Assembly (NCBI GenBank): GCA_024403135.1
Contig: JAKSSK010000001.1
Coordinates: forward strand, 830 to 64,829
DNA: 64,000 nt
Origin: Clostridia bacterium
GTDB taxonomy: Bacteria; Bacillota; Clostridia; Peptostreptococcales; Anaerovoracaceae
Direction of reading: 5' to 3'
A program made the translations under genes and the position numbers. Every line of letters begins with the position of its first letter. Position 1 is the stretch's first letter. This document shows, piece by piece, positions 1 to 64,000 of this stretch. The notes under the pieces were generated by a model, which had not been told where the DNA came from, made no database searches, and saw nothing but the letters and a program-made list of their open reading frames with translations.

Positions 1-439
1 ATGAGATAGTAAGTCTTCCAGTCTTCTCTGTAACATTATAAACGCCATAAGCATCTGTATTTTTAATATTTACAGACTGCTGCAAACCAATAGTAAGGTC
101 ACTATTGAAGCTACCATCTTTATCCTCACTTGTATCATCTATGCTCAGACTTTTAAATGTTTTAATTGGTTGCTTAAATGAATGACCATTTAAATCTAAA
201 TACAAGTTATATACATGTAATTCTTCTGATAAATCCACATCAGCATAAAGAGTTATAAATGGGTTTACCTCATCTTCATTTATACCGTCTACTGCAGCAT
301 CATATGCAGCTTGTACTGTAGAATAGTATTGTCCGTCGCACTCACATACATTTTGATCTTCACCTGCAAATGCAATCATTGGAATCATTGTAAACACCAA
401 TGAAAATGCAAGCGTAATTGCCAATATTCTTTTTTTCAT
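1..439 (-). CDS. Secreted or cell-surface protein, N-terminal fragment; gene continues past the window start
   Basis: Missing from the ORF track because the window edge truncates it. The reverse complement from the ATG at 439 reads MKKRILAITLAFSLVFTMIPMIAFAGEDQNVCECDGQYYSTVQAAYDAAVDG..., a signal-peptide-like N-terminus. An AGGAGGG RBS lies just upstream and the frame stays open to position 1. Confidence 0.5.
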   Translation of the reverse strand, partial: MKKRILAITLAFSLVFTMIPMIAFAGEDQNVCECDGQYYSTVQAAYDAAVDGINEDEVNPFITLYADVDLSEELHVYNLYLDLNGHSFKQPIKTFKSLSIDDTSEDKDGSFNSDLTIGLQQSVNIKNTDAYGVYNVTEKTGRLTIS

Positions 440-448
440 AATACCCTC

Positions 449-1219
449 CTAGATTAACGTGAAAGGATTAATGTCAAGGTCAGACAGTACGAACATATCC
501 TCATCAATGTCCGATGAGATTATGAAGGACATGAATGCATCAACGAATATCTTTTCTGATGCATAGTGACCAATATCTAATACATTAATACCAAGTTCCT
601 TTGCTAACTGAGCATCATGATACTTAACATCTCCAGTAATTAAAAGATCGCATCTGTCCTCGTAAGCTTCCTTTATGAAGTCTGCTCCTGCACCAGTGCA
701 GATAGCAACTTTTGAGATAGGTCTATCCAAGCTACCTACGAAGCTAAAGTATCTTTTGTCAATATCTAGTTTAAAGCTATATAGCTCAATTAGATTCCCC
801 ATATTTTCAGGGTTCATATACCAACCATGTCTTAAAAATCCGTCGTTCTTAGGTGTGCAGTCAATTCCCAGCACATTTCCTAGGAAATCGTTGTTGCCAC
901 CGAAGATCTTATCGAAGTTTGTATGACATGAGTATACGTTAATGTCTGCTGCAATTAACCTTTGAATGAAGTTTCCTGTAACATCATTACTGTCAATCTT
1001 CGTCAGTTCTGTAAAGATTAACGGATGATGGGTGATAATTAAGTCAACTTCGTTAATTACAGCCTCCTCTATCACCTCAGAAGTTATTTCCATAGCAAGT
1101 AGAACCTTTTCAATGTCCTCATTACCTGTGGAAATCTGAAGTCCAGAGTTGTCCCATTCCTCCTGAAGGCTTTCAGGACAGAATTCATTAATTTTCTTTA
1201 TTAATTCATTAAGCTTCAT
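449..1219 (-). CDS. Nif3-like dinuclear metal centre protein (YbgI/YqfO family, short form)
   Basis: Motifs ITHHPLIF and GHYASE. Sits in the conserved position downstream of trmK-rpoD-dnaG and overlaps trmK by 11 nt. Confidence 0.85.
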   Translation of the reverse strand: MKLNELIKKINEFCPESLQEEWDNSGLQISTGNEDIEKVLLAMEITSEVIEEAVINEVDLIITHHPLIFTELTKIDSNDVTGNFIQRLIAADINVYSCHTNFDKIFGGNNDFLGNVLGIDCTPKNDGFLRHGWYMNPENMGNLIELYSFKLDIDKRYFSFVGSLDRPISKVAICTGAGADFIKEAYEDRCDLLITGDVKYHDAQLAKELGINVLDIGHYASEKIFVDAFMSFIISSDIDEDMFVLSDLDINPFTLI

Positions 1220-1880
1220 TTCTAAGCTCCTCTATTCTCTTAATATATCCTTCCCATTTTAGGATATCTAAAGTATTGCTTCCCTTTTTAGCAGAATTAA
1301 GGTTTCTCTTACACTTGATCATCCAGTAGTCTAGGTATTCATCCTTTAGTGGGGAATCCTTTATACTGTCTGGAAACATGTAGTCGTAGTGAAGCGGCTT
1401 ATAGCTTGGATTGTATCTTACCACCATCACCTGGCAGTAAAGATTTCTCTCTTTAACCAGCTTATCCTTTAATATTTCAAAGCCATTTTCATCAAGCCAC
1501 TGCCTTAATTTCTCTTCATGACGCCTTGGCTGAAGGATTAAGGTGAAACCTTTAGACTTTTCAATATCTTTGGCAAGTAGAGATGCCGTTAAAACCGCTC
1601 CAATGCCCGCCATAACCACTATTTCCACCTCTTTAGGGGAAATTACATCTAGACCAGATCCCAGCCTTAAATCGAAGATTTTTTGTGGATAGTACTTCTT
1701 GCAGTTTTCCTCACATTTAAGAAGTGAGCCCTTAGATACATCCGTCATGATTACCTTATCACAGATGCTATTCTCGTAAAGGTAAAGCGGTAAAAAACCA
1801 TGGTCAGTCCCAATGTCTGCCATGGTTTTAGTATTAATTTCTTCTGCTATTGATTGTAGTCTGTCGCTTAATTTAATCAT
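1209..1880 (-). CDS. trmK: tRNA (adenine22-N1)-methyltransferase TrmK
   Basis: DIGTDHGFLPLYL SAM-methyltransferase motif. Conserved position directly after rpoD, with the start overlapping the rpoD stop. Confidence 0.85.
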   Translation of the reverse strand: MIKLSDRLQSIAEEINTKTMADIGTDHGFLPLYLYENSICDKVIMTDVSKGSLLKCEENCKKYYPQKIFDLRLGSGLDVISPKEVEIVVMAGIGAVLTASLLAKDIEKSKGFTLILQPRRHEEKLRQWLDENGFEILKDKLVKERNLYCQVMVVRYNPSYKPLHYDYMFPDSIKDSPLKDEYLDYWMIKCKRNLNSAKKGSNTLDILKWEGYIKRIEELRNEA

Positions 1881-3019
1881 TAGTTTATGTAATCCGATAG
1901 CTTTTCCTTTCTTGAAGGAAGACGAAGCTTTCTTAAAGCCTTAGCTTCAATCTGTCTAATTCTTTCACGAGTAACGTCGAAAGTCTTACCTACTTCCTCA
2001 AGAGTTCTCTGAGTGTTGTCCTCAAGACCAAATCTAAGCTTAAGAACCTTTTGCTCTCTTTCAGTAAGTGTTTCAAGTACTTCAGCAAGCTGTTCCTTAA
2101 GCATTGAATATGCAGCAGCATCAGCAGGTGAAGGTACATCATCATCTGGGATGAAGTCGCCTAGATGTGAATCCTCTTCCTCGCCTATTGGAGTTTCAAG
2201 TGAAACAGGTTCCTGAGCGATCTTTTGAATCTCTCTAACCTTGTCTACTGTAATTCCCATTTCCTTAGCGATATCCTCAGCTGAAGGCTCTCTGCCGTTT
2301 TCCTGAAGAAGTTGTCTTGATACACGGATAAGCTTATTAATGGTTTCAACCATGTGAACAGGAATACGGATAGTTCTAGCCTGGTCAGCTATGCTACGAG
2401 TGATAGCCTGTCTAATCCACCATGTTGCATATGTGGAGAACTTGTATCCCTTACGATAATCGAACTTGTCTACCGCCTTGATTAGACCAAGGTTACCTTC
2501 CTGGATAAGGTCAAGGAATAGCATTCCTCTTCCAACGTATCTCTTAGCAATACTTACTACAAGTCTAAGGTTAGCTTCGATTAGTCTTTGCTTAGCTTCC
2601 TCATCGCCCTCTTCCATTCTCTTAGCAAGTTCAATTTCTTCATCGCCTGTTAATAGAGGGACCTTACCTATTTCCTTTAGATACATTCTTACCGGGTCAT
2701 CAACTGAGATGTCCTTTGAGATTGCATCGATGTTAATTTCGCCGTTATCGTCGATTACTACATCTTCCTCAAGTTCCTTCTCGCTTTCGATCATGTCCAG
2801 TTCATCCTTAGGTTCATCGTCTTCAGCACCATCAAGCATGTCCAGGTTGATGCCCTTAGCGATTAACATTTCGTAGATTTCATCGATTTGATTCTTGTCT
2901 ATGTCTTGGGTTTCAAATATTCTAGACACTTCACCTAAGGTGATTGTATTGTTGTTGCTTTTAGCCTTTTCTACTAGAGCATCTACTTGTTCTTGAATCT
3001 GTTTTTTGTTGTCTTCCAT
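1880..3019 (-). CDS. rpoD: RNA polymerase primary sigma factor (sigma-70/SigA)
   Basis: Regions 2-4 are recognisable ([39 protein letters not shown]; [20 protein letters not shown]), with an acidic N-terminal region. Confidence 0.97.
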
Positions 3020-3023
3020 TAGA

Positions 3024-4739
3024 TTACCCCCTACTCAATTTGTTCTTTTCTCTTTGTATTTCTTCTAACTTTAATGTCAGTTCCTTCATGTTAGCTTGGT
3101 TTTCCTTTTCATCGGCCATGGAAAGAAGTGTAAGAATTTCCTTTTCTTCTTTAGTTAGTTCCTTTAACCTCCATCTAGATACCGATTCATCGAATACCTT
3201 TTCTTCATTTCCGCCTATCTTAACTTCATCCAGGATTTTGTTTAAAAGGATGCTTTCTTCTGGATCCAGCATATCCTGAACATTCTTAAGACTTACCTTA
3301 TTCTCTAAAGCTAGGTCAAGTATCTTATTTGAAAACCTGCTTTCCATCATCTTCCTGTTGTCCAAGATCTTAGGTAAGAAATCCTCGTTGGTGAAGAGAA
3401 TTTTTAGAATGTTCTTCTCAATTGGAGAAATTTCTTCCTTGTTCTCATCCTTTTGTTGTTTCACCTGAGGTGTGTCAATTATTGACTTACCCATGAGCTC
3501 CATTTTTATGGCGCTTTCAGATACCTTTAAGACGCTGGCAAGCTTTTTAACATATATGTCTGCTTCCACTGGGCTTAAGGTGTTTAAAACCTTAGCGCAG
3601 CGCTTAATATATTCAATCTTGTCCGTATCCTTTGAAAGGTTTAGATTGCCTTTAACAGAGTTTAGTCTGTACTCTATCTGAGGAACGGCGTTATCTACAA
3701 GTTTAAGAAAAGCATCCTTACCCTTCTTCTTGATGAACTCGTCTGGGTCCTTACCGTCGGTTACGTGAAGTACCTTTGTCTTTATGTTTTCAGCGGTGAG
3801 CACTTCAATTCCTCTAAGGGCTGCATTTCTACCTGCGCTATCCGCGTCGTAGGAAAGCACCACATCAGAGGTGTATCTCTTGATCAGCTTGGCCTGGTTT
3901 TGTGTAAGGGCCGTTCCTAGGGATGCAGCAACGTTTTTAATGCCTCCCTGGTAAAGACCTATTACATCCATATATCCTTCAACCAAGATGATGTTATCTT
4001 TAATTTGATTCTTTGAAAGATTAAGTCCGTACAGGTTGTTCTTCTTTAGGAAGATAAGGCTTTCATCGGAGTTTAAATACTTAGGAGTGTCGTCTCCTAT
4101 TGCTCTACCTCCAAAGCCAATTACCTTGCCGCTAGGATTGATGATTGGAAACATTACCCTGTTACGGAATTTATCGTAGTAGCGACTATCCTTTTTCTTT
4201 ACTAGGCCAAGTTCTACCATATCCTTAGGATCAACCTTCTTTGAAAGAAGATATTGGTAAAGGGAATCCCAGGATTCATCGGCATATCCTATGCCAAAGG
4301 TCTTTAGGATTGCATCTGAAATGCCCCTCTCCTTCATGTACTGGTAGCCCATGTTCTTCTCCTTTGTAAAGGAGTTATACCAGAAAGATGCGGCCATCTT
4401 GTTGATATCGTAGTACTTTTGCTTATCTGGGCCAGACTGAATCTTTTCTAGGTTTAGTCCGTATTCCTCACCTAGCTTAGCCACAGCATCGTTAAAGTCC
4501 AGGTTATAGTATTTTTGGACAAAGCCAATAAGGTCGCCCTTGGCACCACAGCCAAAGCAGGTGAATATCTGCTTTTGCTCAGACACAACAAAAGAAGGAG
4601 TCTTCTCGTTGTGGAACGGGCAGCATCCCTTGAAGTTGGCCCCGGCTCTCTTTAAAGAGACAGCTCTAGAGACTACATCAACTATGTTGACCTGACTTTT
4701 TAATTCTTCAATTGCATTTGATGAAAAATAAAAACCCAC
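3024..4739 (-). CDS. dnaG: DNA primase
   Basis: Zinc finger [11 protein letters not shown]...CFGCG, Toprim motifs EGYMD and YDADSAG, located upstream of rpoD. Confidence 0.95.
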
Positions 4740-4790
4740 TTTGTTCTCCTTCCTCTAAAAGAGTTATTCAACATAAGTGGGAATTTTCCT

Positions 4791-5750
4791 TTAAATTTTT
4801 TCAAAAAGATTTAGAGCGTACCTATCTGTCATGCATGCTACGTAGTCCTTAGCTGCAACTTCCGATCCTTCCTCACGATAGATGTTATAGAAATCCTCAG
4901 GAAGTTCATCTGGATTATCTACAAAGTGGTAATACAATTTACGTATTAGCTTATCCACCATATCAAGATCCTCGTCCTTCTTAACCTTTGAATTACGGTA
5001 TACATTTTCGAATAGGAAGGCTCTTAGATCGTCCTGTGCCTTTTGGTAGTCATGGCTAAGCCTAATATATTCTAAATCCTGGCTAGTTTCAATCAGGTTG
5101 TTTACCATCTCATCTATTCTGTTTCTACCAGACAGAATGTTCTTTGGTAAATCCTCTCCCGTAATTACACCGCTTCTAATGGCATCGTCAATATCGTGGT
5201 TTATGTATGCGATTCTATCTGAAATCCTAACTATTTCACCTTCTAAGGTAAAAGGCATGTTCTTTCCTGAGTGGTTAAGTATGCCGTCTCTAACTTCAAG
5301 AGTTAGATTAAGGCCACCCTTTTCCAGCTTATCTAAAACCCTAAGGCTCTGCTCATTGTGCTTAAAGCCTGCTGGAAAAACATCGTTAAGAATCTTTTCA
5401 CCGTTATGGCCAAAAGGTGTATGTCCTAGGTCGTGGCCTAAGGCGATGGCCTCAGTTAAGTCCTCGTTTAAGTTTAGATTTCTAGCTATAGTCCTTGCAA
5501 TCTGGCTAACTTCCAAAGTGTGAGTAAGCCTTGTTCTAAAGTGGTCTAGCTCAGGAGCTAAAAATACCTGAGTCTTGTGTACCAGCCTTCTAAAGCTCTT
5601 TGAGTGGATTATCCTGTCCCTATCCCTTTGGAATTCAGTTCTAAGAAAATCCTTTTCTTCTTCCTTTAATCTAGTTGCCTTATCTGCAAAGGATGCTCTT
5701 TCTGAAAGTATGAGATGTTCTCTCTTTTCAAGTTCTTCTCTAATAAGCAT
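4791..5750 (-). CDS. dGTP triphosphohydrolase-like HD-domain protein
   Basis: Motifs [16 protein letters not shown] and [11 protein letters not shown], plus the typical [13 protein letters not shown] segment. Confidence 0.85.
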
Positions 5751-6181
5751 TACTTAATCCCTGTGTGGCCGAAGCCTCCCTCTCCTCTTTCAGTTTCATT
5801 TACTTCATCAACTAGCTCAATTTCAGCACGTTCGTATTTAACGATTACAGCCTGAGCTATTCTATCTCCATCGTTAATGGTATATGGCTCATTTGAAAAG
5901 TTAATTAGTGGAACGTGCCAGTGGCCTCTGTAATCTGAATCCACAGTTCCTACACCGTTTACTAGACCGATGCCGTGGTTTATGGATAGGCCTGACCTTG
6001 CCCTAATCTGAGCCTCCAATCCTGGTGGAAGCTCTACGAATAGGCCTGTTGGAATAAGCCTTCTTTCCATAGGCTGTAAAGTTATTGGCTCATCTAAATA
6101 TGCGGCTAAGTCCATGCCTGCAGATCCTGCCGTCTTGTATTCAGGAATCCTGCCGCTTAAGCTCTTAATCTTAATTTTCAT
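5750..6181 (-). CDS. dut: dUTP diphosphatase
   Basis: 143 aa with the trimeric dUTPase motifs AGMDL, RSGLS, VDSDYRG and RGEGGFG. Confidence 0.9.
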
Positions 6182-7397
6182 TTCCTGTTACCACTACCTT
6201 TGTATAATCCTCAAAGTGACAGATTTCATCAATTAGCTTTTGAACTGATGCTGTTGTCACCTTATCTACTTTACGTATTACATCTTCTTCAGTGTCCACA
6301 TTACCAGTTAAAAGAATATTCTTTCCGTTGGTGAACATCCTTGAAGCTACAGACTCCTGGCCAAAGATGTATGAACTCTTTACCTGCTCTTTTGCCATGG
6401 CAAGTTCTTCCTCAGTTACTCCATCCTTAAGAAGCTTATCCAGTTCTTCCTTAATGCCTTCTAAAGCTTCAGATACTCTATCGTGAGCTACTCCTGCGTA
6501 GATTGCAAAGTAGCCGTCCTGTTGCATAAAGGATGCCATTGAAACTACTGTGTACGCTAAACCCTTCTTTTCGCGAAGGTTTTGGAAAAGCCTAGAGCTC
6601 ATTGAGCCTCCGAATATCTTGTTTAAAAGAACTAGGTCATAGTATCTATCGTCTGCAATCTTAATTGCCCTGTTACCTATGGCTATGTGGCTTTGCTCGA
6701 TATCTTTATGGATTGTATAATCTGCTTTTTCGTATCCATCTTTTCTAAAGTTAGGAGTATCGTGCTCCTTCTTAAAGAATGTGAACTTATCTTCAAAGTA
6801 TGTTACTATCTCATCTTCATCAAAGTTACCTGAGATTGATACCAGCATTCTATCTAGGGTGTATTCCCTGTTAAAGTATGCCTTCATCTCATCATGGTGA
6901 ATGCCATCTAGTGATTCATCAGTTCCAAGGATGCTATTTCCATAGCTATCTTTTGAGAATACCAGCTCTACCATCTTATCTATTGCAAGATCATCAGGAG
7001 TATCTAAGGTCATCTTTATCTCTTCCTTTACAACCTTTCTTTCCTTATCCATTTCTTCATCTAAGAAAAGTGAGTTAGTTAGCATATCTACTAAAACATC
7101 TGCTCCCGCTAAAAGGTTTGGGCTGATGGTCTTGATGTAGTAGCAGGTGGTTTCCTTACCTGTGAAGGCATTTATCTGTCCGCCCAGCTTATCTATATCT
7201 TCAGCAATCTCCTTATATGTCCTGTTCTCAGTTCCCTTAAACATCATGTGCTCGATGAAGTGGGATACTCCTGAAACTTCAGCTGTCTCATTTCTAGAGC
7301 CTACGTTTACCCAGATTCCCATAGCAGCTGACTGAACATGGGGAATGTATTCAAGGGCCAGTCTAAGTCCAGATTTTAACTTTACTACCTTTACCAT
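6171..7397 (-). CDS. M16 family (insulinase-like) zinc peptidase
   Basis: HxxEH motif HFIEHMMFKG near the N-terminus; ~408 aa, the usual length for Firmicute M16B proteins. Confidence 0.85.
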   Translation of the reverse strand: MVKVVKLKSGLRLALEYIPHVQSAAMGIWVNVGSRNETAEVSGVSHFIEHMMFKGTENRTYKEIAEDIDKLGGQINAFTGKETTCYYIKTISPNLLAGADVLVDMLTNSLFLDEEMDKERKVVKEEIKMTLDTPDDLAIDKMVELVFSKDSYGNSILGTDESLDGIHHDEMKAYFNREYTLDRMLVSISGNFDEDEIVTYFEDKFTFFKKEHDTPNFRKDGYEKADYTIHKDIEQSHIAIGNRAIKIADDRYYDLVLLNKIFGGSMSSRLFQNLREKKGLAYTVVSMASFMQQDGYFAIYAGVAHDRVSEALEGIKEELDKLLKDGVTEEELAMAKEQVKSSYIFGQESVASRMFTNGKNILLTGNVDTEEDVIRKVDKVTTASVQKLIDEICHFEDYTKVVVTGNEN

Positions 7398-7615
7398 TAT
7401 TTCTTCTTACCTCTATCGTTAACCACCCAAGCAATAATTAAAAGAAAAGCTACCAGTCCTAATGCCATATTTTCAAAGCTGTTTCCATACTTTACGCCTA
7501 TGTAGTCGGTGAATATGGTGATAATTAGGAATGCCAGTAGACTCATCACTACTATCGCTATGCTGGCTATTTTAACCTTGTTTAAACCTTTGTTTTCTTC
7601 GTTGTTATCTTTCAT
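7397..7615 (-). CDS. Small membrane protein (two predicted TM helices), function unknown
   Basis: Start moved to MKDNNEENKG (ATG at 7615), which has GAGGT 6 nt upstream. Two hydrophobic stretches are present. Its stop overlaps the M16 start as TAATG. Confidence 0.5.
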   Translation of the reverse strand: MKDNNEENKGLNKVKIASIAIVVMSLLAFLIITIFTDYIGVKYGNSFENMALGLVAFLLIIAWVVNDRGKKK

Positions 7616-7642
7616 AATATTACCTCGGTAGTATTGTAACAT

Positions 7643-7670
7643 AAAAAAAGAACCGCTTAAAGCGGTTCTT
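7643..7670 (-). terminator. Rho-independent terminator after the oxidoreductase operon
   Basis: The minus strand reads GAACCGCT-TTA-AGCGGTTC followed by TTTTTTT. Confidence 0.75.
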
Positions 7671-7679
7671 CAAAGATAA

Positions 7680-8225
7680 CTATTTATCTGCTTGTACTAC
7701 TAATTCCATACCATAGTGTAAAGCTTTTAAGTTAATTTCTTCAGTTCCCTTTGGAACGTGAGCTAGTACTGCTTCTTCTAGAGCTTCAACAGAAGATACT
7801 CCAACAATCTGGTTAACAGCACCTACTGAGATGATGTTAGCTGCCATGTTGTTCTTGATTACGTCTGATGCACCTAGTAAGATGTGAAGTCTATATACCT
7901 TGTGGTTCTTCTTAATTTCATCAGGTACTTCAATCTGGTCGTCTACTACAACGATAGCGTCATCTGCTAAAGTCTGTGAGTACTTATCGAATGATGCTTG
8001 AGTAAGTGAAAGTAGTAGTGATGGAAGTCCAACCTTAGTGAAAGTGATTGGGTTTTCATCGATAATACATTCAGCCTTACATAAGCCTCCTCTAGCTTCA
8101 GGTCCGTATGACTGTGATTGAGCAGCTTGCTTTCCATCGTAGAATGCTGCTTCAGCAATAATTACTGTTCCAAGGATAACGCCTTGGCCGCCGGAACCTG
8201 TAAATCTTAATTCTTGTTTCTTCAT
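7680..8225 (-). CDS. 2-oxoacid:ferredoxin oxidoreductase, gamma subunit (kor/vor type)
   Basis: 181 aa beginning RFTGSGGQGVILGT, typical of gamma subunits; last gene of a 4-gene overlapping operon. Confidence 0.85.
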   Translation of the reverse strand: MKKQELRFTGSGGQGVILGTVIIAEAAFYDGKQAAQSQSYGPEARGGLCKAECIIDENPITFTKVGLPSLLLSLTQASFDKYSQTLADDAIVVVDDQIEVPDEIKKNHKVYRLHILLGASDVIKNNMAANIISVGAVNQIVGVSSVEALEEAVLAHVPKGTEEINLKALHYGMELVVQADK

Positions 8226-9046
8226 TACTTGTTACCTCCGCACTTTTCAATTATTGCTTCATACTGTTCACAGTATTCAGGCTTTTCCTTGTGATAGAAT
8301 TCTCCCATTAAGATCTTGCCTTCAAGTTCTTCAGGATCCATCTTTTCAGCCTTCTTAACGTCTATGCAGTTGTTCTTCTGCCAGTTATACATCTTGATAA
8401 CTCCGCCCTTCTTGTTCTTTCTGCCGTAGTATGTAGGACATACTGAAAGTCCTTCAACCATGGATAATCCCTTGTTTTGGATAGCAGCTTCAAGAAGTTT
8501 GATAGCTTGTGGTACGTGGTATGCTGTGCATCTACCTGTGAATGTAGCGCCTGCAGCCTTAGCAAGTTCAGGAAGATCGAAATCGTAGTCGATGTTTCCG
8601 TAAGGAGCAGTAGTTCCCTTTTCTCCAGTAGGAGTAGTTGGTGAATATTGACCACCAGTCATACCGTAGATGTTGTTGTTGAATACTACTACAGTAATGT
8701 CGATGTTTCTTCTGCAAGCATGGATGAAGTGGTTTCCGCCGATAGCTGCAGCATCTCCGTCACCAGTGATGACGATTACTGTAAGTTCTGGATTGGCAAG
8801 CTTAACGCCTGTAGCGAAAGCGATTGCTCTACCGTGTGTTGTATGTAGTGTGTTAAAGTCCATGTAACCTGCTGCTCTTGATGAACAACCGATACCAGAA
8901 ACTATAACTACCTTGTCGTGATCTAAACCTAAGTTGTCGATAGCTTGTGCTACGTCTCTCATTAAAATACCGTGGCCACAGCCTGGACACCAAATATGTG
9001 GTAGGTTTTCAGTTCTCATTGTGCTTTCAATTAGTTTGCTTGGCAT
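8225..9046 (-). CDS. 2-oxoacid:ferredoxin oxidoreductase, beta (TPP-binding) subunit
   Basis: CPGCGHG near the N-terminus and the TPP motif ITGDGDAAAIGGNHFIHA. Confidence 0.9.
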   Translation of the reverse strand: MPSKLIESTMRTENLPHIWCPGCGHGILMRDVAQAIDNLGLDHDKVVIVSGIGCSSRAAGYMDFNTLHTTHGRAIAFATGVKLANPELTVIVITGDGDAAAIGGNHFIHACRRNIDITVVVFNNNIYGMTGGQYSPTTPTGEKGTTAPYGNIDYDFDLPELAKAAGATFTGRCTAYHVPQAIKLLEAAIQNKGLSMVEGLSVCPTYYGRKNKKGGVIKMYNWQKNNCIDVKKAEKMDPEELEGKILMGEFYHKEKPEYCEQYEAIIEKCGGNK

Positions 9047-9047
9047 A

Positions 9048-10178
9048 TTAAAGCACCTCCTTTACCTTAGCTTGGATGTCTTCTGGTTTTAATGTAGTTC
9101 CATCAACCTTGCCGACAAATGAAAGTTCAGCTCTATCCTTGATAACTCTTTCTACTTCAAGAAGTAGCTGTCCATAGTTGTGCTCTGCAACTACTACTGC
9201 CTTAACCTTGTCTGCAACCTTCTTCATTGCTTCTTCAGGGAAAGGCCATACTGTAACTGGTCTGAATAATCCAACCTTAACGCCTTCTGCTCTTAGCTTT
9301 TCGATAGCTCCCTTAGCAGCTCTAACTGTTCCGCCGTAAGCTACGATAGCGTATTCTGCATCGTCAAGCATGTATTCTTCCCAGTCAAGGATATCGTCTA
9401 AGTTCTGTTCGATCTTAGCCATTAGTCTATGTTCAATCTTGTCTGTGAAATCGTTGTCGTTAGTTGGGAATCCAGCATCGTTGTGGAATAGGCCTGTGAT
9501 GTTGTATCTTTCGCCTTCACCGAATGGAGCGAATTCTGGAACGTATTCCCCTTCGCCTACAGCGTAAGCCATACCAGTGATGTTGTGGTCTCCTCTGTTA
9601 ACAATTTCAAGTTCCTCAGCAGGAATAACCTCTAGACCTTCTCTTAAGTGGCCGATGATTTCGTCCATAAGAAGGATAACTGGAGTTCTGTACTTTTCTG
9701 CTAAGTTGAAGCATCTAACAGTCTGATTATATGTATCTTGAACTGATGATGGTGCTATAGCGATCATAGGGTGATCTCCGTGAGTTCCCCATCTTGCTTG
9801 CATTACATCGCCTTGTGAAGGTGAAGTAGGCATACCTGTTGAAGGGCCTGATCTTTGTACATCTACTACTACGATAGGAATTTCTGCAAGGCATCCATAA
9901 CCGATATTTTCTTGCTTTAGTGAAAATCCAGGGCCTGATGTAGCTGTCATAGCCTTTACGCCTGCAGCTGATGCACCTAGTGCTGCTGCAATACCGCCGA
10001 TTTCATCTTCCATCTGAATAAAGTGACCGCCTAGCTGTGGAAGTCTAATAGCGCTTTGTTCAGCGATTTCAGTTGAAGGTGTAATTGGGTAGCCTGAGTA
10101 GAATCTCATACCTGCAGTAAGAGCTCCTTCTACGCAAGCTTCGTTACCTTGTACGAATCTAAATCTTTTCTTGTCCAT
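9048..10178 (-). CDS. 2-oxoacid:ferredoxin oxidoreductase, alpha subunit
   Basis: Start moved to MDKKRFRFVQGNEA (ATG at 10178), which overlaps the delta stop as TAATG. GYPITPSTEI is typical of alpha subunits. Confidence 0.9.
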   Translation of the reverse strand: MDKKRFRFVQGNEACVEGALTAGMRFYSGYPITPSTEIAEQSAIRLPQLGGHFIQMEDEIGGIAAALGASAAGVKAMTATSGPGFSLKQENIGYGCLAEIPIVVVDVQRSGPSTGMPTSPSQGDVMQARWGTHGDHPMIAIAPSSVQDTYNQTVRCFNLAEKYRTPVILLMDEIIGHLREGLEVIPAEELEIVNRGDHNITGMAYAVGEGEYVPEFAPFGEGERYNITGLFHNDAGFPTNDNDFTDKIEHRLMAKIEQNLDDILDWEEYMLDDAEYAIVAYGGTVRAAKGAIEKLRAEGVKVGLFRPVTVWPFPEEAMKKVADKVKAVVVAEHNYGQLLLEVERVIKDRAELSFVGKVDGTTLKPEDIQAKVKEVL

Positions 10179-10372
10179 TACTTGTCCTCCTCTTCTAACC
10201 AAATAGCGTAGTCTGGACAACGTAATTCACATAGTCCGCATTTAATGCAATCCTTTTCATTGACAACGTAGCAATGTTCGTGGTCAATGGCAAGAACGTC
10301 CTTTGGGCAAAATTCTGCACAAATTCCGCATCCCTTGCACCATTTGGAATTAAGAACTAATTTCTTTTCCAT
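10178..10372 (-). CDS. 2-oxoacid:ferredoxin oxidoreductase, delta (2x[4Fe-4S] ferredoxin) subunit
   Basis: 64 aa carrying two CxxCxxCxxxCP motifs (CKGCGICAEFCP, CIKCGLCELRCP). Confidence 0.85.
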   Translation of the reverse strand: MEKKLVLNSKWCKGCGICAEFCPKDVLAIDHEHCYVVNEKDCIKCGLCELRCPDYAIWLEEEDK

Positions 10373-10459
10373 TTTGTCACCTCGTTTATATATATTAATT
10401 AATTAATAACCAAAGACTAATATATCACAATGAGAATGTACTGGGGCATAAATACATAT

Positions 10460-12373
10460 TTAGTACATATTTCTGATGATATACTTTGCATTTAGTTCAA
10501 AAGCTGCTCTAGGATGATCCAGTTCATAGTCCCTATGATAAAACTCCTCAACGTACTGAGCTATTAGCTGTTCCTCATCCATGCCCTTTCTAGACAGGAT
10601 GAAATTCCTAACCTCACCTGCAGCTTCAATGTACTTATCTAAGTAGTTGAAATCCTTAGGTACCAGTCCATAGTGTGGTGAATAAAGGTATTCAACATCC
10701 AATTCCTTAAGCTTTTTAGCAGATTTTATGCTCTCATCATAGCTCTTAAGTATTGATGTGGATATGAAGTCCTTGTTTACCAAAACTCCTGTGCTTTCAG
10801 ATGTAAACAGGAACTTATCCTTTAGGATATAGAAGGAAAGAGAGCAGTCGGTGTGACCTGGTGTATGTATCACCTTTATACCTTCAATCTCATCTTCAAG
10901 TATCCTATCTATCCTAAAGTCCCTACTAGATATATCTACATCCACCTTGTTATTTACCATAGCAACCTTTCCAAGTTTTATGATTGTATCTATTGCTCCT
11001 TCGCTATTAAAGACATCTTTAACCTTACTAGCTCCGCATACTACAGCATCTGGATAAGCTTTAAGCACGTAAGGAAGAGCCCCAATGTGGTCATAGTGGC
11101 TGTGGCTAAGCAGGATGTAGTCTAGCTTTCTATCTCCTAGCACTTCCTTGATATTTTTAATTAATTTTTCGTGGCAGTAAGCCATTCCTGTATCGTATAG
11201 GAAGGACTTGCCGTTATGGAAGAAAAGTATGGATTCTCCTCCCAGGCCTGCAGTAACCCTGTGGTAGTTTTCAGGGTAGGCAAATCTGCTGTTTCCTCCA
11301 AAGTCTTCGAAGGTCTTTCTCCTATATACCTTTAACCAGTTAAAGAAGATCATGGCCATGATTACAAAGCCCAGATATCCCTCTGCTGGGAACATGTATG
11401 CAACCACCTTCTTAAAACCGAATAGGCCGCATAGGAATCCAATCCAGGCAACTATTATTACTATCCACTTCTTCTTAGGTCCGTTCTTAATCTTGGTGGT
11501 AAAGCCGTAGTAGTTTGAAGTTGCAGCTCCAAAGACTGCAAACAGCATTACAACCGTGTATATCAGGTTAAACAGATTTCCCATCTTTAGGGATAGGCCA
11601 AGCATTGGCATGTCTAAGCTCTGAGATAGACCTGGATCTGTAAGCATTGTGCTAACAAGTAGCAGTGCCAACATTCCAAGCAGCCATCCACCAAACATTG
11701 TTCCAAAGTAAGCTGTCTTCTCATCCTTTGCGTTGATGGAAGATGTGGCAACGATTGGTATCATGGCTAGGATATTGTATGAAATATATATCCAGGCTGC
11801 TAAGAACCAGTTAGGTGCCATAAGACTTGGTGTTGGTTCTTCAGTGATACCCGACATTGGATAATCTCCAAAAGTTACGAATACGCAAACCGTAATAACT
11901 ATTACAAACAGCACCGGCATGATGAATCTAAAGGTCTTAGATACCCTTTCGAACTCTCCTAGCACAGTAAGAAGTGTAAAAACGATTAAAACTATGCCGC
12001 CTAAAATCTTGGATAGTCCAAATTGCTGGCTGAATATGCTTCCTGCAGCACTTGACATAGTAATTAATACGGTAAACATAATGAAGGCCATGAAGTAGCC
12101 AAAGATGTCTATTAAAACAGGATTGTCACTTGGCACGATGACCTTACCCATATCGTTGGTATTAAGCTTTCTAGCTATATATGCTGTCATAAGGCCAAAG
12201 ATTACGAAAAGTATTGCAATTAGCCCTATTCCAATGTATCCCTTATCGCCAAAGACACCAAAAAATTGCCAGATTTCCCTACCTGAGGCAAATCCGGCTC
12301 CCATTATGGTTCCAACGTACATTATGGCTACCGAAAACATGGATAGCTTTTTATTCTTCGTCTTTGAATTCAT
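10460..12373 (-). CDS. Fusion protein: YkvI-like polytopic membrane permease (N-terminal ~350 aa) plus MBL-fold metallo-hydrolase (C-terminal ~280 aa)
   Basis: The N-terminus MYVGTIMGAGFASGREIWQFF resembles the B. subtilis YkvI family and is followed by ~10 hydrophobic helices. The C-terminus carries the MBL motif LLSHSHYDHIG and TPGHT. Confidence 0.7.
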   Translation of the reverse strand: MNSKTKNKKLSMFSVAIMYVGTIMGAGFASGREIWQFFGVFGDKGYIGIGLIAILFVIFGLMTAYIARKLNTNDMGKVIVPSDNPVLIDIFGYFMAFIMFTVLITMSSAAGSIFSQQFGLSKILGGIVLIVFTLLTVLGEFERVSKTFRFIMPVLFVIVITVCVFVTFGDYPMSGITEEPTPSLMAPNWFLAAWIYISYNILAMIPIVATSSINAKDEKTAYFGTMFGGWLLGMLALLLVSTMLTDPGLSQSLDMPMLGLSLKMGNLFNLIYTVVMLFAVFGAATSNYYGFTTKIKNGPKKKWIVIIVAWIGFLCGLFGFKKVVAYMFPAEGYLGFVIMAMIFFNWLKVYRRKTFEDFGGNSRFAYPENYHRVTAGLGGESILFFHNGKSFLYDTGMAYCHEKLIKNIKEVLGDRKLDYILLSHSHYDHIGALPYVLKAYPDAVVCGASKVKDVFNSEGAIDTIIKLGKVAMVNNKVDVDISSRDFRIDRILEDEIEGIKVIHTPGHTDCSLSFYILKDKFLFTSESTGVLVNKDFISTSILKSYDESIKSAKKLKELDVEYLYSPHYGLVPKDFNYLDKYIEAAGEVRNFILSRKGMDEEQLIAQYVEEFYHRDYELDHPRAAFELNAKYIIRNMY

Positions 12374-12938
12374 CGTCGTAAAGGAAATCCCCTTCCATGT
12401 CCAGCGTCTTTTCTGAATAGTTCTCTATATCTATTAAATCCTTGAAGCTCATCACGTAGTCCTCTAGAGGATAGCTTAGGAAGTTATCGAAGTAGTACTC
12501 GTACTTTTCTCCTCCTAGAGCCTCGCCTCTTGCGTTTACTAGAGCATCTCTAAGGTTTATATACTCTTTGCTGCCGTCTTCTAAGCTGATGCAATATGAG
12601 CTTTCAGAGTCAAGATAGTACTTTCTAAACTTAGCTATTTCATCTGCTAAAAGTAGATATGTGCTATCCTCATCGCAGTTTAATGCCATTCCTATCATTG
12701 AATTTCCAATGTTTGAAAGAAGCGTGTAAAGGTCTACCGACTCCCCAGGAATGTGGTTTGAAATATCGTCAAAGTAGTTTCTAACAATATCTGCAAAGTT
12801 CTTTAGGTCAATATTCTTTAAAAGCATATATATTTCATCCGCGGAGATTTCTTCATCGGATTCTATTAGATTTTGAAAATCCTCAAAGTACTCAAATTCA
12901 CTGTATTCATCTATTCCAATTACTTTTAACAAACTCAT
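12351..12938 (-). CDS. Highly acidic hypothetical protein
   Basis: 195 aa with about 48 D/E against about 14 K/R by my count. AAGGAG RBS upstream. Its 3' end overlaps the start of the permease-MBL ORF by 23 nt. Confidence 0.6.
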   Translation of the reverse strand: MSLLKVIGIDEYSEFEYFEDFQNLIESDEEISADEIYMLLKNIDLKNFADIVRNYFDDISNHIPGESVDLYTLLSNIGNSMIGMALNCDEDSTYLLLADEIAKFRKYYLDSESSYCISLEDGSKEYINLRDALVNARGEALGGEKYEYYFDNFLSYPLEDYVMSFKDLIDIENYSEKTLDMEGDFLYDDEFKDEE

Positions 12939-12956
12939 TTAATTAAGTCTCCTTTG

Positions 12957-12965
12957 TGATATAAT
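12957..12965 (+). promoter_or_regulatory. Extended -10 promoter element for pepF
   Basis: TGATATAAT matches TGnTATAAT, 36 nt upstream of the pepF ATG, with an AGGAG RBS in between. Confidence 0.5.
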
Positions 12966-13000
12966 GTTACCTAGAATATTATACAACATAGGAGAAGAAA

Positions 13001-14761
13001 ATGGGAAATAAAAGTAGAGATCAAATAGAAGATAGATATAAATGGAAGATTGAGAAGATGTTTCCTAACGAGGAAGACTTCGATGTACAGCTAAACCAGT
13101 CGGTAGATATGTCAAAGGACTATCTTAAATACCAGGGAAATGTGTTAGAAAACCTTTACCAGGCATTAAAAGATAAGGATGAAATCTACCAGCTTGCTGA
13201 AAGATGCTACGTATACGCTAGAATGAGGCAAGACGAGGATAACAGAGTGGATAAATACCAGGGAATGCTATCTAAGGTGGAATCTAGCCTAGCTACAATA
13301 AGCGCTAACCTATCCTTCATGATTCCAGAGCTTCTTTCAAACAGCAAGGAAGAAATATTAAATGCTTTTGAAAAGGAGCCAAAACTAGAGCAGTATAGGC
13401 ACATGATCATGGATATGCTTAGAGAGCAGGAACACGTACTTTCTGAAAAGGAGGAAAACATTCTTGCTAACCTAGGTGAAGTTTTAGATGCTCCTCACGA
13501 TATATATTCCATGCTTAATAACGCTGACCTTAAGTTTGGCACACTATCCGATGGCACTACCCTAACCCACGGAAACTATATCTCCATCATGCAAGGTGAA
13601 GATAGATCCTTAAGAAAAGAAGCCTTTGAAGCAATGTATATGGCATATATGAACCTTGCTAACACCATTTCAAAGGCATATTCATATAACGTAAAAACTG
13701 ATGTAATTGGTGCAAGGCTTAGAAAGTACTCCTCTGCTAGAGAGGCTGCACTATCCTCTGGCAACATCCCACAGTCCGTATACGATAACCTAATCGAAAC
13801 CGTTCACTCCTACCTTCCTTGTATGAAGAAGTACATGGAAATTCGTAAGAAGGTTCTAGGAGTAGATGAACTAAAGATGTACGACGTATACGTTCCAATG
13901 TTTAAGAACCCTTACGGAGAAATACCTTTTGAAGAAGGGGTAAAGATCGTTAAGGAAGCATTAAAACCTATGGGTGATGAATACGTAAATAGACTTGCTA
14001 AAGGAGTTGAATCAGGCTGGATAGACGTTTACGAAAATGAAGGAAAGACATCTGGAGCATATAGCTTTGGTAGCTACGATTCAGACCCATACATCCTTTG
14101 TAACTACGATAACAAGCTGGGCGATGTTTTTACCATCATCCATGAGCTTGGTCACTCCATGCACTCAAGCTACACCAGAGAGAACCAACCTTTCTGCTAC
14201 GGAGATCACAGCATATTCACAGCTGAGGTTGCATCAACGGTAAATGAAAGCTTGCTTATCAAGCACCTTCTAAAGGATGAACAGGATGTAGAAAAGAGAA
14301 AGTATCTAATCAACTACTACCTTGAAGAGTTTAGGACCACCCTGTTTCGCCAGACCATGTTCGCTGAGTTTGAGCACATCTGCCATAAGGAAATAGAGAG
14401 TGGCGGAGCTTTAACCACAAAGTGGATGAATGAAAAGTATGAGGAGTTAAACAATAAATACTTTGCAGGAGCAGTAGCAAAGGATGACTTTATCCAGTAC
14501 GAATGGATGAGAATACCTCATTTTTACAGATCATTTTACGTATACCAGTACGCTACAGGATACTCTGCAGCTACTGCAATTTCAGAGAAGATCCTTGCTG
14601 AAGGACCAGAAAAATATATTGAGTTCTTAAAGACAGGTTCTTCAGACTACCCTGTTGAGCTACTTAAGATTGCAGGTTTGGATATGTCAAGCCCAGAGCC
14701 AATAGTAATGGCCATGGAAACATTTCAGAACTTAGTTGAAGAATTGGAAAAACTATTGTAA
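13001..14761 (+). CDS. pepF: Oligoendopeptidase F (M3B)
   Basis: 586 aa with zinc motif IIHELGHSMH and family-typical length. Confidence 0.9.
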   Translation: MGNKSRDQIEDRYKWKIEKMFPNEEDFDVQLNQSVDMSKDYLKYQGNVLENLYQALKDKDEIYQLAERCYVYARMRQDEDNRVDKYQGMLSKVESSLATISANLSFMIPELLSNSKEEILNAFEKEPKLEQYRHMIMDMLREQEHVLSEKEENILANLGEVLDAPHDIYSMLNNADLKFGTLSDGTTLTHGNYISIMQGEDRSLRKEAFEAMYMAYMNLANTISKAYSYNVKTDVIGARLRKYSSAREAALSSGNIPQSVYDNLIETVHSYLPCMKKYMEIRKKVLGVDELKMYDVYVPMFKNPYGEIPFEEGVKIVKEALKPMGDEYVNRLAKGVESGWIDVYENEGKTSGAYSFGSYDSDPYILCNYDNKLGDVFTIIHELGHSMHSSYTRENQPFCYGDHSIFTAEVASTVNESLLIKHLLKDEQDVEKRKYLINYYLEEFRTTLFRQTMFAEFEHICHKEIESGGALTTKWMNEKYEELNNKYFAGAVAKDDFIQYEWMRIPHFYRSFYVYQYATGYSAATAISEKILAEGPEKYIEFLKTGSSDYPVELLKIAGLDMSSPEPIVMAMETFQNLVEELEKLL

Positions 14762-14771
14762 ACTTAAGCCT

Positions 14772-15575
14772 ATGGAAAGAAAAGTATTGATATTTACAAA
14801 TAGCTCGGAGGTTTCTGAGGAAACTAAGAACTGCCTGGTTTCAAAGCTAAATAAAAGCGGCTTTGAAATTACAGATGTTCTAGATGAAAAGGTTGAACTT
14901 GCCTTCTGCATCGGTGGAGATGGCACCCTTCTATCCTTTTTAAACACCTACGATATGCCTCAGGTACCAATTATCGGGATTAATACGGGAAGTCTTGGCT
15001 TCTTCCAGGAAATCTTACCTGAAGATATAGACTACTTCTTAGATAACTATCAGAGGGGTAAGTACTCTGTTCAGACCCTTCACACAGTAAAGGCCAGCAT
15101 CAATACTAGCCACGGTGAAGTTATCCAGTACGGTCTAAATGAGATTGCAATTAAGAGTGGAAACACCTTCCCACTTCACCTTGATCTATCCATCGGCGGA
15201 AGCCCAATAGAAAGATTTTCAGGAGATGGTCTATTGGTATGCACTCCTGCAGGAAGTACAGCATATAACTATAGCCTGGGAGGCAGCATTGTAGATCCTA
15301 GAATTAAGATGCTTCAGGTAACCCCTATTGCACCTCTTAACACTACGGCTTACCGCTCATTTACATCAAGCATCCTGCTTCCTTACGACCTAAGGCTTGG
15401 CATTAAGCCAAACTACAACAAGCAGGACACAAAGATTGAAATACTTCACGATGGTTTTTCCACCGTATACGAAGACATTGAAGGAATTAACATATTCTTT
15501 TCAGATAAAAGCGTACACCTAATTAGATTAAACAACTACGACTTCTGGTCCAAGGTTAAAAGTAAATTCCTATGA
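14772..15575 (+). CDS. nadK: NAD kinase
   Basis: GGDGT motif (CIGGDGTLLSF) and STAYNYSLGG. Start moved to MERKVLIF, downstream of the pepF stop. Confidence 0.9.
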   Translation: MERKVLIFTNSSEVSEETKNCLVSKLNKSGFEITDVLDEKVELAFCIGGDGTLLSFLNTYDMPQVPIIGINTGSLGFFQEILPEDIDYFLDNYQRGKYSVQTLHTVKASINTSHGEVIQYGLNEIAIKSGNTFPLHLDLSIGGSPIERFSGDGLLVCTPAGSTAYNYSLGGSIVDPRIKMLQVTPIAPLNTTAYRSFTSSILLPYDLRLGIKPNYNKQDTKIEILHDGFSTVYEDIEGINIFFSDKSVHLIRLNNYDFWSKVKSKFL

Positions 15576-16453
15576 CAGATTTTAAATACGTAATACAAGA
15601 AGAAGATAAGGAGCTCCACATCAAGGGGCTCCTTAAAAGTAAATTTAAATATTCATCTAGGCAGCTTACCAAGATAAAGTTTAACGATCTATGCTACTTA
15701 AACGGTGAATCTGTTCCCCTTTGGATTACTCCAAATGCAGGAGATGAGCTTGTAATTAAGCAGCTAGAGGAAGCATCAGACTTTCCTATGGAGGATATAC
15801 CTATCTATCCTGTATACGAGGATGAAAATATCCTGGTGATAAACAAGCAGCCTGGATACGTGGTTCACCCTACTAAGGGACAGCCAAATCACACCATAGC
15901 TAATGGCCTAATGAAGTACATGGCTGACACAGATCAAAACTTCAAGGTTAGATTTGTAAACAGACTGGATAGAGATACTTCTGGACTACTTATCGTGGCT
16001 AAGAATGCATATAGCCAGGATCAATTATCCCATCAGCATATGCATAAGGAGTATAAAGCCATAGTTAAGGGAGAATTCATAGAAGATAATGGCACCATAG
16101 ATATCCCTATAGGAAGACCTGACCCAGATAACGTAATGCGAGGTGTTATGGAAGATGGATATCCTTCTATCACCCACTACAGCGTACTTGAAAGGTTTAA
16201 GGGATATACCTTGGTAGGACTTAAACTAGAAACAGGTAGAACCCACCAGATAAGGGTACACATGAACCACATAGGCCATCCTGTGCTAGGAGATTCACTT
16301 TACGATGATTACTCAGATCTTATCCCAAGACAGGCCCTTCACGCCTTTAAGCTAGAGTTTAAACATCCTGTTACAGGTGAAAGTTTAAGCTTAACCGCTG
16401 ACCTACCAAAAGACATGGAAAATGTAATATACACACTAAAAAACGACTGCTAA
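15572..16453 (+). CDS. RluA-family 23S rRNA pseudouridine synthase (RluD-like)
   Basis: Catalytic motif VNRLDRDTSGLLIVAK and GRTHQIRVH; ATGA overlap with nadK. Confidence 0.9.
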   Translation: MTDFKYVIQEEDKELHIKGLLKSKFKYSSRQLTKIKFNDLCYLNGESVPLWITPNAGDELVIKQLEEASDFPMEDIPIYPVYEDENILVINKQPGYVVHPTKGQPNHTIANGLMKYMADTDQNFKVRFVNRLDRDTSGLLIVAKNAYSQDQLSHQHMHKEYKAIVKGEFIEDNGTIDIPIGRPDPDNVMRGVMEDGYPSITHYSVLERFKGYTLVGLKLETGRTHQIRVHMNHIGHPVLGDSLYDDYSDLIPRQALHAFKLEFKHPVTGESLSLTADLPKDMENVIYTLKNDC

Positions 16454-16464
16454 ATGCAGTCGTT
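16442..16464. terminator. Bidirectional hairpin spanning the overlapping stops of the convergent rlu and murE genes
   Basis: Perfect 9-bp inverted repeat AACGACTGC / GCAGTCGTT with a 5-nt loop holding both stop codons. A-run on one side and a T-rich stretch on the other. Confidence 0.55.
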
Positions 16465-17919
16465 CATTATTTCTATATCACTCTTTACGGTGTAGTACTT
16501 ACCTTTACGCATTATGGTTGTATCTGCACCTTTTCCTGTTATCATTACAACTTCGCCCTTCTTTGCTGTTTCAAAGGCATATCTAATTGCCTCTTCCCTG
16601 TTTTCAATGATGATTACCTCTACGTCCTTGTTGGTAACGTAGCTCTTTATCTCCTCACAGATTGCTAGGTTATCGTCAAAGCCTGGATCTTCCTCTGTAA
16701 GGATGATTCTATTTGCAAAGGTCTGAGTTACCGCAGTGCAGTCCTTTCTCCTGTTAATTCCCTTTCCACCAGAACCTCCATATACGCATGTATATCTTCC
16801 GTCAGGTTTTAAGGTTAAAACTGTGTGCTTTAAGGCTTCAAAGCTTACGGTGTTATGAGCAAAGTCCACTATTCCAAGCACATCACGATCTAAATCGTAC
16901 TTGATGTTCATTCTTCCAGGAATGAATATATCCTTTAAAGCTTCTTTTATTGTCTCAAGGCTAACTCCCATGTCACAGGCTATTGCAGATGCACATAGAG
17001 CGTTTGAAATGTTAAATTCACCTATCATTGGAATGAATATATCTATCTCGCCCTTAGGAGCTGCTAGCGTAAAGTAGATGCCAGATAGATCTGACCTTAC
17101 GTTTGTTGCTGTATAGTCTGCTACTGTCATTCCGTAGGTAATAACGTCACTAGCCTTTTCCATTATCCTCTTACGGTTATCTAGCTCAATATCCATATTG
17201 ACCACAGCCTTTTTGCACTGTCCCATCAGGATAAGCTTAGATGAGAAGTAGTCCTCAAAGTCTTCGTGCTCGCCTTCAGATATGTGGTCGTTAGATATGT
17301 TAGTAAATGCACCGTAATCGTAGGTGATGCCGTATGTCCTGTGATACTTTAAGGCCTGTGAAGAAACTTCCATCAAGCATGTATCCACCTTGTTTTCAAC
17401 CATCTTTTGGAAAAGCTGGTGTAGTTCAAAGGTTTCAGGAGTTGTTAAAAGAGCCTCCTCTTCCTTTTCACCATCAAAGGTTACTACGCTAGATAGAAAA
17501 CCTATTCTCTTCTTTTTATGAAGCTCTAATATGCTCTTTAGATAGTATGATACGGTTGTCTTACCCTTAGTTCCAGTAAGTCCTATCATGGTCATTTGCT
17601 GCCATACATTTTTGTAGAAAAGATTAGCAATTTCAGCCATAGCTTTTCTAGCATCCGTAACCTTGATATATGACCTATCGTATTCCTCTTCTGGAGTAAA
17701 TTCAGGGCCATATACAAAGCAGAATGCCTTTTCTAAAGCTGCTTTAAGGTATTCCTCCTTAAAGGAAGCACCCTTACACATGAATAGAGTGCCTTCATCC
17801 ACATCCTTAGAGTTATATGAAATTTTGCCTACTTCCTTTTGAAGGTCAAAGTCGTTTACATCCATAAACTGGATAAGTTCTTTTTCCTGAAGCAGATCTA
17901 CATAATCCTTAAATTTCAA
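16450..17919 (-). CDS. murE: UDP-MurNAc-L-Ala-D-Glu:diamino acid ligase
   Basis: Mur ligase P-loop GLTGTKGKTT. The DAP-specifying DNPR position reads EDPG. Confidence 0.88.
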   Translation of the reverse strand: MKFKDYVDLLQEKELIQFMDVNDFDLQKEVGKISYNSKDVDEGTLFMCKGASFKEEYLKAALEKAFCFVYGPEFTPEEEYDRSYIKVTDARKAMAEIANLFYKNVWQQMTMIGLTGTKGKTTVSYYLKSILELHKKKRIGFLSSVVTFDGEKEEEALLTTPETFELHQLFQKMVENKVDTCLMEVSSQALKYHRTYGITYDYGAFTNISNDHISEGEHEDFEDYFSSKLILMGQCKKAVVNMDIELDNRKRIMEKASDVITYGMTVADYTATNVRSDLSGIYFTLAAPKGEIDIFIPMIGEFNISNALCASAIACDMGVSLETIKEALKDIFIPGRMNIKYDLDRDVLGIVDFAHNTVSFEALKHTVLTLKPDGRYTCVYGGSGGKGINRRKDCTAVTQTFANRIILTEEDPGFDDNLAICEEIKSYVTNKDVEVIIIENREEAIRYAFETAKKGEVVMITGKGADTTIMRKGKYYTVKSDIEIMNDCI

Positions 17920-18649
17920 CTGTCTCCTCCACTATTAATAAATCATGGAAATGTGCCTCTGTAACGTAGATGTATACCATTACTACAGATGTTGGAATGT
18001 ATCCAATGATTGATATTATCTGAGTGAAATATCCGCTGCCAAGTACTCCTGAAGAAATCCCTATTACAGCAGATGTTATTACTGATGCAACTATTATCCA
18101 GCCAATAAATGATATTACAAGATAGAACAGGTTCATCTTGTTTCCTCTCATCATCATCTTACTTTCCTCTATGCACTGCATAACGCCCTTTGAATGATCG
18201 TCAAACAGGATAAAGTAAGCCTGGCTGTAGTTAAGGGCTGCGATGATTCCAGGAACTACAAGTAGTAGTGACCAAAGTATGATCTTGATAGCCATAACTA
18301 TTCCAAGTAATAGCACTTTGCCGTAGAACTCAAAGCCAGAAAAGATTAGATCAAGCTTAACAGTCCTTTCTCTAGCTATAACTATTGCAAATGCAATGAT
18401 ACCAAATGTGAAAATTGGTGTTGTTAGAAAATCGTACAGGTTACCTGAGATGATGAAGTTTACTGTCTGCCCGTATACATCCATAAGCTGAATTGAGTTA
18501 TCCACAGCTAGGTTAAGTACATTTCTAATGAATATTGTAAGGATATAGAATAAGACAAATCCTAATGTACCCTCTTTCCAGTTATTTCTTAAAGAATCCT
18601 TAGCAAGGCTCTTCATGTATGCCGTAGATTCCGTTACAACTCTGTACAT
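17909..18649 (-). CDS. DUF975-like integral membrane protein
   Basis: Polytopic hydrophobic protein with an N-terminus (AKDSLRNNWKEG) resembling DUF975; overlaps the murE start. Confidence 0.55.
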   Translation of the reverse strand: MYRVVTESTAYMKSLAKDSLRNNWKEGTLGFVLFYILTIFIRNVLNLAVDNSIQLMDVYGQTVNFIISGNLYDFLTTPIFTFGIIAFAIVIARERTVKLDLIFSGFEFYGKVLLLGIVMAIKIILWSLLLVVPGIIAALNYSQAYFILFDDHSKGVMQCIEESKMMMRGNKMNLFYLVISFIGWIIVASVITSAVIGISSGVLGSGYFTQIISIIGYIPTSVVMVYIYVTEAHFHDLLIVEETVEI

Positions 18650-18735
18650 AAAATAAACCCTTTCTTTTTATTCAATACTTGATATAATATATTATATAAA
18701 AACATAAAGAGTATTTCAACAAAGGATGTGATTTT

Positions 18736-19356
18736 ATGAGTAAAGCTTTAATCATTTCTTCATACGGAGAACACCTTAACAAGATAGATTTTGAAAGCCT
18801 TCAATACGACCACGTAATATGCGCTGATGCAGGCTACCTGGTTGCTAAGGACTTAGGCTTAAAGCCAGATACCTTAATCGGAGACTTCGATTCCATGGAT
18901 GCTCCTGATGATCTTGATGCCATCGTTCTTCCAAAGGAAAAGGACTTAACAGATTCAGAAGCTGCCTTTGACTGGGCTGTAAGACACGGCTTTACAGCAA
19001 TTACTATGATCGGTGGTCTAGGCGGAAGATTCGACCATACCATGGGTAACATTGGACTACTTGCAAAGTATACAAAGGCTAAGATTAACGTTAACATCAT
19101 CGATGGTCAAAACAAGGTATACATGCTTCGTCCTGGCATCCACCAGATTAAGAAGGATGGATACAAGTACTTAGGGCTATTAAGCTACGATACTGCTACT
19201 AAGGGAATCACCCTTGAAGGAGTAAAGTATCCTGTTAAGAATGAGATTCTTTCAAACGACACCACTTACGGTGTAAGTAACGAGATTACAAAAGATGAGG
19301 CAAAGCTATCCTTTACACAAGGTATGCTTCTTGTAATTCAAACTAAAGATATTTAA
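18736..19356 (+). CDS. thiN: Thiamine pyrophosphokinase
   Basis: Motifs GDFDS, EKDLTDSE and GGLGGRFDH typical of TPK; lies next to the TPP riboswitch and thiT. Confidence 0.85.
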   Translation: MSKALIISSYGEHLNKIDFESLQYDHVICADAGYLVAKDLGLKPDTLIGDFDSMDAPDDLDAIVLPKEKDLTDSEAAFDWAVRHGFTAITMIGGLGGRFDHTMGNIGLLAKYTKAKINVNIIDGQNKVYMLRPGIHQIKKDGYKYLGLLSYDTATKGITLEGVKYPVKNEILSNDTTYGVSNEITKDEAKLSFTQGMLLVIQTKDI

Positions 19357-19363
19357 TAATATG

Positions 19364-19475
19364 CTAGGGGAGCTTAAGCTGAGAAAGGATTTTTCCTGAC
19401 CCTTATAACCTGACGTGGATAATCCCACCGTAGGAAAGTTTAAACACCCCTCTAGTATTTTACTGGAGGTTTTTT
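19364..19475 (+). promoter_or_regulatory. TPP (THI-box) riboswitch with an SD-sequestering expression platform
   Basis: CTAGGGGAGC...GCTGAGA...ACCCTTATAACCTGACGTGGATAATCCCACCGTAGGAA matches the THI-box consensus. Downstream, CCTCTAG (19449-19455) can pair with CTGGAGG (19463-19469), which contains the thiT RBS. Confidence 0.9.
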
Positions 19476-19985
19476 ATGTCAAAGAAATTAACACTGTCGG
19501 CCCTTTTATGTGCCCTCTCCTTTGCCCTAGGGCTAATCAAGATATTCCATATGCCTCAAGGCGGAGATGTAACCCTATTATCCATGCTTCCTGTAGCCTT
19601 AGCTGGCTATCTGATGGGACCTAGAAACGGAGTGCTAGTAGGCGTAGCTACTGGAATACTTAATCTAATGATCACTCCTTTTGTGGTTCACCCTATCCAG
19701 CTAATCTTAGACTATATCGTAGCATTTGGAGTATTAGGCCTAGCAGGTATATTTAGAAATAGCCTTGCCAAGGGATATATCTTTGGTCTATCACTAAGGT
19801 ATATCGTGGCATCAATATCTGGCATAGTATTCTTTTCAAGCTATTTTCCTGAAGGAGTAAACGTGGTAGCTTTCTCCCTATGGTACAACCTTATCTACCT
19901 TGGAATTGAAGGAATTTTAACCTTAATCCTAATCCTAATTCCATCGGTAAATAAAGCATTTAGTGGCTTGAAAAAGCAAATATAA
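19476..19985 (+). CDS. thiT: Thiamine transporter ThiT (ECF S-component type)
   Basis: 169-aa, 6-TM small membrane protein directly controlled by a TPP riboswitch. Confidence 0.75.
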   Translation: MSKKLTLSALLCALSFALGLIKIFHMPQGGDVTLLSMLPVALAGYLMGPRNGVLVGVATGILNLMITPFVVHPIQLILDYIVAFGVLGLAGIFRNSLAKGYIFGLSLRYIVASISGIVFFSSYFPEGVNVVAFSLWYNLIYLGIEGILTLILILIPSVNKAFSGLKKQI

Positions 19986-20026
19986 AATGTTACATTTAAA
20001 ATATATTAAAGAAAGGAACTATAGCT

Positions 20027-20806
20027 ATGTACGAAAACATTAAATTTGAAGTAACAGAAGAAGGCGTTGGTATTGTTACAATTAACAGACCACAAGCTAT
20101 GAACGCTTTAAACCCAGACGTATTAAACGAACTTTATGACGTATTCACTGGCATCGCAGTTGACGAGGAAGTTAAGGCTGTAATCGTAACTGGCGAAGGC
20201 AGAGCTTTCGTTGCAGGTGCAGACATCGCTGCTATGAGCAAGATGGATGCTATTCAAGGAAGAGAAATGATGACTTTAGGTCATAAGGTTATGAACTTTA
20301 TAGAAGATTTAGAAAAGCCAGTTATCGCTGCTGTTAACGGATTTGCACTTGGTGGTGGCTGCGAACTATCAATGGCTTGCGACATTAGAATCGCATCATC
20401 AAAGGCTCTATTTGGTCAACCAGAAGTTGGTCTAGGAATCATCCCTGGCTTTGGTGGTACTCAGAGACTTTCAAGATTAGTTGGTAAGGGAATGGCAAAA
20501 TACCTGATCCTTTCAGCTGAAAACATCAAGGCTGATGAAGCTTTAAGAATTGGCTTAGTAGAAAAGGTTGTTGAACCTGAAGAACTTATGGATAGTGCTA
20601 TGGCACTAGCTAAGAGAATCTTAAAGAACGGCCCTATCGCTGTTGGTACTGCTAAGAAAGCTATCAACGTTGGATATGACCTAGACATGAAGACAGCTTC
20701 ACAGCTAGAAATTGAAACATTCACTGCTGCATTTGGTTCAGAAGATAAGACTGAAGGAATGGCTGCATTCCTTGAAAAGAGACCAGCAGAATTTAAGAAC
20801 AAATAG
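20027..20806 (+). CDS. Short-chain enoyl-CoA hydratase (crotonase family)
   Basis: Crotonase-fold motifs FVAGADI, GGGCELSMACD and GQPEVGLGIIPGFGGTQRL. Confidence 0.85.
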   Translation: MYENIKFEVTEEGVGIVTINRPQAMNALNPDVLNELYDVFTGIAVDEEVKAVIVTGEGRAFVAGADIAAMSKMDAIQGREMMTLGHKVMNFIEDLEKPVIAAVNGFALGGGCELSMACDIRIASSKALFGQPEVGLGIIPGFGGTQRLSRLVGKGMAKYLILSAENIKADEALRIGLVEKVVEPEELMDSAMALAKRILKNGPIAVGTAKKAINVGYDLDMKTASQLEIETFTAAFGSEDKTEGMAAFLEKRPAEFKNK

Positions 20807-20838
20807 AAAAACGGGCTTTCGCCCGTTTAATTTTTTTT
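20805..20838. terminator. Bidirectional rho-independent terminator between convergent crotonase and pnp
   Basis: ACGGGC-TTTC-GCCCGT hairpin flanked by AGAAAA and TTTAATTTTTTTT. Confidence 0.8.
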
Positions 20839-22963
20839 AATCTAAAAGTTCTTTTCTTGAAAGATTGATTCTGTTTTGATGATCGATTTCAGTAACCTTA
20901 ACCTTTACTACATCGCCGATGTTCATAACATCTTCAACCTTTTCAACTCTTTCCTTAGCCATCTTGGAAATGTGAAGTAGTCCTTCCTTACCAGGTAGGA
21001 TTTCAATGAAAGCTCCAACTGATCCCTTAGCTGTAGTAAGGATTCTAGTTACTGTACCTTCATATACTTCTCCTACTTCTACTTCCTTAGTTAGAAGTTC
21101 GATTTCCTTCTTAGCAGCTTCTGCTCCAGCTTGGTCTACTGAGTAGATGCTGATTAGGCCAGGTTGATCTTCAGAGATGTCGATCTTAACGCCTGTTTCG
21201 TCTATAATCCTGTTGATAGTCTTTCCACCAGGTCCGATAACGATTCTAGTCTTTTCAGGATCGATGTTCATAGTGATTGCTCTAGGAGCATACTTGGACA
21301 TTTCTTCTCTGTAGTGTGGAATTTCTTCTAGCATCTTGTCCATGATGAACATTCTGCCTTCCTTAGCTTGTCTTAAAGCCTTTTCAAGGATGTCTCTTGA
21401 AAGTCCGTGAACCTTGATATCCATTTGGATAGCAGTTACACCGACTTCAGTACCTGTTACCTTGAAGTCCATGTCGCCTAGGAAGTCTTCCATACCTTGA
21501 ATATCTGAAAGGATAGCAAATTCTGATGTGCCATCTTCCTTAACTCTTTCGATTAGACCCATTGCAATACCTGCTACTGGTCTCTTGATAGGAACGCCTG
21601 CGTCCATAAGTGCTAGACATGAGCCGCAAGTTGAACCCATTGATGTTGAACCGTTTGATGAAAGTACATCGGATACCACTCTGATAGCATAAGGGAATTC
21701 TTCAACTGGTGGAATAACTGGAATTAAAGCTCTTTCAGCTAATGCACCGTGACCGATTTCTCTTCTTCCTGGTGATCTTGAAGTCTTAGCTTCGCCTACT
21801 GAGTAACCAGGGAAGTTATAGTGGTGGATGTATCTCTTTGTAGTCTGCTCAGTGATACCATCGATTGACTGTGCTTCTGATGCAGGAGCAAGAGTACATG
21901 AAGATAATACCTGAGTTTGTCCTCTCTTGAATAGGCCTGTACCGTGAACTCTAGGAAGGATTCCTGTTTCACAGAAGATTGGTCTAATTTCATCTAAAGC
22001 TCTGTTGTCAGGACGAATACCTTCGTCTAGAATCATTGCTCTAACTGTTTCCTTAGTGATGTTGTAAAGTACGCTGTCGATGTCTCTAGCACCTTCAGGA
22101 TAGATTTCTGCAAAGTGTTCCTTAGTTTCAACTTCAACTGCGTCCATGTTTTCAAGTCTTTCAATCTTGTCCTTAGTTTGGATAGCTACCCTCATCTTAG
22201 GGCTAGCATATTCTCTAACGGCCTGATCTATTTCTTCTAAAGGCTTGTAAAGTTCAACTTCCTGCTTAGGCTTACCTACTTCAGCTACTACTTGCTCGAT
22301 GAAGTCTACGATCTTCTTGATCTCTTCATGAGCGAATAGGATGGCATCTAGCATTTCCATTTCAGGAACTTCGTTTGCTCCAGCTTCAACCATCATAATA
22401 GCTTCCTTAGTACCTGCTACAGTCATGTCGATGTCAGATAGAGCTCTCTGAGCAAGTGTTGGGTTAATAACCAGTTCACCGTCTATTCTACCGATCTTAA
22501 CTGCACCTGTAGGTCCTTCCCAAGGAATGTCTGAGCAAGCTAGTGCTACAGATGAACCGATCATACCGCAGATTTCTGGGCTGCAGTCTGGGTCAACTGA
22601 CATTACTGTTGCAACTACTACTACGTCGTTATAGTAGCCCTTTGGGAATAAAGGTCTAATAGGTCTATCGATTAGTCTTGAAGTTAGAATTGCGTGTTCT
22701 GAAGGTCTTCCTTCTCTCTTGATGAAGCCGCCAGGAATCTTTCCTACCGCATACATTCTCTCTTCAAAGTCAACTGAAAGTGGGAAGAAGTCAACGTCTG
22801 GCTTAGGTTCCTTTGATGCTACAGCAGTTACGTTTACTACTGTTTCACCGTACTTAACCATTACCTGGCCGTTAGCTTGTTCACAAACCTTTCCGATTTC
22901 TAGTTCTAGCAGTCTTCCTCCAACTGCTGTTCTAAATGTTCTGTAATCTTCAAATCTTGGCAT
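20837..22963 (-). CDS. pnp: Polynucleotide phosphorylase
   Basis: Two RNase PH domains plus KH and S1. Start moved to MPRFEDY, an ATG with GGAGG 12 nt upstream; the track start is a TTG. Confidence 0.95.
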
Positions 22964-23000
22964 AATTAACAACTACCTCCTGTTAATTCTTTAAAATATA

Positions 23001-23030
23001 CAACAAAAGCGGGACAGTGTGCCCCGCTAA
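23001..23030 (-). terminator. Rho-independent terminator after rpsO
   Basis: The minus strand reads AGCGGGGCACACTGTCCCGCT followed by TTTTGTTG. Confidence 0.65.
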
Positions 23031-23039
23031 ATAAACCAA

Positions 23040-23306
23040 TTACTTTCTTAGTCCTAAACGAGCGATTAATGATCTGTATCTTTCAACGTCATTTTCCTTT
23101 AGGTACTTAAGAAGGTTTCTTCTTTGTCCAACCATCTTTAAAAGACCTCTTCTTGAGTGGTGGTCTTTCTTGTGAACCTTTAAGTGTTCATTTAAATCAT
23201 TGATTCTAGCAGTTAAAAGAGCAACTTGAACTTCTGGGGAACCAGTGTCGCCTTCCTTTAATGCATATTCCTTCATGATTTGGGCTTTCATTTCTTTTGT
23301 AATCAT
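23040..23306 (-). CDS. rpsO: 30S ribosomal protein S15
   Basis: 88 aa, with [14 protein letters not shown] and [12 protein letters not shown] as diagnostic motifs. Confidence 0.97.
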
Positions 23307-23420
23307 TGTTTTTCTCCTTTTCTTTAATTCACCGTTTGCTGGGTAAATCGTTGGAGTTTCGAAAAACCAAGCAAAGGTACAAATTTCAACAATTTATACT
23401 AACATATATTGGTATATGTG

Positions 23421-24350
23421 TCAAACAATTCCGTGATATTTTTTCGCGTCTAGACAATCTTTTTCAATCTGCTTTGAAAGAGTCTCAACATCCTTGAATT
23501 TTACCTCTTCCCTAGTCATCTTCACGAACTCAACGCGGATGGTTTTTCCATAAAGCTCCTTGCTGAAGTTGAAGATGTGAGTTTCCATGTTCTTTTCATA
23601 CTTTCCGATGGTAGGTTTTACTCCAACGTTGGTAATTGAAGGATACTTCGCACCGTTATATATGCAGTAAGTGATGTAAACTCCGTTAGGTGGAGTAACC
23701 ATGTTTTCATCGATGGTGATGTTGCTTGTTGGAAAGCCTATTGTCCTTCCCAGCCTGTTACCTACTACAACTTCACCCTCTATATCGTAGTTTCTTCCCA
23801 GGAACTTCTTAACATCTTCCATTTCACCTGCCTTGATAAGGCCGCGGATTAGGGTTGAGCTTACCACGTCTCCATCTATGGTTACTGGTTCGTGGCATGT
23901 TACCCCGTAGCCGTAGTATTCACCAAGCTGCTTAAGAAGTGCTGTATCGCCTTCCCCTTTGTATCCAAAGTGGTAGTTAAAACCGCATACTGCCTGCTTC
24001 ATGTTAAACTTCTTTAAAAGAATGTCACATATGAAGTCCTCAGCAGATGTCTTCATGATCTTTTCATCGAATTTAATGTTGAATAGATAGTCAACCCCTT
24101 CCTTTTCCATAAGAAGGGCTTTCTCATCCTGGTATGCGATGTTAAGTACCTTTTTATTAGAGATAAGGTTCTTAGGGTGATTTGAGAATGAGAAAACAGC
24201 CACCTTAAGATTGTTCTTTAGAGCAATCTCCTTTGCAGCTTTAATTAGGGCCTGATGGCCTAGGTGAACTCCATCGAAGTTTCCTAGGGCTACCACTGTA
24301 GGCTCAATATTCATAATTTCATCAAGTGAGTTAAATGTTTTCATCATCAT
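23421..24350 (-). CDS. ribF: Bifunctional riboflavin kinase / FAD synthetase
   Basis: GNFDGVHLGHQ nucleotidyltransferase motif and C-terminal kinase domain (GFPTSN, E..IFNF). The exact ATG among three consecutive Met codons is uncertain. Confidence 0.9.
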   Translation of the reverse strand: MMMKTFNSLDEIMNIEPTVVALGNFDGVHLGHQALIKAAKEIALKNNLKVAVFSFSNHPKNLISNKKVLNIAYQDEKALLMEKEGVDYLFNIKFDEKIMKTSAEDFICDILLKKFNMKQAVCGFNYHFGYKGEGDTALLKQLGEYYGYGVTCHEPVTIDGDVVSSTLIRGLIKAGEMEDVKKFLGRNYDIEGEVVVGNRLGRTIGFPTSNITIDENMVTPPNGVYITYCIYNGAKYPSITNVGVKPTIGKYEKNMETHIFNFSKELYGKTIRVEFVKMTREEVKFKDVETLSKQIEKDCLDAKKYHGIV

Positions 24351-25290
24351 CTCTCCTGTAGAAGACCTTGTCCGCTACTAATTTGTGATATTTTTCGCTA
24401 AAATATGCTACTCCAAGGAAAATATCCCCTGTATATACCCTGTAAGCTCTTAAAAGCTTTGGATCTATAAAGTCTAGAAGGTTTTCGTCAACCTGTTTTG
24501 GCTCTTCCAGTGACAAAATATCTTTCATTGAAATATGCCAGCCATCTACAAAACGAAAACCAACATTTTCGTTTACAATAACTTTACCAAAGTTAACTAA
24601 AATGCTGTCTGTAGGAAGAAGATTTTCCCATTTTGTCTTTTCTAATTCCTCTAAAGTTATTGAATTTTCAACTTTTAGAGCGCCTGTACCAATTCTTTCC
24701 AAGTTTAACATGGTTGCGCCCACCTTTAGGGCTTCTCCCACGTCCTGGCAGATGGTTCTAATATATGTACCCTTTGAGCAGCTAACTGTAAATGTAACCC
24801 TAAAATCTGCCATATCTATATCTTCAATGGTTAGATCTTCGATGTACACCTTCCTCTTTTTAGGCTCTACTGGAGGTTTAACCCCCTTCCTTGCGTACTC
24901 GTAAAGGTGCTTTCCCTGTATTCTAACTGCAGAATACATTGGAGGATACTGGTAGATAAGGCCTTCAAAGGCATTAAATGCCTCTCTCACGTCCTTTTCT
25001 GTAAGATTGGAGCAATCATATGTTTCAAGCTTTTCGCCCCAGATATCTAAGGTGTCCGTGGTAAATCCAAACTGAAGGGTGCACCTATACTTCTTAAGGT
25101 CGAAGTTAAGGTAGTCCATTATCCTTGCAGCCTTTCCTATGCATACAGGAAGAACTCCTGTAGCCATAGGATCTAAGGTTCCAGTGTGACCCACCTTTCT
25201 TACATCTAAAATCCTTCTAACAGCGCCTACCACCTGGGAACTAGTCATGTTCTCAGGCTTATATATGTTCAATACACCGTCTTTAATCAT
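24331..25290 (-). CDS. truB: tRNA pseudouridine55 synthase
   Basis: GHTGTLDPMATGVLPV catalytic motif in the conserved position. Confidence 0.92.
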   Translation of the reverse strand: MIKDGVLNIYKPENMTSSQVVGAVRRILDVRKVGHTGTLDPMATGVLPVCIGKAARIMDYLNFDLKKYRCTLQFGFTTDTLDIWGEKLETYDCSNLTEKDVREAFNAFEGLIYQYPPMYSAVRIQGKHLYEYARKGVKPPVEPKKRKVYIEDLTIEDIDMADFRVTFTVSCSKGTYIRTICQDVGEALKVGATMLNLERIGTGALKVENSITLEELEKTKWENLLPTDSILVNFGKVIVNENVGFRFVDGWHISMKDILSLEEPKQVDENLLDFIDPKLLRAYRVYTGDIFLGVAYFSEKYHKLVADKVFYRRDDDENI

Positions 25291-26245
25291 CTTCTATTGC
25301 ACTTAATATCTCTTCTTTAACTATTTCAAAGGCCTTGGATAAGTCTAAGTCTAGGCTAAAGCCTGAAGCCTTTGTATGGCCACCACCGTTGTATTTTGAT
25401 GCGATCTTTGCAACGTTGCCATAGGTCTTAGCTCTCATGCTGACCTTACAGGTCCTATCCTCGTTTTCCTTTATGAAGGCGGCAAATTCAACGCCTCTAA
25501 TGTTTCTAAGGATTGAAACGCAGTCCTCAGTTTCAGACATATCCGCTCCAGTTTCCTTTAGCATATCCTGGGTAACGTAGGCTATGGCCCCTTTACCCTT
25601 TCCTACGGTTACTGTAGTTGAAAGAACCTTGTTTTCTATCATGATTCTTTCAAGTCTTTCGTTTTGGTAAACCTCAACAGACACCTTGTTTAAATCGATG
25701 CCCCAGTCCATCAGCTGGGCTGCTATTTCAAAGGACTGTTTGTTTGTGCTTGAATACTGGAAGTTTCCTGTATCCGTAGTGATGGCGCAAAAGATTGCTT
25801 CACCGATTTCTTTATCGTAGATTATGCCTAGTTCCTTTAAGATTAGAAATACAATCTGTCCTGTAGCTGGGCTATCCCCATCGATATAGTTTAGGTCTGC
25901 TATGCCCTTGCTTGTAGGGTGATGGTCTATGCACATTGTAAGAGGTGCATTTAAGAATACGTCCTTACGCATGGAAAACCTATCCACAGCCCCGCAGTCA
26001 ATGCAGATTACAAGGTCTGGATCAAGTATATTCTCATCGTATGTGGTGTAGTCACCCTTTAAAAAGCTGATGTTTAAAGGAATTTCGTCCTCTAAAAGGA
26101 CGTATGCTTCCTTGTTCATGATTCTAAGAGCTCTAGTTAGAGCAACTGCACTTCCTAGAGCATCTCCGTCCATGTTGACGTGAGGAAGGATAAGGATCCT
26201 CTCCTTTTCCCTTAACACCTCACATATTTCCTTAATGCTGTTCAT
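25283..26245 (-). CDS. nrnA: DHH/DHHA1 phosphoesterase (oligoribonuclease/pAp phosphatase NrnA type)
   Basis: Motifs DGDALGS, DHH (CIDHHPT) and GGGH; conserved position between rbfA and truB. Confidence 0.85.
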   Translation of the reverse strand: MNSIKEICEVLREKERILILPHVNMDGDALGSAVALTRALRIMNKEAYVLLEDEIPLNISFLKGDYTTYDENILDPDLVICIDCGAVDRFSMRKDVFLNAPLTMCIDHHPTSKGIADLNYIDGDSPATGQIVFLILKELGIIYDKEIGEAIFCAITTDTGNFQYSSTNKQSFEIAAQLMDWGIDLNKVSVEVYQNERLERIMIENKVLSTTVTVGKGKGAIAYVTQDMLKETGADMSETEDCVSILRNIRGVEFAAFIKENEDRTCKVSMRAKTYGNVAKIASKYNGGGHTKASGFSLDLDLSKAFEIVKEEILSAIEDD

Positions 26246-26652
26246 TAGAAATCTTCCTCTTGTTCCTCATCTTGTTGGTAGTTTTCAATACCAAGGGAAT
26301 CAATTATCTCAGTAATATGTCTTCCATATTCCATGGAGTTATCTATTTCGAAAAGTAGTTCTGGCATGTGGTGAAGCTTGATCTGGTGAGAAATTTCTCT
26401 TTTTATCAGGCCCTTCGCTGAGTAAAGTCCTTCAAGAACTTCAAGTTCAGTCTGCTCCTTTTCCTTAGGATCCTTAGATAAATCTAGGATTGTAACGTAG
26501 ACCCTGGCATAGCTTCCATCTCTAGTAACATCTACGTTTGAGATGGAAAGCATTGAGGATAGTCTAGGATCCTTGATGCCGTGAACCAGCATTTCCGAAA
26601 TTATTCTTCTAATCTCACCGCCTAGGCGGCCCTGTCTATATCCTTTTCCCAT
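26245..26652 (-). CDS. rbfA: Ribosome-binding factor A
   Basis: Position after infB, KH-like core (DPRL...VTRDGSYARVYV) and an acidic tail. Confidence 0.9.
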   Translation of the reverse strand: MGKGYRQGRLGGEIRRIISEMLVHGIKDPRLSSMLSISNVDVTRDGSYARVYVTILDLSKDPKEKEQTELEVLEGLYSAKGLIKREISHQIKLHHMPELLFEIDNSMEYGRHITEIIDSLGIENYQQDEEQEEDF

Positions 26653-26653
26653 A

Positions 26654-29119
26654 TTAGTCTCTCTCTATTTCAACCATGTGGAAGCATTCAATAACGTCTC
26701 CGTCCTTGATGTCGTTATATGCCTCGATGCCGATACCGCATTCGAAGCCCTTAGCTACTTCCTTAGCATCGTCCTTAAATCTCTTAAGTGATGAAATTAA
26801 ACCTTCGTGGATTACTATGCCGTCTCTAACCAGTCTAATTTCAGCGTTTCTCTGTACCTTACCTTCCTGTACGTATGCACCTGCGATGATGCCAACTCCA
26901 GGAACCTTAAAGGTTGATCTAACTTCAGCCTTACCAAGAACTTCTTCCTTGAATTCAGGATCAAGCATACCCTTCATAGCGTCTTCAACATCGTTGATGA
27001 TGTCGTAGATTACTCTGTACAGTCTGATCTGAATGTTGTCTCTATCTGCCATAGTCTGAATAGCAGTTGAAGGTCTTACGTTAAATCCGATGATGATTGA
27101 GCCTGTAGTTGAAGCAAGCATTACGTCTGATTCATTTACAGTACCTACACCAGTATGTACGATCTTAACTCTAACGTTTTCGTTGTTAAGCTTTTCAAGT
27201 GATGCAACGATAGCTCCTACTGAACCCTGTACGTCGCCCTTGATGATAAGGTTAAGGTCCTTAACTTCGCCTTCTGAAATCTGGCTGAATAGCTGCTCTA
27301 AAGTTGAGCTTGCATTTCTAGCAAGAACTTCTTCTCTAAGCTTTTGCTTTCTGTTTTCAGCGATTTCTCTTGCAATCTTATCTTCTTTTACTACATTGAA
27401 CTCATCACCTGCTTGAGGTACGTCTGTAAGTCCTAGGATTTCAACTGCTGTAGCAGGACCAGCCTTCTTGATGGTCTCGCCCTTGAAGTTAGTCATAAGT
27501 CTAATTCTACCTGAGCAAGTACCTGCAACTACTGATTGACCGCTCTTGATGGTTCCGTTTGTTACTAGAAGTGAAGCAACAGGTCCTCTAGCCTTGTCCA
27601 GTCTAGCTTCGATTACTGTACCTAGAGCAAGTCTGTTAGGATTTGCCTTAAGTTCAAGAACTTCTGCTTGAAGAAGTATCATTTCTAGTAGGTTTGTGAT
27701 ACCTTCACCAGTCTTAGCTGATACGGGAACGCAGATAACGTCGCCGCCCCAGTCTTCTACTAGGATGCCGTGCTCAGTTAAATCCTGCTTTACTCTATCT
27801 GGGTTTGCACCTGGCTTATCTATCTTGTTGATTGCAACGATGATTGGAACTCCTGCTGCCTTAGCGTGGCTGATTGATTCAACCGTCTGAGGCTTTACTG
27901 AGTCGTCTGCTGCAACTACTAAAACTGCAATATCTGTGATCATAGCACCTCTAGCTCTCATTGCTGTGAAAGCTTCGTGGCCAGGAGTATCTAAGAATAC
28001 AATCTTTTGACCGTTGATCTTAACTTCTGATGCACCGATGTGCTGAGTGATACCACCAGATTCTGTGCTAGTTACGTTTGTCTTTCTGATTGCGTCAAGA
28101 AGTGAAGTCTTACCGTGGTCAACGTGACCCATAACTGTGATGATAGGTGCTCTAGTCTTTAGATCTTCTTCTTTATCTTCGAAGTTTTCGATACCTACTT
28201 CTACCTCTTCTTCTTCAACCTTGCCGATTACAAGCTGAATGCCTAAATCGTCAGCAAGTAGCATGCATGTATCTTCATCTAGGTTCTGGTTAATGTTAGC
28301 CATTACACCTAGCTTCATTAAAGTCATGATAACCTTTGAAGTGGATACCTCTAGCTGTTCGCAGAAACCTGCTACTGTGATAGGTACTGTGATAACCTTT
28401 GTTCCTAATGGAAGTGGTTCTTCCTCTACTTCTGGTTCTTCAACAACTTGTTTATAGTCCTTGTGCTTCTTAGGTTTTGCAGCCTTTTCAAGTGATCTCT
28501 GCTGCATAGCCTTCTTTGACTTCTTTCCGCCGTTTTCAAGCTTTGAGAACTTATTCTTTTCTCTGTCTCTATCCTTATCCTTAAATGAGTCGTGTCTAGG
28601 CTTTGAAACAGTCTTTGGAGCTTCAGCCTTTTCTTCCTTTGGCATTCTAGGCTTTGGAGCAGGCTTCTCCTTCTTAGGTTGAGGCGCTGGCTTAGTTCTT
28701 TCCTTTCTAGCCTTTTCTTCCTTTCTAACCTGTTCTGCTGGCTTAACGATCTTAACTTGAGGTTTCTTAGGTTCTTCCTTCTTTACTTCTGGAGCCTTCT
28801 TTTCTTCCTCAACTCTCTTAAGTTCAGCTTCGGACTTTTCAATTTTACCGTCTTTTCCTATTGTTCTTGCTTCGATGTCCTTGGAAATTACAGGCTTCCA
28901 TGCAGGTCTCTTTCCTGTTGGTGCTCCAATTGGAGGACGCTTGCCTACTGGAGCCTTCTTCTCCTTTTCCTTTCCATCGTTCTTTATCTTTTCAACGTCG
29001 CTGTCGGATAAAGCGCTCATATGGCTCTTGACATCGATTCCCATTCCTTGAATCTTTGCTACTAGATCCTTGCTTGGAATGTTAAGTTCTTTTGCTAATT
29101 CATATACTTTTATTGCCAA
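26654..29119 (-). CDS. infB: Translation initiation factor IF-2
   Basis: GTPase motifs [17 protein letters not shown] and NKID; lysine/glutamate/proline-rich N-terminal linker. Confidence 0.97.
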
Positions 29120-29416
29120 TTATTCCATCTCCTTTGATATCGCCTGTGCGAAGTTTTCTTCGGTAATTCCAAATATTCCGCAGTTTTCCTTACCTGTAAC
29201 CTTGGATAACCTTTCCATGGTGCTTATGATGAAGTACTTTACTTCGTTCTTTTCGCAGGCCTTGATGATCTTTTCCTTTGAGTTATCTGCCAGGTCCTCC
29301 GCTATTATGATTAATTTGATCTTCCTTTTGTTCATACTAAAGATGCATGAATTGTACCCTGTTATGAGATTTCTAGATTTTGCGCAAAAGCCTAGCAAGC
29401 TATATATCTTTTCCAT
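29120..29416 (-). CDS. ylxQ: L7Ae-family RNA-binding protein YlxQ
   Basis: 98 aa in the conserved slot between ylxR and infB. Confidence 0.8.
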   Translation of the reverse strand: MEKIYSLLGFCAKSRNLITGYNSCIFSMNKRKIKLIIIAEDLADNSKEKIIKACEKNEVKYFIISTMERLSKVTGKENCGIFGITEENFAQAISKEME

Positions 29417-29669
29417 ATATCTCCTCTAAAACTTTAGTGATGTCATCTGCCTTTACTCCAGGAAAACTTCTCTGTATGGCCTTTCGCTTAGCAGCTTTAT
29501 CTATGCAGTCTTTGCTTCCCTTGCAAAGGTAGACTCCTCTTCCCTTAGCTCTTCCCGATAGGTCAAGGCTAAGTTCATTCTCAAAGAAGGCAATTCTTAC
29601 CAGCTCTTCTTTAGGTTTTGAAACGCCACATCCGACGCATTTTCTCATAGGTACTTTTCTATCTTTCAT
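29400..29669 (-). CDS. ylxR: YlxR/RnpM (DUF448) RNA-binding protein
   Basis: MRKCVGCG...GRGVYLC motif, directly downstream of nusA. Confidence 0.85.
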   Translation of the reverse strand: MKDRKVPMRKCVGCGVSKPKEELVRIAFFENELSLDLSGRAKGRGVYLCKGSKDCIDKAAKRKAIQRSFPGVKADDITKVLEEIYGKDI

Positions 29670-30754
29670 TATTCTTCTTCTGATTCCATTTCTTCAAATT
29701 CGCCATAGGCTTCTTCATACTGTGATTGGCTCTTAATGTCAATCTTCCATCCGCTTACCTTAGCAGCAAGTCTTACGTTTTGTCCTTCCTTACCTATTGC
29801 AAGTGAAAGTTGGTAGTCAGGAACTACTACTGTAGCCATCTTTTCACCGTCGATGATAACCCTTTCAACCTTAGCTGGGCTAAGTACGCTTGAAATTAGT
29901 TCTTCTGGATCATCTGACCAAGTGATGATGTCTATCTTTTCTCCGTTAAGTTCATCTACTATGTTTTGAACTCTTGAGCCTCTAGTCCCTACGCAAGCTC
30001 CTACTGGATCTACGTTTTCGTCGTCTGTGTAAACAGCCATCTTAGTTCTTGATCCTGCTTCTCTTGCGATTCCCATGATCTCTACTGTTCCATCTTCAAT
30101 TTCTGGAACTTCTAGTTCGAACAGTCTCTTTACTAGACCAGGATGTGATCTAGATAAGAAGATTTGAGGTCCCTTGCTAGTTCTTCTAACATCCATGATG
30201 TACACCTTAAGTCTTTGACCTTCAGTGAAGTGTTCACCAGGAACCTGCTCTGCAACTGAAAGGATACCTTCAGTCATTCCAATATTAACGAAAATTGTTC
30301 CGTTTGATACTCTTTGAACTACACCTGTTAGGATTTCTCCTTGTCTTGTGATGTAGTTATCGAAGATCATGCCACGCTCAGCTTCTCTAATTCTTTGAAC
30401 TACTACCTGCTTAGCTGTTTGAGCTGCAATACGTCCAAAGTCAGCTGGTGTTACCTGGAACTCGATGTAGTCGCCAACTTCGTATCTTTCGTCGTAGGAC
30501 TTAGCTTCTTCGATGGAAATCTGTGTGCTTACGTCTTCCACTTCTTCAACTACGTCCATTCTTACGAATACGTTTACTTCTATGTTTTCTCTATCCACTT
30601 CTACTCTAACGTTTTCTGAAGTACCGTAGTCCTTCTTGTATGCTGAAACTAGAGCAGATTCGATGGCTTCAAAGATAACTTCCTGAGGAATTCCTTTTTC
30701 CTTTTCTAGTTCTTCTAAGCCTTCGATGAAATCCTTAGCTTGTTTATTGTTCAT
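29669..30754 (-). CDS. nusA: Transcription termination/antitermination factor NusA
   Basis: S1 and two KH domains (DPVGACVG.RG.RV, LAIGKEGQNVRLA). Confidence 0.95.
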   Translation of the reverse strand: MNNKQAKDFIEGLEELEKEKGIPQEVIFEAIESALVSAYKKDYGTSENVRVEVDRENIEVNVFVRMDVVEEVEDVSTQISIEEAKSYDERYEVGDYIEFQVTPADFGRIAAQTAKQVVVQRIREAERGMIFDNYITRQGEILTGVVQRVSNGTIFVNIGMTEGILSVAEQVPGEHFTEGQRLKVYIMDVRRTSKGPQIFLSRSHPGLVKRLFELEVPEIEDGTVEIMGIAREAGSRTKMAVYTDDENVDPVGACVGTRGSRVQNIVDELNGEKIDIITWSDDPEELISSVLSPAKVERVIIDGEKMATVVVPDYQLSLAIGKEGQNVRLAAKVSGWKIDIKSQSQYEEAYGEFEEMESEEE

Positions 30755-30766
30755 CTTTATATCCTC

Positions 30767-31228
30767 CTAAAACAACACTGCTAACTTTGTCTTTGAAATT
30801 GCTTCTAAAGGAAAACTATGGCTTCCCTTTTCGTCTTCGATGATAACTTGACCATCTACCAGTCCCTTTAGTGTTCCTTGAAATTCCTTCTGGCCGTCAA
30901 CTTGGCTGTATAGCTTTACGTCTACAACCCTTCCTGAATACTTCTGGTATTCCGCCTCATTTCTGATGGCCCTGTCCATGCCAGGCGATGATACTTCAAG
31001 GTAATAGTTTTGCTCTATTGGGTCTTCTTCGTCCAGTTTCTCAGATAGGAATCTTGAAACCAGCTCGCAATCATCGGTATCCACGTAGTCGTCCTTGTCG
31101 ATGTAGACCCTAAGGAACCAATCTCTACCTTCTTTTACAAATTCCACATCATATAGCTCTAGACCATTTTCTTCTAGGAATGGAGCAAGTAGATCTGAAA
31201 CCTGAGTGGTGATTTTTACTTTCGCCAT
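30767..31228 (-). CDS. rimP: Ribosome maturation factor RimP
   Basis: LEVSSPGMDR motif. Start moved to MAKVKITT (ATG at 31228), which has a GGAG RBS inside the track's N-terminal extension. Confidence 0.9.
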   Translation of the reverse strand: MAKVKITTQVSDLLAPFLEENGLELYDVEFVKEGRDWFLRVYIDKDDYVDTDDCELVSRFLSEKLDEEDPIEQNYYLEVSSPGMDRAIRNEAEYQKYSGRVVDVKLYSQVDGQKEFQGTLKGLVDGQVIIEDEKGSHSFPLEAISKTKLAVLF

Positions 31229-31243
31229 AGTCTCTCCTCTCAT

Positions 31244-31278
31244 ATAAATTTGAAAGAGTGGTCTTTGACCACTCTTTA
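31244..31278 (-). terminator. Rho-independent terminator after polC
   Basis: 11-bp stem AAAGAGTGGTC / GACCACTCTTT followed on the minus strand by TTTCAAATTT. Confidence 0.65.
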
Positions 31279-31340
31279 CGTCTTACCGTATTTAATTAGA
31301 TCATATGTATATTACCACATAGTCTTTGAAATTGCAAGCC

Positions 31341-34300
31341 CTAGAAGAAAGAAAGCTGATCAGTTTCAGGAAGTCCATCAAGGACTCCGTAGCTTCTTAA
31401 AGCTTCTATGCAGCTCTTGTTTGCCCCAGCTCTATTCTGTATCTCCTCAACAGTCTCAAATTTTGCCTTTTCGTATTCAGATGCGATGGCTTTTGCAGCT
31501 GTTTCTCCTACTCCGTCAAGTGCAACAAGTGGAAGTATTACCTTGCCATCTAAAAGGCCAAATTTTGTAGCAGAAGATACTCCTAATTTTGGAGCAGTAA
31601 ACTCATATCCTCTAGCGTGCATCTCGTATGCAACTTCAAGGACGATTAGTTCATCCTTTTCAAGTTTAGTTGCGTTGATGCTCTTTTGGGTTATTTCATC
31701 CATTCTCTGCTTAATCGCTCCCTTACCCTTTAGGCAGGCCGAAGCATTAAACTCAGCTACCTTGGTGGTGAAGTAAGTGGCATAAAACTCTCTTGGATAG
31801 TACACCTTAAACCAGGCCATTCTCCAGCTCATCATGGTGTATGCTACAGCATGGGCTCTAGGGAACATATACTTAATCTTCTTGCAGGAATCAATGTACC
31901 AGTTAGGCACGTTGTTTTCTATCATTATCTTTTCCTTATCCTCGGCTACTCCCTTACCCTTTCTAACCTTTTCCATGATGTCGAAGGCTATGTTGTTAGG
32001 AAGTCCCTTTAGGATCAGGTAGTTCATAATGTCGTCACGAGTTGAAATTACTTCTCTCATGGTGGCCTCTCCAGAACGTATATAGTCCTGGGCGTTGTTT
32101 AGCCATACGTCGGTACCGTGGGAGAAACCTGAAATTCGAATTAGGTCGGCAAACTTGTCCGGCTTTGTGTCGTCCAGCATCTGTCTAGTAAAGCTGGTTC
32201 CAAATTCAGGTATTCCAAAGCTTCCGTGGGTGAATATGTATTTCTTATCCAAGATATCCAAGGCTTCTGGCCCTGTGAATATGCTCTTTACCTTGTCATC
32301 CTTAAATGGTATTGAGTATGGATCTATCCCTGTCATATCCTGAAGCTGCCTGATCATGGAAGGTACATCGTGACCTAGTATGTCCAGTTTGAGCAGGTTC
32401 TGGTCTATCTTGTGGTAGTCGAAATGAGTAGTGATTATGTCCGATGTAGTATCGTTTGCTGGATGCTGCACTGGACAGAACTCATATATCTCATGGTCAT
32501 CGGGACATATTACTATACCGCCTGGATGCTGACCTGTAGTACGCTTAACTCCCGTACATTCAGATACAAGCCTATCCACTTCATACTTTGCTACAGGTAT
32601 CTGCCTTTCCTCAAAGTATTTCTTAACAAATCCATAGGCAGTCTTATCCTTGATGGTGCCTACTGTACCTGCCTTAAATACGTTCTTTTCGCCGAAGATT
32701 TCACCTACGTACTTGTGAGCTATAGGCTGGTATTCTCCTGCGAAGTTAAGGTCGATATCTGGCTCCTTGTTTCCAGTAAAACCAAGGAAGGTTTCAAATG
32801 GAATGGTAAATCCATCCTGCTTCATGGTAGCACCGCACTTAGGACACTTCATTTCTGGCATGTCGCAGCCACAGTCGTATAGATTTTGATCTCCCCATAC
32901 AAGCTCCTTGCAGTCAGGGCAGATATAGTGTGGGGGAAGTGGATTTACCTCTGTAATTCCTGACATTGTAGCTGCAAAGGATGAACCAACGGAGCCTCTT
33001 GAACCTACCAGGTATCCATCCTTATTGCTCTTTTCTACCAACATCTTAGCAGATACGTACATTACAGCGTATCCGTTACCTATAATTGAATTTAGCTCCT
33101 TATCCAGTCTCTTTTGAATAGGCTCAGGAAGTGGATCTCCATATATTTCATGTACCTTCTTGTAGCAAGATTCCTCTAAAATCTTCTCTGCATCCTTGAT
33201 CTTTGGTGGGCATTTCTCCTCAGGAACAGGGCGAATAGTGCCATCGATCATATCTGCAATCAAGTTGGTGTTATCTATTACAACCTCTTTTGCCTTTTCC
33301 TCACCTAGATAGCTGAATTCATCTAACATTTCCTGGGTTGTTCTAAGGAAAAGTCCTTCTCCATCCTCTGCATCCTTGTATCCTTGACCTGCAAAGAGGA
33401 TGTTTCTGTAAATGGCTGCTTCTGGCTCTGGGTAGTGAGCATCTGTAGTTGCTACTACTGGCTTACCCAGTTTTTCACCAAGATTTACAATGTATCTATT
33501 AATATCTTCAAGGTCAGTGATGGAGCTTACTATGCCCCTTTCTATCATGAACTTGTTGTTAATTCTAGGCTGTATTTCAAGGTAGTCGTATCTTGCTGCT
33601 ATTTCCTCTATTCTTTCCTTGCTATGCTTATTTCTAATTGCAGAATAAAGTTCACCTGCTTCACAGGCAGAACCGATAATCAATCCTTCCCTGTATTCAT
33701 TTAACAGTGACCAAGGAAGTCTAGGCTTTCTGTAGAAGTAGTCTAGGTGGGAAAAAGAAACCAGCTTGTACATGTTCTTTAGCCCTTCCTGAGTCTTTGC
33801 CAGGATAATGATGTGATGGGTGTTCGTTTGCTTGTATGAAACACTTCCGCCTTCATCATCAAAGACGTATCCTTCTAGGCCGTAGATAACCTTGAAGTCC
33901 TTGTATTTATCTGCAGCAGCCTTCATATCTGGAAAGGCTTGAACTACACCGTGGTCTGTAATGGCAACAGCCTTTTGTCCCCACTCATAGCTCTTCTTTA
34001 CAATGTCGCTAGGCTTGTTAAGGCCGTCCATCTGGCTCATAAGGCTGTGGCAGTGAAGCTCTACCCTCTTCTTTTCTCCCTGGTATGTTTCCATCCTCTT
34101 TGGAAGGCTTTCCGCCTGATTGATGTTATCCATCATGATGACAGTAGCTCCATTATCGAAGTTATCTATCTGAGGGTTACCTGAAACAAGGACTGTCTGT
34201 CCTTCAGATAAATTCTTTTCCAGTTGTTCTTTTTTATCTGGCTGCAAAAATGCCTTGCAGGCGATGGTTGATTTATGGTTTGTAACAAGGATAGATGCAA

Positions 34301-34985
34301 TGAAGCTTCCTCTCTTTGTCTGAGTAAAGGTTATTCTAAATATTTCACCCTTTATTGCAACAGGTCGGCCATCTGGTAGTACATCTTCAACCTCTATTGG
34401 GTTCATGTTTATTTCTTTTCCGAAGATTACCTTGCTCCTTGTCTTAACCTTAATTTCTTCGTGTTCTTCTTCTATCTCCTTTGTTACCTTTTCAAAGACG
34501 GTTTCGTTGTTTACAAATTCAAACTTAAAATTAATATTGAATGTTTCGTTAAAGGTGTGAGCATACTTTAAAGCTGCTCTTTCGTTAAGCATGTTTGCCA
34601 TAACTTCACCTAAAACTGGAACTCTAATAACCCCTTTATATACGGTTAGCTGTCTAAGCTGTATGGACTTGGTAAGGCTTGAGTATTCCTTATACTTTGC
34701 AATAAGGTATGGCAGATAGTTAATTGCAATTTCTTCTTCAGTAAGAATCATATTCTCATACCTAAATGTAAATACCACGTCCTCTAGGTCAGGTATCATA
34801 TTAAGGATGTCAAGCTTTATCCTCTTTACATCCATGTAAGGCATGACAAAATTGAGTACTAAATTGATGTATAGTACTCTTGTGTCCTTGTCGATATATG
34901 AACTTTCTACCTGATACACGTAGTCTGAAACTGGATGATCTCCAATTTCAGTAAGGTGCATGTGCTTATTTATCAGCTGTTCCAT
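31341..34985 (-). CDS. polC: DNA polymerase III alpha, PolC type, lacking the 3'-5' exonuclease domain
   Basis: PolC layout is present: OB fold, PHP (RVELHCHSLMSQMDG, ITDHG, YGLE), zinc finger CPDC..CPKC, palm EPDIDLNF and KLDILGHD, HhH tail. It is only 1214 aa, and YGLE is followed within ~20 aa by HHIIILAKTQEGLKNMYKLVS, the point where the exonuclease insert normally sits. Confidence 0.9.
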   Translation of the reverse strand: MEQLINKHMHLTEIGDHPVSDYVYQVESSYIDKDTRVLYINLVLNFVMPYMDVKRIKLDILNMIPDLEDVVFTFRYENMILTEEEIAINYLPYLIAKYKEYSSLTKSIQLRQLTVYKGVIRVPVLGEVMANMLNERAALKYAHTFNETFNINFKFEFVNNETVFEKVTKEIEEEHEEIKVKTRSKVIFGKEINMNPIEVEDVLPDGRPVAIKGEIFRITFTQTKRGSFIASILVTNHKSTIACKAFLQPDKKEQLEKNLSEGQTVLVSGNPQIDNFDNGATVIMMDNINQAESLPKRMETYQGEKKRVELHCHSLMSQMDGLNKPSDIVKKSYEWGQKAVAITDHGVVQAFPDMKAAADKYKDFKVIYGLEGYVFDDEGGSVSYKQTNTHHIIILAKTQEGLKNMYKLVSFSHLDYFYRKPRLPWSLLNEYREGLIIGSACEAGELYSAIRNKHSKERIEEIAARYDYLEIQPRINNKFMIERGIVSSITDLEDINRYIVNLGEKLGKPVVATTDAHYPEPEAAIYRNILFAGQGYKDAEDGEGLFLRTTQEMLDEFSYLGEEKAKEVVIDNTNLIADMIDGTIRPVPEEKCPPKIKDAEKILEESCYKKVHEIYGDPLPEPIQKRLDKELNSIIGNGYAVMYVSAKMLVEKSNKDGYLVGSRGSVGSSFAATMSGITEVNPLPPHYICPDCKELVWGDQNLYDCGCDMPEMKCPKCGATMKQDGFTIPFETFLGFTGNKEPDIDLNFAGEYQPIAHKYVGEIFGEKNVFKAGTVGTIKDKTAYGFVKKYFEERQIPVAKYEVDRLVSECTGVKRTTGQHPGGIVICPDDHEIYEFCPVQHPANDTTSDIITTHFDYHKIDQNLLKLDILGHDVPSMIRQLQDMTGIDPYSIPFKDDKVKSIFTGPEALDILDKKYIFTHGSFGIPEFGTSFTRQMLDDTKPDKFADLIRISGFSHGTDVWLNNAQDYIRSGEATMREVISTRDDIMNYLILKGLPNNIAFDIMEKVRKGKGVAEDKEKIMIENNVPNWYIDSCKKIKYMFPRAHAVAYTMMSWRMAWFKVYYPREFYATYFTTKVAEFNASACLKGKGAIKQRMDEITQKSINATKLEKDELIVLEVAYEMHARGYEFTAPKLGVSSATKFGLLDGKVILPLVALDGVGETAAKAIASEYEKAKFETVEEIQNRAGANKSCIEALRSYGVLDGLPETDQLSFF

Positions 34986-36012
34986 TATTAATTAAATCGT
35001 ATAGAGCATCTGGAATTTCCTCTTCCTTAACGCTCTTAATGATTTCTCCTTTTTTAAATAATAATCCCTTGCCGTCTCCACCAGCTACTCCAAAGTCTGC
35101 TTCCTTGGCTTCCCCTGGGCCGTTTACTGCGCATCCCATGATGGCAACGGTGATTCCGTCAAAGCCCTCTAGCTTTGCTTCGATCTTTTCAGTTAGACCT
35201 TCAAGGTCAATCTTGGTCCTTCCGCAGGTTGGACAGGATATATAGTTTACGCCCTGCTTTCTAAGGCCTAGGACTTTAAGTATTTCCTTGGCGTACTTTA
35301 CTTCTTCCACAGGGTTTGCTGTTAAAGATACCCTCATGGTATCTCCAATGCCGTCTAGTAACAGCGCACCAATACCAATTGCTGACTTGGTCTTTCCCAG
35401 TTTCATGGTGCCAGCCTCAGTAATTCCAATGTGAATTGGATGATCCGTTCTTTCAGACAGTATTTTATGGGCCTCATAGTTCATCTTAACGTCAGATGAC
35501 TTTAGAGAAACTACTAGGTTATCGTAGCCTAAGTCTTCAATTACCTTTAGATTTCTAAGGGCGCTTTCTGCAAGGCCTTCTGCAGTAACCTTGCCGTACT
35601 TAGCTAAAATATCCTTTTCTAGAGAGCCAGAGTTTACTCCGACTCTAATAGGGATATTTCTTTCCTTTGCAGCATCTACTACAACTTTAACGTTTTCAAC
35701 TGAGCCTATGTTACCAGGGTTAATTCTAACCTTGTCCACTCCAGCTTCAATTGCTGCCACAGCAAGGCGGTAATCGAAGTGAATGTCTGCTACTAGCGGA
35801 ATATGTATATGCTTTTTAACTTCCTTGATAGACTGTACTGACTCCATATCTGGAACTGCCATTCTAACTATCTCGCAGCCTGCTTCTTCAAGGTCTAGAA
35901 TCTGCTTTATTAAAGCCTTGCTATCCCTTGAGTCCACGTTGGTCATGGACTGAATGGTTATTGGCGCTCCGCCGCCTATCAGTACGTCTTTAACTTTTAC
36001 CTGTCTTGTCAT
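34966..36012 (-). CDS. ispG: 4-hydroxy-3-methylbut-2-enyl diphosphate synthase
   Basis: GcpE family with C-terminal CPTCGR...GCAVNGPGE cluster motifs. Start moved to MTRQVKV, which forms an ATGA overlap with the rseP stop. Confidence 0.92.
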   Translation of the reverse strand: MTRQVKVKDVLIGGGAPITIQSMTNVDSRDSKALIKQILDLEEAGCEIVRMAVPDMESVQSIKEVKKHIHIPLVADIHFDYRLAVAAIEAGVDKVRINPGNIGSVENVKVVVDAAKERNIPIRVGVNSGSLEKDILAKYGKVTAEGLAESALRNLKVIEDLGYDNLVVSLKSSDVKMNYEAHKILSERTDHPIHIGITEAGTMKLGKTKSAIGIGALLLDGIGDTMRVSLTANPVEEVKYAKEILKVLGLRKQGVNYISCPTCGRTKIDLEGLTEKIEAKLEGFDGITVAIMGCAVNGPGEAKEADFGVAGGDGKGLLFKKGEIIKSVKEEEIPDALYDLINNGTADK

Positions 36013-37004
36013 AGTAACCTCACTATATCGTTCCAAGTTATGTAGAACATCAGGGCAAGTAGAAGCAGCATTCCAATGGTATGGACTGTTCCTTCCATCT
36101 CGTCTGTTATCATCTTGCCTGTAACTTTTCTAATTATTACGAATAGGATTCTTCCTCCATCAAGGGCAGGAAATGGCAGCATGTTTACAAATGCTAAATT
36201 TAGGCTGATAAATGCCATCAGGTAGAAGAAGTACATAAGTCCAAGACTTGATGTCTGCCCTACTATGGATATTAGGCCTACTGGTCCAGCTAGATCATCC
36301 ATACCTGCTCTACCTGTAAAGAGCATTGCTAGTGAATCCACCATTGTGACGCACATCTGGCCTGTAGCCTTAATTCCTCTTGAAAGAGATGTTCCTAGGC
36401 TTTTATCTACCTTACAGGTTATGCCTATAACCTTCCTATTTGCTTCCTCGTCCAGTTTTACATTAACTTTGAGAGTTTGTTCATTACCATCTCTTAAAAC
36501 GGTAATACGGGCTGTTTTATCCTGTCCCTGCAGAAATTCTCCCACGTCGTTCCAAGTGTTTACAGCTTTACCGTCTATGTCGATTATTTGGTCCCCTTCT
36601 TGTATTACTCCATAAGCTGGCATTCCCTCCTGAACCTTATCTATGATGGTAGTTGCAGTACCTGTAGATGCTGCCATGATAATCATGATAACTACGCAGA
36701 TAAGCACGTTCATAAAGGAGCCTGCAACTAGAACGCATATCTTTTGCCATGCCTTCTTGTTGTTAAAAGCCCTTGGATTTTCTGATTCTTCGTTTTCTCC
36801 TTCCATGGCGCAGTATCCACCTATTGGAATGGCCCTAAGCGAGTAAAGGGTTTCTCCCCTTTGCTTCTTAAAGATTGCAGGACCCATTCCCAGCGCAAAT
36901 TCGTTTACCTGCACCTTGCACATCTTGGCTACTACAAAGTGACCAAGCTCGTGCGGAAAGATAAGCACGCAGAACAGTAGAATTGCTAGTATTGCTGTCT
37001 TCAT
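36009..37004 (-). CDS. rseP: Site-2 (M50) regulated intramembrane metalloprotease
   Basis: HELGHFVVA and NMLPFPALDGG motifs with one PDZ-like middle region. Confidence 0.9.
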   Translation of the reverse strand: MKTAILAILLFCVLIFPHELGHFVVAKMCKVQVNEFALGMGPAIFKKQRGETLYSLRAIPIGGYCAMEGENEESENPRAFNNKKAWQKICVLVAGSFMNVLICVVIMIIMAASTGTATTIIDKVQEGMPAYGVIQEGDQIIDIDGKAVNTWNDVGEFLQGQDKTARITVLRDGNEQTLKVNVKLDEEANRKVIGITCKVDKSLGTSLSRGIKATGQMCVTMVDSLAMLFTGRAGMDDLAGPVGLISIVGQTSSLGLMYFFYLMAFISLNLAFVNMLPFPALDGGRILFVIIRKVTGKMITDEMEGTVHTIGMLLLLALMFYITWNDIVRLL

Positions 37005-38125
37005 GCTAGTTGTTCTCTAATCTCCTTATCTATATCTAAAATATCCTGTAGTCCTAAGTCATATGATGGCTTATGGCCTTCAAGGATTTCTTCTAGTCTC
37101 TCTTGTATTTGAATAAATCTAATTTCACCCTTTAGGAACTTATCCACCAGTACCTCGTTGGCACCATTAAGCACTACCGGATAGCTTCCGCCCTTTTCCT
37201 CTGCCTCAAATGCAAGCTTTAAGCACTTAAAGGTTTCCATATCTGGCTCTTCAAAGGTTAGGTTTTGTCCAAATAGATTAAGTTCACTTTCACTTGATGG
37301 TATTCTATCTGGATAGCCAAAGGCCAGTGAAATTGGTATCCTCATATCCGGCACTCCCAGCTGAGCGATGATGGATGAATCCATGTACTCTACCGCTGAG
37401 TGAACTATGGACTGAGGGTGAACCACTACCTGAACCTGATCAAGCGATGCACCAAACAGGTGCTTTGCTTCAATCACTTCAAGTCCCTTGTTCATAAGGG
37501 TTGCTGAATCTATGGTGATCTTCTTTCCCATGTTCCACTTAGGATGCTTTAATGCTTCAGCAAGTGTAACATCCTTTAGCTTGTCTAAGGTATATCCTCT
37601 AAAAGGTCCACCTGAGCAGGTTAAAAGAATTCTTCTAAAGTCTCTATTCTTGTTTCCTTCTAAGCACTGAAAGATTGCGCTATGCTCGCTATCTACAGGA
37701 AGAAGCTTAACTCCATTTTCCTTTACCAGATCCATGACAAGTCTTCCCCCTGTTACCAGGGTTTCCTTGTTAGCTAGGGCTATATCCTTTCCTGCCTTAA
37801 TTCCTGCGCAGGTAGGAGCAAGTCCCTTAATCCCCATAAGTGAGTTAAGCACCATATCACAGTCTGAAGTAGCAGCTGTAACTAGCCCTTCATCACCAAA
37901 CTCAATATCCATATTGGGATACTTCTTCTTTAGGTAAAGGGCATCTTCCTCTTTTGCTACTACAGCAAGAGAAGGTTTAAACTCCTTGATCTGCTCTTCC
38001 AGCTCTTTTATTCTATTTCCGCAGGATACGCAGGTTACCTGAAACTTTTCTGGATTCTTTCTTACAATATCCAGTCCTTGAGTTCCTATGGAACCTGTGC
38101 TTCCTAGTATTGCTATCTTTTTCAT
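37001..38125 (-). CDS. dxr: 1-deoxy-D-xylulose-5-phosphate reductoisomerase
   Basis: GSTGSIGTQ NADPH motif, plus LANKE and DSEHSAIFQC. Confidence 0.95.
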   Translation of the reverse strand: MKKIAILGSTGSIGTQGLDIVRKNPEKFQVTCVSCGNRIKELEEQIKEFKPSLAVVAKEEDALYLKKKYPNMDIEFGDEGLVTAATSDCDMVLNSLMGIKGLAPTCAGIKAGKDIALANKETLVTGGRLVMDLVKENGVKLLPVDSEHSAIFQCLEGNKNRDFRRILLTCSGGPFRGYTLDKLKDVTLAEALKHPKWNMGKKITIDSATLMNKGLEVIEAKHLFGASLDQVQVVVHPQSIVHSAVEYMDSSIIAQLGVPDMRIPISLAFGYPDRIPSSESELNLFGQNLTFEEPDMETFKCLKLAFEAEEKGGSYPVVLNGANEVLVDKFLKGEIRFIQIQERLEEILEGHKPSYDLGLQDILDIDKEIREQLA

Positions 38126-38137
38126 AAGTCTTTCCTG

Positions 38138-38920
38138 TTACATTACGAAGGTCATGTAGTAGTAAACCACTGGGGCTACCATTATTACGCTATCGAAGCG
38201 GTCCATGATGCCGCCGTGACCTGGTATTAGTTTTCCGTAGTCCTTAATTCCCATCTTTCTCTTAAATGCTGATGCTGTTAAGTCTCCTAGCTGAGCAAAT
38301 ATTGCTCCAACTAAACCTATCACTAAACAGTGTACTAGCATATCTGGCATTACAAAGTATCCGAAGGCTCCGCAGCAGATGATGCTACCTAAGGTTCCTC
38401 CTATTGCTCCAGCCCAGGTCTTCTTTGGACTTAGGTTAGGACAAAGCTTCTTGTTGCCAAATAGGTAGCCTGAAAAGTATGCGAATATGTCTGTTGCAAA
38501 GGATGCAATCAAAACTATCCAGATCATTATGCTTAGATCTGGTGAATCTGCAATTAGTGCTATATGGAACGAGAAGAATACCACGTACATAATTCCAATA
38601 GCTGTTGTTACTGCATCTTCTAGCTTTCTATCCTCTATCTTAAATAGGTAAAGGCCACTTGCCATGACGGATAAAAACATCCAAAGTAGTATAAGCGTGA
38701 AGTTGTTTGGGGCCCAAAGCTGAATTACGTAAAGAACGAATAGGGATAGGTAGCCTACTATGAATGCAGGTTTAAATCCCATGTTCTTAAAGCCCTCGTA
38801 AAATTCCTTAAGTCCTATTAAGCCGATTAAGAATGCCGCACCAATTAGCCAGTAACCGCCTAAATACACAATTACTAATAGCGGCACCATGCATAAACCA
38901 GCTAATACTCTAGTTTTCAT
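38138..38920 (-). CDS. cdsA: Phosphatidate cytidylyltransferase
   Basis: Polytopic protein with the C-terminal signature SAFKR..GIKD...PGHGGIMDRFDS. Confidence 0.92.
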   Translation of the reverse strand: MKTRVLAGLCMVPLLVIVYLGGYWLIGAAFLIGLIGLKEFYEGFKNMGFKPAFIVGYLSLFVLYVIQLWAPNNFTLILLWMFLSVMASGLYLFKIEDRKLEDAVTTAIGIMYVVFFSFHIALIADSPDLSIMIWIVLIASFATDIFAYFSGYLFGNKKLCPNLSPKKTWAGAIGGTLGSIICCGAFGYFVMPDMLVHCLVIGLVGAIFAQLGDLTASAFKRKMGIKDYGKLIPGHGGIMDRFDSVIMVAPVVYYYMTFVM

Positions 38921-39609
38921 TATTTTCTTCCTCCAAATCGTCTATCTCTAGACTGATATTCCTCAATACACCTTTCAAATTCTTCTGGGGTAAAGTCTGG
39001 CCAAAGCACATCTGTAAAGACGAACTCGCTATATGCTGCCTGCCACATCAGGAAGTTTGAAAGCCTTTCTTCTCCGCTAGTCCTAATTATTACCTCTGGA
39101 TCTGGGATTCCCAGCTCTCCTGTGTAAAGGTGCTTTGAAAGGTTCTCCTCTGTGATCTCCCCAGTCATGTTCTTTACTGCTCTTACGATCTCTGCCCTTG
39201 AACCGTAGTTAAGGCAAATGTTAAAGCATATACCGTCGTTATCCTTGGTATCTTCTACAGCCTTAGTAATCCTATCTAAAGCATCTTCTGGCAGCGGTGA
39301 TACATCTCCAAGTATATTTACTTTAACGTTATTATAGTTAAGTTCCTTTAACTCGCTATCTACGTACTTAACTAGCAGTGAAAAGATTCCGCTTATCTCT
39401 TCAGCCGTTCTCTTCCAGTTTTCTGTGGAAAAGGCATACACGGTCAAGTGCTCTATTCCAAGGGTTTTAGCCTTTTTAAGAATCTCCTTCATGGCCTTCA
39501 TGCCAGCATTGTGTCCAGCTACCCTAGGAACCATGTGAGCCTTAGCCCATCTACCGTTTCCGTCCATAATTATCCCAACGTGTTTTGGGATTCTATCTAA
39601 ATCTAACAT
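38920..39609 (-). CDS. uppS: Undecaprenyl diphosphate synthase
   Basis: Motifs HVGIIMDGNGRWA, TVYAFSTENWKR and ERLSNFLMWQ. Confidence 0.95.
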   Translation of the reverse strand: MLDLDRIPKHVGIIMDGNGRWAKAHMVPRVAGHNAGMKAMKEILKKAKTLGIEHLTVYAFSTENWKRTAEEISGIFSLLVKYVDSELKELNYNNVKVNILGDVSPLPEDALDRITKAVEDTKDNDGICFNICLNYGSRAEIVRAVKNMTGEITEENLSKHLYTGELGIPDPEVIIRTSGEERLSNFLMWQAAYSEFVFTDVLWPDFTPEEFERCIEEYQSRDRRFGGRK

Positions 39610-39620
39610 ATGTCACCTAT

Positions 39621-39646
39621 ATAAAAGTGTGGCATAAAGCCACACT
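39621..39646 (-). terminator. Hairpin after frr, possibly an attenuating terminator
   Basis: AGTGTGGC-loop-GCCACACT followed on the minus strand by TTTTAT. Confidence 0.55.
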
Positions 39647-39647
39647 A

Positions 39648-40202
39648 TTAAACTTCTAATATTTCCTTATCCTTGTTAGCAACAGTTTCATCAACTAGCT
39701 TGATAGCCTTGTCGATTGCCTTTTGGATTTGATCAAGTTCTTCCTTTAGATCGTCTTCAGTTAATTCTCCATCCTTCTGTTGTTTCTTAAGGTGTTCGTT
39801 TGCGTCTCTTCTAAGGTTTCTGATGGCTACCTTTGCGTCTTCACCGATCTTCTTTACCTGCTTAGTAAGTTCAATTCTTCTTTCCTCTGTTAGTTGAGGG
39901 ATAGCAAGTCTTACGCACTTACCATCGTTTGAAGGGTTGATACCAATATTAGCCATGTTGATAGCCTTTTCAATGTTTTGAATTGAGCTAGCATCAAATG
40001 GTGAGATAAGTAGAGTTCTTGGATCTGGAACTGAAATGTTTGCAATGTTCCTTAATGGTGTTGGAGTTCCATAGTAGTCTACTGTAACCTTATCTAAAAG
40101 TGCAGGGTTTGCTCTTCCTGCTCTTACTGTGTTTAAATCTTCCTTTAAAATTGAAATTGACTTTTCAATCTTTGCTTCCATCATTTCTTTAATTTCAGCC
40201 AT
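39648..40202 (-). CDS. frr: Ribosome recycling factor
   Basis: 184 aa with RAGRANPALLD and LTEERR motifs. Confidence 0.96.
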   Translation of the reverse strand: MAEIKEMMEAKIEKSISILKEDLNTVRAGRANPALLDKVTVDYYGTPTPLRNIANISVPDPRTLLISPFDASSIQNIEKAINMANIGINPSNDGKCVRLAIPQLTEERRIELTKQVKKIGEDAKVAIRNLRRDANEHLKKQQKDGELTEDDLKEELDQIQKAIDKAIKLVDETVANKDKEILEV

Positions 40203-40211
40203 AACATCCTC

Positions 40212-40916
40212 CTATTTAATCAATGTGCCGATCTTTTCTCCACAAACGGCTTTCTTTACATTACCTTCTTCTGAAAGTGCGAATACGTGAATCTTAATGT
40301 TGTTGTCCTTACAAAGTGTAGCTGCTGTAAGGTCCATTACCTTAAGATCTTGTTCTACCACATCCATAAATGATAGCTCATCGAACTTCTTTGCATCTTT
40401 ATTTGTTGCTGGATCTGAATCATATACCCCGTCAATGTTCTTTGCAAGAAGTATTACATCCGCATCTATTTCGGCAGCTCTAAGTGCTGCAGCAGTATCT
40501 GTTGAGAAGAAAGGATTTCCTGTTCCTGCTCCAAAGATTACTACCTCGTTATGTTCTAAGTGTCTTAAAGCTCTTCTTCTAGCGTAAGGCTCTGCCAGTT
40601 CTTTCATCTCGATGGCAGTTTGTACCTTTGTCTTTACTCCCTGTGCAAGCAGTGCATCCTGAAGTGCCATGGAGTTCATTACTGTAGCCAGCATTCCCAT
40701 GTAGTCTGCTGTAGCTCTATCCATGTCCTGGCTAGTTCTACCTCTCCAGAAGTTTCCGCCTCCTACAACGATGGCAGTTTCAACACCTAGATCGTTTATT
40801 TCCTTGATCTGTTTAGCTACCACTTTAGTCATCTGAGGGTTGATTCCAAACTTCTGCTCCCCTGCTAAAGCTTCGCCACTAATCTTTAATAAAACTCTCT
40901 TGTATTTAGGTTCCAT
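40212..40916 (-). CDS. pyrH: UMP kinase
   Basis: Motifs [22 protein letters not shown] and [14 protein letters not shown]. Confidence 0.96.
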
Positions 40917-40964
40917 TATTCACCTTTCTCCTATCTTTCACATTTCATATATTATACCATAAAT

Positions 40965-40990
40965 TAAAAAAAGGTTGCAATGCAACCTTT
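40965..40990. terminator. Palindromic rho-independent terminator after the CofE-like gene
   Basis: AAGGTTGC-AAT-GCAACCTT flanked by an A-run and a T-rich stretch. Confidence 0.7.
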
Positions 40991-41002
40991 CAATATTTTT
41001 CA

Positions 41003-42193
41003 TTAATCTGTGTAGTTATCGAAATATCCTTGGATATATATAAACGGAGTTCCCTTGTCACCTGAACCTGATGTTAAGTCGCATAGTGAACCTAGTAGAT
41101 CTGTAAGTCTTCTAGGAGTAGTTCCTTCTGTTACCATCTGTCCTACAAGGTTTGAATCCTTCTCTCTAATAGCCTTTTCTATGGCTTCCTTTAGTTCTTC
41201 TCCTTGAAGGTCGCCAAAGTCGTTATCTGCTAAATATTTAAGCTTTAGTTCGTTAGGTTGTCCCTTAAGTCCAGCTGTATATCCAGGGCTAACTACAGGG
41301 TCAGCAAGCTCCCAAATCTTTCCTACAGGATCCTTGAATGCACCATCTCCATAAACCATAACTTCGATGGTCTTTCCTGTAAGCTTCCTTATCTCTTCCT
41401 GCACACCTTCTACGAATTCCTGGCAGTTAATTGGGAATAGCTTGATTGTATCTTCTGTAGCCTTGTTTGAACCTAGGATGCCGTAGTCAGGGTTATATCC
41501 TGAGCCATCTACAGGGCTATTAAGTAGATCGTCCATTCCTAGAACTACGCTAGCTCCAGCTTCCTTGATAAGTCTCTTAGTTCTTCTTCTGGTGTGGATA
41601 TCGCAGCAGATTACCTTGTCTGCGTAATCCACTATCTTTCTAGGGTTGTTGCTGAAGATGATCTCAGCTTCTGCTCCTTCTTCTTCAATTAATCCCTTAT
41701 AGTAGTTTACGTAGTCCACATTAGTAAATGTATGTCTTGACTTACCGAAGATCTTTTCAAACTCTTCTTGTGTAAGCACGTCTGTATATGGATTAACTCC
41801 CTTTTCGTCAAGCAGGTCTAAATCTAATAGATGGTTACCTACCTCGTCTGATGGATAGCTAAGCATTAAAACTACCTTCTTGCTTCCCTTAGCTATACCT
41901 CTAAGGCAGATTGCGAACCTGTTTCTAGATAAAATTGGAAATACCAGGCCTACAGTTCCCTTTCCTAGCTTGTTTTCCACGTCTTTAGCTAGATTGTCTT
42001 TACTTGCGTAGTTCTTCTGTGAGCGGGCAAGTATGGACTCTGTAATGGCTAGTACGTCTTTACTTCCAATTTCAAACTCTCCGTTGTTTAGGCAGTCCAT
42101 AAAGGTATCTACCACAATCTTCTTTAGATCGTCTCCTTCTCTTACGATTGGACCTCTAAGACCTCTTGATACTGTTCCGATTCTTCTACTCAT
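41003..42193 (-). CDS. F420-0:gamma-glutamyl ligase (CofE)-like family protein, long form, function unknown
   Basis: Three segments resemble archaeal CofE as I recall it: RGPIVREGDDLKKIV...VLAITESILARSQ; LGSNKATEDTIKLFP...IRKLTGKTIEVMVYGDG; and TEGTT...SGSGDKGTPFIYIQG. It is ~150 aa longer than CofE. Confidence 0.65.
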   Translation of the reverse strand: MSRRIGTVSRGLRGPIVREGDDLKKIVVDTFMDCLNNGEFEIGSKDVLAITESILARSQKNYASKDNLAKDVENKLGKGTVGLVFPILSRNRFAICLRGIAKGSKKVVLMLSYPSDEVGNHLLDLDLLDEKGVNPYTDVLTQEEFEKIFGKSRHTFTNVDYVNYYKGLIEEEGAEAEIIFSNNPRKIVDYADKVICCDIHTRRRTKRLIKEAGASVVLGMDDLLNSPVDGSGYNPDYGILGSNKATEDTIKLFPINCQEFVEGVQEEIRKLTGKTIEVMVYGDGAFKDPVGKIWELADPVVSPGYTAGLKGQPNELKLKYLADNDFGDLQGEELKEAIEKAIREKDSNLVGQMVTEGTTPRRLTDLLGSLCDLTSGSGDKGTPFIYIQGYFDNYTD

Positions 42194-42274
42194 ATTGTCT
42201 CCTTAAATTAAAAAAAGCAAGGTGTAACAGTCCCTCGCCTATTACTTATGTATTATACATTACTTTCCTAAATA

Positions 42275-42303
42275 TTGCAATATGTACACCTATGGTATAT
42301 ATT
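42275..42303 (+). promoter_or_regulatory. Sigma-A-type promoter predicted to give a leaderless transcript
   Basis: TTGCAA, a 17-nt spacer, then TATATT. The -10 element ends 6 nt before the A of the ATG at 42310, and no SD sequence precedes that ATG. Confidence 0.45.
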
Positions 42304-42309
42304 AGTCCT

Positions 42310-42975
42310 ATGAGTAATGACAAGAGATTAGGCATTTTAAAAAACTCAATACTGGCAACCTTAGGCCTTATGCTCTTTGGTCTAGGCACCTACCTAATGA
42401 TTCAGTCGGATATTGGTGTTGAGCCTTGGGCCTGCTTTGCTCTTGGTCTATCCAAGAAGCTGGGCATTCTTTATGGCAATGCATCCATACTAATATCCGT
42501 GATAATTATCTGCATGGACCTATTACTTAAGGAAAAGATAGGAATTGGAACCATCCTTGATGCTGTAGTAGTAGGTAAAACCGTAGACCTTCTAAACTGG
42601 ATCGATTTAATACCAAAGCCAGACACCCTATGGGTTAGCATCGTGATGATACTGATTTCCTTCGTGATCTTTGCTACTGCACAGTACATATACATGAAGG
42701 CTCAGCTTTGCTGTGGTCCTAGGGATGCTTTCCAGGTGGCTCTTGGTAAGCGTATGCCAAAGATACCAATTGGCATTGTAAACGTATTCATTCTATCCAC
42801 TGTGTTCATCTTGGCATGGCTACTTGATGGACCAATAGGTATCTGCACTGTAATAGCGCCTATAGGTATAGGGTTAATGCAGCAGGTGGTATTCACCCTT
42901 GCTAAGTTTGATCCTAAGGCTATGAATCACCAGAGCATAATACAAAGTTTCATAATATTATTTAAAAAGGAGTAA
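42310..42975 (+). CDS. YczE/YitT-like integral membrane protein
   Basis: About 6 TM helices. The segment KIGIGTILDAVVVG is typical of YczE-like proteins. Start placed at MSNDKRLG because the track's upstream extension is intergenic-looking. Confidence 0.55.
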   Translation: MSNDKRLGILKNSILATLGLMLFGLGTYLMIQSDIGVEPWACFALGLSKKLGILYGNASILISVIIICMDLLLKEKIGIGTILDAVVVGKTVDLLNWIDLIPKPDTLWVSIVMILISFVIFATAQYIYMKAQLCCGPRDAFQVALGKRMPKIPIGIVNVFILSTVFILAWLLDGPIGICTVIAPIGIGLMQQVVFTLAKFDPKAMNHQSIIQSFIILFKKE

Positions 42976-42981
42976 GTTATC

Positions 42982-43902
42982 TTACTCCTTTATTTGTATT
43001 CCAAATTCGCTAGGTAAAAATCTAGGGCATACGTTTTCTACGCTTGTAACTACCGATGCTGCAAGTCTAGTACCTATCTCTGATGCTTCCTTTAAGGATT
43101 TCCCATAGGATAGTCCTATGCATACTCCTGAAAAGAATGCATCTCCTGCCCCTGTAGTGTCTATTACATCTACTTCAATAGCTGGTGTATATCCATATTC
43201 TCCATCCTTACTTGCGTATACAGCTCCATCTCCGCCTAGGGTTACTACCATGCTCTTAATATCTGCAAGACCAATCTTCTCCTTTAGAAGAAGGGCTAGT
43301 TCTTCGTAAGAATCCTTCTTAAATTCGTCGAAGAACAGTATGCCCGCTTCTTGCTGGTTGCATACGAAGCAGTCAACCTTGTGTAGATAGTCTCTTCTCT
43401 CTAGTGCGATGGTCATGTTGCTTACTACTGCATAGATAGGCTTATGGTATTTATCGCAAAGTTCAAAGGTTCTCTTTACGATTTCCTTATCCATATCTAT
43501 CTCGATAAGCACGCTCTTACAGTTAGATACTATCTCATCTCCATGCTCTACCATTATCCTGTATATCTCGTCCATCTTAGGGCGCTTTGAAATGGCAGCT
43601 TCTAAGTCTCCAGAGTGATTGAATACTGCAAGCCAGGTTCCCATTCCATCCTTGCACTGCCTGATGTACTGGCAGTTTACCTTGTGTTTCTGAAGCTTTT
43701 GGATTACATCTAGTCCAGTACCTGAGTTATCTACTGTGGATACGAATGTTGGCGTTAGCTCAACATTAGCAATATCTTCCACGATGTTTCTAGCTACTCC
43801 ACCGTGTATGTACTGTATATCTCCTTTGTTTCTTCCTCCTGGAATGTATGTACCTTGAGGATATCCTTTAATATCTACGAATATACTGCCGATTACTACC
43901 AT
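42982..43902 (-). CDS. PfkB-family sugar/nucleoside kinase (pseudouridine-kinase-like)
   Basis: Ribokinase-fold motifs GGVARNI and DTTGAGDAFFSG. Confidence 0.8.
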   Translation of the reverse strand: MVVIGSIFVDIKGYPQGTYIPGGRNKGDIQYIHGGVARNIVEDIANVELTPTFVSTVDNSGTGLDVIQKLQKHKVNCQYIRQCKDGMGTWLAVFNHSGDLEAAISKRPKMDEIYRIMVEHGDEIVSNCKSVLIEIDMDKEIVKRTFELCDKYHKPIYAVVSNMTIALERRDYLHKVDCFVCNQQEAGILFFDEFKKDSYEELALLLKEKIGLADIKSMVVTLGGDGAVYASKDGEYGYTPAIEVDVIDTTGAGDAFFSGVCIGLSYGKSLKEASEIGTRLAASVVTSVENVCPRFLPSEFGIQIKE

Positions 43903-44288
43903 CTTATCTCCTTTGGTGCTTTGGTAAATGAGCTAAATGTTGCAACTGCATCCTTCATGTAAAGTACCTGTGTATTTGAATCTTCTTCGTTATACATGGC
44001 TCTTAAATTAGGATAGTTGTCAAGCATGTGCTTCTTTGGCTCTACTCTATCGTCTTCAACCATGGTGCAAGCTATTCTTAGCCAAGTTTCACCATCGAAG
44101 CAGCAGATTTCTACCTTAGGGTTTTTAATCATCTGTTTTGAACAGTCCTTAACCTTACCTGTCTGGATGTATAGCTTATCTTCGAATAGGTCTATAGTTC
44201 CAAAAGGTCTAACTCTAGCTTGATCACCATCTACTGTTGCTAGATAGTATGTGCCACATTTTTTTATAAAGTCATATACTTCTTTCAT
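43896..44288 (-). CDS. Pyridoxamine-5'-phosphate-oxidase-fold (split beta-barrel, flavin/deazaflavin-binding) protein
   Basis: YYLATVDGDQARVRPFG...NPKVEICCF...WLRI pattern. Start moved to MKEVYDF, with GAGGTG 6 nt upstream. Overlaps the kinase start by 7 nt. Confidence 0.7.
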   Translation of the reverse strand: MKEVYDFIKKCGTYYLATVDGDQARVRPFGTIDLFEDKLYIQTGKVKDCSKQMIKNPKVEICCFDGETWLRIACTMVEDDRVEPKKHMLDNYPNLRAMYNEEDSNTQVLYMKDAVATFSSFTKAPKEIRW

Positions 44289-44334
44289 AATTATCACCTC
44301 AACTACATTATGCTTTTATTCCACATTTTTTGCA

Positions 44335-44364
44335 AGAAAAAAGAGGATGGAATTTTCCATCCTC
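44335..44364 (-). terminator. Rho-independent terminator after the small ORF
   Basis: The minus strand reads GAGGATGG-AAAATT-CCATCCTC followed by TTTTTTCTT. Confidence 0.7.
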
Positions 44365-44387
44365 AATTAGATAAACTATCTAAATAG

Positions 44388-44555
44388 CTAAGCTAATTTA
44401 GTTGTAATGAATAAAGTTAAACCTGTTCTAATAGTTCTTAGTGTTTCGCTTCCAAAGTCCATAGCCATACCTGCAGCTCCACTTTCTGCCGCGGTCATTA
44501 TGTTGGTCGTTACCATTGCAAGTGATAGTATGATGCTAAATAATTTTCTCTTCAT
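44388..44555 (-). CDS. Candidate 55-aa secreted/membrane peptide (below the ORF-track cutoff)
   Basis: Reads MKRKLFSIILSLAMVTTNIMTAAESGAAGMAMDFGSETLRTIRTGLTLFITTKLA. A purine-rich GAAAGGAAAAG lies upstream, terminators sit on both sides, and the N-terminus looks like a signal peptide. Confidence 0.35.
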   Translation of the reverse strand: MKRKLFSIILSLAMVTTNIMTAAESGAAGMAMDFGSETLRTIRTGLTLFITTKLA

Positions 44556-44627
44556 ATTTCTTTTCCTTTCACTAGATTATTATGCAAATTTTTACATAAA
44601 AATGTTAGCATAATACCTCCCAGTCAA

Positions 44628-44655
44628 GGAAATAGGGCCCCTTTTTAGGAGCCCC
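44628..44655 (-). terminator. Probable terminator after tsf
   Basis: The minus-strand RNA forms GGGCUCC-UAAAAA-GGGGCCC (7 bp including one G-U) followed by UAUUU, a weak U-tract. Confidence 0.4.
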
Positions 44656-44688
44656 ATGTGTTGTTGACTAAATATTGATTTCTTGGGT

Positions 44689-45780
44689 TTACATTCCCAT
44701 TTGCTTAGCTACTTCTTCAGCAAAGTTTTCTTCCTTCTTTTCGATACCTTCGCCTACTTCGTATCTAACTACCTTAGCGATAGTAAGTGCCTTATCTACT
44801 GATTCTAGGTACTTAGCTACTGTTTGCTTACCGTCTTCAGCTCTTACATAAACTTGGTCTAGTAAGCAGATTTCCTTAAGTTGCTTTTGAACACGGCCTT
44901 CAACAAGTCCTGAGAAGATCTTGTTTCCTGCGATGTTTTCCTTGTCAGCTACTGCAAGTTCAGCAAGCTTAGCCTTACCTTCTTCTGAAATGAAGTTTGG
45001 TAAGTAGTTGAAGTTGAAGCTCTTGTCAGCTCTCTTTTCTGCAAGGATTGCAGTATCTTCTTCACCCCATACGCCAGCAACAGCCTTGTCTAGAAGGTCG
45101 TTTAAGATTGGCTTAGGTAGTGAGAATGGATCGTTAAGAGCGCTTTCAAGAGTGATGTTCTTCATCTTAACAAGTTCATCAGCTGAGATGTCGTTTCTTG
45201 ATACGTATTGAGGGTTCATAGCAGCTACTTGCATAGCGATGTTAGTTAATGCTGTCTTAACGTCATCGTTAGCAGCGCCATTACCAACTACAAGTACGCC
45301 GATTCTACCACCACCGTGAACGTATGAAGCAACAAGGTCACCTGAAACCTTCTCGATTCTTCTAAGTGATAGGTTTTCACCGATCTTAGCGATCTTAGCT
45401 GTTAAAACATCAGCTACTGTAGCATCTTCAAAGCTCATAGCCTTGAATGCCTCTATATCGTTTGATTCAGTAGTTAATGCTAGCTTAGCAAGATCATCTA
45501 CAAAATTAACGAATTCTTCGTTCTTTGAAACGAAGTCTGTTTCTGAGTTAACTTCTACTAAAGCAGCAGTCTTAGCATCAGCAGATACAGCGATCTTTAC
45601 TAATCCTTCTGCAGCGACTCTTCCAGCCTTCTTAGCAGCCTTAGCAAGTCCCTTTTCCTTTAAGAAATCTACTGCAGCATCCATGTTGCCATCAGTCTCA
45701 ACAAGAGCCTTCTTGCAATCCATCATGCCAGCACCAGTCATTTCTCTTAACTCTTTTACCATTTGAGCAGTTACAGCCAT
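44689..45780 (-). CDS. tsf: Elongation factor Ts (long form)
   Basis: UBA-like N-terminus VKELREMTGAGMMDCKKAL and motif SETDFV. Start moved to MAVTAQ, downstream of the rpsB stop. Confidence 0.93.
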   Translation of the reverse strand: MAVTAQMVKELREMTGAGMMDCKKALVETDGNMDAAVDFLKEKGLAKAAKKAGRVAAEGLVKIAVSADAKTAALVEVNSETDFVSKNEEFVNFVDDLAKLALTTESNDIEAFKAMSFEDATVADVLTAKIAKIGENLSLRRIEKVSGDLVASYVHGGGRIGVLVVGNGAANDDVKTALTNIAMQVAAMNPQYVSRNDISADELVKMKNITLESALNDPFSLPKPILNDLLDKAVAGVWGEEDTAILAEKRADKSFNFNYLPNFISEEGKAKLAELAVADKENIAGNKIFSGLVEGRVQKQLKEICLLDQVYVRAEDGKQTVAKYLESVDKALTIAKVVRYEVGEGIEKKEENFAEEVAKQMGM

Positions 45781-45793
45781 TTTTCTTCCTCCC

Positions 45794-46531
45794 TTACTCT
45801 TCAACTACAGGTTCTTCTTGTGCTTCTTCTTCAGGAGCATCAAAGCTTTCGCCTTGGTTAGCTTCGATGATAGCATCAGCCATTCTACCAGCAATTAGCT
45901 TAACGGCTCTAATAGCGTCATCGTTTGCAGGGATAACATAATCCACGTCATCAGGGTCACAGTTTGTATCTACGATACCGATGATAGGAATACCTAAGAT
46001 TCTAGCTTCCTTAACTGCAATTCTTTCCTTCTTAGGGTCAACGATGAATAATGCACCAGGCATTCCCTTCATGTCCTTAATTCCGCCTAAGAACTTTTCA
46101 AGCTTTTCAGCTTCAGCCTTTAACTTAATAACTTCCTTCTTGGATAGCTTTTCGAATGTTCCATCTTCAGCCATAGCGTTGATGTCATTAAGTCTCTTAA
46201 TTCTTTGAGCGATAGTCTTGTGGTTAGTAAGCATTCCGCCTAACCATCTTTCGCTTACATAGTACATTCCGCATCTCTTAGCTTCATCAACGATAGCAGC
46301 TTGAGCTTGCTTCTTAGTACCAACGAATAGAACTGGTTTACCAGTTGCGCCAACTTGCTTCATGAAATCGTAAGCTTCGTCAATCTTCTTAACTGTCTTT
46401 TGAAGGTCGATGATATAGATTCCATTTCTTTCAGTGAAGATGTAAGGAGCCATCTTAGGGTTCCATCTTCTTGTTTGGTGACCAAAATGTACACCAGCTT
46501 CTAGTAATTGTTTCATTGAAATTACTGCCAT
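45794..46531 (-). CDS. rpsB: 30S ribosomal protein S2
   Basis: [19 protein letters not shown] at the N-terminus and an acidic C-terminal tail. Confidence 0.97.
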
Positions 46532-46701
46532 TTTTTATTCCTCCTGGTTTTCTCTTGCATAGCATATGGCCATGACTAACTTTACAGGCAGTGATCCGTA
46601 AAGCACCCATATTTCATGGCATACTAGCTATGTGTAAAATATTTTATTCATACGACAAAGTCGTACTCAAATATATTACAACACAAATGTTGTAAATGCA
46701 A
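46532..46701 (-). promoter_or_regulatory. rpsB promoter plus a ~140-nt structured 5' leader
   Basis: On the minus strand: TTGCAT (46701-46696), a 17-nt spacer, then TAATAT (46678-46673). The leader contains nested stems TACGAC/GTCGTA, CATAGC...GCTATG, TATGCCATG/CATGGCCATA and CTTTACGG/CTGTAAAG, and ends in AGGAGG before the ATG. Confidence 0.5.
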
Positions 46702-46706
46702 GGGTT

Positions 46707-47036
46707 TTAATGGGTTTTTAAGTAGGAATAATACTTCTGCTTAGCCTTTATGAAGTTAGACCTACCTAAAAACATGGAATAACCGTTGTAAAACTGGATT
46801 TCCTGGTCCTTCATCAGGCGAATCTTGTCTAGATTAACCACAAGACCACCATGAGCCTTATAGAACCTATCATCCAGGTGATTCAACACGTTTTCCATGC
46901 TGTCATAGTATTCATATTCCCTGTCTTCTGCTACCACAAGTACCTTCCTTCCATCCCTTTGAACAGATAGCACCTCATCAGCAGGAAGACGTTCAATGAA
47001 CTGTTTAGTTTTAATTAATATGTATTCATCCTTCAT
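46707..47036 (-). CDS. Stand-alone LytTR-domain DNA-binding protein
   Basis: 109 aa with a LytTR-like pattern (I.ERLPADEVLSVQRDGRKVLV...FYKAHGGLVVNLDKI...). There is no receiver domain. AAGGAGG RBS upstream. Confidence 0.7.
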   Translation of the reverse strand: MKDEYILIKTKQFIERLPADEVLSVQRDGRKVLVVAEDREYEYYDSMENVLNHLDDRFYKAHGGLVVNLDKIRLMKDQEIQFYNGYSMFLGRSNFIKAKQKYYSYLKTH

Positions 47037-47109
47037 AGCTACCTCCTTTAGATATATTGTAGAGGAGATAGGAAAACGGATGTAAAGTTTTCATACAAAA
47101 GTTTTGACC

Positions 47110-48015
47110 TTATTCGACCAGATTTTTGTTTCCCCTTAGAGAAGCTATTGCAATGCCAGAAGTAAGCAGGATAATGCCTACCACAGTGTACCAGCCAAAA
47201 GGATCTCCAACTACCAAGATGCCAGATATTACTCCAACTAAGGTTACTCCGTTTACCTGTAAGCAGGCCGCAATTCCTGCAGGTAGCTGAGTTAAGATAT
47301 AGTTGTAGATTAGGTATGCACCAAAAGAGCATCCTAGGCCTAGGAACAGTACGTTTAAGGCAAAGCTTCCGTTGGTGAATAGCGTAACGTAAGGATGAAG
47401 GCCATTTCCCCCTATCAAAGAGATAAGGTTATAGAAGATGGCGCCAGCCGTGGTGATTACAGTGGACATTTCCACCACCGAGTAGTGCTTTCCTACCCTT
47501 CCCACCATTATGTTATATATTCCACCGCAGGTTATGGCGATGAATAGGAAAAAGAAACCCTTCAGCTCTCCGCCTAAAGAAAAGCCCGGTGCAAATACGG
47601 TATTAACTATTACACCTAAAAATGCCAGGCCAACAGCAAGCTTAATCATAGGCTCAGTCTTTTCCTTAAGGAAGATAGCAGAAAAGATTATTACCATGAT
47701 AGGTATCAGGGCTATTATTACGCTGGATTCAGACACAGTAGTGTACTTTATGCCCAGCAGCTCACATAGGGAGTAGATGCAGGGCTGAATCAAGGCCATC
47801 AAAAGAAGGCCACCCTTAGGCTTACCCTTAAAGTCCACCTTAACAACCTTAAAGGCTATTAGAATTAGGAACATCAGGGCTCCCAAAAGCCAGCGTACAG
47901 ATAGTACCTCCATGGTGGTAGCGTACTTTAATGCAATTGTAGAGGCTAGAAAAGAAATGCCCCATAAAAAGGCCACTACAAAGAGTAGTGACCATACTAA
48001 AATCTTTTTACTCAT
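47110..48015 (-). CDS. DMT-superfamily (EamA-type) transporter
   Basis: 10-TM, two-repeat hydrophobic protein of 301 aa; overlaps the udk stop by 8 nt. Confidence 0.8.
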   Translation of the reverse strand: MSKKILVWSLLFVVAFLWGISFLASTIALKYATTMEVLSVRWLLGALMFLILIAFKVVKVDFKGKPKGGLLLMALIQPCIYSLCELLGIKYTTVSESSVIIALIPIMVIIFSAIFLKEKTEPMIKLAVGLAFLGVIVNTVFAPGFSLGGELKGFFFLFIAITCGGIYNIMVGRVGKHYSVVEMSTVITTAGAIFYNLISLIGGNGLHPYVTLFTNGSFALNVLFLGLGCSFGAYLIYNYILTQLPAGIAACLQVNGVTLVGVISGILVVGDPFGWYTVVGIILLTSGIAIASLRGNKNLVE

Positions 48016-48631
48016 GTTTATCTAGTAATGCTTGTATTCTCTCGTTTAACATTTCAACAGCAACCTGGTTGTAACCACCTTCAGGTACGATGATGTCTGC
48101 GTACTTCTTGCTAGGTTCAACAAAGGTTTCATGCATTATCTTTACGGTGTTAAGGTACTGGTTAACTACGGATTCCAAAGTTCTTCCCCTGTGCTTAACA
48201 TCCCTCATGATTCTTCTGATGATTCTTACGTCAGCGTCCGTGTCTATGAACACCTTGATGTCCAAAAGGTCCAGAAGCTCCTTGTTTTCAAAGATCAGGA
48301 TGCCCTCAACGATTATTACCTTAGAAGGCTTAACTTCAACTGTTTCATCGATCCTGTTGTGGATGGTGAAATCGTATACTGGCCTTTGAATTGAATGGCC
48401 AGCCTTAAGCTGTTTGATGTGATCTATCATCATATCCGTATCGAAAGCATCCGGATGGTCGTAGTTAAGGTGCTTTCTATCCTCAAAAGGCATATCGTGG
48501 AACTTGTAGTAGAAGTCGTGGCTTAAGATTGTTATCTGGTCACCAAACTGCTCCTTAATCTTGTTTATTAAAGTGCTCTTGCCGCAGCCTGTGCCGCCGC
48601 AGATGCCGATTAATATTACATCGTTATTCAT
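48008..48631 (-). CDS. udk: Uridine kinase
   Basis: P-loop GICGGTGCGKST and the typical HDFYY, DHPDAFD and VIIVEGI motifs. Confidence 0.92.
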   Translation of the reverse strand: MNNDVILIGICGGTGCGKSTLINKIKEQFGDQITILSHDFYYKFHDMPFEDRKHLNYDHPDAFDTDMMIDHIKQLKAGHSIQRPVYDFTIHNRIDETVEVKPSKVIIVEGILIFENKELLDLLDIKVFIDTDADVRIIRRIMRDVKHRGRTLESVVNQYLNTVKIMHETFVEPSKKYADIIVPEGGYNQVAVEMLNERIQALLDKHE

Positions 48632-50288
48632 TCTTTGCCTCTCTATCTTCCTCAGTTACAGCTGATCCTAATGAGATGGTTGCCTTTTCAAGTTCTGCAA
48701 CAGTGTTTCTGATGTTAGTAAGCTTAGCATCTGAAATTTCACCGCCCATAGCAAGGTCAGCTCCATAAAGTATGTTCTCAATCTGGCTGTGAATGTTGGA
48801 TAAGGTCATCCTTACCTTCTGTACCTGTTCATCGTCGTAAGCTTCCTTCATAGCATCCTGGAAGTTAACTATTTCATCCTTTTCTAGAACGAATTCGCTG
48901 TTACCTTCAACCACAATTGGCTTGTATCCTAGCTTGTCCTCAACGTACTTAGCAAAGTCCCTCTTAGAGTCCATCTCGCCGTGAACTAAGAAGATGTGCT
49001 TAGGTTCCTTAACAAAGCCGCTTAGCCATGCGAATAGGCCGTCTCTATCTGCGTGACCGGAGAAACCTTCTAGGTTGTGAATCTTTGCGTTGACGGTTAT
49101 AGGTTCGCCGAATAAAGTTACAGTCTTTTGGCCTTCTACCAGCATCTTACCTAAAGTGCCTTCAGCCTGGTATCCTACGAAAACGATGCTGTTTCTAGCA
49201 TCCCATAGGTTGTGCTTTAAGTGGTGACGAATTCTACCAGCTTCGCACATTCCTGATGCAGAGATTATGATCTTAGGTGTTCTATTCATATTTAGAGCCT
49301 GAGATTCAGCAGTTGTTCTTGTGAATTCTAGGTTAGGAAAATCTAGAGGATTGTCCCCACGGATGATGTATTCCTTAGTTTCCTCATCGAATACGGAAGC
49401 GTTGTTTCTAAATACCTCAGTTGCAGTAGTTGCCATAGGTGAGTCAACATATACCTTAACTCCTGCAAGAACGTCCTGGTACTGAGGATCAGATTCAAAT
49501 ATCTTGTTGAATTCGAATAGAAGCTCCTGAGTTCTACCTACAGCAAAGGATGGAATTACAACGTTTCCTCCGCGCTTTATGGTAGTTACTACAATATCTA
49601 AAAGTTCCTTGATGCTTGTTGAATTTTCACTGTGAAGTCTGTTGCCGTATGTAGTCTCCATGATTACATAGTCAGCCTTCTTGATAATTGTTGGATTTCT
49701 AAGGATAGGTCTATCCATAACTCCAAGGTCACCAGAGAATACGATCTTTGATGTGTCCTCACCTTCAGTTACCCATAGCTCGGTGATGGCTGAACCTAGG
49801 ATATGACCTGCGTCGTTAAATACCATCTTCATCTGATCGTTAAGTTCTATCAGCTGGTCATAAAGAACTGGTGTAACTAGAGCTAGAGCATCCTCAGCAT
49901 CCTGCATTGTGTAAAGAGGTTCTACTGGTGGCTTACCTGCTCTAAGGTTCTTCTTTGTCTGGTATACAGCATCCTGCTCATGAATGTGAGCGCTGTCCTT
50001 TAGCATTACGTTTAGAAGGTCTGCTGTAGCGTCTGTGCAGTAGATCTTACCCTTAAATCCGCGCTTAACAAGTAGAGGAATTCTGCCGCAGTGGTCGATG
50101 TGAGCATGGCTAAGAAGTAGCAGTTCTATCTCTGCAGGGTTAAAAGGAAATTCCTCCCTGTTTTGTGCTTCCATAATCTTTCCGCCTTGGAACTGTCCAC
50201 AGTCCAGCAGAATCTTATGGTTTTCAGTTGTAATTAGATGGCATGAGCCAGTAACGGTGTTAGATGCACCACAAAATTGAATTTTCAC
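48624..50288 (-). CDS. MBL-fold beta-CASP family ribonuclease (CPSF73/RNase J-like)
   Basis: LLSHAHIDHCG plus beta-CASP layout and a C-terminal RNA-specificity region (GFSGHAD). Start set at the GTG at 50288, with GGAGGT 6 nt upstream and 2 nt after the glpP stop; the ATG at 50303 is the alternative. Confidence 0.8.
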   Translation of the reverse strand: MKIQFCGASNTVTGSCHLITTENHKILLDCGQFQGGKIMEAQNREEFPFNPAEIELLLLSHAHIDHCGRIPLLVKRGFKGKIYCTDATADLLNVMLKDSAHIHEQDAVYQTKKNLRAGKPPVEPLYTMQDAEDALALVTPVLYDQLIELNDQMKMVFNDAGHILGSAITELWVTEGEDTSKIVFSGDLGVMDRPILRNPTIIKKADYVIMETTYGNRLHSENSTSIKELLDIVVTTIKRGGNVVIPSFAVGRTQELLFEFNKIFESDPQYQDVLAGVKVYVDSPMATTATEVFRNNASVFDEETKEYIIRGDNPLDFPNLEFTRTTAESQALNMNRTPKIIISASGMCEAGRIRHHLKHNLWDARNSIVFVGYQAEGTLGKMLVEGQKTVTLFGEPITVNAKIHNLEGFSGHADRDGLFAWLSGFVKEPKHIFLVHGEMDSKRDFAKYVEDKLGYKPIVVEGNSEFVLEKDEIVNFQDAMKEAYDDEQVQKVRMTLSNIHSQIENILYGADLAMGGEISDAKLTNIRNTVAELEKATISLGSAVTEEDREAKNE

Positions 50289-50290
50289 TT

Positions 50291-50824
50291 CTATACCTCC
50301 CAAAGTTCCTTTTTACTAGTTGCTATCTGGTAAGCACCAGATTCAAGAGCTCTCTCAAGCTCCTCTTTATTGTCTATTAAACCTGCCGCCATGACAGGAA
50401 CGTTTACCTTTGTGGATATTTCCTTGATTCTATCGTAGATGACTCCAGGCATTACCTCTACAAAGTCTGGACTTGAAATCCTGATGGAATCTATTGCAGT
50501 ATCTATGGAGTGAGAGTCTATGATGAAGAACCTCTGTATGGCTATAAGGCCCACTTCCTTTGCAATCTTAACTATGGAGTTCTTGGTGGTTATGATGCCA
50601 TCAACTCCCATGTTCTTTAGCATGGTAAGGCCAGATTTATCCTTTGCAGCTCCTGCCACAAAGTCGGTATGTACAAAGGCCTTCTTTCCTGCCTGGTGAA
50701 TCTTCTCCACCACATCTTTTAAGTTTAAAATATCTGATTGCAGTAGGAAGATGTTGCTAACCTTGGACTGTAACGCTAATCCTAGGTCCTCTTCCTTTCT
50801 AACTGCAGCGTTTACTCTTATCAT
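50291..50824 (-). CDS. glpP: GlpP-family glycerol-3-phosphate-responsive antiterminator homolog
   Basis: Colinear similarity to B. subtilis GlpP as I recall it (IQRFFIIDSHSIDT..., PDFVEVMPGV, AAGLI..KEE...AL.SGA..I.TS...LW). Confidence 0.8.
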   Translation of the reverse strand: MIRVNAAVRKEEDLGLALQSKVSNIFLLQSDILNLKDVVEKIHQAGKKAFVHTDFVAGAAKDKSGLTMLKNMGVDGIITTKNSIVKIAKEVGLIAIQRFFIIDSHSIDTAIDSIRISSPDFVEVMPGVIYDRIKEISTKVNVPVMAAGLIDNKEELERALESGAYQIATSKKELWEV

Positions 50825-50833
50825 TTTACACCT

Positions 50834-51595
50834 CTATTCGTGAAAGTCGCTTCCTTGAGTTATATGTAGGTGATATTTTGAGGCTAAGGAGATAAAGAAG
50901 TTTTCAGCTTCATTATCGTGGGAAGGATGATAGCATTCAATTCCCTTTAGCCCAGCCTTTTTAAGTTCAAAGACGAGATTAGCCACTTCCTCTTTTGAAA
51001 GCTTAATCTCTCCTGGATGAGCAAGTACAGCCATGCCGCCAGCCTGGTTTATTAGCTCAATGGCATCCTTTGTATTAAGGCCCTTCTTTTGAATGGCCTT
51101 TATCTCATCCCTTTCAAATATGTTATCGAAGGCTTCTTTTTTTGTCTTTGCATATCCCTTGTTTACTAGAGCCATAGCAAAGTGTGGCTTTCCAAAGTAT
51201 GTCTGGCCAGGCCTTGCTATGACATCCTCCATGGTTATGTCATATCCAAGATCCTGCAAAGCCTTTAGAAGCCTAGCGTTTCTCTCTTTTCTGTTTTCCT
51301 GTAATTCCTTTAAGGTATCTATCAGCTTCTGGTTGGTTCTATCAAACTTATACCCTAAGATGTGTACCTTTACGCCCTCATGCGTCTTTGTAGATATTTC
51401 TACTCCAGGAATTACCTGTATCTCCAGAGCTTCCCCTGCTGTAAGGGCTTCATCAAGACCATCTATTCCATCGTGGTCTGTTATTGCCACGATATCATAT
51501 TCTTCGGCCTTTCTCTTTTTAATTATCTCTACAGGCTTTAAAGCCCCGTCTGAATATGTGGTGTGGATGTGGTAGTCCACCTTAAAATCCATCAT
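50834..51595 (-). CDS. PHP-domain phosphoesterase (YciV/TrpH-like; pAp phosphatase / 5'-3' exoribonuclease family)
   Basis: Motifs DYHIHTTYSDG, AITDHD, IPGVEIST and VHILGY. Confidence 0.8.
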   Translation of the reverse strand: MMDFKVDYHIHTTYSDGALKPVEIIKKRKAEEYDIVAITDHDGIDGLDEALTAGEALEIQVIPGVEISTKTHEGVKVHILGYKFDRTNQKLIDTLKELQENRKERNARLLKALQDLGYDITMEDVIARPGQTYFGKPHFAMALVNKGYAKTKKEAFDNIFERDEIKAIQKKGLNTKDAIELINQAGGMAVLAHPGEIKLSKEEVANLVFELKKAGLKGIECYHPSHDNEAENFFISLASKYHLHITQGSDFHE

Positions 51596-52122
51596 AAAAC
51601 CAAATTCCTTTCAAGGTTTGTTCTAGTCTTTTTGTCAGTTAAAATATCAACAAGTGTAAGGGCAAAGTCCATTGCCTTTCCTGGTCCTCTAGAAGTTACA
51701 ATGTTTCCATCAATTACTACAGAGTCCTTTTTAGGCTTACCCCCTATTAAGTATTCCTCCATACCTGGATAGATGGTGCATTTTCTTCCTTCAAGAAGGC
51801 CTAAATCTCCTAGTACAAGCGGCGCTGCACATATTGCACATATCCACTTATCCTTTGCCTTTAGAAGTTCTTCTCTAAGAAGTGTGCAGTCCTTTAGGTT
51901 GTTTGTGCCAGGCATTCCTCCAGGAAGTACAAACATGTCTACTGAGTTAAAATCTAAATCTTCAATAAGGGTATCTGCTTCCACGTAGATGTTATGTGCG
52001 CCCCTCACCTTTTTAGAGCCTACACCTACTGTCCTTACGTCTATCTTTACCCTTCTAAGCAGGTCAACTGCTGTAAGAGCTTCAATTTCTTCAAATCCAT
52101 CTGCTAAAAATATTGCTACCAT
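51592..52122 (-). CDS. DJ-1/PfpI (ThiJ/YajL-like) family protein
   Basis: Nucleophile-elbow motif ICAAP and the GFEEIEA start typical of the DJ-1 family. Confidence 0.85.
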   Translation of the reverse strand: MVAIFLADGFEEIEALTAVDLLRRVKIDVRTVGVGSKKVRGAHNIYVEADTLIEDLDFNSVDMFVLPGGMPGTNNLKDCTLLREELLKAKDKWICAICAAPLVLGDLGLLEGRKCTIYPGMEEYLIGGKPKKDSVVIDGNIVTSRGPGKAMDFALTLVDILTDKKTRTNLERNLVL

Positions 52123-52796
52123 TTTCCTCTCCTATCGAACATCTTGTCTGGGTCGCATATCCTCTTGGTGATGTAATATATTAGGAATATTAAAATTACG
52201 CTAAGAGCTGCATAGACAACGTCTACATTGATCCAGAAGTTACCCTTTGTAAACAGGATGCTTAGCACCGAGTCCTTTGCCAGTTTAATGCCTATCTGAG
52301 ATGCATAAAATGCGTTTCTTACAGGCTTTAATGCCAAGGCTATACCAGTTAATATTGTAAAAGCTAGCCCCGCTAAAACCCCAATTTTTACAGATGTGTA
52401 AATAAGCTCATCTTCTTCCTTTGCATAAAGGAAAAAGAAAAGGCCTATGAACATGAGAAGCAGTATTATGCCAATCAAAAGGCTGATACTTAGATAGTCT
52501 CTAAGCTCGAACAATATCTCCTGCTCAGTGTCTGAAAAGACAGGGTCGTTGGCGTATCCTGCGTTTTCAGTAATGTCCACCTCATCACCGAAGAAATCCC
52601 CTAAAAAATCTGACATTTGGTCAGCAAGATCGTTGGCAGTTAGGTCTAAAGTTGTATAGTCTATTGCCTGGGATTCATTTAAGTGATATGAGTAAACTTC
52701 AGGCGCTCTAAGTGAAATGTTTAGGGCCAAAAGACTTACTAAAAGTGGCAAAATTATTATTAATATGAAAGAACTAATTTTGTGTGCTTTCTTCAT
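52116..52796 (-). CDS. Integral membrane protein, function unknown (possibly TIGR01906/DUF1461-like)
   Basis: N-terminal TM helix, an extracytoplasmic acidic segment, then three more TM helices. First gene of the overlapping operon. Confidence 0.45.
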   Translation of the reverse strand: MKKAHKISSFILIIILPLLVSLLALNISLRAPEVYSYHLNESQAIDYTTLDLTANDLADQMSDFLGDFFGDEVDITENAGYANDPVFSDTEQEILFELRDYLSISLLIGIILLLMFIGLFFFLYAKEEDELIYTSVKIGVLAGLAFTILTGIALALKPVRNAFYASQIGIKLAKDSVLSILFTKGNFWINVDVVYAALSVILIFLIYYITKRICDPDKMFDRRGKW

Positions 52797-52824
52797 ATAT
52801 TTCTCCTCATACTTATTCTATTTT

Positions 52825-52852
52825 ATTATATATCTCACAGATATTTTGTCAA
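52825..52852 (-). promoter_or_regulatory. Consensus sigma-A promoter of the 7-gene operon
   Basis: The minus strand reads TTGACA, a 16-nt spacer, then TATAAT. It lies ~30 nt upstream of the GAGGAG RBS and the ATG at 52796. Confidence 0.6.
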
Positions 52853-52863
52853 TTTAAGACATG

Positions 52864-52892
52864 AAAAAAACGGGACCAAATTGATCCCGTTT
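52864..52892 (-). terminator. Rho-independent terminator after hppA
   Basis: The minus strand reads AAACGGGA-loop-TCCCGTTT followed by TTTTTTT. Confidence 0.75.
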
Positions 52893-52909
52893 ATATACAT
52901 AATTTAATA

Positions 52910-54952
52910 TTAGCCTAATAGGTTTGTAAGTACTCCGCCAACCTGTACGAATAGAGGTGCGAATACTACTGAAACGATTGTCATAAGCTTGATTAAGATG
53001 TTGATTGATGGACCAGATGTATCCTTGAATGGGTCACCTACAGTATCACCAACAACTGCAGCCTTATGTACTTCTGAACCCTTACCACCGAAGTGTCCTT
53101 CTTCAACGTACTTCTTAGCGTTATCCCAAGCACCACCAGCGTTTGCCATCATGATAGCAAGTAGTACGCCAGCTGAAAGAGCTCCGCCAAGTAATCCGCC
53201 TAAAGCAGCAGGTCCAAGTAGTAGACCAACTAGTAGAGGAGCGATGATTGCTAGTAGTCCAGGAGCAACCATTTCCTTAAGAGCAGCACCAGTTGAAATT
53301 TCAACGCACTTAGCATAGTCAGGCTTTGAAGTTCCTTCCATGATACCCTTGTCTTCTCTAAATTGTCTTCTAACTTCTTCGATCATTTGGTTAGCAGCCT
53401 TACCTACTGAGTTCATAGTCATAGCACTGAATAGGAATGGAAGCATTGCACCGATGAATAATCCGATGATTACTAGTGGATCTAGTAAGCTGATTCCCTT
53501 TTGAGTAAGCTGAGTTACTTCTGCATATGATACGAATAAAGCAAGAGCTGTTAAAGCAGCAGAACCGATAGCGAATCCCTTACCGATTGCAGCTGTTGTA
53601 TTACCAACTGCGTCAAGCTTGTCTGTAATTTCTCTAACGTCTTCAGGTAGTTCTGACATTTCAGCGATACCACCAGCGTTATCTGATACTGGACCGTAAG
53701 CGTCTACTGCTACAGTCATACCAGTAGTTGAAAGCATACCTACAGCAGCAAGAGCGATGCCGTAAATACCAGCGAAGTAGTAAGCGATGAAAATAGCTAC
53801 TGCGATGAAGATGATTGGCCATAATGTTGACATCATACCAACGCCAAGACCACTGATGATAGTAGTTGCAGCACCAGTTTGTGATTGGTCAGCAATCTTC
53901 TTTACTGAAGCGTATTCAGCAGCAGTGTAAATTTCTGTTACCTTACCAATAGCAATACCTACTGCAAGACCTGCGATGATAGCGAAAGCATAAGTGTAGC
54001 TATCTAACATTGCCTTTGAAAGTAGTACAGCACCGATAACAACGATAACACCTGAGATATATGTACCTGCGTCTAATGACTTAGCAGGGTTAGTACCTTC
54101 TTTACCTCTTACTAATAGGATACCGATGATTGAAGCAACGATACCTAGTGCAGCAAGAATCATAGGGAATAGGATGAATGAACCTTCTGTAATGTTGAAT
54201 CCCTTTTCAGCTACTTCAGCAGCAGTTACGCCAGCTAATGTTACAGCTGAAACGATTGAACCAACATATGATTCAAATAAGTCTGAACCCATACCAGCAA
54301 CGTCACCTACGTTGTCACCTACGTTATCTGCGATAACTGCAGGGTTTCTAGGGTCGTCTTCTGGGATACCAGCTTCAACCTTACCTACAAGGTCAGCACC
54401 AACATCAGCAGCCTTAGTGTAGATACCACCACCAACTCTTCCGAATAGAGCCATTGATGAAGCACCAAGACCAAATCCAGTAACGCATTCAACCATTGTA
54501 GCTTGACCTAATACTACAAGAACCATACCTAGTCCGAATAGTCCAAGACATGCTACGCAAAGTCCCATAACAGCACCTGATCTAAATGCAATCTTTAATG
54601 CCTTAGGCATACCTGATTCCATTGCAGCGTTAGCAGTTCTAACGTTACCTAGAGTAGCAACTTGCATACCGAAGTATCCAGCTAGTACTGAAAGTAGTGC
54701 ACCACAAACGTAAAGAACAGCTGTTGTCCAGTTACCAAGACCAATACCGATTAATAGGAATAGTACAACAATAACGATTGCCATTGTCTTGTATTCTCTC
54801 TTTAAGAAAGCCATAGCTCCTTCTCTGATGAAGCCTGAAATTTCTTTCATTCTGTCAGTTCCTTCTTCAGCCTTCTTGATCCAGCTAGCTAAGCAGAATG
54901 CTACTAGTAGACCTACTACGGCAATAATAGGAACTAAAGTTTTTAAACCCAT
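52910..54952 (-). CDS. hppA: Membrane-integral pyrophosphate-energised cation pump, K+-dependent signature
   Basis: 680 aa with ~16 TM helices. Motifs [27 protein letters not shown] and [10 protein letters not shown] (Ala at the K+-dependence position). Confidence 0.93.
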
Positions 54953-55054
54953 TTTAAAGTAACCTCCTTGTTTTGCTTTAATGTCACATAAGAGGTACCC
55001 TAAAGCACCTCTTAGAATTTAAGCAAATATTAAATTATAAGTTATAAATTAAAA

Positions 55055-55297
55055 CTAATTAAATAATGTAACAATTGCTAGTGATAAGCAGATGAATAAG
55101 ACTGCAGCTACTACTGTAATCTTAGATAATATGCCATCATAACCCTTGCTCTTTTTCTTACCAAATAGTTGTTCAGCACCACCAGCGATTGATCCTGATA
55201 AGCCAGCACTGTTACTTGATTGAAGTAAAATACTGATGATCATAATAATGCTGCATAGTCCTAAAATAACCATTAGGATAATTTGTAATGTACCCAT
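55055..55297 (-). CDS. secG: Preprotein translocase subunit SecG
   Basis: 80 aa, two TM helices and the central motif LLQSSNSAGLSGSIAGG. Confidence 0.85.
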   Translation of the reverse strand: MGTLQIILMVILGLCSIIMIISILLQSSNSAGLSGSIAGGAEQLFGKKKSKGYDGILSKITVVAAVLFICLSLAIVTLFN

Positions 55298-55344
55298 AAT
55301 GTACCTCCTAAATTACTAACTAGATGATTTTATCACGTAAATGG

Positions 55345-56085
55345 CTAAAAATCAAGCATTTTATTAAATTTATCAGGGTCAAGACTTGCACCACCAACTA
55401 GGGCTCCGTCTATGTCTTCCATGGACATGATTTCCTTGATATTTTCAGGCTTTGCGCTGCCACCATACTGGATAAGGATATCCTCTGATGCAGCCTTACC
55501 GTAAAGAGAAGAAACGGTATCTCTAATAAGCTTACACATCTCCTGAGCCTGCTCCTTAGTAGCAGTAAGGCCAGTACCAATAGCCCATATAGGTTCATAG
55601 GCTATGACCATCTTTTTAACCTGCTCTTCATCTAGGTTTACAAGGTCTGCCTTAACCTGATGAGAAACGATGTCCTTTTCTTTACCAGCATTTCTCTCTT
55701 CAAGGGATTCACCTACGCAAAGGATTGGAACTATGCCGTTCTCAAACAGCTTTGGAAGCTTCTTTGCAATAGCCTCATCTGTCTCACCAAAGTACTGTCT
55801 TCTCTCGGAGTGGCCTACTATGCAGTGGCTAACTCCTATCTCCTTTAGCATTGGAGCAGAAATTTCCCCAGTGAAAGCACCGCTATCTTCAAAGTGTACG
55901 TTTTGAGCCCCTACCATCACCTTGCCATAAAACTCAGAGATTAAAGTTTCAAGCTGAAGGTATGGCGCGCATACTAGCACATCGTACTTTGTATCCACCA
56001 GTTCCTTAAACTTTCTAGCGTAATTTCTTGCGCTAGCTATGTCCATATTCATCTTAAAGTTACCCGCTATAAGTGGTGTTCTCAT
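55345..56085 (-). CDS. tpiA: Triosephosphate isomerase
   Basis: Motifs GNFKMN, VGHSERR and AYEPIWAIGTG. Confidence 0.96.
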   Translation of the reverse strand: MRTPLIAGNFKMNMDIASARNYARKFKELVDTKYDVLVCAPYLQLETLISEFYGKVMVGAQNVHFEDSGAFTGEISAPMLKEIGVSHCIVGHSERRQYFGETDEAIAKKLPKLFENGIVPILCVGESLEERNAGKEKDIVSHQVKADLVNLDEEQVKKMVIAYEPIWAIGTGLTATKEQAQEMCKLIRDTVSSLYGKAASEDILIQYGGSAKPENIKEIMSMEDIDGALVGGASLDPDKFNKMLDF

Positions 56086-56086
56086 G

Positions 56087-57262
56087 TTACTTCTCCTCTA
56101 TTACAGCGATTCCTGGTAAAACCTTTCCTTCAAGGAATTCTAAGGATGCTCCGCCACCTGTTGAGATGTGAGTCATCTTATCTCCTAGGCCAAACTTATC
56201 TACTGCAGCAGCTGAATCTCCGCCACCGATGATAGTGGTTGCATCACATTCAGCCATAGCCATAGCAACGCCTAAAGTGCCTTTTGAGAATCTATCGAAT
56301 TCAAATACTCCCATAGGTCCATTCCATACTACAGTGTTTGCGCTCTTGATGATTTCACTGTATTTCTTAACAGTTTCAGGACCCATATCTAGGCATTCCT
56401 TTTCTGCAGGAATCTCATCTATTGAGCCATAGTAAAATGGGCTTTCAGGGTCGTAGCCATCTGCAATAGCTACGTCTACTGGAAGAACCAGCTTATCCCC
56501 TGCCTTAGCCATAAGTTCCTTAGCTACGTCTAGGCTTTCTTCATCTAGAAGTGACTTACCTATTTCCTTACCCATGGCCTTGATGAAGGTGTATGACATT
56601 CCTCCTCCGATGATAAGCTTATCTACCTTTGAAAGCAGATTGTTGATTACTGGAATCTTGTCTGAAACCTTAGCGCCACCTAAGATTGCAACTAAAGGTC
56701 TCTTTGGATTTTCTATGGCGTTACCTAAGAACATAACTTCCTTTTCAATTAGAAATCCTGCTACGCAAGGAAGGTATTCTGCTACTCCTGCTGTTGATGA
56801 GTGAGCTCTATGAGCTGTACCAAAAGCATCGTTTACGAATACATCGCCTAGATCTGCAAGTTCCTTGGCAAAGTCCAGTCCGTTCTTGGTCTCTTCTTTT
56901 CTATATCTTACGTTTTCTAGAAGCATTACCTGTCCATCTTCTAAAGCATTTGCTCTTTCCTTGATGGAATCACAAACTACTGTAGGGCAGCTTGAGAAAA
57001 GCACTTCCTTTCCTAGAAGTTCACTTAACTTTTCTGCTACAGGCTTTAAGGTATACTTCATGTCTGGCGCGCCATCAGGTCTACCAAGGTGTGACATTAA
57101 TATTACCTTTGCTCCGTTTTCTAATAGATAGTTTATTGTAGGAAGGGCTGCTACGATTCTAGTATCGTCTGTAATTGCCCCGTCCTGCATAGGCACGTTA
57201 AAGTCCACTCTTACAAGGACTCTCTTACCCTTAACTTGTATATCTTTAATGGTCTTCTTCAT
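56087..57262 (-). CDS. pgk: Phosphoglycerate kinase
   Basis: Motifs RVDFNVP, SHLGRP and GGGDSAAA. Start moved to MKKTIKDI, which forms a TAATG overlap with the gap stop. Confidence 0.96.
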
Positions 57263-58272
57263 TACATACCTTTCTTGATAATATATTGAATTAAATCTAC
57301 TACTCTGTTGGAATAACCCCATTCGTTATCGTACCATGAAAGCACTTTAACCATGTTGCCTTCCTGAACCATTGTGGACAGGCTGTCAACGATTGATGAT
57401 CTTTCATCGTGCTTAAAGTCTATTGAAACTAAAGGTTCGTCACAGTAACCTAGGATGCCCTTCATATAAGTTTCACTAGCCTTCTTAAGAGCTTCGTTGA
57501 CTTCTTCCTTAGTTACGCTCTTTGAAACCTCAAATACAACGTCTACTACGGATACTGCAGGAGTTGGAACTCTCATAGCCATGCCGTTTAGCTTTCCTTC
57601 TAGCTGAGGAAGAACTAATGATACAGCCTTTGCTGCTCCTGTAGTAGTTGGAATCATTGATACTGCTGCAGCTCTTGATCTTCTTAAGTCGCTGTGAGGC
57701 AGGTCTAGAATTCTCTGGTCGTTGGTGTATGAGTGAATAGTTGTCATCATACCCTTAACGATGCCAAATTCCTTGTCCACTACCTTAGCTACTGGAGCAA
57801 GGCAGTTAGTAGTGCATGATGCGTTTGAAATTAGATTGTGAAGCTTAGGATCGTAAGTGTCGTCGTTTACTCCCATAACGATAGTCTTATCCACTTCCTT
57901 TGCAGGTGCTGAGAATACAACCTTCTTTGCTCCTGCAGCTATGTGAAGCATGCCGCCATCGTGGTTGTTAAACTTACCAGTTGATTCTAGCACTACCTCT
58001 ACTCCCAGTTCCTTCCAAGGAAGTTTGCTTGGGTCCTTTTCTGCTAAAATCTTAATTTCTTTACCGTTTACTACCATTGAGCTTTCCTTAGCTTCTACTG
58101 TTCCTTCAAACTTGCCAAAGCAGCTGTCGTATTTTAGTAGATGAGCTAAAGTTGCAGGATCTGTTAAGTCGTTAATTGCAACGATTTCAAAATCTACGTC
58201 CTTTGATTGGGCAATCTTAAATGCGTTTCTTCCTATTCTACCGAATCCGTTAATAGCTACTTTTGTCTTCAT
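57262..58272 (-). CDS. gap: Glyceraldehyde-3-phosphate dehydrogenase, typical bacterial type I
   Basis: Motifs [26 protein letters not shown] and [11 protein letters not shown]. Start at the ATG at 58272, 6 nt after GAGGTG. Confidence 0.95.
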
Positions 58273-58283
58273 AATTTTCACCT

Positions 58284-59300
58284 CTATTTTTGATCTACAC
58301 TGTACATGTGTCTAATCAGTTCAAGTGTCTTTGATGAATAGCCAAACTCGTTGTCGTAGAAAGCGATAAGCTTAAAGAACTTGTCGTTAAGCTCAATACC
58401 TTCCCTTGCGTCGAATATTGAAGTGCAGCTATCTCCAACAAAGTCGCCTGAAACTACTTCGTCATCGATGTATTCGATAACGCCCTTTAGATATGTCTGT
58501 GATGCTTCCTTAACCTTTGCACAGATGTCTGCGTAAGTGGCAGGCTTCTTAAGTACAACGTTAAGATCTATAACTGATACGTCACTTGTAGGGACTCTGT
58601 ATGAAATACCTGTCATCTTTCCCTTTAGTGAAGGGATTACTAGACCTACTGCCTTTGCAGCACCTGTAGTTGATGGAATGATGTTTCCGAATACGGATCT
58701 ACCAGTTCTCCAGTCCTTCATTGATCTTGCGTCAACAACCTTTTGCTTTGCTGTAGCTGAGTGAATAGTGCTCATTAGACCTTGGTCTATTCCCCAGTTG
58801 TCCTCTATAACCTTGCATAGAGGTGCAAGACAGTTTGTTGTGCATGATGCGTTGGATACTACAGGAATGTCCTTTGTGTATTCATCAGAGTTAACTCCAA
58901 ATACGAAGGTTGGTGTTACATCGTCCTTTGCAGGTGCTGAGATTATTACCTTCTTTGCTCCTGCCTTGATGTGGTCCATAGCCTTTTCTGTAGTTGTGTA
59001 AGCACCTGTTGCTTCAACTATGTACTCAGCACCACATTCTGACCAAGGAATGTTTATTGCCTCAGATTCAGAATATACAGGGACCTTCTTACCGTCTATG
59101 ATAAGTCCATCTTCATATCTGTCTAGTGGCTTTGGAAATCTTCCAAATGTAGTGTCGTACTTCAGCATGTATAGAAGATAATCGATGTCAGCGTTTCTTA
59201 CGTTAATACCTGCTATCTCGATGTCCTCCATATCCATGGAAGCTCTAACTACTACTCTTGCGATTCTACCAAAACCGCTAATACCTACTTTAATCGCCAT
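58284..59300 (-). CDS. Second, divergent GAPDH paralog (eukaryote/GapC-like clade) with an altered dinucleotide-binding signature
   Basis: [28 protein letters not shown] and YDNEFGYS match the GapC-like clade. However, it has GFGRIAR in place of GRIGR and GINV in place of (A)IND. Confidence 0.9.
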
Positions 59301-59338
59301 TTTCTCAAATTCCTCCTAGCTATTTTTATATATATACC

Positions 59339-59809
59339 CTATTTAAGGCCAGGAAAACCTAGCTGTCTTAGGGCTTCAAACAGTATTATATTTGCAGAGT
59401 TTGCAAGGTTAAATGATCTTAACCTTGTTGACTCAGACATTGGTATTCTAATTGCCGTATCCTGATGTTCATTTATGAAAGGTCTTGGAAGGCCTCTAGT
59501 CTCAGCACCGAAAAGGAACATATCCTCATCCTGGTACTTAAAGTCCGTGTAGCAGTGGCCGCCTTTTGTTGTAGCAAGAAATAGCCTTCTATCTCCGTAC
59601 TTTTCCATAAAGTCATCTAGGCTTTCGTGTACCTCTACCTTAACGTGCTGCCAGTAATCTAATCCTGCCCTCTTTAGGCTCTTATCGTCTATGCTAAAGC
59701 CCAGTGGCTTAACCAGATGAAGCACTGAATCTGTTGCAGCACAGGTTCTAGCAATATTACCTGTGTTAGGTGGAATTTCTGGTTCCACAAATACTACGTG
59801 TAATGCCAT
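59339..59809 (-). CDS. trmL: tRNA (cytidine/uridine34-2'-O)-methyltransferase TrmL (SpoU family)
   Basis: Motifs EPEIPPNTGNIARTC and LNLANSA. Start moved to MALHVV, preceded by a GAGGAGG RBS. Confidence 0.88.
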   Translation of the reverse strand: MALHVVFVEPEIPPNTGNIARTCAATDSVLHLVKPLGFSIDDKSLKRAGLDYWQHVKVEVHESLDDFMEKYGDRRLFLATTKGGHCYTDFKYQDEDMFLFGAETRGLPRPFINEHQDTAIRIPMSESTRLRSFNLANSANIILFEALRQLGFPGLK

Positions 59810-59915
59810 TGTCCAAACCTCCTCTAATATATATATTAATATTTTTTTGTGAAATAATAAAGACAAAATTCTATTTATAATGTATAATTTTCCGTGATAT
59901 TAAAGGGAGAGTGCT

Positions 59916-60872
59916 ATGAAAAAAATTAATATTGGATTGCTTGGCATGGGAAACATAGGAACTGGTACCTACGTTCTACTTGAAAAGAACAAGGATATCA
60001 TCCAAGAAGCAACAGGTTGTCAGGTTGAAATTACAAAGATACTAGATAGAGACACTACTAGAGATAGAGGAATCTACGTGGACCCTAAAAAGTTCGTATC
60101 AGATATCGACGATATTGTCCTAGATGAGGATGTTCAAGTTGTCATCGAGCTTTTAGGCGGAGTAAGCCCTGCAAAGGACTTCATCTATGCTGCCCTACAT
60201 AGCGGCAAACACGTGGTAACAGCTAACAAGGCTGCTGTAGCAGCGGATATGCCTAGACTAGTAAGCGAAGCTAAGGCAAACAACGTAAAGTTCATGTTCG
60301 AAGCTTCAGTAGGCGGCGGCATTCCTGTGCTTAGCGCAATAAATGGTCCCCTTCAAGCTAACCACTTTGAAGAAGTGCTTGGCATAGTAAACGGAACCAC
60401 AAACTATATTCTAACAAAGATGACAGACGAAGGTCTTGAATACGCAGACGTTTTAAAGAAGGCTCAGGAGCTAGGCTTTGCTGAAGCAGATCCTACTGGA
60501 GACGTTGAAGGTCTTGATGCTGCAAATAAGCTTTCAATCCTAATCTACTTGATGTTCGGAAAGTATGTAGCACCTTCTGACATTCCTACCACAGGAATTA
60601 CAAAGGTTACAAAGGAAGACATCAAGGCTGCAAAGGAAAAAGGCGCAGTGATTAAGCTTCTTGCAAAGGCAGACAAGGATACATATTCTGTAGGCCCAGA
60701 GCTGGTAAGCTTAGACCACCCTCTTTCATCGGTTAACAATGAATTCAATGCAATCTATCTTACAGGAGATGCTGTAGGACAGGTTATGCTATACGGTAAG
60801 GGCGCAGGCCCAATGCCTACTGCATCAGCAGTACTTGGAGATGTAATACAAATACTTAAAGGAGAGAAATAA
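59916..60872 (+). CDS. hom: Homoserine dehydrogenase, short form without ACT domain
   Basis: Motifs [27 protein letters not shown] and NGTTNYIL; 318 aa. Confidence 0.88.
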
Positions 60873-61372
60873 TGACTTTATTTAAACAATGGCAAGACCT
60901 TATGGAAAGCCAAACAGAAGAAACTTTTGACGCCTTTTGGAAGGAATACAGCGAAACTGAAACTAAGATCTATACATACATCTTAGAAAACTACAAGGAA
61001 AACTTAACTGGTACCTTCAATGAACTAGTTGAAAAGTTTGATGCTAACCCTGTAATCTTCATGGGATTCTTAGATGGTATTAACTCATCCCTACTTGAAG
61101 AGAACAACCTGGAAAAGGTTAAGAAGGATACTGCACTAGAACTAAAGATCGACTATGAAAAGCTGTTCTTCAACATGCTAGCTGCTAACGCAGATTATCT
61201 TTACACTCTAGAGCAATGGGAAGATGTTCTTTCAAAGGAAAAGAGACTTGAAATCGTTAAGGCATACAAGAAGTCAAAGACAGTAGTTAAGGAAAAGACT
61301 CCTGGAAGAAACGACCCTTGTCCTTGCGGAAGCGGTAAGAAGTACAAGAAGTGCTGCGGTGCCAATAAATAG
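60872..61372 (+). CDS. SEC-C metal-binding motif protein, function unknown
   Basis: C-terminal [19 protein letters not shown]; TAATG overlap with hom. Confidence 0.7.
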
Positions 61373-61373
61373 C

Positions 61374-61405
61374 AAAAAGCCCTGATTATTCAGGGCTTAA
61401 TTATT
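61374..61405. terminator. Bidirectional terminator between convergent SEC-C and gatD-like genes
   Basis: AGCCCTGA-TTAT-TCAGGGCT with AAAAA upstream and a T-rich stretch downstream; overlaps the gatD-like stop. Confidence 0.7.
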
Positions 61406-62128
61406 TAGATTTGTTTCCTTACTTAAAGTAAGGTCTTTTTTTGTTTCAAAGGATTGTCTTTCTAGGTGGAAATCTAGTTTAACGTCCCTTCCTCCTAGCA
61501 CCTTCATTATCTCCTTTGTCAGCCAAGGATTTGTAACAAGCATAGGTCCTAGGCAGTTTGTAAATATGCTGTTATTTACCATAAAGCCTTCAGCCTTATC
61601 CACTCCCGTGTTGCCGTAGCCATAGATAATCTTTCCGAAGCTAGCTGCACCATCTGAAATGAAGTCTGCCATCTGAATCTGGCTACATAGCATTTCCATT
61701 TCCTTGCCGTTGTATTGGCAGGTAAAGTAGATGTCGTCTCCATAGACCATGTCCTTTTCTACGGTATTAAACTTAACCAGTCCTAGGCCTTCTAGCCTGG
61801 TTCCGTCGTTTCTAAGGATTTCTCCTCCCCATATTGCCATGGATGTTCCTGTAACAAGAAGCACTTTGCCGCTTTCCATGAAGGCCTTAAGTTCATCCTT
61901 CACTAAAAGAAGCTTATCTACTATTGGCTTAAAGGAAGATATCTCTCCTGGTGGGCAGAAGATTAGGTCATACTCTAAAGGCTTAAATGTGCTCTTAAAG
62001 TCTATCTTTGTAACCTCAGGCTCAAAGCCTGCTAACTTAGCAAACCTTTCTAGAGCAAGGATGTTTCCCCTTTCTCCGTGAAGGTAAAGGGTATCTGGGA
62101 ATAGCCATGCAATCTTAAGTTTACTCAT
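61397..62128 (-). CDS. gatD: GatD-like (CobQ-type amidotransferase-fold) partner of MurT; catalytic Cys/His apparently absent
   Basis: 243 aa, overlapping murT by 8 nt, with conserved framing (ERGNILAL, DGTRLEGLG, YGYGN). The expected nucleophile elbow reads VTGTSMAIWGG and the expected H-G-P reads CLGP. Confidence 0.75.
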   Translation of the reverse strand: MSKLKIAWLFPDTLYLHGERGNILALERFAKLAGFEPEVTKIDFKSTFKPLEYDLIFCPPGEISSFKPIVDKLLLVKDELKAFMESGKVLLVTGTSMAIWGGEILRNDGTRLEGLGLVKFNTVEKDMVYGDDIYFTCQYNGKEMEMLCSQIQMADFISDGAASFGKIIYGYGNTGVDKAEGFMVNNSIFTNCLGPMLVTNPWLTKEIMKVLGGRDVKLDFHLERQSFETKKDLTLSKETNLNN

Positions 62129-63482
62129 CTTCCGTTCCTCCCTTTCTAAGCATATCCTTCATCTTATCCCAGGTGTTAAGCCAAGTGATAAGGTAAATGT
62201 TATCCGTCTTAACCTGGTCTATTTCATCGAATAGGTCCTGTACCTCTTCATTATCTCTGATGTGAATCATATCTTCAGGTACTCCCTCATAGATCAGCCT
62301 GTTTGCAGTGTCGTAGCAAACGTAAGGGCTGAAGCAGTAGTACCTTTCAACTCCAGAATTAACAAGCTCTGAGAAGTCGCAATCAAAGGCATAGAAGGTG
62401 TTGGTGTAGTGCGGAATGATATCTACCAGTGGACATAGTCCTAGGCATACCATCTTCTCTTCCTTGTCCTGAGCCATGATGTTGATGCAGCTCTGAAGGG
62501 TTTCAGGATTTTCCTGCTTAATCCTCATGTACTTTATGGTCTTACCCTTGTAGTCAAGTACCTCGTACCTTCCTCCAATGTTTTCAAAGGAATTAAAGCA
62601 CTTAACAACATCGGATATATTGATGCCTCCAAACTCCTTAGCGATAGCTATTGCAGCCGCATAGTTATATATCATGAAAGGCATGTCGTAAGGCATGTTA
62701 AACTTTACTCCATCTAAGGTAAATGTCTTTTCATCAAAGTCGATGTTTTCAGCTAGATAGTCTACCCTATCGTTACTCCTGTGGCCGCAGTCCTGGCAGA
62801 CGAAGTTACCTACTCCATCGTTGTTGAAGTAGTTAAAGTGAATCTTTCCTCTGCACTTAGGGCAGGCCATGCCTGGAAATGAATCAGGCTTTGTAAATGA
62901 ATCCCTGTGTCTTTCAACTCCGTAGGTTACGATCTCACTTGCCACGTCCTCAAAGGCCTTAGTTCTAGGCTCATCGTTGTTAAGGAAGTATCTAACCTCT
63001 CCATCCAGCTTTCCGTAAAGCTTTCTAAAGATGAAGTCAGGGTCTCCATTTCTCTGTACCTGGTCCTTCTGAAGGTTAGTGATAAGAACGTTCTTTGCAG
63101 GTAGCTGCTTATGGATGATTGGAAGGAATCTTTCATCTGTTTCAAAGATGAAGTAGTCCGCTTTTACCCTACCTGTTAGCGATGCTGCCTTGGATAAGGT
63201 TGTAGCAACTCCGTAGATAAGGTTTGCTCCTTCCAAATTAGATACGACCACCTTGTGGTTTTCCTTAAAGATGTGGGCTATCAGGTTGTTGGTTGTGGAC
63301 TTTCCGTTGGTTCCTGTGATGAATAGCACCTTGTCTGGATTGATTCCCTTAAAGTGCTTAACCATCAGCGGGTCTATCTTCATGGCGTACTGACCAGATA
63401 GATTTGATCCTCTAGACTTATCCACTATATTGATCAGAAAGTTAATTATCTTTGCAAAGTATAGGGCTAAATAAAATCTCAT
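62121..63482 (-). CDS. murT: Lipid II isoglutaminyl synthase ligase subunit MurT
   Basis: Mur-ligase P-loop ITGTNGKSTT, Cys4 ribbon CPKC...CQDCG and a C-terminal DUF1727-like region. Confidence 0.88.
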   Translation of the reverse strand: MRFYLALYFAKIINFLINIVDKSRGSNLSGQYAMKIDPLMVKHFKGINPDKVLFITGTNGKSTTNNLIAHIFKENHKVVVSNLEGANLIYGVATTLSKAASLTGRVKADYFIFETDERFLPIIHKQLPAKNVLITNLQKDQVQRNGDPDFIFRKLYGKLDGEVRYFLNNDEPRTKAFEDVASEIVTYGVERHRDSFTKPDSFPGMACPKCRGKIHFNYFNNDGVGNFVCQDCGHRSNDRVDYLAENIDFDEKTFTLDGVKFNMPYDMPFMIYNYAAAIAIAKEFGGINISDVVKCFNSFENIGGRYEVLDYKGKTIKYMRIKQENPETLQSCINIMAQDKEEKMVCLGLCPLVDIIPHYTNTFYAFDCDFSELVNSGVERYYCFSPYVCYDTANRLIYEGVPEDMIHIRDNEEVQDLFDEIDQVKTDNIYLITWLNTWDKMKDMLRKGGTEDE

Positions 63483-64000
63483 TTGTTCTCCTTTACGTAT
63501 TTACAGTAGCCGTTTATTGGGCAAGTTTCGCACTTTGGCTTTCTAGCATCGCATAGGTTCCTTCCGTGAAAGATCAGGCTGTGATGAGTCCTTGACCACC
63601 TGTCCTCTGGAATATTCTCCATAAGGGATAGCTCAGTCTTTAGTACATCCTTTTCATCCACCAGGCCTATCCTGTTAGAAACTCTAAAGACGTGGGTGTC
63701 CACAGCGATTCTCTCCTTACCAAAGCCTACTGACATTACCACGTTTGCCGTCTTTCTTCCAACTCCTGGAAGGTTTACTAGGCTATCGTAATTTGATGGT
63801 ACATCACCATCAAAGTCCTCCACTAAAGCTAGGGCTAGGTCCTTGATCCTCTTTGCCTTGGTGTGATACATTCCTATGGTCTTTAGGATTTCCTCAATAT
63901 CCTCTATCCTTCCCTTTGAAAGGGAAAGTGCATCTGGATATTTTTTAAAAAGCGCTGGGCTTATCCTGTTTACGCTCTTATCCGTGGTCTGGGCTGAAAG
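63479..64000 (-). CDS. nth: Endonuclease III, partial; N-terminus lies beyond the window end
   Basis: HhH-GPD motif LPGVGRKTANVV, VDTHVFRV and FeS motif CDARKPKCETCPINGYC. The frame stays open upstream of the track's Met (LSAQTTDKSVN...). Confidence 0.9.
   Translation of the reverse strand, partial: LSAQTTDKSVNRISPALFKKYPDALSLSKGRIEDIEEILKTIGMYHTKAKRIKDLALALVEDFDGDVPSNYDSLVNLPGVGRKTANVVMSVGFGKERIAVDTHVFRVSNRIGLVDEKDVLKTELSLMENIPEDRWSRTHHSLIFHGRNLCDARKPKCETCPINGYCKYVKENK

Follow-up and report, generated by a model that had tools for sequence, protein, structure and literature searches.

A PolC-type DNA polymerase III without its exonuclease domain but with a complete PHP metal site in an Anaerovoracaceae-related Clostridia bacterium

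The replicase PolC, a target for antibiotics, is the textbook case of a polymerase that carries its own DnaQ-type proofreader. In the canonical enzyme, a DEDDh exonuclease of ∼190–200 aa splits the PHP domain. This typical architecture, with the DEDDh exonuclease inside PHP, is found in 86% of PolCs, and 6% of PolCs are without the Exo insertion (Timinskas et al. 2014, NAR 42:1393, PMC3919608). The exo-less proteins, which are still classed as PolC in the literature, come nearly all from Clostridia and Negativicutes and are always paired with DnaE1 (PMC3919608). Among them, as far as the accessible part of the source goes, are Acidaminococcus PolCs of 1191 and 1210 aa that have the layout NTD+OB+PHP+Pol3+HhH and the metal site HHDHEHCDH with 9/9 ligands (PMC3919608). 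Both the occurrence of exo-less PolCs and their taxonomic restriction and PHP status were published in 2014 (PMC3919608) and revisited in 2026, in a survey whose genome set included Aminipila butyrica and Mogibacterium diversum. An initial reading of the DNA described here (the sequence-only reading) had asked whether exo-less PolC lineages were formally described, and the work of Timinskas et al. (PMC3919608) answers that they were. The variant is real but already known, having been catalogued in clostridial bacteria in 2014; therefore the window (the whole 64-kb stretch of DNA that was analysed) adds one example and a family-level distribution in Anaerovoracaceae, and no new phenomenon. The features of the polC locus in the window are the following.

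31341..34985 (−), polC ORF, 1214 aa, exo-less PolC-type DNA polymerase III alpha (ORF list, PolC equivalog HMMs)
34461..34985 (−), PolC N-terminal domain, ∼aa 1–175, with an unusually short linker of low complexity between it and the OB fold (alignment with relatives)
34149..34361 (−), OB fold, aa 209–279, N-terminal to PHP as in PolC (Pfam tRNA_anti-codon, E=1.4e-4, under the gathering score)
33306..34067 (−), PHP domain, aa 307–560, uninterrupted, with nine metal ligands (Pfam PHP and alignments)
33816..33872 (−), junction, aa 372–390, GYVFDDEGGSVSYKQTNTH, at the canonical site of the ∼190–200-aa DEDDh exonuclease (alignments to 3F2B and 9qpc)
31920..33182 (−), polymerase core (palm, thumb, fingers), aa 602–1022, with catalytic D743, D745 and D868 (Pfam DNA_pol3_alpha, DNA_pol3_finger)
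32835..32921 (−), Cys4 zinc finger C689, C692, C714, C717 (read from the sequence)
31368..31577 (−), tandem helix-hairpin-helix DNA-binding module, aa 1137–1206 (Pfam HHH_6, E=1.7e-8)
31344..31358 (−), C-terminal beta-clamp-binding motif QLSFF, a QLxLF-like pentapeptide, aa 1210–1214 (read from the sequence)
34966..36036 (−), ispG (gcpE), upstream neighbour of polC (GcpE Pfam match on the same gene in L081)
30767–31243 (−), rimP, downstream neighbour of polC (RimP Pfam match in L081)
29669–30754 (−), presumably nusA, downstream neighbour, rimP and nusA together spanning 29669..31243 (ORF translation and position)

The polC ORF begins with ATG, has no stop inside its frame and scored above the cut-offs of both PolC equivalog HMMs (1433.8 bits versus 873 for NCBIfam NF001688 and 1321.6 bits versus 1043 for TIGR01405). 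Its product is 100% identical to the NCBI entry 'PolC-type DNA polymerase III [Clostridia bacterium]'. Pfam matched PHP (residues 309–466), DNA_pol3_alpha, DNA_pol3_finger, HHH_6 and, weakly, an OB fold (209–279), and the domain order is NTD - OB - PHP - Pol3 - (HhH)2, the OB fold preceding PHP. The motifs on which the sequence-only reading had based its assignment (RVELHCHSLMSQMDG, CPDC...CPKC, EPDIDLNF, KLDILGHD and the HhH tail) were all found. In the alignment with relatives the N-terminal domain is conserved and all four residues of the Cys4 finger are invariant, as are Q1210 and F1214 of the clamp motif (the C-terminal ends of the relatives read QLSLF, QLSFF or QLCMF); the palm Asp triad is kept in 82/82 related sequences. 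The accessible part of the supplement of Timinskas et al. places PolC clamp motifs at the same C-terminal position (PMC3919608).

No RNase_T or other DEDDh match was found on the 1214-aa protein with Pfam, even at E≤1. A PolC-Exo HMM built from 107 PolC exonuclease inserts, which scored a median of 237 bits on positive controls, matched neither this protein nor any of the six-frame ORFs in the window. The PolC equivalog profile aligned to the query in two stretches, the second of which pairs query residue 382 with profile position 607. When the protein was aligned to the full-length solved PolC 9qpc, the first stretch stopped at chain residue 441 and the second began at 629, and therefore ∼187 residues are missing from the 1214-aa PolC. 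The junction (nucleotides 33756–33890 correspond to aa 366–410) reads ...VIYGLE(371)-GYVFDDEGGSVSYKQTNT-H(390)H(391)IIILAKTQ..., with the two PHP halves bridged by 18 residues; across 82 related sequences the linker is 19–39 aa long. The exonuclease loss is precise at the domain boundaries, and the polymerase, zinc-finger, HhH and clamp-binding elements are intact. The sequence-only reading had described a PolC without the DEDDh exonuclease between its PHP segments, and this description is backed by the Pfam search (PHP and DNA_pol3_alpha matched, RNase_T/DEDDh did not), by the profile gap, by the Exo HMM and by the 9qpc alignment, in which the exonuclease residues are missing at the expected point of PHP.

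The same exo-less layout is present in ∼80 related species-level genomes (51–69% identity), mostly from Anaerovoracaceae/Clostridiales Family XIII, and PF00929 was absent from all 120 top-ranking homologues in the database. Among isolates, Clostridium aminobutyricum DSM 2634, Emergencia timonensis SN18, Aminicella lysinilytica DSM 28287 and Brotomerdimonas butyrica carry exo-less PolCs, as does the complete chromosome of Ihubacter sp. rT4E-8, and a protein identical to that of the window is encoded both in a separate Logan assembly (run SRR17543905) and in NCBI GCA_024500545.1. Exo-less PolC is common to the whole family-level lineage. The relatives, whose PolC lengths the sequence-only reading had proposed to survey, have 1260–1300 aa compared to 1214 aa here, which makes our protein the shortest of its family. 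It is shorter mostly because its low-complexity NTD–OB linker is reduced (relatives hold ∼40–70 residues more), and further domain loss as the cause of the short length is ruled out, as the short linker and two small loops account for it.

The gene occupies the canonical Firmicutes position ispG-polC-rimP-nusA-infB. According to Pfam matches on the neighbouring genes, ispG-polC is part of the conserved array pyrH-frr-uppS-cdsA-dxr-rseP-ispG-polC, and downstream of the presumed nusA lie infB, rbfA, an nrnA-like gene, truB, ribF and pnp. The gene order around polC is the same in the complete Ihubacter chromosome. Thus the loss of one domain, clean and in frame, from a primary polC that is intact in all other respects, as first proposed from the letters, is supported by independent assemblies, synteny, family-wide architecture and intact catalytic, zinc-finger and clamp motifs, which all agree. 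Elsewhere in the window, a stand-alone PHP protein (50834–51595) was considered as a trans proofreader and rejected: it resembles pAp phosphatase/RNase RNM (TrpH family), scoring under the curated cut-offs for these proteins, and has no link to DNA proofreading.

The PHP metal ligands of the protein are H311, H313, D320, H345, E371, H391, C441, D515 and H517 (HHDHEHCDH). They align 9/9, one-to-one, with those of M. tuberculosis DnaE1 (5LEW) and T. aquaticus Pol III alpha (2HPI), all nine are invariant in the alignment with relatives, and all complete relatives (81/81) read HHDHEHCDH, which confirms the earlier claim that all nine ligand positions are occupied. The last PHP motif reads 'attdahy' here versus 'atgnvhy' in two solved exo-bearing PolCs, with N at the position of D515; the statement of the same reading that N replaces D in this motif of Bacillus-type PolC holds for these two solved enzymes. 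We compared PHP and Exo status among the 150 nearest 50%-identity representatives (i.e. those most similar to query residues 15–1214): the PHP site was perfect in 26/29 exo-less versus 70/112 exo-bearing PolCs (Fisher p=0.006, with sequences that are not phylogenetically independent). One exo-less, PHP-degraded exception was examined. It lies behind a canonical PolC of 1400 aa, which has RNase_T, as the second member of a tandem; therefore it is a spare copy. A crude NJ tree scattered the exo-less sequences over ∼17 changes, and we do not trust this tree for the number of independent Exo losses.

The 1214-aa protein fits the exo-less subgroup of Timinskas et al. in its NTD+OB+PHP+Pol3+HhH layout, its Clostridia host and its perfect PHP site (HHDHEH[C/H]DH). 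We think it fairly probable that the window holds the primary functional polC of this described subgroup, that PHP proofreads and that a DnaE1-type partner is encoded elsewhere. The host is an uncultured member of the Clostridia with affinity to Anaerovoracaceae (Clostridiales Family XIII), with this polC probably as its primary functional copy. PolCs of the subgroup have lost the DEDDh (DnaQ-like) exonuclease that PHP usually contains, and here the rest of PolC is left intact. The nine-residue metal site, preserved as in the PHP proofreaders of M. tuberculosis (DnaE1) and Thermus (Pol III alpha), suggests that 3'-5' proofreading may be carried out by the PHP domain of PolC itself. An intact PHP metal site is necessary for nuclease activity but is not proof of it, and we know of no PolC PHP domain that has been shown to be an exonuclease. 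That PHP is the sole cis proofreader of PolC in Anaerovoracaceae-type Clostridia, and that this would be the first PolC proofreading through PHP and not DnaQ, is a proposal that we regard as evenly poised. The exo-less PolC probably works alongside a DnaE1-type second replicase, as reported for Clostridia and Negativicutes (PMC3919608). Both this DnaE1 partner and the lack of a distant DnaQ-like subunit are probable on the basis of the literature.

Could the chromosome instead be replicated mostly by DnaE1 with an active PHP, with PolC lacking cis proofreading and reduced to specialised or secondary tasks? This alternative was put forward by Timinskas et al., and three points favour it: the DnaE1 of Clostridia has all the properties that a self-sufficient replicase needs, some Clostridia have DnaE1 alone, and exo-less PolCs are nearly confined to Clostridia and Negativicutes (PMC3919608). 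However, ∼80 species keep polC at its canonical locus and at full length, with catalytic residues, clamp motif and a perfect PHP site, and this family-wide retention would point to the entire enzyme, PHP included, being under strong selection. We consider a demoted PolC unlikely. More doubtful still is the second of the two options named by the sequence-only reading (the first being PHP in cis), in which a DnaQ-like DEDDh exonuclease with a gene of its own would dock on PolC, as epsilon does on E. coli alpha, and proofread in trans. Stand-alone DnaQ homologues number on average >3 per bacterial proteome (PMC12926913), and therefore candidates are probably present elsewhere in the genome. Nevertheless, when ORFs of at least 130 aa (minus a few overlapping opposite-strand genes) were taken as the genes of the window, Pfam found no RNase_T/DEDDh protein, nor a dnaE gene, among them, and no DEDDh exonuclease gene was found at less than 10 kb from polC in the relatives. 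In addition, a trans-acting subunit would leave the 9/9 conservation of the PHP site unexplained. That the Exo domain became a separate gene next to polC is ruled out, as the PolC-Exo HMM, with its strong positive controls, had no match at E≤1 in the six-frame ORFs of the window and of 81 polC loci (1.54 Mb in total). Finally, although the window derives from a metagenome-assembled genome, it is extremely improbable that the missing domain is an assembly deletion, which is ruled out by the same layout in two independent assemblies, in cultured isolates and in a complete chromosome, or that the gene is a decaying pseudogene or degenerate paralog, which is ruled out by its open frame, invariant catalytic motifs and canonical locus.

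Whether PHP can proofread in a PolC could well be tested on naturally exo-less PolCs whose PHP site is perfect, and these enzymes bear on the division of labour in the poorly understood PolC + DnaE1 replication of Clostridia. If PHP does proofread in PolC, this would be a natural reversion to the proposed ancestral bacterial proofreader. The near-perfect coupling between Exo loss and PHP retention would in that case reflect a general rule by which exo-less sole PolCs keep PHP 9/9, the one PHP-dead exo-less PolC that was examined being adjacent to a canonical PolC.

How does the protein compare to known systems? It shares its nine aligned PHP ligands, and the proposed mode of proofreading, with M. 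tuberculosis DnaE1 (5LEW) and Thermus Pol III alpha (2HPI), but the latter two belong to the DnaE type, have their OB fold at the C-terminus and lack both the PolC N-terminal domain and the zinc finger. Their exonuclease activity was reportedly shown experimentally (by Stano in 2006 and Rock in 2015, as cited in PMC12926913), whereas that of the PolC described here is predicted from its metal site. Canonical PolC (B. subtilis, S. aureus; 9qpc, 1474 aa) has the same other domains, catalytic residues and zinc finger and the same genomic position beside rimP-nusA-infB; it differs in having the DEDDh exonuclease, the ∼187 residues that are missing here, and in the PHP metal site, which is complete in our protein and imperfect in the solved PolCs. 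The engineered delta-Exo PolC of Geobacillus kaustophilus (PDB 3F2B/3F2C/3F2D) aligns throughout, OB fold to C-terminus (query 199–1214, 1070 bits, the OB region of 3F2B aligning from residue 199), and its exonuclease was removed at the same point of PHP. This construct is man-made, with a GSGSG linker and without the N-terminal domain that our protein has, its PHP carries N in place of D515, and the natural junction is 8 residues shorter than the engineered one. The delta-Exo enzyme was reportedly crystallised as a ternary complex (3F2B, by Evans et al. in 2008), and therefore the fold tolerates deletion of the exonuclease. The PolC of Acidaminococcus fermentans (YP_003399045.1, 1191 aa), as given in the accessible part of the source, has like ours the layout NTD+OB+PHP+Pol3+HhH without Exo and HHDHEHCDH 9/9; both proteins are ∼1200 aa long, have their clamp motif at the extreme C-terminus and come from anaerobic Firmicutes (PMC3919608). 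The two differ in the clamp motif itself (QIELF versus QLSFF) and in lineage, which is Negativicutes for A. fermentans and Anaerovoracaceae-like Clostridia for the PolC of the window.

Window polC (31341-34985, minus strand) is a single uninterrupted frame of 1214 aa in the ORF list, and Pfam assigned the following domains to its product:

aa 209-279: OB fold (weak match)
aa 309-466: PHP domain
further matches: DNA_pol3_alpha, DNA_pol3_finger and HHH_6

No RNase_T/DEDDh domain was matched even at E<=1. Both NCBIfam PolC equivalog models recognised the protein far over their cut-offs (1434 and 1322 bits), each in two stretches, and the second puts residue 382-383 at profile position 607 of 1445. 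The alignment to 9qpc, the full-length solved PolC, is interrupted between chain residues 441 and 629. E371 of YGLE and H390/H391 of HHIIIL are separated by 18 residues, GYVFDDEGGSVSYKQTNT, within aa 366-410 (nt 33756-33890). An HMM trained on 107 exonuclease inserts taken from related PolCs (the Exo HMM; consensus containing DIETTG, HNAEFD and HHRADDDA) scored exo-bearing PolCs at a median of 237 bits and matched neither window PolC nor any six-frame ORF of the window. The sequence-only reading, which had the exonuclease domain (Exo) missing and the two PHP segments joined over ~20 residues, therefore agrees with the Pfam result, the profile gap, the break against 9qpc and the silent Exo HMM.

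Could the gap be an artefact, or the gene a pseudogene or spare copy? An identical 1214-aa PolC, named 'PolC-type DNA polymerase III [Clostridia bacterium]' by NCBI, occurs in separate assemblies (the Logan assembly of run SRR17543905 and NCBI MAG GCA_024500545.1). Window polC lies in the classical Firmicutes array pyrH-frr-uppS-cdsA-dxr-rseP-ispG-polC-rimP-nusA-infB-rbfA-nrnA-like-truB-ribF-pnp (nusA presumably, from its ORF translation and position), and its upstream gene order matches the complete chromosome of Ihubacter sp. rT4E-8. Scanning one genome per bacterial species gave 80 loci with identities of 51-69%, and at every locus residues 1-1214 were covered within only about 3.7-3.9 kb. 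The named loci, several from cultured isolates, were mostly Anaerovoracaceae/Clostridiales Family XIII (Emergencia, Aminipila, Ihubacter, Aminicella, Brotomerdimonas, Senimuribacter, Clostridium aminobutyricum). Where Exo would be inserted, 82 aligned sequences have a linker of 19-39 residues, mostly 24, and all 82 keep the palm triad D743/D745/D868; the PHP signature HHDHEHCDH is present in 81/81 complete sequences, and the Cys4 finger and C-terminal clamp motif (QLSFF in window PolC) are also conserved. The 120 best homologues from a collection of 5.8 billion proteins were all free of PF00929. An assembly artefact is ruled out by the identical protein in independent assemblies, and by isolates and a complete chromosome alike, and a pseudogene or spare copy by the open frame, conserved motifs and classical locus. 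The earlier view of a clean in-frame loss from an otherwise intact gene is borne out by frame, synteny and conservation, and the survey of relatives that it proposed returned the Exo-less layout throughout. Judged from these sequences, absence of Exo characterises the whole family of Anaerovoracaceae-like Clostridia.

Window PolC owes its place as the shortest full-length family member to a reduced low-complexity NTD-OB linker and two small loops:

34430-34470, minus strand: acidic low-complexity NTD-OB linker (about aa 173-185), ~40-70 residues shorter than in all close relatives

Pfam was run on 59 of the window's 64 ORFs with 130 aa or more, the ones free of overlap with opposite-strand genes, and showed no dnaE, second polC or DEDDh exonuclease among them. 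Moreover, the Exo HMM had no hit at E<=1 across 1.54 Mb (the window plus 81 polC loci), so Exo was not split off into a neighbouring gene in this lineage; on this profile evidence, polC loci of the lineage lack an adjacent replacement exonuclease. Elsewhere the window carries:

50834-51595, minus strand: stand-alone 253-aa PHP-domain protein, flanked by genes for a GlpP-like antiterminator and a DJ-1/PfpI protein
57262-59300, minus strand: two full-length glyceraldehyde-3-phosphate dehydrogenase genes in tandem, coding for 339 and 338 aa, with pgk and tpiA downstream
19356-19453, plus strand: TPP riboswitch (68.7 bits; Rfam has no other match in the window), preceded by a thiamine pyrophosphokinase gene and followed directly by one for a ThiT/YuaJ-type thiamine transporter (19476-19985)
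41003-42193, minus strand: 396-aa protein with the 218-position F420_ligase (CofE-like) Pfam profile stretched across residues 11-389
10460-12373, minus strand: 637-aa protein whose C-terminal part (aa 380-567) is a metallo-beta-lactamase domain weakly resembling the ComEC C-terminal domain; N-terminal 380 residues without family match
12351-12938 and 52116-52796, both minus strand: ORFs of 195 and 226 aa in gene-like positions, without Pfam/NCBIfam match

The 253-aa protein best matched 3',5'-nucleoside bisphosphate (pAp) phosphatase and RNase RNM, both under curated cut-offs, and nothing evident ties it to replication. The spread of the F420_ligase profile implies a large insertion in the 396-aa protein, which falls far under the NCBIfam CofE cut-offs and by its profile match is an unusual CofE relative in a gut-type Clostridia genome.

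How might proofreading be supplied? Window PolC has an intact polymerase, its DNA-binding, zinc-finger and clamp-binding elements included, and its PHP domain is unbroken. Its nine canonical PHP ligands, correctly read as occupied from the sequence, are family-invariant and each have an aligned counterpart in both M. tuberculosis DnaE1 (5LEW) and T. aquaticus Pol III alpha (2HPI), whereas both solved exo-bearing PolCs have Asn in place of D515, as the sequence-only reading held for B. subtilis PolC. We infer that the PHP domain would act as the 3'-5' proofreader. Alternatively, PolC may work without any proofreading, with DnaE1 as the main replicase, as Timinskas et al. (2014, NAR 42:1393, PMC3919608) already raised, or a DnaQ-like protein from another locus may proofread in trans. 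Proofreading by the PHP domain is supported by a comparison of the 150 nearest representatives from a 1.84-billion-protein library (29 exo-less, 112 with a ~200-aa insert): the PHP site was perfect in 26/29 exo-less versus 70/112 exo-bearing PolCs (Fisher p=0.006, not phylogenetically corrected), a suggestive coupling of Exo loss with PHP retention. It is also supported by P0210, the single examined case of an exo-less PolC whose PHP site has degraded; its gene comes immediately after one for a canonical 1400-aa PolC bearing RNase_T and is therefore a second copy:

ENA ERZ27319752 contig k141_497749, 3702-11537: tandem polC, canonical 1400 aa then 1178-aa exo-less P0210 (PHP signature HRSLENSDQ); nearby resolvase and TnpB-like genes and many unannotated ORFs

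Exo-less PolCs are already known. According to Timinskas et al. (PMC3919608), 6% of PolC sequences are without the Exo insertion, confined to Clostridia and Negativicutes, where PolC is paired with DnaE1, bar one extra copy in Thermotogae; Table S2 gives the NTD-OB-PHP-POL3-HHH2 architecture with DnaE1 in 12 genomes, and the Acidaminococcus fermentans and A. intestini PolCs (1191 and 1210 aa) have HHDHEHCDH at 9/9 positions. A 2026 survey by the same group maps PHP and DnaQ proofreaders over >3000 species, and Aminipila butyrica and Mogibacterium diversum, both of Family XIII, are on its genome list (PMC12926913). Searching the literature, we found no biochemical work on PolCs without Exo. Window PolC has every PolC hallmark except the Exo insertion and, DnaE1 pairing aside, every testable feature of the published exo-less subgroup. 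Thus the Exo-less window PolC is real, was well read from the sequence and belongs to a known kind; the additions here are modest, namely the family-wide absence of Exo, the lack of an adjacent exonuclease, the suggestive coupling and the position of the excision. With 3F2B, a Geobacillus kaustophilus PolC construct with the exonuclease engineered out, window PolC aligned in one piece (query residues 199-1214), its natural junction sitting at the artificial GSGSG linker, and by this alignment the natural excision and the engineered boundary coincide.
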